From contig CAUYUJ010000199.1 in the NCBI GenBank assembly GCA_963575745.1, positions 62,001 to 116,926 on the forward strand: a stretch of 54,926 bases of DNA, in the 5' to 3' direction. The position numbers and the translations under genes were made by a program. Below, piece by piece: positions 1-54,926 of the stretch. The notes under the pieces were generated by a model. The model did not search any database and had not been told where the DNA came from. It worked only from the letters and a program-made list of their open reading frames with translations. The DNA comes from Prorocentrum cordatum. Its lineage: Eukaryota. Numbering within the stretch: position 1 is the first letter of the stretch; every line of letters begins with the position of its first letter.

Positions 1-809
1 CTTACAAAGAATAACTATGCGCGCGCACTCGTTTATCAAAATCATACACTGTCATAAATCCTTTGCAACAGATCTGACGAAGTGCGCACGCGCGCGTCGT
101 CGCGCGCGCATGCCGAAGTCTTTTGTTTTTGAAAGGACTTCAAAGTTGAGTGTGCAGAGCACACAAACACAGGGTTTCGCAACACGGATGTTTAACAACA
201 ACATGCGGTTTTTGCAACTTTCCAAGACAACATGTTTTTTTTTTACATTTCAATACATGCTACCAAGCGGGCTTCGCGCGCGCGCGTGTCGAAATCGATC
301 GAACGCCCTTGCGCGCGTGCTGGGGTGGCACGATCCGTACCAAGTAACACCATGCGGGCCACTCTCGCGCGACTGCCGCGCGCGCATTTTGAAGCCCTCC
401 CTAAACCCTTATCGCCGACGCGAAGACGCCGTCATCGTCGTCGGCGTGATCAGCATCGGCGCCGTCACATGCTGCCCCGTCGTCGCTGTCAGCATCATTG
501 CCAGCATCGCTATTATCAGCATCGTGTCTACCGTTGTCGACGTTGTCATGATACCGCGCCCGCCCAAGTCGCCGACTCGCACTGCAGTGCCCGCTGGGCG
601 CGCCGAGCGGTCAGCGCCACCGCGTTCGCGTCGGTCGCGCCAAACTTGCCGGGCGCTGCCCGCGCGAGCATGCGCGGGCTAGCGCGGCCGCAGGGATGCA
701 CCAGCCAAAACCCAGCACTTCGCAATCGCTCCCGCATGGGGTTTGCAACCCAAGTTGCAGGTAGGTGGGTGCGATGATTGCGAGAGCAGTGGAGTTGACA
801 ACTTCGCGT

Positions 810-1060
810 TCGGCAAGTGGATTGCACGACATAGATGGCACCGCGTAGGATGCACCATGTAGATTGCACCACGTACGACGCACCACCTATAGTGTTCCAC
901 ATACGTTGCATGGCGTCCATTGCTCCATCTGGATTGCATCGTGTCTAGTGCACGACGTATGCGGCACATCATTTTCTTTGCATCGTATTTCGCACATGGT
1001 TGAGTGCACGACGTATGTGGCACGGCACAGTTTTTCCCCACACAAGTTGCACCACGTAGG
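810..1060. repeat. Degenerate short-period minisatellite (gtagattgcaccac-like)
   Basis: Recurring gtaggatgcacc / gtagattgcacc / gtgcacgacgtatg motifs. Confidence 0.55.
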
Positions 1061-3543
1061 TTCTCCTTGTTTGAACAATAAAGACTCCCTCCCTTCGGGG
1101 ATCATCCGTTCGCCCTTTCGCGTTGCAGTTGACATGTGGTTTTGTCCCATCGTTTATCCTAAAGTTGCATTTGCGCCGTCCCACGGGGGCCGGCATCGGC
1201 ACCTCCCGCCATCCCGTGCAAAAGTATTCAGCGCGCGCAGTGGTTTACCACACCTCATAAGTTGTCAAGAGTACCTTGTGCAACAATTTTGCGAAGCGCA
1301 CGCGCGCGTCGTCGGGCGCGCGCGCCGAAACCCTTCAAGCGCATTGGACTTCCGAGGGATTTTTAAAACGAGCGACCAGATAACATGTAAAACACAAGGC
1401 TTCGCCACGCGGGCATTCAAAATAGAAACTCGCGCGCGACTTCTTGCGAATTCTGAAGGATACCATTTGGTTTTTCAGCAATTTTAAGTTGCGCTACCAA
1501 GCGGGCTTCGCGCGCGCACGTCGAAATCGCGCAAGCCCCATGCGCGCGCGCCGTCGCGAGAATCGTTTGCAACAACTGGGGCGAAGTGCGCGCGGGCGTC
1601 GTCGCGCGGGCATGTCAAAATTAGCGAAACACTTTCGGTGCCGAATGTCCAAAACCATACGACAAACGCATGGTTTCGCAACATCAGTTTTCAAAACAGC
1701 GGTCGCTCGCGCTCTTGCGAAATTCTGCGGGTACACAAGGTGTTCTTCTCTTCTTCTTCTTAACATCCCCATTCGATTCTGCTAAACGGGCCTTTCGCGC
1801 CGCGTGCCGACATCATTGGCGCGCCTTTGCGCGCGGTTTGGGAGGGGGGGGCGCGGCCCGAGTCGCATGATGCCGCGCGGGCCACTCGCGCGTCGGCCGC
1901 GCGCGCATGTCGAACTCATTCTAAAACCTTCATCACCGACGCGAGAGCGCCGTCATCGTCGTCGCCGCGATCAGCGTCGGCGCCGCGCCGGCCGCGCATT
2001 CGTCGTTGCCAACCTTGTGACCAGCTTCGCTACTACCATTGTCGTGTTTACTCTTGTCGACGTTGCCATGGTACCGCGACCGCCCACATCGCCGGCTCGC
2101 AGCGATGCGCCCGCTGGGATGCGCCCAGCGGTCAGAGCCGCCGCGGCCGCGTCGGTCGCTCCAAACTAGTTGGCCGCTGCGCGAGCGCGCATGGGTTGGC
2201 GCGGTCGCATGGACGCACCAGCCAACGCCAAGCATGCATCGCAATCGCCACCGCGTGGGTTTTGAAAACCAAGTTGCGGGTGGGAGGGTGGGATGCATGC
2301 GCGAGCAGCGGAATGAACACTTTCAAGTTGAGCGTTGGAGGATTGCAAAACGTAGATTTTCACATTTCTTTGACCCACACAAAAGAAGCGTATAGGTTCC
2401 TTTGCATCCCCTCCGACTTATCGCCTCCCCGGGGGCCCATGCAAAACGCGTGTGATGCCGACCCACTGTCCAGCCTACCTGTGAACTCATGGTATCCCAG
2501 CCAGGCTGGTATCTGTCCCCCCTCGGTTCCTTCTGCAAGAAATTCTATGCTGTGGCATTGTTTCGAACGTGACATTGTTTCCTGAAATTTTGTTGTACAG
2601 ATATAATGCGGGGCGCACGGGCGCGGCCGTTGCGCGCGCATGTCAATATCCTTCCAAACACATGGTGCGTTCAACAAATTCAATTTCAACATCCCGTTTC
2701 AAGGGAACCTATGTCAAAACAACGAAGTTTTCACCGAACAAAGGTGAAACATATGCCCGCGCGTTTTTGCCGAATCCTCTAAAAACCCATGTTGTTTTCA
2801 ACATTCGTGTCAAATCTGGCTTTTTGGGCAAGTTTTGCGCGCCGTCGATCTCATTCAACAGCGGTCGCGCGCCTGCCAGGCGGGGCACATGCGCGCACAT
2901 GCGCTCACATGTGCCCGCATGCGCCCCACCTGGCAGGGTGACAAATACCATGCGGGGCACATGCGCGCGGCGGCCGCGCGCGCAGGCCGAAATCTGTCCA
3001 ACCACATGGTGGCTTCAACCATTTCGAGACCGAGCTTCGTGAAATCACACGAATCGTACCATACATATTCGGGAAAATACAAACACAAAAACATCTACCC
3101 GCGCACGCTTTCCGAATCCTAAAAGACCAATGTTTTTTCTCACAATCTTTGTTACGCGAGCAGCTTATGCGCGCGCGTCGAACGCCTTCAACATCGGTCG
3201 TGCGCTTGCCACGGCCACAGTCCCTTGTAAAATATACCATGCGGGGCACATGCGCGCGGCCGCCGCGCGCGCAGGTCGAAATTTGTCGTGTAATCACACG
3301 AATCGTACCATACATCCCCGACACAATGCAATAACAATCAAAATCTCTACCCGCGCGCGCTTTCCGAACCCTCTAAAAAATCATTTGTTTTTCCAATAGT
3401 TCGGTCATGCGAACAACTTTTGCGCGCGCGTCGAACTCCTCTATCATCGGTCGCGCGCTTGTCAGGGCCACAATCCCTTATACAAAAAAATCATACGGGG
3501 CGCATGCGTACGGCCGCCGCGCGCGCATGCCGAAATCCTTCTT

Positions 3544-3568
3544 GTCGTCGTCGTCGTTGTCATCGGCG

Positions 3569-3604
<36 letters not shown>

Positions 3605-3763
3605 TCGTCGTCGTCGTCGTCGTCGTTGGCGTCGTCGTCGCCGTCGTCATCGTCGTTTCCGTCGTCGTCCTCCCTCCCTCGTCGTCGTCGTCGGCGTCGT
3701 CGGCGTCCAGAAGCTCTCGACTCACGTCTTGTTCGCCGGAGCTCTCCACCCCCTCGTCGTCGT

Positions 3764-3795
<32 letters not shown>

Positions 3796-3804
3796 CCTCC
3801 TCCC

Positions 3805-3836
<32 letters not shown>

Positions 3837-3870
3837 CTCACTCCTCCGTCGTCGTCGCCGTCATCGTCGT
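3544..3870 (+). repeat. (GTC)n microsatellite, interrupted
   Basis: Long runs of gtcgtcgtc with point interruptions. Confidence 0.95.
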
Positions 3871-4588
3871 CGGCGTGATCAGCATCTTCGCCGTCACTGG
3901 CTGCCCCGTCGTCGCCGTCAGCATCGTCACCAGCATCGCTATTATCATCGTTGTGTCTGTCTACCGTTGTCGATGTTGCAATTATACCGCGCCCGCCCCA
4001 ATTGCCGACTCGCATTGAAGTGCCCGCTGGGATGTGCCGAGCGGTCGGCGCCACCGCATTCGCATTGGTCGCGCCAAACTAACTGGCCGCTACGCCCGCG
4101 AGCATGCGCGGGCTAGCGCGGCCGCAGAGATGCACCAGCCAACACCAAGCACTCATCGCAATCGCTCCCGCATGGGTTCGTCAAATCAATTTACGGGTGG
4201 GTGGGTGGGATGATTCCGCGAGCACTGGAGTTGACAATTTCAAGTTCGGCAAGTGAAGTGCCCCACGTAGATTGCACCGCGTATTTTGCTAGACACATCC
4301 TGGTTGGCCTTCGTGGTGCCTAGCGTTGATTGGGTCTTTTAGCGAATCGATGGGGCACGAATTTAGTCTACTTGTTGCCACCTTGAGGACGAAGGATGAG
4401 GATGGCGAAGACGAGGACGAAGACGACCAGAAGGAACACGAGGACGAGGACCCAGACCCTCCGAAGTTGTGATCGTTTTCAGTGTCGACCCCGAGAGGCT
4501 TAGACCGCTTCCAGGGCACTGGCTCTTCATCCTGGGCGTGTTATGTTTCGGTCCCCAGTCCCGGCCAGGGGCCCCAGAGGCCGTAAAT

Positions 4589-6666
4589 TATCCTGGCGAA
4601 GGGCCCAACCATATGCAGCTGTGCGTACTGCAAGTGTGAGTATCCCATTCGGTTGCGATCCTTAAAGGGCCACGAAAGAATGAGGGCTGTGCCGGGGCCT
4701 TCGATGGAGCTCCCTTCAGGGCCACGAAACGTGCAAGGGGTGTGCCGACATTGGTGCTGCGGGCGCACTGGAACGCAGCCACTGGGGCCTTTGGTGGAAC
4801 TCCTTGTGGGGCCACGAAACGTGTAAGGGGTGTGCCGATATGGGTGCGGTGGGCGCATGCGAACGCAGCCACTGGGGCCTTCGGTGGAGTTCCCTTTGGG
4901 GCCACGAGACGTGTGAGACGTGTGCCGAAATGGGTGCGGTGCGGTGGGCGCGTACGAACGCAGCCACTGGGGCCTTCGGTGGAGCTCCCTGTTGGGCCAC
5001 GAATCGTGTGAGGGGTGTGCCAAAATGGGTGCGGTGGGCGCATGCGAACGCAGCCAGTGTGGCCTTCTGTGGAGCTCCCTGTGGGGCCACGAAACGTGTG
5101 AGGAGTGCACCGAACTGGGTGCGGTGGGCGCATGCGAACGCAGCCACTGGGGCCTTCGGTGGAGCTTCCTGTGGGGCCACGAAACGTGAAAGGGCGTGCC
5201 GAAATGGGGCCACGAAACGTGTGGGACGTGTGCCGAAATGGGTGCGGTGGGCGCATGCGAACGCAGCCACAGGGGCCTTCGGTGGAGCTCCCTGTGGAAC
5301 CACGAAGCGTGTGAGGGGTGTGCCGAAATGGGTGCGGTGGGCGCATGTGAATGCAGTCCATGGGGCCCTCGGTGGGGTTCCCTGTGGGGCCACGAAACGT
5401 GTGGGACGTGTGCCGATATGGGTGCGGTGGGCGCATGCGAACGCAACCAGTGCGCCCTTCGGTGGGGTTCCCTGTGGGGCCACGAATCGTGTGAGGGGTG
5501 TGCCGGACTTGGTGCGGTGGGCGCATGCGAACGCAGCCATTGGGGCCTTCGATAGGGCTCCCTGTCGGGCCGCGAAACGTGTGAGGGGTGTGCCGAAATG
5601 GGCGCGGTGGGCGCATGCGAACGCAGCCGCAGGGGCGTTCGGTGGGGCTCCCTGCGGGGCCTCGAAACGTGTGACGAGTGTAGCGAAGTGGGTGCAATGG
5701 GCGCATGCGAACGCAGCCATTATGGCCTTCGGTGAAGCTCCCTGTGTGGCCACGAAGCGTGTGAGGGGTGTGCCGAAATGGGTGCAATGAGCGCATGTGA
5801 ACGCAGCCATTGGGGCCTTCGGTGGAGTTCCCTGTGGGGCCACGAAATGTGTAAGGGGCTTGCCGAAATGGGTGCGGTGGGCGCATGCGAACGCAGCCAC
5901 TGGGGCCTTCGGTGGAGCTCCCTGTGGGGCCACGAAGCGTGTGAAGGGTGTGCCGAAATGGGTGCGGTGGGCGCATGCGAACGCAGCCACAGGGGCCTTC
6001 GGTGGAGCTTCCTGTGGGGCCACGAAACGTGTGAGGGGTCTGCATAGATGGGTGCGGTGGGCGCATGCGAACGCAGCCTTTTGGGTCTTTGGTGGAGCTC
6101 CCTGTGGGGCCACGAAGCGTGTAAGGGGTGTGCCGACATGGGCGCGGTGGGCGCATGCGAACGCAACCACTGTGGCCTTTGGTGCTGGGGCCACGAAACG
6201 TGTGAGGGGTGTGCCGAACTGGGTGCGGTGGGCGCATTGGAACGCAGCCATTGGGGCCTTCGGTAGGGCTCCCTGTGGGGCCACGAAATGTGTAAGGGGT
6301 CTGCCGAAATGGGTGCGGTGGGCGCATGCGAACGCAGCCACTGGGGCCTTCGGTGGAGCTTCCCGTGGGGCCACGAAGCGTGTGAAGGGTGTGCCGAAAT
6401 GGGTGCGGTGAGCGCATGCGAAGGCAGCCTTTTGGGCCTTGGTGGAGCTCCCTGTGGGGCCACGAAACGTGTGAGTGGTGTGCCGAAGTGGAGAGGGGAG
6501 GAGAGGAGAGGAGAGGAGAGGAGAGGAGAGGAGAGGAGAGGAGAGGAGAGAGGGCGGCGCTCCTCTTGGAGGAGGGAGGAGGAGGGGGAGGAGAAGAGGA
6601 GAGGAGGAGTGACGCGGGGCACTGTCTTTTCAAAACGATGACCCAACACCACAGGATGGTTGGGAA
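4589..6666 (-). mobile_element. Satellite-carrying Helentron/DINE-1-like non-autonomous element, copy 1 (both ends present)
   Basis: Ends tatcctggcgaagggcccaaccat (4589) and cccaacaccacaggatggttgggaaaa (~6642-6668) are shared with copies at 23765-25057 and 40882. Subterminal inverted repeat cccaaccat/atggttggg, terminal hairpin cccaac...gttggg, purine microsatellite, central tandem array, A/T-rich flanks, no TSD. Confidence 0.7.
4695..6490. repeat. 90-bp tandem array (~20 units)
   Basis: gcgcatgcgaacgcagcc recurs every 90 bp (e.g. 5881, 5971, 6061); occasional deleted units. Confidence 0.95.
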
Positions 6667-7028
6667 AAAAAGGCCCAAGAGCCGTCCGCCGTGAGCTCTT
6701 TTCCACGCGAGAAGGTCAGGGCCACGACGGCGGCGAGGAGGACCCGTGCATCGGGCGTTCGATTTTTCCAACGCGTGGACCCCCAGTTTCGGATGCAACC
6801 CCTGGGAGGTCAAATTCTGACTTTGCCCGTGTCCGGACTCCCGCTTAATCCAGCTTAACTCCGTTTGATGCGGCTTAATTCCGTTTAGTCCGCGGCCTAA
6901 TCCGACGTAGTAGCCCCCCAACGGGACTTAATCAGTTTAGTCTATCCGACGAAGACCTCCCAGTAGTGGCCGCCTAACCCAGTGGCCTGGACCACTTCCC
7001 CGATCGGGGCTCAATAGTCGGGGGTCTA

Positions 7029-7204
7029 CAGTGGAGGCCCATGCCAACAAACACCCTGCTTGCCTCCTGGGTGCCCTGGGTTTCCTGGGTTTCGATGGTC
7101 TTGCGGTGGAGAGCGCGACGTTCTCACGCTAAAGGCCTGTGGACGTCCTGGGGTCTCAGGGTTGGGCTTCTTGTGAAAGGTTTCTTGTGGGGTGGCCTCC
7201 ACTG
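7029..7204. mobile_element. Tc1/mariner-type MITE
   Basis: TA|cagtggaggcc ... ggcctccactg|TA: perfect 11-bp TIR starting CAGT with TA on both sides. Confidence 0.75.
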
Positions 7205-7476
7205 TATGCAAACGGGGGCCAGCCAGAGCGCCGAGCCTTGCAGGATCCTGCAGAACCAGGGGTGCACGTATCCGGGCTTGGGCGCAGGATCCTGCAACAC
7301 GAGCTTGTAGCATCCTGCACAAAGCTCGACCGACCTGTATCCGGATTGACCCAGGCCAGTAGATCCACGGCCTGAGGTTGGCCCCTGGAGGCCAGAAACG
7401 GCCGACATGCGTCGGCTCTTGTTGGGTCGGAGTCTCGGACCTCCGGGTGAGTAGGGTTCGCATGGGCCCCCGTTTG

Positions 7477-7632
7477 CAGGAGGAGGAGGAGGAGGAGGAG
7501 GAGGAGGAGGAGGAGGAGGAGGAGGAGGAGGAGGAGGAGGGGAGGAGGAGAGGAGACCGAGGAGGAAACGGAGGAGGAGGGGGAGGAGGAGACCGAGGAG
7601 GAGGAGGAGGAGGAGGAGGAGGAGGAGGAGGA
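7477..7632 (+). repeat. (GGA)n microsatellite
   Basis: Direct reading. Further GGA tracts at ~8180-8430, 12700-12780, 13110-13167, 17588-18015, 22670-22780, 31735-31893, 38303-38453, 53515-53652 and 53940-54057. Confidence 0.95.
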
Positions 7633-7842
7633 GGCCGGAGACGGCCGAACTGCGGCGGCTCTTCTCTGGTCGGAGCTTCGGATCTCGGGGTGAGGTCCGG
7701 GGGCGACGGCGACGACCAGGACGAGCCCGCAGGACGCCGAGGAGCGGGCCCCGGAGCCGGCCTACCAGCGCGGGGCCTGCCCGCGCAGGCGCCGGGCGCC
7801 CGACGCCGGGGCGAGGCGAGAGGGGCGCGCGCGGGCCTCCGC

Positions 7843-7940
7843 TCGGGAGACTCTCCATGGGATCCCCAGGGGATCCTATGGGATCCCCCCCCTGGGGTCC
7901 TATCCCCCCATGGGATTCCCCCCCATGCAGAGTCTCCCGA
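7843..7940. mobile_element. 98-bp MITE with 5-bp TSD
   Basis: TIR tcgggagactct/agagtctcccga; perfect TSD tccgc (7838-7842 and 7941-7945). Confidence 0.85.
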
Positions 7941-8642
7941 TCCGCGCGGGGCGCCCGCCTCGCGCCGCCGCGCGGTGCGGCAGCAGCCTCGCGGGTGGTT
8001 TCGTAGGTTCGAGCAGGGCGATCCCTGACCTCTCCCTCCCTCCCTCCCTCCTCCTCTCCTCCCTCCTCCTCTCCTCCCTCCCTCCCTCGATTTCGTAGGT
8101 ACGTCCTCTCCTCCCTCCCTCGTCCTCCACCTGTTCGTGGGTACAGACGGAAGCGGAGGAAGGGGATGGGGCGAGGAGGGAGGATGAGGAGGGAGGGTCG
8201 GCCACGCGCGAGGATGAGGAGGGAGGATAACGAGGAGGGCAATGAGGAGGAGGAGGAGGAGGAGGAGGAGGAGGAGGAGGAGGCAGGAGGAGGCAGGAGG
8301 AGGCAGGAGGAGGAGGAGGAGGAGGAGGAGGAGGAGGAGGGTGAGGAGGAGGAGGAGGAAGAGGAAGCAGGAGGAAGCCGAGGATGATGGGGGGAGGCAG
8401 AGGTAGAGGCAGAGGCACAGGAGGAGGATGAGGAACGATAGCCAGGTTTCGTCGGTTCGTAGGTTCGTAGGTTCGTCAGGGCTGCACCTGAGCGGTGTTG
8501 TTGTGGTGGTTTCGTGGGCCGTGTTCGTTCCGGTTTCGTTTTGCGGTAGAGGAGGGTTCGGGACGAAGGCGAGGGACAACGATCTCAAAACGAAAGCGAA
8601 AAGCACCGTTTAGGGTCAGCCCTGGGTTCGATGTCTGCCAAC

Positions 8643-8853
8643 TCGGCGGCGGGTATGGGGGGGAAGTGAGAAGGGGGAGGCCTTCGCAGCAGGTGGCCGG
8701 GCTTCTCAGAAGCCCGCTGGCCTTCTGAAGAGTTTTCTGTGTTTTTGGGGAAGGCTGAGCAGACTTCTCAGAGGGCCAGGGGACTTCCGAATCTTCTGAG
8801 AAGGCCTTCTCATTCTCGCTCACTTCCCCCCCCCCCCCCTCGCTCGCCGCCGA
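8643..8853. mobile_element. Palindromic MITE-like element (cttctcagaag family)
   Basis: TIR tcggcggcg...ggggggg / ccccccc...cgccgccga. Related copies at ~15478-15667, ~19400-19604 and ~20605-20762. TSD not resolved. Confidence 0.65.
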
Positions 8854-8984
8854 ATAATGGGAGCCTTGGGTTTCCCTGCAGTTAAGCCGAAGTTGGACCT
8901 CCTGCTTCTCCTCGCCTCTCCCGTTCCTCCCTCTCCTCGTTCTTCTCGCCTACCTCGTCAGGGGGCGAGACTGCTCCAAGTCTT

Positions 8985-9149
8985 TCAGAAGGGAAAAACA
9001 CAGAGACACAATTAATCGTCGATTCCCCAGAAAATATGGGAAAATATCGGAAGTGGAGGGGGAAGACGAAAACCCAAAACAACATATAGGAACATACGGG
9101 GAATCATTTTTTTTGTGTGTATTTATTTGCGTGTCTTGGGACCCCTTCA
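8985..9149. mobile_element. MITE family C (~165 bp), 5-bp TSD
   Basis: tcagaaggg...ccccttca with perfect TSD gtctt. Other copies: 14523-14686 (aaagg/aaaga), 30129-30291 (ttcac/ttcac), 51082-51231 (gctac/gcttt). Confidence 0.85.
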
Positions 9150-9475
9150 GTCTTGTCCAAACCCCGTCCCACATGTGTTCCAGGTCTGGTCCAGATCAGG
9201 CCCAAGTCGGACAGCGCCAGGCGCCACACAGGCTCCCATGGAACGGACACCGAATGCACGTCCTCGCAGTCCGTCTTTGGAGTGCATTCGCGTGCGACAG
9301 CGTCTGGCTATCAATGACAAAGCGCCGATCTAGCGTATGTGAGCGTCAGTTTGATGTCGGTTTGCTTCGGTCAGCGCTTACTCGCAGGAGCCACACGAGC
9401 CAGCAAGGTGACACTGTAGGTTCCGATGATTTGCCGCAGAAGCGTGGGACGCTCCAGGAATGACCTGGTCTTAAG

Positions 9476-9614
9476 AGTGGCATCGCTCGGACGTGTGCAT
9501 TTTTCTTTCTGCGAGGACCATCGAGGAGCATCCTTGATCATTTGGCGAAAAAACACGTACAATACCGGAAAAAAAAACAAAAACACAGGGAATGGACGTC
9601 CGAGCGATGGCCAG
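9476..9614. mobile_element. MITE family G (~135 bp), 4-bp TSD
   Basis: TIR core tggcatcgctcggacgt / acgtccgagcgatggcca; TSD taag. Copies at 35726-35858 (gtcg) and 36401-36532 (gccg); partial copy ~33920-34006. Confidence 0.85.
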
Positions 9615-10038
9615 TAAGTGTTCGAACCCAGAGATAGATCCGAGGCTCCGAAGAATTGGAGCAATCGGATTGTTGCCATTTTCGTTTCTGGGGGCTCCAA
9701 CGAGCCCCGGGACCGTCAGAAAACGACTCAAGATGAAAAGCCAGCCTAATGGGGAAGTTGTTCAGATCACAGGGGGGCACGGACCTTCTTGACACGACTA
9801 ACGAGGGGCTAGCAGGCCCGATTAATGGGCCATTGAGCTGGACAAGTATGGCTTAAGCCGAGAAATTCAGCTGAATGTAGTAGGACCGAGCCGAGTGAAG
9901 CAGGAGAGGACCAGACCGAAAGGTATCCTGCGCAGGCCCAGGGGCCCCGAAAAAAGGGCGCAAGGGTTGGGGAATTGCGGCGGCGGTAAAGCCAGGGCAG
10001 CTCAAGGACCCGTCTCTTCTGGAGCCCTCCTTCCTTCT

Positions 10039-10224
10039 CTCGGGTCGAGCGAAAGGGGGGGGGTGGGAAAGGGGGGACACGAAATCTGCTGCATGTAGCT
10101 GGTTTCGGCCCCACCGAGGGGCCCGTTCCTCGATACATAGCCGCCTCCGGCGCGGGGGAAAACAGCTTCGTGAGCTGATTCTCACCCCCCCCCTTTGCTA
10201 TCCCCCCCTTTCGCCTGGCCTGAT
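10039..10224. mobile_element. MITE (~190 bp), 3-bp TSD family
   Basis: TIR ctcgggtcg(a/g)gcgaaagggggg; TSD tct. Copies at 22337-22534 (tta) and 37176-37372 (agt); disrupted copy at 37650-~38225. Confidence 0.85.
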
Positions 10225-10431
10225 TCTTTTTTGCATGCAGGATTTGGTGAGGGGTTCCAGAGGTGGCGAGGAGGAGCTTCAGCGTCCGGAAATCTCGATC
10301 TTGGAAAGGGGAGGAGAGGGAGGGAGGGAAGGTAAGGGAGGAGGATGGGGGAGGGAGGTAGGGAGGGAGGAGGCGGAGGCGAGATAGAGGGAGAGAGGAA
10401 GGGAGGGAGGGGAGGAGAAAGGGGGCGAAGA

Positions 10432-10465
<34 letters not shown>

Positions 10466-11505
10466 TAGAGGCCAGGACCTCTCCTCTTCCCTTCCTGCTG
10501 AGCCGTGGACCTCATTTCCCTTGGACGCCCGAGATGAGTTTTGTGCCCGAGAAAGAATGTTGTCCAAAACCGACAGCGGCCGCTGTTCTGTCCGTCTTCG
10601 GCTGGCGGGTGCCCTCAACTGACCAACTCATCGAGAGCATTGGAGCGCCAGATGTCAGGGAAGCCGTGCATACTAGAGGACTAGGCAAAGGCAAAACCAG
10701 ATGTGCCTATTGGCACACTCGCGAGAGAGTGGAACATGTACAGCCAAGACGTTGAACTAAGCACCGCTCTGGGTTCGGAAGGGGTTCGCTGTTCTTCGGG
10801 TCCTTCCGTGGCTGTTCCTCTGTCCCTCCTCGTGCACCCGGGCGCTCATGGCGCCAAGAAGGGGCTTCGCTGCTAGGTTAGCGTTCCTTTTGCGGCAGCT
10901 TGACTGTACCGGCACACGTGCTTGCCATGGCCAGGGGGATGGGCAGGCAGGGACGGACGGGGGGGGAAGGAGCAGCCCAAACGGGGTCTGAGAGCGCATG
11001 CTGCCGAGGGGCCGCCGCGCCGAACCGCCGATGCATCGGCGATGCCGCTCGATGTGGGGAGCCTGATTTTCGCCTCGCCGAGGCGTCGGCGACGTGGCGC
11101 GAGCCTCCGACCCCGCCTGCTCGGACCCCATGCGGGAGGCCTCCACCGAGGGCCCGCACTCACGCGCCCACGTCTTCCCATCACGGGCCGCCTCAGGTGC
11201 TCGACAAGGGGGCCCGAGCACCGATCGCGAGGCCTGCACGGCTTCTGAGGCAGTGGGGGGCGAGCCGCATGCCAGCTGCAGAGAGCTGCTCGCTGCGCGC
11301 CCGCAGCCCGCGCCGCGGCTCTGGGGGTCTCCGCCAGGGCTGCGCACTCAGCAGGGGCTGCGTGCTGCACACGGGCGACTGGGTGTCTGCGCCGCGCGCC
11401 GGCGTGGATGCTGACGTCTAGTCCAGAGACGTCACGGGATACCAAATCCAGCATTTTTTCCGTCGCAGCGCTGCAGAGGCAGTCCGCACGCGCGCTCGAG
11501 CGCTG

Positions 11506-11681
11506 TTTCTTTAGTGCTTGGGGCATAATGGGTATTATAGCCCCCGGCAACCCCTCCCCCCTATAATGTAACGCCCCGGCACTGCCGCCGCGCGCACGGC
11601 GGGGGGGAGGCGCGACATTATAACCCCCCCCCTGGCCCCTCCCCGCCTATAATGTTTCTTATATCGCCGGCAATAAAGAAA
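11506..11681. mobile_element. Short inverted-repeat-bounded element
   Basis: tttctttagtgc ... gcaataaagaaa, plus internal tataatgt/acattata inverted pair. TSD not resolved. Confidence 0.5.
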
Positions 11682-12236
11682 CGCCGCGCTCCTCGAGCGG
11701 CCTGGGCAGCGCAAAGCGCGAACTCACCTGTGGCAGGACGTGGAAAGGAGAGGCGGAGCGGCCGCGGGGCGGGAGGAGGGAGGGAGAGCCGCGGAGCGGC
11801 CAGGGCCCCCTCGGTTCGTGTTCTGCTCGCAACGAGGGAGCAGCACACGGAGGGGGCCATGGGGTGCGTGCGTTCGGATGGGGCCCCCAGCTCGAACGGG
11901 AGGCCCCCCGCGGTCCGACAGCCCGCACCCATACGCATAGCCAGTCCTCCTCCCTCCGACCCTCCTGTGGGTATGGGTGTGTGTGTGTGTTGTCCGCTTG
12001 TCAATCATATTTGTCGAGGCTCGCTGAGGGGCAGCGAACGCGATTTGTGTTTCCGGGGCGACGGAGGGGGGGCAACGCTCGTAGGGTAAGAGCAAAACTG
12101 AGCAGCCCAATCGTTGGTAAGAGCAAAACTCAGATCCGAGCTTCTTGCGAATGGGGGTCGTAGGGATTGGCCTTGACGGATCAAGCGTGCAGGCCGAGCG
12201 TATTGGGATTTGGCCTTGGATCGGCACGAACGAAAT

Positions 12237-12418
12237 GGGTACGGAAAGAATGGGTACAATGGCCAACAGCGGTCCCTGTTCATTTTGAACAGGACTCGCT
12301 GTCGGTGTCGCCGCGGCCTGTGTACATTTGAGACAGACGGCCGCCTGCCCAACAGCGGCCGCTGTTGGTTTGGGACAACATTTGTTGTTGGGCATTGTGC
12401 GCATTTTTTCCGTACCCA
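12237..12418. mobile_element. Short inverted-repeat-bounded element
   Basis: tgggtacggaaagaatg ... cattttttccgtaccca; a related segment lies inverted at ~10555-10590. Confidence 0.55.
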
Positions 12419-13026
12419 GTTCGGGCGTCCAAATTGGAAACACTGCTGCCCCCCCCAGGGACCTCCAACGCGTCCTCTTCTGCAGCACCCTCCCGGGGGA
12501 GCAGGAAGCTTCCAGGATTGCGTGGGCACTGCCGCTCACGAGGGCGTGGTGGTGGTAGGAGCCCGTTCGGAGAGGATGCTGGGTGTCAGACCTGGGGGGG
12601 GGATGGATGGCGAGGGGCGGGAAATGGAGGACGAGGAGGGAGGATGAGGGAGTCGCACGGGGAGGACCAGGGAGGACGGGGAGAAACAGGAAGACGCAGG
12701 AGAAGGAGGAGGAGGAGGAGGAGGAGGAGGAGGTAGAGGACGAGGAGGCGGAGGAGGAGGAGGAGGAGGAGGAGGAGGACGAGGCGGAAGCCGAGGACGA
12801 GGAGCCAGAGATCGGGGACGAGCACGGTGACGAGCACGAAGGCGAGGAGGAGGATGAGGAGGAGGAGGTGCAGGATGTGGAGCGCGTTGCTGAGCAGGAG
12901 GACGAGGTAGGACGAGGTAGACACGGACGCGGGCGGCTCGTGCGGCCCCTGCCCCTCCTTGGCCACCTGCCACGTCGCCCGCTCCCCCCCCGCCCTGCGC
13001 GCGCACCCGGCCAGCCCCCCCGCCAG

Positions 13027-13070
13027 GCGCGAGGACAGCCCGGAGTACGCCCCGCTGCACCTCCAGGACG
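13027..13070 (+). CDS. Candidate short exon (REDSPEYAPLHLQD), unknown gene
   Basis: C-rich tract then cag|G acceptor, G|gc donor, G/C at every third codon position. Unique sequence between GGA tracts. No recognisable homology. Confidence 0.35.
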
Positions 13071-13368
13071 GCGCGGCGGCGGGCGAAGAAGGACGAGGGG
13101 GATGAGGGAGAGGAGGAGGAGGAGGAGGAGGAGGAGGAGGAGGAGGAGGAGGAGGAGGAGGAGGAGGAAAACCGCTGGGGGACAACTGGCCGCCGCGTCG
13201 TTCGGCCATCTGCGACCGCGGAGGTCCGCGCCGAGGCGGCCGAGGCGCGGACAAGAGGAGCAGCCCGAGTCCAGGAGGGGGCCCGAGGCTCCTCGGGCCC
13301 TTCCGCGTCAGGGGAGGCCGGGCACGCGAGAGGACCGTCGAGCAGTGGCGAAGCGTCCCGGCGTGCCT

Positions 13369-13702
13369 TAAAACGACGCGAAGATCGGGACAAAATCGGA
13401 TCGGGATAACTCGAAATCTCTGAGAATCGGCGGGTTTGGAGGATGTATTGGGCGCCGCGGCCGCTCCAGAGCGTTCCGGAACGCTCTGAGAGCGCTCCGG
13501 AACGCTCTGGAGCGATTTATCCCGATCCTAGCCCTGTTTTACATTCCTCGATACAGGGCCGCCTCCGGCGCCCGGAGGCGCCGGGGAAATCAGCTACGTG
13601 AGCTGCTTCTCAAACCCCCCCTTTTCGGGGGAGCGTAAGACCTGGGTTTGCCAGGACTCGGGTTCGCCATCGTTTTTTGACGACCGCGCCTCGGTCTCGG
13701 CC
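13369..13702. repeat. Near-identical copy of 37740-38072 (composite transposon fragment)
   Basis: About 333 bp with only ~3-4 visible differences. Inserted into a repeat starting cagtggcgaagcgtcc (13343; related copy at 15221). Confidence 0.9.
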
Positions 13703-14143
13703 TTGTTTCATGCCTGTAGGCCTACCAGGCAATGTTCTAAGACCCTCCTGTGGTCTGCACGAACTGCTCTCAGAACGTTTCTGGCCGGGGCTGCCTTGCT
13801 TCAACACATCGGGTCAGTGTTCTGAGAACACGGCTTGTGTTCTCAGAACGTGTTTGTTGGGGGTTCTAGGAGCGTGTCGTGGTAGGCCTGTAGAGATGCC
13901 GGACGGTCGGTCCCTGCTTCATCGCGAGAGAGCGGAGCATTGTCAGCCAAGACGCTGGCATCTATACGCCACCACCGTGCCAGATCAGGGCCATCCTGGG
14001 CCGTAGGATGGTGTGTAGACCCTCCGGGCTCGGCCAGGAGGGCGTATACACCATCCTGGGGCCCAGGATGGCCCTGGCATGGCACGGTGGTGGCGTACAG
14101 ATGCTTTCTGCGCAAGCCAAGACGCTGGTAGAAGGACCGCTTG

Positions 14144-14373
14144 TCAGAGACCCGAATCATCAGGGGTAACTCGGGTCAGGGCTAACTCGGGTTCGTTTTT
14201 CGGGAATCCGAACCCGAGTTGCCCCAGGCCCGAGTTACCCCGGATAACTCGGGCGTCCAGAGCCCCAAATCATCAGGGATAATTCGGGTCAGGGCTAACT
14301 CGGGTTCGTTTTTCGGGAATCCAAACCCGAGTTACCCCGGACCCGAGTTATCCCTGATAATTCGGGCGCCCAA
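14144..14373. mobile_element. Dimeric palindromic MITE family B, 5-bp TSD
   Basis: Two tandem ~113-bp self-complementary units (gggtaactcggg...cccgagttaccc); perfect TSD gcttg. Second copy at 29726-29955 with TSD tgtat. Confidence 0.85.
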
Positions 14374-14504
14374 GCTTGGGGCTCGGAGGAGGGGCTCGTC
14401 GATGCTCCTCAGGCCCCTCCGTGGTCGCCCCCCTGGCGCTCCTCGTGCGCCCAGGCGCTGCTGGCGCCCAGAAGCGGCTTCTCCCCCGATTCAGCGTTCC
14501 TGAT

Positions 14505-15046
14505 TATCGGGGGCGGAAAAGGTCAGGAGGAGAAAAAAACACACAGGCACAAGTCATCGTCGGTCCCTAAGAAAATATGGTAAAATATGGGAATTGGGCG
14601 GGAAGACAAAAACCCAGAAAATGTATGAAAATATGGGGAATCGTTTTATTTGTGTGTATTTATTTGTGTGTCCCAAGGCCCCTTCAAAAGAGGGTGGTGA
14701 TGACTAGAGGGGGGTGGATATCCTGGCGCCGGCCATGATATCTCCGCAGATTTCATGGCGCCTCTGCTTATTTCATTACGCCCCAGGCCCCCCCGCTGGG
14801 CCGCGCACATGCCGCCAGTCATGATTTGCACCCCCCCCTCTTGGACACCCCCCTCTTGGCCGCTCCCGAGATTGGGGGAACAAGAAGTGACATAATCATA
14901 ACAACTCGGAGGTTCGCGCGGATTTCTCGGATCGGCGCTGGACCCCCCTCCCTGGCGCGCGGAGCGCGCCAGGGGCCCCCGCGCCGATCCGAAAAGTCCG
15001 CGCGGACCTCCGAGTTTTTATGTTTATGTCATTTTTTGTTCCTCTA
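14505..15046. mobile_element. Three-level nest: fold-back MITE > family D > family C
   Basis: Outer element ta..ggggaacaa...ttgttcctcta with TSD ctgat (14500-14504, 15047-15051) and hairpin body 14875-15046. Family D at 14507-14869 (TSD gatta/gattg). Family C at 14523-14686. Confidence 0.8.
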
Positions 15047-16029
15047 CTGATGGCAGCGCCTCGATTGTATCTTGGACCGGCGCCGGGCCCCTTGGGGCGG
15101 CGCTGCAGCGCGCGAAGAGCGGCGCCTCCGACGCTCGGCAGCGGGGCCGGCCCACAGCTCGGAGGCTCCGCAGGAGTTGGAGCGGCCGGATTGTGCGGCT
15201 CCGTTCGGTCTGGGGTCGAGCAGTGGCGAAGCGTCCTGGCGGAGTCTGTCTTGTTTGAACACATAGTTTGTTCCTAAGACCCGTTGTTTTGTTCTTAGAA
15301 ACTTGCTGGGTTCTAGGAACATTTCGTGGTAGGACTACAGGAATGCCGGGACGGTTGGTCCCTGCTCAATGGGGGGCGCTCAGCGGGCCTCTTGGGCCGT
15401 CGACGGCCCTGAGGGAGGTTGTCAAGGCCTGCAGGGGTCCACGCATCGAGCAAATTGGAGCGGCAGATGTCTGGAAGAGGGGGCGTGGGAGGGGCAGGCC
15501 CTCTCAGAAGGCGGTGGCGCTTCTCAGAAACCCTCGCGCCTTCTGAGAGGTTTTCTGTCTTCGTGAAGGTTCCAAGAACTTCTCGGAAGGCCAGAGGGCT
15601 TCTAACAAGCCCTGCCGCCTTTGAGAAGGCTTGTCCCCTCTCGCTTCCTCATTGTGCTCGCCACCGAGACGCGTCCATTGGACCCAGTAATCGATTTGGG
15701 GATCGGCTTGGGCTGCTTTCTCTCACCGCGAGCGCAGAGAAGCGTGGCTGTTCGTTCATCAGTTTCCCCGCTTAGAAAAATGTGCGGGGTTTCCTGGTTT
15801 GCGCTTGCACGTTAAGGATGTGCAGCATACATTTTTCGGCGTCGTTGTCACCCTGGCTCCGCACGTTTAGTCTCTTGCTTCCCCCGCCCCCCCCGAACCC
15901 TCTTTACAACGCGTGCCCTTGCATTCGCAGTTGTGTTTTAGTCTCGACGGGTTGTTTTCTCCCACCGCGAGCGCGGAGACACGTGGCTGTTCGTTCATCA
16001 GTGCCCCCGCTCAGAAACATGTTCGGTGT

Positions 16030-16270
16030 GTCCTGACTTGAGCCTCTTCGGGCCCTCCAGGAGGACCTCTCGCAGGCCTTTTGGTCTGTCTTGGGGGCCT
16101 CTTTGGAGGCCTTTTGGGCCGTCGTGGTGGCTTCTTGGGCGGACTTGGAGACATCTTGGACCCTCTTGGGCCGTCTTGGAGGCCATCTTGGACCATCTTA
16201 GGTGGACTCGGAGGCCATCTCGGTTGTCTTGAAGGCATCATGGAGGCCATGTGGGGCCATCTTGGGCGTG
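16030..16270. repeat. Degenerate ~11-bp-period repeat (gcctcttgggg-like)
   Basis: Recurring tcttggaggcc/tcttggg. Similar tracts at ~28860-28940, 32915-33012, 39820-39900, 47408-47505 and 52110-52270. Confidence 0.7.
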
Positions 16271-16519
16271 AGCGGCATTGACGTGTGCAGTTTGCGGCCC
16301 CTTCGGCGGGGCCGGCGCGCTGGTTCGAAGCCCCAAAGGGGGGGGGTTCTAGAATAACCCAAACCGTCTAGGCTCTGGCACGTCTGGCAGCCCTGTGGCA
16401 AGCCAACAGGGGGCTGCGGATGACGGGAAGCGTCTTGGAGGTACGAGAAGCGAGCTGGACGTTTTGGCTGAATCTGCGACATATTCAAACATCTCTTACT
16501 AATATGGGGTAGCTGACTG

Positions 16520-17400
16520 CATCTGCCCATTCGTTAGCGGATCCCCCCAACAAGCGATCTCGCCTGAGACATCTCTACAAAAATGAGATCGTCGCAACAT
16601 CGCGTTTAACAAACAAAGCGTTTCGCTCGAGACATTCTCGAAAATCTGAGATCCGCGAAATTCGCGAATATGTAAACATTGGCGTTTCGCCTGAGACGCC
16701 CTAGCCAAAATGAGGTGTCGGCGGAGGTGTAGTATTACCCTTTACGTTGAAAACTACGCTTTCGCTAGGGACGTCGTCAGAAAATGAGCGGCAGCACGGC
16801 AATCTAGCAAAAAAGAGCACGGCCGAAAATTTGCATCTCGCTGGGGACATCTTCAAACATATGAGATCTTCAACATCGTCGTGACATTTTTCTGGAAGTG
16901 CGTCAAGATGAAGACATGAGCCCAAAAGGACCCAAAGACGGCTCCAAGAGCGCCCGACATATTGCAGAAAATGCCGATTTCGCTAGGGACATGCTCAACA
17001 CATGAGAGAGAAATAGCATCTGTTTGAAAACTGCTGATCTAACATCGTCTTGGGAACATCTCTTGAGAAGGCTTCCCGACGGCCCGAGTCAGTCTTCTGA
17101 CATGACGATTTCGCTACGGACATCTTCAAAACAGAAATGTGAGTGACATCGCATTGGCATCGTTTTTGATGGCATCGAAACGGCCCCGAACGAGCCCCAA
17201 ACGAGCCCCAACATGACCCCAAGAGCGCCCTCGAGATTCCTCAAAATGCGAACTTCGCTCGATACATCCTAAAAGCATGAGTTGTTCGCAACACCGTCTT
17301 TCACACACATAAGCATTTCGCTTGAGACATCCACCAGAAAACGAGAGCAGCGAATTTAACAGACGTATGGACACATTTTAACACATAAACAGAAACTTTT
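16520..17400. repeat. Degenerate repeat with recurring (t)ttcgcyygagacat motif
   Basis: More than ten variants of tcgcctgagac / tcgctcgagac / tcgctagggac. Confidence 0.6.
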
Positions 17401-17645
17401 GGCGCTCCGCGCGGATAGCTTGGATCCATACCTCCATACCGGGCCCCCTCTGGTGGCGCCTCCGGCACCGCCCCTGGCGCGCTTCTCTGCCGTCCCATCC
17501 CGAGCCCCGGCGGCGCGGTCAGGAGGCGGCCATGGCGGGCAGAGGCTGCCTCCCCGCGTGCCGCGCGCTCCCCAGCCGCCCGAGTGGCGAGGAGGAAGAG
17601 GAGGAGGAGGAGGAGGAGCAGGAGGAGGAGGATGAAGTGGAGGAG

Positions 17646-17676
<31 letters not shown>

Positions 17677-19649
17677 GAGGAGGGGGAGGAGGAGGAAGGA
17701 GGATGAGTAGTCAGGGGGGTCAAGGTGAGGTGGATGAGGAGGGGGGAGGAGGTAAAGAGTCGATGGGTCCAATCCTCGTATGCGCCACCAGCGCAGTTCG
17801 CGGGCATTGGATGGGGATGAGGGCAGGGCAGCAGGAGGAGGAGGAGAAGGGAATATATTTTGAGGGTAGGATGGAGAGGAGGAGGAGCAGGAGGAGGAGG
17901 AGGAGGAGGAGCAGGAAGAGTAGTAGCAGGAGCAGGAGCAGGAGGAAGAGGAGAAGGAGAAGAAGGAGGAGGAGGAGGAGGAGGAGCAGGAGCAGGGGGA
18001 GGAGGAAGAAGAGGACGATGATACCCATGCGTGTGACCATGTGACACGCTTGATGTTTGCTTGGTGTTGCTCGAGTCATTCGGTCAGAGTCTTCGAGGGC
18101 ATTTGATCGAATGTTCATCACGAGTCGGAGTTGGATTGGGTTGATGCTGGCAAACCCAGCTTAGCACAACATAGGCAGAGTAGGACAGTTAGTGCCCGCA
18201 ACCGCGGCAGTCCTGAAGTTTCTGAACCACAGTGAGTTTGTCGTGCCATTATGAAAGACGGTACTGTTAATCAGCCTTTTCGGGGCCCTCATGGGAGTCT
18301 GTGGCGGTACTCTTGGGACATCGTGGGCGTTTCTGGTCCACTTTCTGGGCCTTCGTGGTCCAGTTCGGGGCCACCCTGAGGCCGACGAGGTCCAGCGGAA
18401 ACCTGCAAAGGTGAGAAGGCGAACTCATTTCAGCACCTCATGTGGGGCTTCTGGAATGCTGGAGTTTTCTGGGGCCACGGAGTCCTTCGGCAGCCAGTCT
18501 CGCCATGGAGGAACGGGTCCTGAGGGCCACGGATCCTGAGGCGTCTCGCCGTTTTCGGGCTCTCCACGGGCCCTCCACGGGCCCGGGGAACGGCCGAGAA
18601 CAAGTCACGACGAAGATCTCGTCCTGGAGGAAGGCCCCAGGGAGGCAGGGGCAGGAGCGACTGGGGCCACCACGAGGGTGCGAATTCGTCGCGCTTCGCG
18701 CTTCGCTGTCTGAGCGATTGCAGAGCGAGGCGCGAGTTCCTCGGTCCTGGTCCGGGTGGGTGGGTGGGGGGGGAGCGGCGCGAAAAGCGCGACGGCAGTC
18801 GCGTTTTGCGGTCTGGGCGATTCCAGATCGAGGCGCGAGTCCCTCATCCTGTTCCGGGGGGGCGGCGCGAGAGCGCGAAGAATATCGCGCCTCGTGGAGC
18901 ACTAAACGCGAAGATTGTTGCCCTAGGAGCGAGCATGGCGCTGCTGGCGAGCGGGTCCACTGAGCACCTGCGCCCATGAAGTGCTTCGGCAGCAAGTCAG
19001 AAAACTACATAAACACAAACTTTCGGAATCGGCGCGGATTTCTTTTATCGGCGGTGGACCCCCTCGCTGACACCAGGGGCGGCGCCGCTGGCGCCGCCCT
19101 GGGAGGCCCCAGCGCTGATCCATTAAATCCGCCCGGACCTTCGGAATTTTATGGTTCTGCGTTTGTTGGTTTTCGAGTAGAGTGCGTCGGCGTCGATCAG
19201 CGCCAGGTCATCGAGAAGATAGTTTTGGTTTCGCGTCGAAGAGCGTCGATTAGCGCCGATTCGTTAGAGCCAAATAAGACATGGAAAGCTCCCATGAGTT
19301 GCCGCAGAAGTGTCCCGGGAGGCCAGCAGGGCTCACGATGTGGAGCTGGCGCATGTCTCTTTTCTTGTCGATGTGGAGCTAATGCGTTGGCTTCAAGCCT
19401 GGGAGGGGCAAGTGAGAGGGGGCAGCAGGTCTTCTCAAAAGGCGGCGGGGCTTCTCAGAGCACCTCGCTCTTTTGAAAAGCAAGCCTCCCAAGCCCGAAG
19501 ATAGAGACGGTTCGCAGAATGCCGAGGTCTTCTAAGAAGCCCCGCCGCTTTCTGAGAACGCCCGCTTTCGCCCCCCCCCCACCCCCCCCTGGGCTCGCCG
19601 CCGAAGGCACCGCACGGCAGGCAACCAAAAGTACGCCTTCCCCTTGGGC

Positions 19650-19845
19650 TCGTTTCGATTCCTCCGATTCGATTCGATTTCGATTCCCGATTCGATTCGA
19701 TTGCGCATTCCGGTTTGGGCTCCGATTCTTCAGTGGAGGCCTACTAGCCTGCCGACGTCTGCCGATTCGCCTTTTCCCGACTCGGCCGTCGATCTCCGTC
19801 GACCCGGTGCATTTCGATCGCCGATCCGATTTCTCGAGTCGATTC
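19650..19845. repeat. Degenerate (CGATT)n simple repeat
   Basis: cgattcgatttcgattcccgattcgattcgatt. Confidence 0.75.
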
Positions 19846-19879
19846 TGTGCTCTCCTCCCCCTTCCCTTTCCGCCTCCCT

Positions 19880-19979
19880 NNNNNNNNNNNNNNNNNNNNN
19901 NNNNNNNNNNNNNNNNNNNNNNNNNNNNNNNNNNNNNNNNNNNNNNNNNNNNNNNNNNNNNNNNNNNNNNNNNNNNNNN
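19880..19979. other. Assembly gap (100 N)
   Basis: Run of exactly 100 N, a typical scaffold placeholder. Confidence 0.99.
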
Positions 19980-20764
19980 GCGGCCGCTCCTTGGTGCGGG
20001 AGCCGCGTACGTAAGCGGCCACGGCCCGCGGCGCTGCTTTGCTCCGCTGCATGCTGAGGGCGCCTTGGGCTGCGGCTCGTCTCCACACGCTTCACGGGAT
20101 TCGAGCCACGCTGTACCAGTCTCGTCGGCTAGCTTTCGGCCTCAGCTCGGCTGTACCTTGGTCGGAAACTGGAACATATACATTACCAGTGGCGTGCTGT
20201 TTTTCAATTCCTGGACTTCTTGAGGGTCAGGGACGACGTCGGGGTGGTGTGGTGTATAGTTGTTTCCCCGTTTTCCTTGGGAAAACGACGAACATGTATA
20301 CACCAGCATCCCGTATACACCAGGATCCGCTTTCTTGTTCGAGTTTCAATGCAGGGCCGACAAAAAGCGTCGGTGTATCGAGTTCGGTTCCCTACTTGGT
20401 CGTCCCCTGTCCACCCCACTCCTCGGGCGAGGAGAACTACGAACATACGCGCAGATCCTGGCCAGGCCCACTCTGGTGTGTGTGTGTGTGTGTGCTTCCC
20501 TGGCCAAACAAGGAGGGCGTATGCACCGATCATGGGCACAGGGTGGGCCCGCCGAGAAGCGGTGTGTATATGTGTGTGTGTGTGTGTGCACAGTTCGGAG
20601 GCCAGCCCAAGGGGGGAAGCGAGAGGGGGCTTTCGGCCGGGGAGGCTTTCGGCCGTCTGACGAGTTGTCCAAAAGCCTTCCCCGTGGGCGCAGAGAGCTG
20701 CGCAGAAGGCGCGGGGGCCTCCGAGAAGCCCCGCCGCCCTCTGAAAAAGGCCCCCCCCCCCGAG

Positions 20765-20885
20765 GTCGTTCTCCCCCTCCTCGTTCTCCTCGCGAGGTTC
20801 GTCCTCTCTCTCCGCCCCCTCCCCCGCGCTGGCCGCCGACCGGCTCTCCTTCCTCGACGCCTCCCCCGCGCCTCGCTTCGCCGAG
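20765..20885 (+). CDS. Candidate exon (SFSPSSFSSRGSSSLSAPSPALAADRLSFLDASPAPRFAE)
   Basis: gag|G acceptor, gag|gc donor, open frame with high GC3. Low-complexity and without homology. Confidence 0.25.
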
Positions 20886-21536
20886 GCGCGGCGGGAGCAG
20901 CCTTTGGCGGCCCGTGCCCGCCAGTCCTCCGCCGCGCCGCCAGGCGGGGGCGTGCGCGCGCGCGCCCCGTCTCTGCCGCCGCGCGTCCTCCCTCCTCCTC
21001 CTCCTCCTCCACCTCCACCTCCTCCTCCTCCTCCTCCTCCTCCTCCTCCTCCTCCTCCTTCCTCCTCCGCGGGCGGTTCCGAGAGGAGGCCGTGAGCCCA
21101 CGGGGTGGAAGCCCAGGGATCCGCGGCTCCGAACACTCGGAGCGGCAGCGGCGCGGGGCTCTCTTCGAGGGCACGGCCTGGCGGCCCCACGCGGCCTCCC
21201 GGGGGCCTCGCCGGGGCGTCTGCGTCCGGTGCGGCTGCCGGGCCCCCACGCGGCGGCGCCGGGCGAGCCGCCCCTGCGCCGTGCGCTGGGTGGACCCCCG
21301 TGCTGCCCCGCGGGCCCTCAGCGGGCCCCGGGACCGTCCACAGAGAACGACGCAGGGCAAGACACTGGCCCCAGGGCCCCATAGGGAGGTGGTCCAGATC
21401 TCGGGGGGGCCCACGCTCCACGCAGCAGACAAGTTGTGCGCAGGGGGTCTGGTTGTGGGTGCATGGGGGGAGGATAGGAGTGGATCTGGGTGCAGGGGGC
21501 AGGAAGGGTAGAGATCGTTTTTCTTTTTCCTCTGGC

Positions 21537-21741
21537 GGGTAACGCTTGTTACCTGGGCCCAACCCCCCGGGTAACGCTAACGATCGTACGTTTTTGGGGG
21601 GTGGAGGGTGGACCCCCCTCCTCTCAGCAGGTATGGCAATTGATGTGCCGATGGCGCGGATGCACCCTGGCGGGCGCGTTCCGCGGCCGCCGTTACCGTT
21701 ACCCGCCGGTCCACCCTCCCCCCGGGTAACAGCCGTTACCC
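21537..21741. mobile_element. Short inverted-repeat-bounded element
   Basis: gggtaacgcttgttacctggg ... cccgggtaacagccgttaccc. Confidence 0.55.
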
Positions 21742-21917
21742 AAAATAACAAACAGTTTCACATGAGTGCAAAAGGGAGGATATGAGGCGTTCCAGAAAGG
21801 GCCTCGGCTTCGAGGATCGGAGGAGCTGCCATCTTTTCCTCGGGCGCAGGGGCGGCGGAAGGCCGCCGCAGGCCGGCGGGAGCAAGAATCGGCGGAGGGC
21901 GTGCGGAGCATCCAGAG

Positions 21918-22270
21918 TTAAGTCGGGCCTGTCCCTCTATCGATTAGACGTAAGAGTGACCTTTCGCCGGAGTGTCCTTTGGTGCGGGCCCAATGGGGTC
22001 CCCCGATCGCCGAACGCGATGCGGTAGTCGCGTCTTGCGCGCTCGTGTTTGGTCCCCCCGCGGCCCCCCCAAAAAGCCGCGCACCAAAGGTCACTCTTAC
22101 CCAGGTTCACTCTTGCGTGTAGTCGATTCTACAATATGAATATCCAAAAGATGCAACATAATCGTACGGTGACGATTTGTCTAACATCTCTTGGCCATTT
22201 TGGAACATGTCTTGGGTATTCGTCATTTTTCGTCGAAGATCGGCCTGTATGGGGGACATGCCCGACTCAA
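21918..22270. mobile_element. 8-bp-TSD MITE (ttaagtcggg family) containing nested family E (21944-22122)
   Basis: TIR ttaagtcgggcctgtccc / gggacatgcccgactcaa; TSD atccagag/atctaggg. Family E TIR (t/c)tagacgtaagagtga.. with TSD tcga/tcga. Confidence 0.75.
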
Positions 22271-22336
22271 ATCTAGGGAGGCGAACCTCGCGTCGCCACC
22301 CCTCGCAGGGGAGGGCGGCGCGGGGGCAAGACGTTA

Positions 22337-22534
22337 GTCGGGCCGGACGAAAGGGTGGGATAGGGAAAGGGGGGGGGTACGAAATTTGCTGCATGCAGCT
22401 GGTTTCGGCCCCACCGAGGGGCCCAGTCCTCGATACATAGCCGCCTCCGGCGCCGGGAGGCGCCCGGAAAATCAGCTACGTGAGCTGATTCTCAACCCCC
22501 CCCTTTGCTATCCCCCCCTTTCGCCCGGCCCGAG
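22337..22534. mobile_element. 3-bp-TSD MITE copy
   Basis: Same family as 10039-10224; TSD tta on both sides. Confidence 0.85.
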
Positions 22535-23764
22535 TTAGGTCCTTTCTTCTAGCTTTTGTACTGTGCAGGCTCGCCTGTCGTCCACCTCACACGTCTACGT
22601 GGGTTCTGACAGCGATTACATACGATGGGCCTGTTTTCCACGACCACCACCACCATACATTGGAATGGTGGAAGAAGGAGGAGGGCGAGCAGGAGGAGCA
22701 GGAGGAGGAGGAGGAAAATGAGGAGGAGGAGGAGCAGGATTAAGAGGAGGAGGAGGAGGAGGAGGAGGAGGAAGAGGAGGACCCCCTCCCCCTCCAACTT
22801 ATGATGGTGGTGGTGGTGGAAAACAGGCCCATCATATGTGGGCTCTCACATCGATTCCATATCTGATAGCACAGCGATTGCGGTTGGCTTTCAGCTAGCC
22901 CTTCATGACGCTTCAGCAGGGGGGTGCGCGACCAAAAGGGAAGGCCGGGGGAAGAAGCCGATTTTACGTTGACGGTGAATGAGGGTACCAAGGTGGAGTT
23001 GGCACTCGAGGGCGGACTCCAGAATTTCGTGAGCCAGGGGGACATTCTCCCGAGAGAGCGCAACGAATTCAATTGCCACCCGATGGGAAAGAAAACCGAC
23101 GCATTCCTTAGAATGGTGATGCTTCGCATCGCAGAGGCGATGGTATGCAAGACACCATCATGGACAGACCCTACCCCAATGAGGCTGCCGAGGCCGTAGC
23201 GGTGCCGGAGCGGGGGCGGAGACGGCCACGACCACGGACGCGAAAGTGAAGGTAATCGTTTATTTCAAGATCCTTTTGTTGGAAGACGGAGGGAACCGGG
23301 TACGTTGGGGTCGCGCCTGCAACCCTCCACAACGACCTGAAACATGCGCATCCGGTGCTGAAGGAGAACGGAGGCTTCGAAGCCGCCAGCATGCTGCTAG
23401 GACGCAATCACGGCCCACGCTCCACCCAGTCGCCGATTGATCGCCGATAGGGCCTTGATGGCCCGTCCCGCCCAGGACCGTTCGGTTGCGCTATCGTTGC
23501 GTGTTGCCGAATTGTTGAGGCCCCTCCTTCTGTTTTCCTTCCTCTGCTAATTTAAGCTGTTCGCGGCCCGCTTAGCTTCGACTGGAAGAGGCTCGCTCTC
23601 GACCCGCGGATCAAAAAGTGTTGCCGATTTGTTGGCGATGTATCGCCGATTCGAATTCGACGTTCCCCCCATAGTGATCCCCCCAGCGTTGCCCTTCACC
23701 CCGAGCGGGCGGAGGCGTCCAAAAGGGGGGTAGGGACTGTCCACCACCTCCGAGAAAAAGCGTG

Positions 23765-25057
23765 TTCCCAAGCATCCCATGTTGAGTTGGGTCCTCGTTG
23801 TGAAGAGACGCTCCCCGCGTCTCCTCCCCTTCTCTCATCCTCCTCCCCCGTCTCCATCCTCCCGTCACCCCCCCTCTCTTTGGCACACCCCTCACACGGC
23901 ACGTTGCGCATCCCCATAGGGAGCTCCACCGAAGGCCCCAGTGGCATGATTCGCATGCCGCCCCCCCTGCGCGTTTGCACACCCCTCGTACGTTTCGTGG
24001 CCCCATTGGGAGCTCCACCGAAGGTCCCAGTTGCATGATTCGCATGCGTTTCCCCCGCTCAGTACAACGTCTCGTGGCCCCATGGTGGGGCCACCGAAGG
24101 CCCCAGCAGCGGTGTCCGTATGCGTTCCCCGAACCCAGTGCAGCTTCGTGGCCCCATATGGAGCCTCACCGAAGGCCCTAGTGCCGGTGTCCGCATGCAT
24201 TTCCCCCCACCCAGAACAAAGTCTCGTGGCCCAACAGGTAGCTCCACCGAAAGCCCTAGTGGCGGTGTCCGCAGAAGTTTCCCCAACCCCGCGTTTCGTG
24301 GCCCCATAGGGAGCCCCAACGAAGGCCCCAGGGAGCCCCAACGAAGGCCCCAACGAAGGCCCGCTCCACCGAAGGCCCCAGTGGCGGTGTGCGCATGTTT
24401 TTTTCTCCACCCAGTATAGCGCTCCGTGGCCCCATAGGGAGCTCCACCAGAGGCCCTTGGCGGTGTTCGCATGCGTCCCACCCACCCAGCACAGCGCTTC
24501 GTGGCACCATGGGGAGCTCCACCGAAGGCCGAAGTGGCGCTGTCCGCATGCGTTTCCCCCACCCAGTACAACGTCTCGTGGCCCCACAGGTAGCTCCACC
24601 GAAGGCCCCAGCGGCGGTGCCCGCATGCGTTTCTCTTACCCAGCACAGCGCTTCGTGGTCACATGGGGAGCTCCACCGAAGGCCCGAGTTGCGCTGTTCG
24701 CATGCGTCTCCCCCACCCAGTACAGCGTTTTGTGGTCCCACAGGGAGCTCCACCGAGCGCCTCAGTGTAGGTTTTTGCATGCGTCCACCCCGCCCAGTAC
24801 AGCGCTTCGTGGCCCCATAAGAAGACCTCAGTGGCGACGTTCGCATTGCGGCCCCGCTCCATTTCGGCACCCCTCACACGTTTCGTGGCCCAATGTGGAG
24901 CGCCACCGGAGGCCCCAATGTCTGCGCCCGCATGCGTCCCCGCCCCATTTCGACACACCATTTGCAAGCTTCGGGGCCCCGTAAAGAGATCCACCGACGG
25001 CAATGCCCACAACGGCGATGCTCACAGCTGCTTATGGTTGGGCCCTTCGCCAGGATA
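23765..25057 (+). mobile_element. Satellite-carrying Helentron/DINE-1-like element, copy 2 (~77-bp monomers)
   Basis: 5' ttcccaagcatcc...gttgggtcctcg, pyrimidine tract, array with gtggc core at 24501, 24578, 24655 (77-bp spacing), 3' atggttgggcccttcgccaggata followed by a T-run. Confidence 0.7.
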
Positions 25058-26529
25058 GTTTTTTTGCGCGCCTTTGGCTTCCGGGGTGCCTTCTCGAGGC
25101 GCGGGAGACCGTCGAAGAAACGGTTCGCGACGGGAATTCAGTCCCAGAGGGGATGGGTCCAGGCCTCCGGGGGTCCGCGGTGTCAACAACATCGCGACGT
25201 CGGAGTGGTGAGGGTCGGGAGGTTCTTGTGGAATTTGCGCTGCTTGAGGCCCCCCCTTCGTCATTGGGGTCTTTATCTACCAGGGCCCCAGCTGTGAGAC
25301 GCCGATCCTTGGCTCCCTCCCGCACTGCGGGGGCAGGAAACGGGGGACGAGGATGGCGAGGGAGATGGTGAGGACGAGGAGGGCTACGAGGGCGAGGTGG
25401 ACGAGGTGGGCGAGGAAATCGAGGCGGACCTCCTCACTCCTCGACTCTCGCTCCTCCTCATCTTCCCGCGCTCCCCTCCCGTCCCTGCTTTTCCCTCCCC
25501 CCTCCATTTTCTCTCCTGCCCCCTCGGGGGGTGCATTCCCTCCTTGGGGTTGCCCCCCTGCCCATGTCAAGCGAGCTCGCGAGCATGATGGTCTCACCTT
25601 TTCGCAGCTCGGAGACAGGAGTGCCACAGGCTGGGCCGCAGGAACCAGCGCAGTGGTTGTCGGATGTGGTGTCTGGCGCTTGCAGCAAAATTGTTTTTTG
25701 TCATCTTCCCAGGCAAGGCTTTGTTCTGATTTGGGCAACGACGGGTCCCTGTTCGGGGTGGGAAGGAGACAGACGAGGACCAGTGCAAACCCAAGACGCA
25801 TCAACGATGTTGGAATACCCCCTCCTCCTCCTCCCCTGGGCTCCCACTTCATAGACCACTGCAAGGACTCATTTCCACCGGGGGAACTGCCCCGTTGGGG
25901 GACAACCGTGTGAAAATCCTGACGCGTGCCAAAACACCATTATCACATCATCAGGACTTCAACGCCACGAGTCATCCTGACTATTGCGTCTTGACGATCC
26001 TGAACCGTACCAGAACGCCAACCTGGGACTACAACACCGCGAATGAGCGTAATTGTTGCGTGTTGGCAATCCTGAATCGCTCTCAAACAGTTTATTCGTA
26101 TACGTTCACCGTGGGAATCAGCGACACTCTTGCAAGTTGGTTGAACGAATGTGCGCGGCGCCAAAGCGAGAGCCACATGTTGTTAACGACCTACACTCAA
26201 TCCGTGAAGTTGTTGCACTGTGCTTGAAACCGAATGAGCGCGGCGCCAAGACGAGCGCCACGTTTTGTAAACCATCCGCCCTCGTTTCGTGATATCATTT
26301 TAACATTTGATAGCGGCAACACCCGCCTTCAGTTTGCGAGATTATTGAAACATTGTAAGGCGAATGCGCGCGGCGCTAAGGCGAGAGCTACATTTTGAAA
26401 TCGGCCCGCTTCCATGTGTGAAACTTTTGTCAGTTTTCAAGTTGCAGGTTCATGAATGGTGGGAAGTCTCAGGCGAAGCGCACGGCCCGCCTTTCCGATT
26501 GGCCCCGGGGCGACAGGGGGTGAGTTATT

Positions 26530-27725
26530 CATAAGGAGACGGAATGGAGGAGGAAGGCGGATGAGCGAGGAGGAAGGTGGGGAGGAGAGTAGAAGGATGC
26601 ACGAAGGAAAGAGGAAGGATGAGGGGAGGAGGAGAAAAAGATGAGGTGGGTAACGGAGGATGGAAGCGTAATGAGGGACGCGGAAGGGAGGGCCAGGAGG
26701 ATGGAGGAGACAAGAGGAGGGAGGAGGAGGAGCACGAGGCCGGAGGGACAGAGGGGCGGAGGGACAGAGGGGCGGAGGAGGAGGAGGAGGAGGAGGAGGA
26801 GGAGGAGGAGGAGGAGGAGGAGGAGGAGGAGGAGAGGAAGAGAGGGAGGATAGGAAGAGAGGAAGGAGAGGAGAGGAAAGAGAAAGAAGAGAAGAGAAGA
26901 GAGGAGGAGAGGCAGGAAAACGAGGAAGAGGAGGAGGAGGAGGAGCAGAGAGGAGATGAGAGGAGGAGGAGGAGCGCCTCAGGGATAGAGGAGAAGCGAA
27001 TAGGGAGAGGGGAGAGGGAGGCAGGAGGGACGGGGGAGGGTTGAGGAGGAGGAGGATGGGGAGGAGGAGGAGAGGAGGAGGGAGGAGAGAGGAGGAGGAG
27101 GAGAGGAGGAGGAGGAGGAGGAGAGAGAGGAGGAGGAGGGAGAGGAGGAGGAGGAGGGGGAGGGGGGGAGCAGAAGGGGGAGGAGAGGAAAAGGAGGATG
27201 AGGGGGAGGGGGGGGTGAGGAGGAGAGCGCCTCAGGGGAGGAAGAGAAGCGAAGAGGGAGGAGGGGGAGAGGGAGCAGGAGGGACGGGGAGAGGTTGGAG
27301 GAGGAGGAGGAAGGGGAGGAGGAGAGGAGGAGGAGGAGGAGGAAGGGGAGGAGGAGGAGAGAGAGAAGGAGAGAGGAGGAGGAGGAGGAGGGGGAAGGGG
27401 GAGGTGCGAGAAGAGGAGGAGAGGAGGAGAGGAGAGAGAGGAGAGGAGGAGGAGAGGAGGAGATCGAGAGCAGGAGGAGGCAGGAGGAGCAGGAGGAGGA
27501 GAGGAGGAGGAGCGGGGGAGCAGGAGGAGGAGGAGGAGGAGGAGGAGGAGAGGAGGAGGAGGAGAGTCGAGGAGGAGGAGAGGAGAGGAGAGGAAGGAGA
27601 GGAGGAGGAGGGGAGGGGGAGGGGGGAGGGGAGGGGGAGGGGAGGTAGGAAGGAGGAGCAGGAGGAGCTTGTCGGCGGAGGAGGAGGAGGCCGAAGGATG
27701 ACGCGACGGAACACGAGGAGGAGGC
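26530..27725 (+). repeat. ~1.2-kb polypurine (GGA/GAGA) low-complexity tract
   Basis: Almost purely G/A; internal ~75-bp duplication at ~26972-27045 and ~27223-27298. Confidence 0.95.
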
Positions 27726-27727
27726 AG

Positions 27728-27882
27728 GTCCTGGGCGCTCCCCCGGCGGCCCCCGACCAGGCAGCGCGGCTCCCCGCCGCGGCGGCCCCGCCCGGCGCGC
27801 CCCGCCCTCGCCGGCCGACGGCCAGGGCACGCGCCGGCCCACGCGCGGGGCCGCGCGCGCGGCTGCGGCCGGGCCGGACGAG
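27728..27882 (+). CDS. Candidate exon (G/P/A/R-rich; frame uncertain)
   Basis: cag|G acceptor and gag|gtggg donor around a unique, extremely GC-rich island. Confidence 0.2.
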
Positions 27883-27955
27883 GTGGGCGGGGGATCGGTC
27901 GGGGAGGGGGGGTCGGTCGCCATAGGGGACGACCCAGACACGATCGCGTCGTAAA

Positions 27956-28149
27956 TCAGGCGATCGCAAGCATGGGTTGAGGGGGCGTGGATTAGGGACG
28001 GGTCCCGTTTCCATGGGAAATCGCAGATTCCCGCCGCCGAACGGGGCGGCACCGGCCGCGTTTTTCGGGAGGGCACCTCCCCCGATCCATGGATGTGGCG
28101 ACCGCGCGCCAAATCCATGGATCGCTAATCCATGTTTGCGCGCCCCTGA
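27956..28149. mobile_element. 194-bp MITE, 5-bp TSD
   Basis: tcaggcgatcgcaagcatgg ... ccatgtttgcgcgcccctga; perfect TSD gtaaa. Confidence 0.85.
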
Positions 28150-28569
28150 GTAAACAAGAAGTTAGGACGGATGTTTTTCGCCGTGCCGTTTTCGGCCTCT
28201 CGAGGCCCTCGACGGGCCCCGGGGCCGTCAAGAAAAACGACTCGGGATGAGGCTCGGGACTCCCGGGGACCGCGCAATGAAAAAATCAAGACGTCGCATG
28301 TCTGGTGACGGGTCCTGAGACGTTTGAGACATCCTCCAAGCCCGCCGATTCTCAAGGATTTCCGATTGATGGCGGTCCGATTTTGTCTCGAGTTTGCTCT
28401 CGCCTCAGAGGGCGATAAACGACCCCACCACGGCGACGGACGAACGAACGCGGCAACGCGAGCGACGACGCCGGCGACGACGGCCGTGGCGGCGGCGGCC
28501 GCAACGCTCGGGTGGGCAGCCGCGCCAAGGGACGGGCGCAGGGGGGGGGGCAGGGGCAGGGGCGAGAAG

Positions 28570-28660
28570 GGCGCTGCTGGCCGAGCCGGTCCACGGGCAA
28601 CCTGGGCCCATGGAGGCCTTCGGCGGCCAGATCCGCCGGGTCGTCGCCCCGGGCGCCAAG
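28570..28660 (+). CDS. Candidate exon (ALLAEPVHGQPGPMEAFGGQIRRVVAPGAK)
   Basis: aag|G acceptor, aag|gt donor, high GC3, protein-like composition. No recognisable family. Confidence 0.35.
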
Positions 28661-29097
28661 GTCGGCCCGTGCAGGGGGGGTCGCGGTCTCCGGCCTGCCG
28701 GCCCCCTCTGGCGGTGAAGGCGCCCCCTTGGCAAGTGGGGCGAGCAGGGGTCGCCACGAAGCAGGCGGGCGGGGGATCGGTCGGGCGTCACGAAGTGGAG
28801 GGTTCGGGCGAGGGTGCCCTGGGCCCAAGGTGCCCCAGCTTTTCGCTCCACTTGAGAGTTCCTGGGGCCCTCGGGGCGTCGTGGAGGGTGTTCTGGAGGC
28901 CGTGGGGGCCTCCTCGGAGAGCCCTGGGGGGCACCTTGGGTTATGATGCTCCAACCTACTTTGGCCTTGATAACCAGAAGTACTTTCGAGCACAGGGAAA
29001 GTAACGAAACTGGGGGGTACGTGTCGGGTCCTGGGAGGCGATACTCGCTCGACGCTCTCATGCGTGGTCCCTACAAGCACGATGGGAACACTATAAA

Positions 29098-29251
29098 TCA
29101 TCGAGCGCGTTACACTACTCGCAAAGTGCCTACTCGCAAACGTCCGAAAAAAACACATGCCTGCTTCGATGTAATGTATCGTGGATCCCCCGCGGCGGAT
29201 CCAGGCCATTTGCGAGTAGTTACTTTGCGAGTAGTGCAACGCGCTCGTCTA
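29098..29251. mobile_element. Fold-back MITE, 5-bp TSD
   Basis: cgagcgcgttacactactcgcaaagt / actttgcgagtagtgcaacgcgctcg; TSD ataaa/atgaa. Confidence 0.75.
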
Positions 29252-29412
29252 ATGAACCTTGGGCCAGGGATCCCGGGATGCGCGCCCCGACGGCGGAGAG
29301 GCCTGCCGCCAGCGTGGCGCCTCGGGCGCTCCGGTTGGGCGCGTCTCGGAGGGGGCGGCGGGCCGCTGTGGGCGGGCGGACGGGGCGCTCCACGATGGAG
29401 GCGGCGATGGGC

Positions 29413-29573
29413 TTAAGTCGGGCCTGTCCCTCTACAGGACGAATACTCAAAGATTAGTCAAAACATGATCGGGGGCCGATTTTGTGGGCACTGTTTCGCC
29501 AGTGCGGGGCAGGTCTTGACTACGCTGTGCCTGTCGTCCAAAATCCCCCTGTAGGAGGACAGGTCCGACTTCA
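29413..29573. mobile_element. ttaagtcggg family MITE
   Basis: TIR ttaagtcgggcctgtccctctacagg / cctgtaggaggacaggtccgacttca; TSD degraded. Confidence 0.7.
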
Positions 29574-29725
29574 CGATACAGTGCCGTTTTGAGTACATGC
29601 TCCGCGTGCGGATCACGTATAAAAAACCCAGGGATTTAGTGTGAAAAACAACGAGGAGTTCGTGTGTAAATTCATGCACCATTTGATCATGCATTAAAGA
29701 TCCTATATTCTTGAATCTCATGTAT

Positions 29726-29955
29726 TCAGAGCTCCGAATCATCCGGGGTAACTCGGGTCAGGGCTAACTCGGGCTCGCTTTTCGGGAATCCAAACCCGAG
29801 TTACCCCTGACCCGAGTTACCCCGGATATTTCGGGCGTCCAGAGCCCCGAATCATCAGGGGTAACTCGGGTCAGGGCTAACTCGGGTTCGTTCTTCGGGA
29901 ACCCAAACCCGAGTTACCCCGGACCCGAGTTACCCCGGATAACTCGGGCGCCCAG
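29726..29955. mobile_element. Dimeric palindromic MITE family B copy
   Basis: Matches 14144-14373; perfect TSD tgtat. Confidence 0.85.
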
Positions 29956-30124
29956 TGTATTAAAAGCTGCCCTGTAGGCACTTCAGAGCGTCGGCCCGGC
30001 TTTGCGCCTCGGGGCCTGTCCGTGGGCTGCCGCTGGGCGGCCGCGGGCCGTGGCCTCGGCGCTTCTGCGGTGGTCGGCAGGCCGCGGCGCCGCTCCCTGG
30101 GGGCCACTGGGCCTCGGGCGTGGT

Positions 30125-30759
30125 TCACTCAGCAGGGAAAAAAACACACAGACACAATTAATCGTCGATCCCCCAGAAAATATAGGAAAATATGGGAAGT
30201 GGTGGGGAAGACAAAAACCCAGAAAAGATAGGAAAATATGGGTCATCTTTTTATTTGTGTGTATTTATTTGTGTGTCCTGGGGCCCCTTCATTCACTACC
30301 CACCAAACCACCCCAACCCAACCCGAAGGCCTCAATTTGCCCTCCATTTCCAGTGGGGGGGGGGTCGGGGAACACTGAAAAACACACATGGAACCCGTAC
30401 CCCACACCCACCTCTGGATCCTCGACTCTACGATAGGCCCTCGGGGGTGGAAGACGGTAGTTTTTCCATCCCCTGGGGCGGGGAAGCTGCCCACCTCCAC
30501 CTCTGGAAACCGCTCTTCGCAAGGCACCTCGGAAAGTGGGTGTGGTCAGAAATCGGTCTCCTAACCAAACCACCCCAACCCAACCCGAACCTAACCAAAC
30601 CACCCCAACCCAACCCGAAGGCCTCAATTTGCCCTCCATTTCCAGTGGGGGGGGGGGGTCGAGGAACATTGAAAAAACACGTGTGGAACCCGTACCCCCC
30701 CCCCCCCAACCCGAAATTCGAGTCTTCGGATCGGGTTGGGGTTGTCTGATAGGTAGTCA
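30125..30759. mobile_element. MITE family F (internally duplicated) with family C inserted at its left terminus
   Basis: tcac[family C 30129-30291]tacccaccaaacc ... ggtagtca; TSD gtggt/gtgtt. Uninterrupted copy at 48185-48355 (TSD gctga/gttga). Confidence 0.75.
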
Positions 30760-31200
30760 GTGTTGCAAGGGGGGGCGAGGATTATGATGTTCAAACCTAC
30801 TTTTATGTCGGGCGTGTCCCCCTACAGGGGGATTTTCCACGAAACGAAAAATAAAAAATACCCCCCACAATACCTCCCAAAAGTGAACAGATACTCAAAA
30901 ATATAGTCCCCAGACTATTTTTGGAGTACTTTTTGATTGTTTTTGGAGTATCTTCAATGCAAGGGGGGGCGAGGATCATGATGTTCCAACCTACTTTAGC
31001 CTTGAGCACCAGGAAGAATTTCGAGCACTAAGAGAGTACCAAAGCTCGAGGGTCTTCACGTGGGCCTTGGGACACACTCGTTCGGCACTGTGTCGACACT
31101 GTTTCGAAACTGTCTCGACACTTTTCCGGCTGTTCGAAGTTGTTTCTGGGATGTGGTCTTTCAGTACGATGGGAGCAACATAAGGCGAGCAATGCCAGCG

Positions 31201-31360
31201 TTGAATCGGGCGTGTCCCTCTGCAGGGGGAATATCCAAAAAGTACTCAACAAGTAGTCTGGGGATGACTGTGTGACCATTTTTGAATATTTTGGGGGCTT
31301 CTTTTGGGGTTTGTAAGTTTTCGTCCACAAGCCCCCTGTAGGGGGACAGGCCCGACCTGA
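31201..31360. mobile_element. ttaagtcggg family MITE, 8-bp TSD
   Basis: TSD tgccagcg/tgccggcg. Other copies: 32305-32407 (cactgaag/cactaaag), 51378-51570 (cgcgagcc/cgcaagcc); one-ended copy from 30803. Confidence 0.8.
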
Positions 31361-31378
31361 TGCCGGCGCGTTTGTTTC

Positions 31379-31590
31379 GGGCCAGTTTTTCTTGGGATTC
31401 GGGCAAGATTACTTGCATGGACGGGGGAGGGGGGGGCTGAGTCTCAAGCAAGCCGAAAACGACGTGCGGAAATCACGCAAGTCGAAAGGCACTTGCACGC
31501 TCAAGTTCGATTGAAGAGGGGCGAGGTGGGTGGGGGGGGGGGGGCGAACGCCATGCAAGTAAGCTTGCCTGGATACAAAGAAAAACAGGC
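31379..31590. mobile_element. Inverted-repeat-bounded element
   Basis: tttttcttgggattcgggcaagattacttgcatgg / ccatgcaagtaagcttgcctggatacaaagaaaaa (imperfect, ~35 bp). Confidence 0.65.
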
Positions 31591-31986
31591 TCTTTGTGCA
31601 TCTCTTCCGTGCCGGCGCTCCGGCGCTCCCTGCGCCGCGCCTTCCCGGCGCCGCGCGCGCAGAGCCGAGCCGAGCCAGGGGGCGCTTCTTTCGGGAGGCA
31701 CGGAGGTGCACCTCTCAAGCCCTACCATCAGGGGGGAGGAGGAGGAGGAGGAGGAGGAGGAGGAGGAGGAGGAGGAGGAGTAGGAGGAGGAGGAGGAGGG
31801 AGGAGGAGGAGGAGGAGGAGGAGGAGGAGGCAGAGGAGGAGGAGGAAGAGGAGGAGGAGGAGGAGGAGGAGGAGGCAGAGGAGGAGGAGGAGGATCTCGT
31901 CGCCCCACACGTTCGGAACCCCACGAGCACGACGAGCAGCAGGCATCGCACTCGGACCTCCCAGCGGGGAGAGGCAGGAGGCACGA

Positions 31987-32296
31987 CACGGGGTCCCAAA
32001 TCGGAGGTAGGTAGGCCTCCTGCCCTGACACGTCGATCAGTGCATTGGCCGTTTCCGGTTCGCGAGAGGGCCGTCGTTTCTGCGGGTCCAGGTCCGTCGG
32101 TCTCGGTCCTGGGCCGGTTTCACTGAAGGGGCACCTCTCGAGCCCTACGGGGTCCCAAATCGGAGGTAGATAGACCCCCCTGCCCTGACGCGTAGATGAG
32201 TGCATTGGCCGTTTTCGGTTCGCGAGGGGGCCGTCGTTTTCTGCGGGTCCAGGTCCGTCGGTCTCGGTCCTGGGCCGTTTCCACTGAAGGGTGGTC
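31987..32296. repeat. Tandem pair of family H repeat units
   Basis: Two ~140-bp units (acggggtcccaaatcggaggta...gggccg(g/t)tt(t/c)cactgaaggg). Full TIR-bounded family H copies at 48514-48684 and 51735-51905. Confidence 0.75.
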
Positions 32297-32872
32297 CACT
32301 GAAGTTAGGTCGGGCCTGTACCTCTACAGGGGTATTGTTTGTGTCTTTGTTCGTCTATTTTTATTTTTTCTCGTCCACCCCCTTGTAGGGGGACAGGCCC
32401 CACCCAACACTAAAGGACCGCCGACTAAGAGGGCTCTCCACGGAAGTAGCACGTTTCTTCGCACCCTCATCGATCGCCCAGCCCAGGAAGCAGGGAGCGA
32501 GGTATGCCAGGAAGGAAACGGGTCCTCCGGGGAAGCCGGGTCTCTCGTTTTCTGCTTACCTTGTGCCTGTGGGCCTCCTGGGCCCTCCACTGGCCCAGGG
32601 GCTGCCCGTCACGGGCGTCCCAGTTGACAGATCCTCTGCCTTGCCCCCGTTTCGGTTCCGTGGGGTCGACGCAGAAGGCGGCTTTCCCTTGCGGTTTCCA
32701 TGTCGTTTGGTCCCCCGCGCCACGGCGGGAGCTCACCGAACCCGGAGTGTGTTGCTCGAGAGAGGGGTGCGCCCGAAGTGTTTGCTGGTCGGTGCCTTCC
32801 GGGTCCGGGTCCTCGGTCGGTGCTGTCAAATATTGTTTTCGTGAACATTTGGCATCCTTCGGTACTGTTTAG

Positions 32873-33905
32873 TTAATCGCTTCGCTCATTCCGCCGGCCC
32901 TGGAACCTCTCTATAGGGCCTCTGGGAGGCCTCTTGGGGACCTCTTGGGAGTCTCTTGGGTCTCCTTGGCGGCGTCTTGGGGGCGCCCAGGGCCTCTTGG
33001 GGGGCTTTTGGGCAAGAGCGACGTGGACATGCAGTTCGTGGACGCGGAGCAGGCCGCCGTGAAGGTGGCCAAGGTCGACGTCGGCGCAGAGCAGGAGGGT
33101 AAGCTCATGATCGACGGGGGCTGCTCTGGAGCCAACCTGGCCGAGGGCACGGGCGAGGCCGGTGGGCCGGCGTACGCCGACTGCGACTCGGAGGCCGGCT
33201 TGGAGGGCGGCGTCGAGGAGATGAGCGACGAGAAGGAAGCGAGCGTGGCCATGCAGCGCGGGTGGTGGGCCGCCAGGGCCAGAATTTCTCGGGCTTGGCT
33301 GGGCACGAAGGCCTCGGAGAGCAATATGATGGCGGAGCTCGAGGCGCAGGGCGTCGAGGGCTTCGCGGCGTCCGAAGGCAAGGGCATCGACACGCAGGAG
33401 CTGCGGTGCTTGCTGACGGGCAAGGTACTGCAGGGTCCGAGGTGGGCTCCGCGGGGGCTGCCGCCCGACCCTGGAGAGGGCCGCCTGTTCGGAGATCCTG
33501 AGCCGAAAGCTAGGAGGCGCCGAGCGGGCAAGAGCAAGATGGCGGAGCCTTGAGGCCAGACCGCGCCGCGGCGTGCCTCGTGGTTTCGTGTGGCTCGGAG
33601 CGGGCTGGCCGCCGCAGGCGCCGAAGTGCGCCCAACGGGCCTTGCGGCGGAATCCGCTGGAGGTCTGAGGGGGGGGGGAAATCTCTTGTGGCGGGAAGGG
33701 GGGGTAGTCGATTGCGGCTCCCTCCTCGGAGGCCATGATCCTCGTGAGGGGTGTCGAAAAATGGCCCTCCCCTGGAGTGCTCTGGGGGCTTCTCCAGGGA
33801 ATGGCCGGGCGCCCCCATGGGCCGCTCCGCGCGCGCGAGCTAGAAATATTGTTAACCACTTACTGGGGATCTTAGCACGCCTCTGGCCCGTTGGGCCGGC
33901 GAATC
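32873..33905 (-). mobile_element. Helentron/HINE-like element carrying a ~690-bp insert
   Basis: Ends ttaatcgcttcgctcat..cgccggccc and ggcccgttgggccggcgaat. Colinear with the shorter copy at 47366-47735 except for the insert at 33013-~33700. Confidence 0.75.
33029..33553 (+). CDS. Intronless 174-aa ORF or coding fragment of unknown function, acidic N-terminal half, inside a mobile element
   Basis: ATG at 33029, frame open from the insert boundary to TGA at 33551-33553. Strong G/C third-position bias (gac gtg gac atg cag ttc gtg gac gcg gag cag gcc...). Non-repetitive protein MQFVDAEQAAVKVAKVDV...KSKMAEP. Confidence 0.5.
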   Translation: MQFVDAEQAAVKVAKVDVGAEQEGKLMIDGGCSGANLAEGTGEAGGPAYADCDSEAGLEGGVEEMSDEKEASVAMQRGWWAARARISRAWLGTKASESNMMAELEAQGVEGFAASEGKGIDTQELRCLLTGKVLQGPRWAPRGLPPDPGEGRLFGDPEPKARRRRAGKSKMAEP

Positions 33906-35436
33906 TTGTTCCCGGCAAGGACCATCGAGGAGCATGTTGGGTCATATCGCGAGAAACTCACGCGCGAAACCTAAACGTGCACGGGGAATGGACGTCCGAG
34001 CGATGGCGACGCCTGCGCCTCCCTAGAAATCTGGAGCCTCCATTCTCGAGCCCTGCACCTTGAGCCTCGAATCGGCCCAGAGCCGATCGGGCCCCGACCC
34101 ACGACCGATCTGGCCTGGTGGGGGACGCATCCCGCGCCTCCTTCCAACATGAACCCGCATATCACAACGACGTTGTGTGTCCACGCGGCGTTGTTTCTTC
34201 AGTCCGGCCTCCAGGACCCGTTTTCGGGCCCAGGGCCCATCACATATTGATTCGTGACAGGATAGCAACACCAAGGGAAGAAGCCCGAAGCTTTAGGGCC
34301 GTTCATTGGAAAAGACATCGTCGGATGTCTTGTTTGGATTCAATCGAGGATCGAGGAGAGAGAGTTGCAGGTTTGCATGTCTTTGGTATTTCTTGGATTT
34401 GTAGGTGGCTCCTCGTCGTCACAGTTGGATTCCCATATAAATCTCAATGAATTCGCACTCTTGGGGAGGTCTGGGGGTCGATGGTTGCAGGCAGGAAGGT
34501 CTAAAAGGTTTGGCATCAGGGAAAGGGATACTGCGGAAATTTGGTTCTGATATGTTCTGTTCAAGGGTGTCCCGGGGCCCTTCCCGGCGCCGGGGGTCTG
34601 TGTTTTTCAATGCGGTTTCCGACTCTCTGCTCACTATCTGGAGATTGCCATGCACTTGAGCAGGACTGTCGCCTCTAAGGCCTGGCTTCTGGCCGGCCTG
34701 CTTGTCCTGGAACGAAGATGTGGCTTGGATGGTGAACTCAAGTTTCAGCTTGTTGGAAACTCCGCTGCTGGGGCTGGCGCTCAGTAGCCCAGCGCCGCTG
34801 GCCCCAGCACAAACCCCGAGTCTGAGGACGAGCAGGAGCTCTCATTGCCCAGTTTTTCGGGCCAGCAGTTTTTGCCACCAATCGCTTGTGTTGGACCATG
34901 CCATCGGCCATCGCTGTGGCCTGCCAGGAGTTCCCGTTGAGACTAGCCCCGCCGAGCCTCACTGGCCCCTGACTGCCACCGATGCTGCCCGTGCGCAACC
35001 CCGAGACCCATTGGGGGTCTGAGACCAGCTGGCGACCGTTCGGACAGTGTGGAGGGGTACTGTCATTCAGAGGAGGGAAAGGTACGATCCGATACTGCTA
35101 CCCCTGTCTCGTTTTCGCTTTTTTGGGTCTCATGGGAGGCCCTCGTCGCCACGGCTGGGTTCGCCTTTCAGTCCGCTCAGGAAGCACCCTTGGCGAGGTC
35201 TCATTCAGGCCCTCATGTTGACGCGCGCGCCTCTTCCTCTGCTTGGCACGCGCAGCCGCTTCAACTGCAGCGCGCCTCTCTCGGGAGCGCTTTGGCGGCT
35301 CACGGTCTCCCTCTGCTCGCGCGCCGTACGGGCGCAGGTCGCGTGAGTTGGGCTGGGGGCCTCGGTGCCCAGAGCCACCCCCCCACTTCGGGGGCAGTCA
35401 CGGCCAGCCTCGGAGAGGAGCCTCTGTAGCGGGGAG

Positions 35437-35571
35437 CTCCTCCTCCTCTTCTTCCTCCTCCTCCTCCTCCTCCTCTTCCTCCTCCTCCTTTTCTTCCTCC
35501 TCTTCCTCCTCCTCCTCCTCCTCCTCATCCTCATCCTCCTCCTCCTCCTCCTCCTCCTCCTTCTCCTCCTC
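35437..35571 (-). repeat. (CCT)n tract on + strand, i.e. (GGA)n on minus
   Basis: Direct reading; also 20987-21067 and 40940-41010. Confidence 0.95.
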
Positions 35572-35966
35572 GAAGAGCGGGTCCTGGAGTTTTTACTGGC
35601 CCTCGGGGAAAGCCCTGGGGGTCCAGGGCCCGCTCCGCTCTGGACCCGTGGCCTTCTTGCCGAGCCTGCGGCCCTGGGTCCCGGGCGCGCTCTGTACGTG
35701 CCTTCGATTTCGCGAATTCCAGTCGCTTGGCATCGCTCGGACGCGTGCATTCTTCTTTCGCTGAGGGCCCTCGAGGAGCATCCCTGATCATTTGGCGAAG
35801 AAAAGCCACACACGAGACCGAAAAAAACACAGGGAATGGACGTCCGAGCGATGGCCAGGTCGGGCGTTGCCCGTGGAGGCTCCCGCGACCTCCAGAGCTC
35901 CAGAGAGAGCTCCCCGCGAGGACCAGAGGGCCCCCAGGGGCTCCACAACGGAGAGACAAGCTCTGG

Positions 35967-36139
35967 TCAGCCACGCGCAGAGGGGGGGTGGGGGGGAGGG
36001 GGGAGGGCTTCTTAGAAGCACCCCTGCTTCTTAGAAGGCGCGGGCCTCATCTGTAGATGTAAGGCCGGCGCCTTCTAAGAAGCAGCCTGCTTCTAGGAAG
36101 CTCTTCCCCCTCCCCCCACCCCCTTGTGCGCGCCGCCAG
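35967..36139. mobile_element. Palindromic MITE family A, 5-bp TSD
   Basis: Perfect TSD tctgg. Near-identical copy at 37419-37590 with perfect TSD tcttc. Confidence 0.85.
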
Positions 36140-36158
36140 TCTGGACGCCTTTGCCCAG

Positions 36159-36350
36159 GGACGCCGTTGGCAGCCCACGAGCTGGGTTCCTGGCGGCCAC
36201 GTGCGCCGTCCTCGTGGCGGCTTCCGACCGCATTGCACTCGGCAGCCTCCCGAGGTGGTCGACTCCGCCGTGGCCTCCGCCCCCGCGACCTGGGTCGCGG
36301 CAGCCGGCCCCGCGGCGAGGCCAGCGGCCCGGCCGCCGCGGCCGCGAGAG
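36159..36350 (+). CDS. Candidate exon (...PPEVVDSAVASAPATWVAAAGPAARP...)
   Basis: cag|G acceptor, gag|gtgaga donor, open frame, unique GC-rich island between MITEs. Confidence 0.25.
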
Positions 36351-36979
36351 GTGAGAGGTGCGAGGGCAGGGTGCTCGGCCACCGCGCGCAGGAGCGGCCG
36401 CTTGGCATCGTTCGGACGTGTGCGTGTTTCCTTCGGCGAGGACCATCGAGGAGCATCCTTGATCATTTTGCGAAGAAATCGCGCACGAAACCGAACACAA
36501 ACACAGGGAATGGACGTCCGAACGACGGCCAGGCCGGTCGCCGGGGCCACCTTCGAGAGTTTCGGAGCACTTTTTGGGGCGTTCCCGTCGGTTCCAGGAG
36601 GTGTTGCTGCCAAGGGTTCGACCTAAGCTGTGTGTTGGCGGTTTCGTGCACCGTCTCGTGTCGCAGTAAAGGCGCAGCGAAGACGAAGAGACGAGTGCGG
36701 CAACAAGTAAACGAAACAACAACGGAGCACGCCGCTCAGATCGAGCCCAGTTCTTGCCTCGGGATGCGTTCCAGCATTACCAGCCTGGAACATATCCCTA
36801 CCCCTATGCTTGACATCACCTCACCTCGATGCCGATCCCAAGGATTCCCTCAGCTTGTGGGGGCCTGTCCCTGAGATTGTCCTCGCGTTTTGCTCGCCCA
36901 TCTTAGGGATAGGGGTACCTTCGAGGCTTCTTACAGCAGCTGCGCCCTGCTCCTGGATCGTCGCGAAGGGCCGCCAGAG

Positions 36980-37089
36980 GCCCGAGATCGGCGACCCGCA
37001 CACCGCCTGGCCCCTCGCCGCCGTCGCTGCGCGGCGCTCGGGGGCGCCGGGCTCCGGACCCCCGCGCGCGGGCCGCCGCTGGTCGCACG
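36980..37089 (+). CDS. Candidate exon (PEIGDPHTAWPLAAVAARRSG...)
   Basis: ag|G acceptor, high GC3 open frame; donor uncertain. Confidence 0.25.
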
Positions 37090-37649
37090 GCACGCCGCGG
37101 TCGGCAAGCCGCGCACGACGGTCCAACCGTTCGCAGGGTCGTTCTGGAGTGTGGCCGAAAGTCGGGCCCGAGAGTCTCGGGTCGGGCGAAAGGGGGGGAT
37201 TGGGAAAGGGGGGGTTACGAAATTTGCTGCATGCAGCTGGTTTCGGCCTCACCGAGGGGCCAATTCCTCGATACATGGCCGCTCCCGGCGCCGGGAGGCG
37301 CCGGGAAAATCAGCTACGTGAGCTGATTCTCAAACCCCCCCTTTGCTATCCCCCCCTTTCGCCCGACCCGAGAGTCGGGGCGGGCCAGTGGCAGGACCTG
37401 GCCACTCGGGTGGTCTTCGCGGCCACGCGCAGAGGGGGGTGGGGGGGAGGGGGCAGGGCTTCTTAGAAGCACCCCTGCTTCTTAGAAGGCGCGGGCCTCA
37501 TCTGTAGATGTAAGGCCGGCGCCTTCTAAGAAGCAGCCTCCTTCTAAGAAGCCCTCCCCCCTCCCCCCACCCCCTTGTGCGCGCCGCCAGTCTTCACCGA
37601 GCGCGTTCCACTGCTCGCACAGTGCCTTACTCGCAGGCGTCCGAAGAAA

Positions 37650-38225
37650 CTCGGGCCGGACGAAAGGGGGGATTGGAAAAGGGGCGGTAACGAAATCTGC
37701 TTCAGGCAGCTGGTTTCGGCCCCACCGAGGGGCCCATTCTAAAACGACGCGAAGATCGGGACAAAATCGGATCGGGATAACTCGAAATCTCTGAGAATCG
37801 GCGGGTTTGGAGGATGTATTGGGCGCCGCGGCCGCTCCAGAGCGTTCCGGAACGCTCTGAGAGCGTTCCGGAACGCTCTGGAGCGATTTATCCCGATCCT
37901 AGCCCTGTTTTACATTCCTCGATACAGGGCCGCCTCCGGCGCCCGGAGGCGCCGGGGAAATCAGCTACGTGAGCTGCTTCTCAAACCCCTCTTTTCGGGG
38001 GAGCGTAAGACATGGGTTTGCCAGGACTCGGGTTCGCCATCGTTTTTTGACGACCGCGCCTCGGTCTCGGCCGAGGAGGAGTTTCGTGGGATGTCTGCAG
38101 CGGGAGGCCTCGTCAAAATGCAGGCTCGGCCTCGTCATTTTTTTGACGACCTCGTCGGGGATTTCCGAGTCCCCTGTACCCAGGTCTTACGTCCCCCTGA
38201 CCTTTGCTGATTATCCCCCCCCTTT
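37650..38225. mobile_element. 3-bp-TSD family MITE disrupted by two 5-bp-TSD elements
   Basis: Insert 1 at 37740-37912 (taaaac...gtttta, perfect TSD cattc). Insert 2 at 37995-38200 (tcgggggagcgtaagac / gtcttacgtccccctga, TSD tcttt/ccttt). Confidence 0.8.
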
Positions 38226-40881
38226 GGGTGGGGGGCCCTGCGCTCCCCGGGCGGGTCCCTGCTCGTCGCGTGATAGCTACTCCCGAGCCAGGCCTCCGGG
38301 TCGAGGAGGAGGAGGATGAGGAGGAGGAGGAGGAGGAGGAGGAGGAGGAGTGGGGAAGGAGGGGGAGGAGGAGGAGGAGGAGGAGGAGGAGGAGGAGGAG
38401 GAGGAGCAGGAGGAGGAGGAGGAGGAGGAGGAGGAGGAGGAGAGGAGGAGGAGGTCGCGCCGCGAGGAGCGCGGCGGCCACAGAGATGGGGGCACGGCTG
38501 TGGTCAAGGTGCGGCATGCTCCCCGCCCCCCGCCCCCCCCCTTTCTGCGATGCAGACGTGGCTCCTGATCAGCCATGTGGCGACAGAGGTGTGCCACACG
38601 GGCAATCATGCTGTTCGCGGTGAAGTAGGAATGCACCACCGCGCCACCAGCACGATGGCAAACTTGGGGAACCAGTATGAACGTGGAGGAGAGCAAGTGT
38701 GAACGTGGAGGAGAGCAAATTCGGATCCGACTGTGGGCCGCCAGGCAGCCCTCACTTGAAGCTATCCGATGTCCAGTCTTATGTCCATGGATGGACTTGC
38801 TGCCCCTTCCATGGATGGGAAGTGGTGGGACGTTTTCGGCCTTGTGGTGGAGCGATGGTAGCCATCAGACGAATCGCAGCGTGAGCTCGTTCAAGAGTGC
38901 CTTTACACGTCATCTGGCACGTGAGCCACACTCGCAAAGCGGCAGAACACGTGGCAGCCGCTGAGCGTGTAAAACGTTTCGACAGCACGAATGATATTTG
39001 GAAGCCCTCTTGGCCAGGTAGCGGTTTGCAAGTTGTGTTTTTCAACTGTCCCGCCCCTCCTTTCGGTAGCAGATAGGAGCCTCGTATACCTTCTTAATTG
39101 CGTTTGTAGCTTCGACCAGCGTCTGGTGATCGATGATATAGCGCCGATGTAGCGTCGATGAACGCCGACTGGCATTGATTAGCGCCGATGTAGTGTCGAT
39201 GTAACGTCGGCTAGCGTCAAACAGCGTCGATTCGGAAGAGCCAGCAAGAAGGTACGTGAGGCACTCATGAGTTGCCACCGAACCTTTTATTTCTCTGCCC
39301 ATCCCTTCGACCAGCCCCAGGCGGAAATTACTGGCTCACCTCACTGGCTGCACCGTTGCACCTCACTGGTTGCTCTGCGTAGATTGCACAGCCTGAATGC
39401 TGGAGCCTTCTGTGTTGGGGTCCACGCTGGCTAACAGCTTGTGTCCCCATCTCTCTAAGCTGGGGGTCTTGTCACTGCTGTGACGTCTCCGCGTTATCCT
39501 CCTCTCCTCCTCTCTCCTTTCTGCCACTCAGGCTCACGCAGATTCACTCATACTTGTACCTGCTTCTACACAGACTCATTGCCACCTAGGCTCCTTCAAC
39601 CTCAGACCTCAGACCTTCGAACTATGACTCGCTCACACTTAGATCCCGGCACCCGTGTCCGGTGGTGGTCCCATGCTCACCGCGATCTGGTAGAGGCGTG
39701 GCATCTGGGCACCCCGAATGGGAGCCGCCACGGGGCAGGACATTCCATTCTCTGTGCGTGCTCTGATTCCTCTCGCTTCGCGGGGGTGCTTGTCCGGACC
39801 ACGTACAGTCCAGTTGTTGCGGGGCCTTTTGGGAGCTTCTTTGTGGCCTCTTTGAGGTGTCTTGGGTGGGGGCCTCTTGGAGGTGTGTTAGGACCAATTC
39901 TTTGTGCTCTGATTCATTGGCTTACGCCGCACCACCGACCCCTTGGGGCGGCAGCAAGAACGAACGGCGGAGGTCGCGGAACGCGCGCGATCGCTGGGCA
40001 ATCTTGGGGTTTTGGCCTGTTTTGCGCGGCGCGTGGGGTTTAGGGGGTGGCCTCGTACGGGATTGTTTTGAAGTTTTTCGTCGTCTTATGTGGGTTGCTT
40101 GGGGCCTTTACGGGGCCTGTCCCAGGCCTCCTTTTCCACCACCTGGATAGGCTCAGGGATCGTTGAGACCCAGCTGGGGGTGCGTCCGGCCAGAAGTTCG
40201 AGAGTGCACCCAGCTGTGTCAACGAGGAGCTTCCTGAAGGCCCAGAGCGGGCGGAGAGGGCCCAAGAACGAAGAGTCTCATGCCTCGAGCCTTGATCCAC
40301 CCAGTTTTCGCTTGTTCCTTCCTTTGCGAAGGGGAGGCATCGGCCAGGGAGGTCGATCCTCACCCCGGACCCTCGGTGGTGTCCCCGGGCAGCGAAAACG
40401 ATTTCTGGAGGCTGAATTCGAGGAGATGCCTCGGTGGCGACGAAATCTTCTTCGTTTTTTCCCTCTTCCTCCTCTTCCTCCTCGTCCTGTCCTCTTCTTC
40501 TCGATCGAGGTAGATGCCCGCGGCAGTTCCGGCCGCCTTTCCAGATATTTTTGTTTGAGCAGCTTTTGTTTTTGATAGGTTTAGGTCTCCGGGGGCCGGT
40601 GCTGGGCCCCAGGATTTTTGAAACTGGATGGACCTGGGTCGAGAAATTGTATCATTGGACCCGGGGAGAGGCTCACGAATTTGGGCGAAGTAGCCAGTCG
40701 GACTCGAGAGGTTTGTTGTGGTTGGGGGGGGGTCCGGGCCCCTCCCCTGCTGTCGCCGTGGCTGGATGCATTTGGGTAAACGATTACGATTGGATTCCGG
40801 GAAGGGTCCGGGGAGCCCATGGTGAACGATTTCTGCGCGGGAAAAAGGCAAGAGTTTTGCTGCAGAGTCTCAGTCTTTTCG

Positions 40882-41978
40882 TTTTTCCCAACCATCCTGT
40901 GGTGTTGGGTCCTCGTTTTGAAGAGACGTCGCCCCGCGTTCTCCTCCTCCTCCTCCTCATCCTCCTCCTCCTCTCCTCTCCTCCTCCCCCTCTCCTCCTC
41001 CCTCCTCCCTGCGTTTCACCCACCCACTGCAGCGTTTCGTGGCCCCATAAGGAGCTCCACCGAAGGCCCCAGTGGCAGCGTTCGCATGGCGGCCTCGGGC
41101 AATTTCGGCACACCCCTCACGAGGATCGTGGCCCCATAGGGAGCTCGACCGAAGGCCCCAGTGGCAGCGTTCGCATGGCGGCCTCGGGCCATTTCGGCAC
41201 ACCTCTCACGAGGATCGTGGCCCCATAGGGAGCTCGACCGAAGGCTCCAGTGGCAGCGTTCGCATAGCGGCCTCGGGCCATTTCGGCACACCCCTCACGG
41301 GGATCGTGGCCCCATAGGGAGCTCGACCGAAGGCCCCAGTGGCAGCGTTCGCATGGCGGCCTCGGGCCATTTCGGCACACCTCTCACGAGGATCGTAGCG
41401 GCCCCCGTGGCCCCACCCATAGGGAGCTCGACCGAAGGCCCCAGTGGCAGCGTTTGCATGGCGGTCTCGGGCAATTTCGGCACACCCCTCACGAGGATCG
41501 TGGCCCCATAGGGAGCTCCACGGGAGGCTCCAGTGGCAGGGTTCGCATGGCGGCCTCGGGCCATTTCGGCACACCTCTCACGAGGATCGTGGCCCCATAG
41601 GGAGCTCCGCCGAAGGCGCCACTGGCCAGGTTCGCACGGCGGCCTCGGGCAATTTCGGCTCACGAGCATCGTGGCCCCATAGGGAGCTCGACCGAAGGCC
41701 CCAGTGGCAGGGTTCGCATAGCGGCCTCGGGCCATTTCGGCACACCCCTCACGAGGATCGTGGCCCCATAGGGAGCTCCACCAGAGGCTCCAGTGGCAGG
41801 GTTCGCATGGCGGCCTCGGGCCATTTCGGCACACCTCTCACGAGGATCGTGGCCCCATAGGGAGCTCCGCCGAAGGCGCCACTGGCAGCGTTCGCACGGC
41901 GGCCTCGGGCCATTTCGGCACACCCCTCACGAGGATCGTGGCCCCATAGTGAACTCGACCGAAGGCCCCAGTGGCAGC
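40882..41978 (+). mobile_element. Satellite-carrying Helentron/DINE-1-like element, copy 3 (89-bp monomers, 3' end missing)
   Basis: 5' tttttcccaaccatcctgtggtgttggg, (CCT)n tract, ~11 monomers (gtggcccc at 41128 and 41217, 89-bp spacing). Confidence 0.7.
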
Positions 41979-42289
41979 AATGCGGGCGCGACATGGGCCG
42001 TGCGATACCCACTACCAGCTCCCCTTGGGGTGCTCGAGCCAACGCTTTTGTCGTCTGAAAGCATCCTGGGCGCGTTGCGGAGGCACTCTGGGAGCAAATG
42101 GCTCATGCTCCTGCGACTGCAGCCATTTACTGCTCAGCGCCTTTCCATACATATGGCTAGTGATGCCATTGTTTGCGTTACTTTACTTATTTCCATGTTT
42201 GCTGTCTTGTGCGTCAGCCTTGCGCGTTTTTTTTTGGTTGTTTTTTTCAAGTGTCCGTATAATGATTTGTGGATTCCAGACGCCATGGC

Positions 42290-43700
42290 CATGGCCAATT
42301 TGGCGACGCACCCAGGCGGCGTGGAAATATTTGTAGGGATTAGTTTACCGCGAGGCTCGGTATCCAGTCCTGCTTCGCGACCATTGGGCGACAGTTTCCC
42401 GATGAGGCCATGTTCTCTGGTGGAAGCGCAATCTCCAGATCCACGACTGGGTATCGCCCAACTTCTTCGCACGGATGGCGTTTTACCTGGCCTCCAACAC
42501 TTGTTCAGCAAAAGTCTAAGTCGAACGACGCATTGGTTGCGCGATCGGCGAGAATGGCTTATAACGATATTGCAGGTCGCGCGGCATAGTTCGTCCGTTT
42601 GGATATTGCGGGCGCCGCCCATCGCCGCCTGTTCACGTAACGTCAGAACGAGCACCTCAAGGCAAACGGCACCCACATCCTATCGTGTCTTTTGCGTCGC
42701 AGATGCGAAACTCGCACGTCCGTCGGTTGCATGGGATTGCCCTGGGAGTCTGAATGGGACAAACATGGATTGGTTAACGCGTTCATTCCAATGTTACGTT
42801 GGCTGTCGGGGGGCACCGCGGCGCGAACAGGGCGCGGGGCCAGAACTTTCAGAGGCGCCGCGGGTGAACAATGGAGGAAGTTCAGAAAACAAGTGGCTGA
42901 AGACAACCATTGACATTGCGCGGGGTCCGCGTCGACGGGTCGCGCGTCGTGGCAGTCCGGCGCGACCGCGGTCATGTGAGTCTTTTATTTTCGTCGCTTC
43001 GCTGGCGCATGAAGTGCGAGATCCCGCGAGACACTTCATTTCCTGGACATTGGCCGCGCAGGGGGCGATTGCCAAAGCAGCCGCGTGCAATTGCAAGCTC
43101 GTAGAGAGATTGCAAGATCATGCTTGGCAGATTTCTTTTGGCCAGGGCGGGGGATGATCCAGACTGCCTCCAGCATTTTGCGACGCCCGCACCGTTGGGC
43201 CATTTGATTGAGCGGGTGACCCACGACGGCGAAACCACAGACTTGGGGAAATGCTCCAATGGACACGTAAATGAGCTTGGCCGTAAATTGAATTGGTTCA
43301 AAGGCAACGTGGCCGAAAATGGCTTCAACGGCAGATGGCGCGAGATTGACTTCCGGATCAATCGCGGCGCGCATCGCGCAGATTACCCTGTCGGAGTCCG
43401 AGTTCTGGAATGCCTTAGATTGTTTGTCGCTTACCAGACTGCTCGCCATGGAACAGATTCCGCGCCAGTTGTCAGGCGTTTTCTTCAGGAACTGGAGACT
43501 GTGCCCGAGCCTATTCACAAGCAGCGCAAGCGATTCCCAAAGAAGTCGAACGCAGCGACGCGGATCGTTTGGCGAAAGTTCCGGGCTTGGTTGAAGGATT
43601 CTGCGCCAACGATCGAGCTGAGCAGGTTTCAGTGCCCATCAGCGGTGGCGCGCGCGCAACTGGGCCGAGTGCTGGATTGGGGCAGCACGCCGCAGCGCTG
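42290..43700 (-). pseudogene. Possible highly decayed non-LTR retrotransposon reverse-transcriptase remnant
   Basis: Minus-strand fragments LLNKCWRPGKTP..SW..GDCAST and KKTPDNWRGIC loosely resemble the LINE pre-RT motif LFNxCWxxGxxPxxW...NYRxISL. Their order is not cleanly colinear and no YADD was seen. Confidence 0.2.
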
Positions 43701-44639
43701 GAGAGGGGGGCGCTTGGGTTCTGCGCGCGGCGAAAGGGAATTGCGTTTTCTGACGCCAGATTCGCACCCCAGACGAAAGCGATCCTGGGGGCGCCGAGGG
43801 GGATGCAGACGCCGACGAAACCAGCGCAGGCACCGCTGAGTCAGCGAGCACACCCTCCAGCGATGACTCCCCTCTTCTCGCCACTTCGCGGGGGCGCCCA
43901 GCGGCGGCTCCGCAGAGTGCTCGCGAGCGTCTAGCTGCGGCCCCTTCCCCCGGCTGCGCCAGTGGAGCCCCGGAGAGGAATGCAGCGTCTACGCCGCGCA
44001 CTTAGCGACATTCTCTCAGCGCGCAGCTGCGGCATAACGGCAGCATGACAGCAGTTCTGTTCGATGGCTCACGAGTTAGAGAAGCGGGGGGTGGAGCTGC
44101 GCGCAGACGGAGGGGGGGGCCCAATACAATGACAGAGATGGCTACCTGACAGAGTCTGCTGGATCTCGGTTGCGAAGCCCTGTTCCGCGTTGTAGACTGC
44201 AGCATTCGCTGCGCGGTGATCTGCGTGGATCAGAGATGGCGATCGGAGCGATTTACAGACCCGCGGCGACAAGCAATTTCGTTTGTTATCTGTCGGCTGT
44301 CTTGGATAAGTGGGTTCTCGCGGACAGCTTTGGCCTGGCGACCGCCGAAAGCAGCTTCGAGGAGAGCCTTGCTGCGGGCGCAGCCAAATTTCTTGTCATT
44401 CACGCGCGGCGCTCAGTGAACCATCATTCCCCGCATTTTCTAGCGATTTCCACATTCGGGCCCTGTTCGCGACCGCCGCGCAGCAGACGCATCGTGTTCG
44501 TCGCGCTTAATTGCGCAGTCCAGGCTGAAGCCAGCTCGATTCCACGCCCACCGGCCGCCGGGCTGAGAGTTGCGACAAAGAGAATTGTTCGAGCAGTTAA
44601 TCATTTTATCGCCGTTTCTGGGCGGTCCGCGCCCGCGTT

Positions 44640-46040
44640 GCCGATTCCTGCGCCCCGGTGCCTGCGTGGCCGAATCGGGCGCTTCGGTGCTCAGATTGCC
44701 CCTCTCGGGCGAGTTGGTTTTCATATTGCCAATTCAGGCGCTTTAGTGTTCAGCGTGAGAATGGCGGCACTCTGGTGCTCAGATTGCCCATTTGTGCGAT
44801 TCGGTGCTGCTGAGATTGCCGACTCTGGCGCGTCGACGGTCAGATTAGCCCCGTTGGTGGGCGCTTCGGCGCCCACATTGCCGATTCGGGCGTTTCAGCG
44901 CCCGCGTTGCCGAATGGGCGATTCATGTCAGACTGCCAATTCGGGCGCTTCGTCGGTCAGACTGCCGACGAGGGGGGGAGGTCTGGCTCCTCGACAGTCG
45001 GGCGCTTGAGCGCTCAGATTACCAATGGAGGCGATCCGGTGTTCAGATTGCCGATTCGAGCGCTGCGCTTCGGCGCTCAGTGCGCCGATTCAGGCGGCGA
45101 TCCGTTGCGCAGATTGCGGACGCGTGCGATTCCGTGCTCAGATTGCCGATTCGGGCGTTTGGCGTTCAGATTGCTTCTGAGCGTTGTGGAGCTCCGGTTG
45201 CCGATTCTGGCGCTTCAGCGCTTAGATTGCCGATTCGAGCCCCTCCGTGCTTAGGTTGCCGAGTCGGGCGATTCGGTGGTGAGGTTGCCGATTTGGGTTC
45301 ATTGGTGCTAAGATTTCTGATTCAAGCGTTTCCGTGTTCAGATTGCCGATTTGGGCGCGTTGGTGCTAGGATTGTGGATGCGGGCGCGTCCGCGCTCAGA
45401 TTGCCGATTCCTGCGCTTCAGTGTTCCGGTTGCCGATCTATAGATTGCCGATTGGGATATTTCAGGTCTCAGGTTGCCGATTCCGGCGCTTCAGTGTTTA
45501 GATTGCCGATTCGGGCGTTTCGGTGCTCTGATTGCCGATTCGAGCGCTTTGGTGCTCAGATTGCCAATTTGGGTTCTTCGATTGTCAGATTGCCGATTCG
45601 GGCGTTTTGGTGCTCTGATTGCCCATGTGGGCGCTCCAGTGCTGAGATCGCCGATTTGGGTGACCTGCGGCTCATATTGCCAATTCAGGCGCTTCAGTGC
45701 ACAGAATGCCGATTCAGGCGATTCAGGCGACTCGGTGCTCAAATTGCCGATTCGTGCGTTTCGGTGCTCCGATAGTTGATTTTGGCGGTTCAGTGTTTCG
45801 ATTGGCGTTTCTTTGTTCAGATTGCCGATTGAAGCGCATCGGTGCTCAGATTGCGGATTCGGGCGCGTCCGTGTTCAGATTCCGATTCGGGGGTTTCGGG
45901 GGTCAGATTGCCGATTCGGGCGTTTCGGTCAGATTGATGATTTGGGCGGCTTGGCGCTTACATTGCTGGTTCGGGCGTTTCGGTGCTCAGATTGCCGCTT
46001 CGAGGTGTTGTCTGATGCAGCGCCGCGCTTAGATTGCTGA
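44640..46040. repeat. 29-bp minisatellite (~45-48 diverged units), consensus cagattgccgattcgggcgtttcggtgct
   Basis: Exact 29-bp register readable across 45499-45710. Confidence 0.92.
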
Positions 46041-46454
46041 TTCGTGGGGAAACATTTGCAGAATGACGAACTGGGCGTTCTTTGCCTGTAACCGAGTTCA
46101 GAAATCTCAAAATCGGTGCAGCAGTTGTTTTAATAGCTTCGCTGTGGTTTTACAAGCCGGAGCCTTCTTTAAATTTTCTTCTCCCCGAATTGTGCTTCTG
46201 GGGGGCCTTCGCGGGGCACCTCGTAATATTTGTTCAAGAGTCTTGGGGACTGATGGGGCCGTCTGGAGGCAATCTTCTGCGTTTTGGAACGAGGCCCGTT
46301 TTGGAGCCTCCTGAGGCCCGGCACTTTTGCCCCCCCCCCCCCCCACACCCCTCCGAACCGGCCGGACCAGGCCTTCGGGGGACGGGTTCGGGGAGGGGGA
46401 AGCATTTCACACGCCGTGACCCCAAGGGGTCCGCGGACTACGGGAATGATTTAG

Positions 46455-47880
46455 ACGTTTTGCGTGATTTCGGCCCCGCTTTATGTCCCACGGGGGAGCC
46501 TCCAGGGGGCAGGACATGTCATTCGTCGCGTTCAGACTGTGGGGATGTCGCTTGCGGTTTCATGTTTCGGCCGCGCCGACTTCTCCCTGCTGGTGGCTCA
46601 AGGCTCACCGCGACGTAGCAAAACTGGCATTTGGGCGCCCCACGGGGTAGTCGGCAGGGGGCAGGAGATTGCATTGGTCGCGCTCAGATTGCGGGGACGT
46701 TTCATTCGGTTTGCGTGTTTCGACCGCGCCGGCTTCTCTCTGTAAGTGGCAACGTGCCCACCGCGATGTAGCACGCGTGGCAGTTTGGCACCCCAAACGG
46801 GGGCCGCCTAGGGGGAGGACATTCCACTCTTCGCGCTCAGGTTGTGGGGATGTCTCAGGCGTTTTGCGTGTTTCGGCCCCGCAGACTCATGTATTTTGGT
46901 GGTCCACTGCTCACCGCGATGTATCAGACCTGGTAATCGGGCACCCCACGGAGAAGCCGCCAGGGGGCAGGACGTTCCATTAGTCGCGCTCGGATTGTGG
47001 GGAAGTCTCATGCGGTTTGTTTGTTTCGGCCGCGCAGGTTTGTCTTTGTTGGTGCTTTAATGCTCACCGCGATATAGCAGTCGTGGCAGTTGGGCTCACC
47101 GAGTGGGAGCCGTCCGGGGGTAGGACACTCCATTCTTAACGCTCAGGTTGTGGGGGTGTTGCAAGTGTTTTGCGCGTTCCGGCGCTATGCTCTCAGGTTT
47201 TTCATCGTTCGTGGTCCAATGCTCACCGCGATATAGCAGGCGTGGCGTGGAATTTGGGCACCTTGAGGGGGTAGCCGCCAGTGGTGGGGACCTCCCCAAT
47301 TCGCGGCCAGATTGCAGGGATGTCTTCGGCGGTTTGCGTGGTTTCGGCCCCGCTTACTTGTTTATTTAATCGCTTCGCTCATGCCGCCGGCCCTGGAGCC
47401 CTCTTTAGGGCCTCTTGGGGGCCTCTTGGGGACCTCTTGGGAGTCTCTTGGGGCTCCTTGGCGGCGTTTTGGAGGCCCCCAGGGCCTCTTGGGGGGCTCT
47501 TGGGGGTAGTCGATTGCGGCTCCCCCCTCGGAGGCCACGATCCTCGTGAGGGGTGTCGAAAAATACCCTCCCCTGGAGTGGTCTGGTGGCTTCTCCCGGG
47601 CTTCTCTCGGGACCTTGCCGGGGTACTTTTCGTCCGGGGGCCCCCAGGGGCCGCTCCGCGCGCGCGAACTAGACATATTGTTAACAAGTTACCGGAGATC
47701 TTAGCACGCCTCTGGCCCGTTGGGCCGGCGAATTTTTGGTGGTCCAATGCTCCCTGCATCATAGTAGGTAGGACTGGCACTCGGGCACTCCAAAGGGGAG
47801 TCGCCAGGAGCTGGACATTCCATTGGTCGCGCTCAGATTGTGGGAACGTTTCAAGCGGTTTGCTTGGTGCGGCGCCCCGA
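46455..47880. repeat. Diverged ~152-bp tandem repeat, interrupted by the 47366-47735 element
   Basis: cccacggggagccgccagggggcaggacattcc-like units at ~46488, 46640, 46790, 46943, 47096, 47260 and 47790. Dispersed units at ~39700, 48890, 49310 and 49470. Confidence 0.8.
47366..47735 (-). mobile_element. Helentron/HINE-like element, empty copy
   Basis: Same ends as 32873-33905. Inserted in a T-rich position of the 152-bp repeat with no TSD (compare uninterrupted gtattttggtggtccac at 46891). Confidence 0.75.
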
Positions 47881-49084
47881 GGAGCGGCGGAGGCGGAGAT
47901 GGGGTAGGGCGGGAAGGAGGTACGGGAGGAGAAGGTGGAGAGAGGCGGAGGGGAAGGGCGAGGGACGCGCAGGTGGTCGGAGGTGGCACTGCAGCGCTGG
48001 GCCCACATGTCCCCGTCGTCGTTGTCGATTTTTTGTTGGCGCCCCCACGAGCACGGCGCCATACAGGCGTGGCACTTGGGCACCGCGAGGAGAATCGACA
48101 GGGGATATGGCTGGCCCGCTCGTGCCAAGCTTGCGGGGGTGCTTCAGGCTGTTTGCCTGCATGGCTGCTCAGACTCTCTGCTGATCACCACCCACCAAAC
48201 CACCCCAACGCAACCCGAAGGCTTCAATTTGCCCTCCATTTCCAGTGGGGGGTGGGGGTTGGGGAACATCGAAAAAACACATATGGAGCCCATACCCCCC
48301 CCCAACCCGAAACTCGGGTCTTCGGGTAGGGTTTGGGTGGTCTGGTAGGTAGTCAGTTGAAAGCTCAGTGGTCACTTTGGTATAGCAGGCGTGGCAGCCG
48401 GGCTCCCCGGGGAGCAGCCTCTGGGAGGTATGACCCTTGCCCGTGCGCGCCCAGCTCGTGAGGAGGCTTGGGGAGGTCTCGGGCGGGTTGCTGTTGCTAC
48501 CCGCCAGAACGCTTCGGAAATTGATAGACCTCCTACCCTGACACGTCGATCAGCGAATCGGCCGTTTCCGGTTTTTGCGAGGGCGTCGCGGCCGTCATTT
48601 TTGCGGGCCCAGGTCCGTCGGTTTCGGTTTTAGGCCGTTTTCACGAAAGGGTGGTTTATTAAAGGGAGGTTTGTCCACCGCCGATGTTTTCTTTTGGAGA
48701 GCCACATGATCACTGCGATGTAGCCGCTGCGGTACAGCCGAGGTCGGTTCGTAGGTCGACCTGCAACATCAAGGGTAACCTTTGTGACATGAGCATGGCG
48801 ACCCATGCCTTCTACACTCCTGGCAATGTTGCCCCCGGAATGAACGTGTGTCCTCTTGCGTGCCATCTCGACTCCACCCCGACTGTACTTGGGCATCCCA
48901 AGGCGGAGCCGCCATGAGATATCACATTTGCCCGTTCGCGTGTAGATTGTGGGGATGTTTGGGACCCTTCGCCAGTTGGGAGTCCCCAGGCTTGCTTCCT
49001 TCCTCCGTGTTTCCCGCCCTCTTCCCCCTACTCGCATTCAGAACCAAGCCGACACTGATTTGTCATATGCGGATTCATGCACGC

Positions 49085-49292
49085 AGACCCCGCGCACACT
49101 GCTCATTCGCACTCAGACTCACCCACACTCAGGCTCACCCATATTCGTATGACTCGCACTCAGACCACACGCGCTCATATTCACTGACACTCAGACTGTC
49201 TCAGACTCCCTCATGCTCAGGCTCACTCGCACTCAGACCTACTCACAGTCAGTCTCACTCACACTAAGACCCACTGCGCTCAGACCGCTCAC
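49085..49292. repeat. Degenerate (ACTCAG/ACTCAC)n simple repeat
   Basis: actcagactcacccacactcaggctcac... Confidence 0.8.

Positions 49293-54926: not shown

What the first reader, a model, noticed from the sequence alone, without database searches (positions are those of the whole stretch)
32873..33905. Filled versus empty Helentron-like element: candidate capture of a protein-coding fragment
Seen: the 47366-47735 copy reads ...ggggggctcttggg|ggtagtcgattgcggc, whereas this copy has ~690 bp (33013-~33700) at that junction. The insert includes the most convincing codon-biased ORF in the window (33029-33553, 174 aa, intronless). On the minus strand the element has a 5' subTIR cgccggccc with adjacent partial inverted repeat, a 3' subTIR gggccggcg followed by a GCGAAGC mini-hairpin, a T-rich target and no TSD. 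Known: this is Helentron/DINE-1 architecture, and rolling-circle elements can capture gene fragments. Inference: a host exon or cDNA fragment is carried antisense to the element.
Basis: partly seen in the sequence, partly recalled or inferred. Interest (0 to 1): 0.72.

Follow-up and report, generated by a model that had tools for sequence, protein, structure and literature searches.

The report
Gene fragment inside a Helitron-like transposon
One copy of a very abundant small rolling-circle-type transposon in a dinoflagellate genome carries the tail end of a host gene, a known kind of event that mainly warns that some annotated genes here are transposon passengers.

Summary
Two copies of one repeat lie at about 32870-33904 and 47363-47733. 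The first is split by about 669 bp (33013-33681) that occurs nowhere else in the window.

Each copy sits precisely in a T-rich site of another repeat, and neither has a target duplication.

In contigs of four public runs the arms are extremely abundant. The arms are joined directly there, so the empty form is the family norm.

The insert is the last 178 codons, the stop and about 125 nt of 3'UTR of an uncharacterised multicopy gene family annotated in Prorocentrum cordatum. Its N-terminal 135-170 codons are absent. Its ATG is an isoleucine in the relatives. Listed differences are 6 synonymous to 14 non-synonymous.

So a gene fragment inside a Helitron2/Helentron-type non-autonomous element is supported. 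Rolling-circle "capture" is not shown. I found no second filled copy, and no poly(A), duplication or spliced-leader relic. Whether the parents have introns could not be checked, because no genome is held.

The T|T target lies on the strand opposite to the canonical end asymmetry, so "antisense" is undecided.

This is a new member of a known kind. The scan noted Helitron2-like families elsewhere in this genome, but no capture.

The parts
32870..33012 (-). Left arm of the filled element (its 3' part in the structural orientation): terminus, GCGAAGC mini-hairpin, 3' subTIR, then 11-bp repeat units. The start is uncertain within 32870-32873.
   Evidence: 92% to 47359-47504; summed depth jumps from 13.5 (bin 32802-32868) to 12,467 (bin 32869-32935) in X1; the left flank ends at 32872 against the host repeat.
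32879..32885 (-). GCGAAGC mini-hairpin motif, 6 nt downstream of the 3' subTIR on the minus strand
   Evidence: ViennaRNA does not predict it. The special stability of this heptamer is recalled, not tested.
32892..32900 (.). Subterminal inverted repeat, left copy (CGCCGGCCC on +)
   Evidence: I15: 9 nt, 100% complementary to 33893-33901. The same pair is in the empty copy (I6).
32918..33012 (.). Central tandem repeat of ~11-bp CCTCTTGGGGG-type units. The insert lies at its inner edge.
   Evidence: direct reading. TRF reports the array in the empty copy at 47400-47506, period 11, 10 copies. Many loose ends and variable joints here in run contigs.
33013..33681 (+). Acquired host gene fragment, ~669 bp, unique in the window. 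The right edge is uncertain within 33675-33681.
   Evidence: self-hit only; tblastn of P0003 and P0006 starts at 33014; contigs of X2, X3 and X4 stop matching at 33013, and an X1 contig stops matching at 33675.
33014..33553 (+). Coding part: the last 178 codons and the stop of a member of an uncharacterised multicopy family. The ATG at 33029 is an Ile in relatives.
   Evidence: 92% identity to P0003 over aligned columns. GC1/2/3 0.69/0.52/0.87.
33554..33678 (+). 3'UTR-derived part, ending in a G run. It contains GCCCAACGGGCC (33630-33641), identical to the element's terminal hairpin.
   Evidence: one 375-nt X1 contig covers 33330-33675 with 10 differences, so this part is contiguous with the coding end elsewhere..
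33682..33904 (-). Right arm of the filled element (its 5' part in the structural orientation). It lacks a ~28-bp stretch that the empty copy and the family have near 33799-33805.
   Evidence: joints 33009->33700 and 33012->33697, loose ends at 33799/33805, and 50 diverse loose ends behind 33904.
33885..33901 (-). 5' subTIR (33893-33901) nested in the hairpin GGCCC-AAC-GGGCC, 3 nt from the terminus
   Evidence: exact 17-mer only at 33885 and 47714.
47363..47733 (-). Empty copy of the same family, inserted in a 153-bp satellite
33905..34009 (+). Right part of the ~130-bp abundant repeat into which the filled copy inserted. Its left part is 32851-32869.
   Evidence: three uninterrupted copies at 9478-9611, 35728-35855 and 36403-36535. 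Very high depth.

Best explanation
WHAT IT IS. 32870-33904 is one copy of a very abundant, non-coding, Helitron2/Helentron-type (HINE/DINE-1-like) element that inserted precisely, without target duplication, into a T run of another repeat. After the family had its normal ~370-bp form, this lineage acquired about 669 bp at the inner edge of its unstable central 11-bp repeat array.

WHAT THE INSERT IS. It is a 5'-truncated piece of an expressed-looking, uncharacterised, multicopy dinoflagellate gene, probably 3'-truncated as well. It holds the last 178 codons, the stop and about 125 nt of 3'UTR, with no interruption relative to the relatives' proteins.

HOW IT GOT THERE (inferred). Most likely a break in the repeat array was patched by copying from the gene, or from its cDNA, by template switching. 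This is the "filler DNA" route proposed for Helitron captures. The right junction lies in a G run present in both partners. I see no sign that the chimeric element has multiplied since.

WHAT IT DOES (inferred). The fragment is a passenger, not a working gene. It lacks the family's conserved N-terminal domain, and its start codon is a lineage-specific change.

SHOWN: the two copies, precise insertion, empty form as the norm, homology and truncation of the fragment.
INFERRED: the repair mechanism, single-copy status and lack of function.
For: ELEMENT.
- Arms are collinear with the empty copy.
- Both insertions are precise against paralogous empty sites.
- subTIRs, hairpins and central repeats are present.
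- In X1 contigs the arms sum to about 1,800-15,000 depth against 5-13 over the insert. No family-majority difference is listed in the terminal ~40 nt on either side (41 rows of that table were not shown).

EMPTY FORM IS THE NORM.
- Joint 33009->33700 in X1 (depth 299) and X3 (depth 83).
- Joints 33001->33697 and 33012->33697 with 17 and 16 other letters between. This also shows the spot varies within the family.

FRAGMENT.
- Near-length search: 4 of 1,136 candidates pass. These are the window's own protein, P0003 (80% identity, 99% cover), P0004 and P0005.
- Longer proteins: 2 of 6,758 candidates pass, P0006 and P0007.
- tblastn puts only residues 135-290 of P0003 and 170-312 of P0006 in the window, starting at 33014. 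Nothing of their N-termini is anywhere in the 55 kb.
- Contigs of three runs stop matching at 33013. An X1 contig runs 33330-33675 and then goes on for 29 letters that do not fit the window.

PARENT FAMILY.
- 115 cluster representatives at E<=1e-3. About 107 match only the N-terminal ~100 residues.
- Members sit on 1.2-2.0 kb contigs that barely exceed their coding length, and in the P. cordatum annotation.

PASSENGER STATUS.
- The residue at the ATG is I in P0003, P0006 and P0008.
- 6 synonymous against 14 non-synonymous among the 20 listed differences inside the ORF.
- No other protein at 90% identity or more: the cluster has 1 member on 1 contig.

AGAINST RETROPOSITION. No poly(A) and no flanking duplication. 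The unit to the right of the insert occurs in insert-free family members. No spliced-leader relic at up to 3 mismatches.
Against: - No genome is held. Four collection scans with the element terminus or the protein profile found nothing. The number of filled copies is therefore judged only from annotated proteins and from truncated tables of contigs of runs that do not cover this locus' unique flanks. A second filled copy could easily have been missed, which would favour true capture plus transposition.
- The fragment is uninterrupted over 537 coding bases. P. cordatum genes average 9.8 introns per 2,798-bp CDS and 83.7% have introns (PMC10666404, Table 2, passage seen). By my rough Poisson estimate only about 3 in 10 random genes would lack an intron there, so an RNA template is quite possible.
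- The reading frame is still open with the native stop, and the collection holds the ORF as a protein from an NCBI source. Expression or function is not excluded.
- Microhomology at the left junction cannot be read without the parent's DNA.
- Arm divergence from the family majority (at least ~3%) and insert divergence from the nearest contigs (23 of 592, 3.9%) are similar. This is also what acquisition before the last transposition would give.
Confidence: 0.5

Rival explanations
1. True Helitron-type capture. The fragment entered the element before its last transposition, and the chimeric element then moved by rolling-circle transposition to this site, so other filled copies exist.
For: - The filled copy has intact termini and a precise, duplication-free insertion of its own.
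- Arm and insert divergences are similar.
- Helentrons and a proto-Helentron are reported to carry and amplify gene fragments: 8 Culex copies with histone fragments and 25 Phytophthora copies (PMC4067079, passages seen).
Against: - No second filled copy was found. The only proteins at 90% identity or more to the ORF are the window's own.
- No listed contig of 4 runs bridges arm and insert, while empty joints are seen in 3 of the 4 runs. Both searches are incomplete.
Confidence: 0.27
2. LINE-mediated retrocopy. A 5'-truncated processed mRNA of the parent gene was reverse-transcribed into a nick in the element's repeat array.
For: - The piece is 5'-truncated, carries the 3'UTR and is uninterrupted.
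- Introns are dense in P. cordatum genes.
- Three A's follow the G run at 33679-33681.
- Retroposition is reported as common in dinoflagellates (reference 56 of PMC10666404, seen only as a citation).
Against: - There is no poly(A) beyond 3 A's.
- There is no target duplication. The repeat unit right of the insert is family sequence (table 5c).
- There is no spliced-leader relic.
- An X1 contig goes on 29 letters past the breakpoint. Its letters were not shown, so a tail cannot be excluded.
Confidence: 0.12
3. The filled form is the ancestral element and the 370-bp form is an internal-deletion derivative.
For: Non-autonomous Helentron derivatives arise by internal deletion (PMC4067079, passages seen).
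Against: - The fragment's relatives continue upstream for 135-170 codons that are not in the element.
- Contigs diverge from the window at both insert edges.
- Empty joints have depth 299 and 83, against about 2-6 for insert-like contigs in the same runs.
- The insert encodes no Rep, helicase or any Pfam domain.
Confidence: 0.03
4. Artefact or coincidence. Either a resident exon lies between two independent partial repeats, or the assembly is chimeric.
For: The assembly has gaps (100 N at 19880-19979).
Against: - The two arms are exactly complementary halves of the empty copy, in the same orientation.
- Their outer flanks abut on one host repeat. Two independent fragments or a misjoin would not give this.
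Confidence: 0.04

Closest known systems
Helentron-Cq-32A of Culex quinquefasciatus carrying histone H4/H15 fragments, and the Phytophthora proto-Helentron carrying a PITG_05761 fragment (Thomas et al. 2014, PMC4067079; passages seen)
   Same: An HLE2-type rolling-circle element with an internal piece of a host gene that is 76-84% identical to a parent elsewhere. Here the piece is about 80% identical in protein to annotated relatives and 95-97% in DNA to run contigs.
   Different: Those chimeras are amplified (8 and 25 copies) and some fragments carry stops or frameshifts. Here only one filled copy is known, the carrier is a 370-bp non-autonomous element, the frame is intact, and no autonomous partner could be sought.
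HINEs / DINE-1 (non-autonomous Helentrons; PMC4067079, passages seen)
   Same: Subterminal inverted repeats, with the one near one end nested in a short inverted repeat. A small palindrome between the other subTIR and the terminus. Central tandem repeats. T-rich target, no duplication, very high copy number.
   Different: The subTIR is 9 nt here (12-15 there). The distance from the 3' subTIR to the terminus is about 19-22 nt (38-60 there). The T|T target is on the strand opposite to that asymmetry.
Helitron2 non-autonomous elements such as Helitron-1N1_CRe of Chlamydomonas (Bao and Jurka 2013, PMC3627910; passages seen)
   Same: ATIRs of 8-15 bp. A 5' hairpin involving the 5' ATIR. The 3' ATIR lies 20-30 bp from the end, upstream of a hairpin. 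Insertion after a T run before T/C, without duplication.
   Different: In the orientation that gives 'T run | T/C', this element's ends are the mirror image of the Helitron2 scheme.
HLE2-reverse (FoHeli3-5 of Fusarium) and proto-Helentron (PMC11417382, passages seen; PMC5148889, passages seen)
   Same: [quoted passage not shown] This is what the element shows if its polarity is taken from the T|T target (plus strand).
   Different: Those are 9-11 kb autonomous elements with 12-16 nt repeats, and no insertion preference was established for FoHeli3-5. Relatedness cannot be tested without a transposase.

Membership tests
HLE2 (Helitron2/Helentron) non-autonomous elements | Short asymmetric terminal/subterminal inverted repeats (8-15 bp), one of them 0-4 nt from an end | tested here: met
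   9-nt perfect pair in both copies. The 33893-33901 copy lies 3 nt from the terminus at 33904.
HLE2 (Helitron2/Helentron) non-autonomous elements | Hairpin at that end involving the ATIR | tested here: met
   GGCCC-AAC-GGGCC is the MFE and centroid fold in both copies. It is only weakly better than shuffles (z -1.84 and -1.17).
HLE2 (Helitron2/Helentron) non-autonomous elements | The other ATIR is subterminal (20-60 nt from the end) and followed by a palindrome | tested here: inconclusive
   GGGCCGGCG, then 6 nt, then GCGAAGC, then about 6-9 nt to the end. The 2-bp-stem mini-hairpin is not predicted by the folding program. The distance is at the low edge of the published range.
HLE2 (Helitron2/Helentron) non-autonomous elements | No target-site duplication | tested here: met
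   Two paralogous empty sites: the 153-bp satellite and the ~130-bp host repeat.
HLE2 (Helitron2/Helentron) non-autonomous elements | Insertion between T and T (or T run and T/C) in the element's own orientation | tested here: inconclusive
   The T run | T/C target is met on the + strand at both sites, and flanks of family members begin with TT. The canonical end asymmetry is on the - strand.
HLE2 (Helitron2/Helentron) non-autonomous elements | Autonomous partner with Rep/helicase (with or without endonuclease) sharing the termini | not testable with these tools
   No genome is held. None of 66 long open frames of the window has a Rep or helicase domain.
Helitron/Helentron gene capture (transduplication) | Internal fragment homologous to a host gene that resides elsewhere | tested here: met
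   relatives on four other P. cordatum contigs. Only the C-terminal part is in the window.
Helitron/Helentron gene capture (transduplication) | The chimeric element is present at two or more independent loci, that is, it was mobilised after capture | tested here: inconclusive
   None was found among proteins or listed contigs of 4 runs. The assembly itself could not be searched.
Processed retrocopy (LINE-mediated) | Poly(A) tail and flanking target-site duplication | tested here: not met
   Only AAA after a G run. The unit on the right is family sequence, not a duplication.
Processed retrocopy (LINE-mediated) | Lacks introns that the parent gene has, or carries a spliced-leader relic | tested here: inconclusive
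   No spliced-leader relic at the 5' junction. The parents' genomic structure could not be obtained.

The most novel reading that the evidence does not exclude
The capture was sequence-directed. About 30-50 nt before the right breakpoint, the parent gene's 3'UTR carries a 12-mer identical to the element's terminal hairpin (33630-33641). Three nucleotides further on lies a 9-mer identical to the sequence at the element's other subTIR (33645-53). The transposition or repair machinery could have mistaken this host sequence for an element end and so picked up the adjoining gene tail. If general, terminus mimics in host UTRs would predict which genes Helitron-type elements capture.
Probability: 0.05. 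Interest if true: 0.6.

Novelty: new member of a known kind. Interest (0 to 1): 0.3.

Why it matters
Gene-fragment acquisition by Helitron-type elements is well known in plants, bats, mosquitoes and oomycetes. This is a clean filled/empty example in a dinoflagellate, a group whose Helitron-like repeats I did not see described in the passages I read from three full-text searches.

Practically, the fragment is held as a protein in a public collection. It therefore illustrates how transposon passengers can inflate gene counts in a genome annotated with about 86,000 genes (number recalled). It also shows how coding tails of a fast-diversifying gene family can be scattered.

The family's ends are the mirror image of the canonical Helitron2 scheme relative to the T|T target. 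That would be worth settling once an autonomous partner is found.

Tried and rejected
WHOLE-GENOME ROUTE. No genome is held.

COLLECTION SCANS, ALL EMPTY.
- Protein profile in metagenome contigs (590 pattern matches, 0 confirmed).
- Protein profile in viral contigs (81 pattern matches, 0 confirmed).
- The 30-nt terminus pattern in metagenome contigs, genome contigs and viral contigs (0 each).

SEQUENCING RUNS. No RNA holder was listed, and no run holds half of the words or more. Expression is therefore untested, and parts without cover say nothing.

FUNCTION OF THE FRAGMENT AND ITS FAMILY.
- Pfam gives nothing for the ORF or for the two antisense frames.
- For the relatives, nothing reaches the curated cut-off in P0003, P0005, P0006 or P0007. 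Among 12 further family members, only an MCM6_C match in P0046 passes its cut-off. The Con-6 match in P0099 also reaches its cut-off, but with no single matched stretch, so I discount it.
- ESM Atlas: best score 0.80, below the 0.9 lead level.
- AlphaFold2 of the fragment with 7 aligned sequences: mean pLDDT 47.8, pTM 0.20, one long helix. I ran no fold search, because a low-confidence model gives meaningless matches.

OTHER NEGATIVE CHECKS.
- Spliced-leader relic at the left junction: rejected. The T-rich letters there belong to the arm, which matches the empty copy.
- The 3'UTR hairpin around 33609-33650 folds no better than shuffles (z 0.04).
- Rfam and tRNA scans of the window: 0 hits.
- Earlier scan notes: no look-alike of the element or the insert and no note on capture.

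TECHNICAL MISSES.
- MAFFT of the two copies misaligned the left arm.
- A regex for satellite junctions and my first excision coordinates were wrong and were redone.
Full report
1. SETTING

The window has 56-67% G+C and one 100-N gap. It has no tRNA or Rfam hit. None of 66 long open frames has a credible Pfam domain: two weak hits lie in a tandem array. No whole genome is held for the window. The nearest proteins are annotated as Prorocentrum cordatum. Earlier notes of this scan on other pieces of the same genome also call it a dinoflagellate and describe many Helitron2-like families. None of them concerns this element, this insert or any capture.

2. THE OBSERVATION

blastn of the window against itself pairs:
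- 32866-33012 with 47359-47504 (91.8% over 147);
- 33701-33907 with 47503-47736 (80% over 235, including a ~28-bp gap).

33013-33700 hits only itself. MAFFT misplaced the left arm, so I rely on BLAST and on reading.

Both copies carry the 9-nt inverted pair CGCCGGCCC/GGGCCGGCG.
- One member lies 3 nt from the end at 33904/47733, nested in the hairpin GGCCC-AAC-GGGCC. That hairpin is the MFE fold in both copies, with z of only -1.84 and -1.17.
- The other member is followed after 6 nt by GCGAAGC and then 6-9 nt to the end.
- The combined motif occurs exactly only at these two sites.
- GCGAAGC alone occurs 22 times in the window against 13.6 expected (2 of 100 shuffles reach this), 16 of them on the minus strand.
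- The empty copy holds ten 11-bp repeat units.

3. BOTH COPIES ARE PRECISE INSERTIONS

The empty copy lies in a 153-bp satellite. Removing 47366-47733 leaves a unit junction that lines up with the uninterrupted junctions, with at most one extra T.

The filled copy lies in a ~130-bp repeat that has three uninterrupted copies in the window. Aligned separately, its left flank ends at column 29 and its right flank begins at column 30 of that repeat.

So there is no target duplication. On the plus strand both targets read TGTTT(A) | (T/C)TT.

4. WHAT THE RUN CONTIGS ADD (Logan contigs of four coded runs, 80% likeness)

None of these runs covers the unique flanks, so they are not this locus.
- In X1 the arms sum to 12,467, 6,012, 1,828, 2,162 and 8,438 depth per bin, against 5-13 over the insert. 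The tool warns that depth is not copy number. I use it only to say that the arms belong to a very abundant family and the insert does not.
- Fifty loose ends with low agreement (0.37) begin behind 33904, most with T's. This fixes that terminus.
- Depth jumps at 32868/32869, which fixes the other terminus to within about 3 nt.
- Contigs join 33009 directly to 33700 in X1 (depth 299) and X3 (depth 83).
- Two other contigs join 33001 or 33012 to 33697 with 17 or 16 other letters between.

The empty form is therefore the family norm, and the spot is length-variable within the family. The 16 letters resemble window 33682-33697 (12 of 16 by my count). That stretch is thus element sequence, not insert and not a target duplication. 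No family-majority difference is listed within about 40 nt of either terminus, but 41 rows of that table were not shown.

5. THE INSERT IS A GENE TAIL

The frame 33014-33550 has GC1/2/3 of 0.69/0.52/0.87. Length alone is worthless here (71 frames of 200 aa or more).

Protein searches:
- Near-length: 4 of 1,136 candidates pass. These are the window's own 162-aa protein, P0003 (290 aa; 80% identity over 99% of the query), P0004 and P0005.
- Longer: 2 of 6,758 candidates pass, P0006 (378 aa) and P0007 (445 aa).

P0003, P0005, P0006 and its cluster mate P0008 are P. cordatum proteins on four different contigs.

tblastn places only P0003 residues 135-290 and P0006 residues 170-312 in the window, starting at 33014. 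Their N-terminal 135-170 residues match nothing in the 55 kb. The stop is at the family's native position. The methionine at 33029 is an isoleucine in P0003, P0006 and P0008.

Contigs of X2, X3 and X4 stop matching at 33013. Two of them go on for 164 and 29 letters that do not fit. I infer the reading of record coordinates on the minus strand from the 30-nt overlap of records 25-27. One 375-nt X1 contig covers 33330-33675 with 10 differences and then has 29 unlike letters. The ~125 nt after the stop therefore belong with the gene elsewhere, and the fragment ends in a G run at about 33675-33681.

6. THE PARENT FAMILY

phmmer of P0007 against 1.84 billion representatives gives 115 hits at E<=1e-3 (37 at 1e-10, 3 at 1e-30). 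About 107 match only the first ~100 residues. The C-terminal part present in the window recurs in just P0005, P0010 and the window's own protein.

Ten members looked up lie either in the P. cordatum annotation or on 0.6-2.0 kb ENA, JGI or Logan contigs. The contigs that carry the longer proteins (1.2-2.0 kb) barely exceed the coding length, which looks like transcripts; that is an inference.

No function emerged:
- no Pfam family above its cut-off except MCM6_C in P0046 and a Con-6 match in P0099 with no single matched stretch, which I discount;
- Atlas best score 0.80;
- AlphaFold2 mean pLDDT 47.8, so I ran no fold search.

7. IS THE FRAGMENT ALIVE?

Of 61 differences between the window and run contigs over the 2-kb stretch, the tool listed 40. 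Twenty of those fall in the ORF: 6 synonymous and 14 non-synonymous, at codon positions 7/5/8. This is close to the neutral expectation, but it mixes lineages and is a partial list.

The fragment lacks the conserved N-terminal domain and has a non-native start. The collection nevertheless holds it as a protein from an NCBI source. My reading is that it is a passenger annotated as a gene. That is an inference, and expression could not be tested (one search lists no RNA holder).

8. MECHANISM

Ancestral interior is excluded by sections 4 and 5. Two independent partial repeats or a misjoin are made very unlikely by the complementary arms and the abutting outer flanks.

Classical retroposition lacks its marks. 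There is no poly(A) beyond AAA, no duplication, and no spliced-leader relic (the leader motif is recalled).

What remains is insertion of a copied patch at a break in the unstable repeat array. The template was the gene's DNA or its cDNA. The patch entered either before the element's last move (capture in the strict sense) or afterwards in situ.

- For in situ: I found no second filled copy. The window's protein forms a cluster of one member on one contig, and no listed contig bridges arm and insert.
- For the strict-capture rival: both searches are shallow.
- For a cDNA template: P. cordatum genes average 9.8 introns per 2,798-bp CDS, and 83.7% have introns (PMC10666404, Table 2 passage). By a rough Poisson estimate of mine, only about 0.29 of genes would lack an intron over 537 coding bases.

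I put 0.50 on a one-off patch, 0.27 on capture followed by transposition, 0.12 on LINE-type retroposition, and the rest on minor readings.

9. COMPARISON WITH KNOWN FAMILIES

The passages I read give these criteria:
- Helitron2: ATIRs of 8-15 bp; the 5' one 0-2 bp from the end and part of a 5' hairpin; the 3' one 20-30 bp from the end, upstream of a hairpin; insertion between TTTT and T/C without duplication (PMC3627910).
- Helentrons/HINEs/DINE-1: 12-15-bp subTIRs 2-4 nt from the 5' end and 38-60 nt from the 3' end, a 3' palindrome, central repeats or microsatellites, a TT target, and known carriage of gene fragments (PMC4067079).

The element meets these structural features on its minus strand, with a short (9-nt) repeat and a short 3' distance. 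Its T|T(C) target, however, is on the plus strand. In that polarity the stem-loop lies upstream of the left repeat, as described for "HLE2-reverse" and proto-Helentron (PMC11417382; PMC5148889).

Without a transposase the polarity is open. So is the question of whether the fragment is sense or antisense. I file the element as HLE2-like by architecture, with membership not proven.

10. NOVELTY

Gene fragments in Helitron-type elements are established, so this is a new member of a known kind.

Three full-text searches brought up no description of such elements or captures in dinoflagellates among the listings and passages I saw:
- Helitron, dinoflagellate, Prorocentrum;
- Helitron2, asymmetrical terminal inverted repeats;
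- Helitron, Symbiodinium, dinoflagellate genome, transposable elements.

PMC12130899 mentions helitron-derived introners, but only in fungi in the passages shown. The P. cordatum genome paper has 0 occurrences of "Helitron". Supplements were not opened. This is weak evidence that nothing is in print.

Noticed in passing
window 33630-33653 (compare 33885-33901 and 32888-32896): The insert's 3'UTR part holds a 12-mer identical to the element's terminal hairpin (blastn-short E 0.023; an exact copy occurs only 3 times in the window). Three nt further on lies a 9-mer identical to the sequence at the other subTIR. Both are in the polarity opposite to the host element. This could be chance, an old mini-element in the parent's UTR, or a terminus mimic.
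   Followed up: partly
window 32851-32869 + 33905-34009; copies at 9478-9611, 35728-35855, 36403-36535: A ~130-bp repeat beginning GGCATCG... with a central T run. It is extremely abundant in run contigs (summed depth up to about 15,000 in X1) and serves as the target of the filled copy. Its nature is unknown.
   Followed up: partly
window 33731-33767 versus 41037-41978 (also arrays at 4694-6491 and 23868-24819): A 31-37-nt stretch of the element's right arm is 84-90% identical, on the opposite strand, to part of each unit of an 89/178-bp satellite. By eye, related ~77-90-bp satellites occur at two other places, on one or the other strand. Element core and satellite may share a module.
   Followed up: no
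window 46487-47870: A 153-bp satellite of about 9 units hosts the empty copy exactly at a unit junction.
   Followed up: partly
whole window: GCGAAGC occurs 22 times against 13.6 expected (2 of 100 shuffles reach this), 16 of them on the minus strand. Earlier notes on this genome report one-strand mini-hairpin motifs in giant transposons.
   Followed up: no
window 33442-33490: In runs X2 and X4 (one coded organism) a ~48-nt stretch of the ORF has depth of about 260-360, against 5-13 for the rest. Well-agreeing loose ends lie on both sides. A short part of the coding tail resembles something abundant in that organism.
   Followed up: no
window 14145-14372 and 29727-29955: Two loci each hold two tandem copies of the same 113-bp unit, rich in CCCGAGTTACCCC-type inverted motifs. 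This is probably another small mobile element.
   Followed up: no
window 33122-33193 versus P0003: P0003 lacks 21 residues that the window, P0006 and P0008 have. In the window the 63 nt begin GC and end AG, followed by G. The P0003 gene model may therefore have spliced out an in-frame stretch as a GC-AG intron.
   Followed up: no
window 54058-54926 and 26695-27690: Long trinucleotide arrays: (AGT)n of 290 units at 98% match running off the window's end, and an impure (AGG)n of about 1 kb.
   Followed up: no
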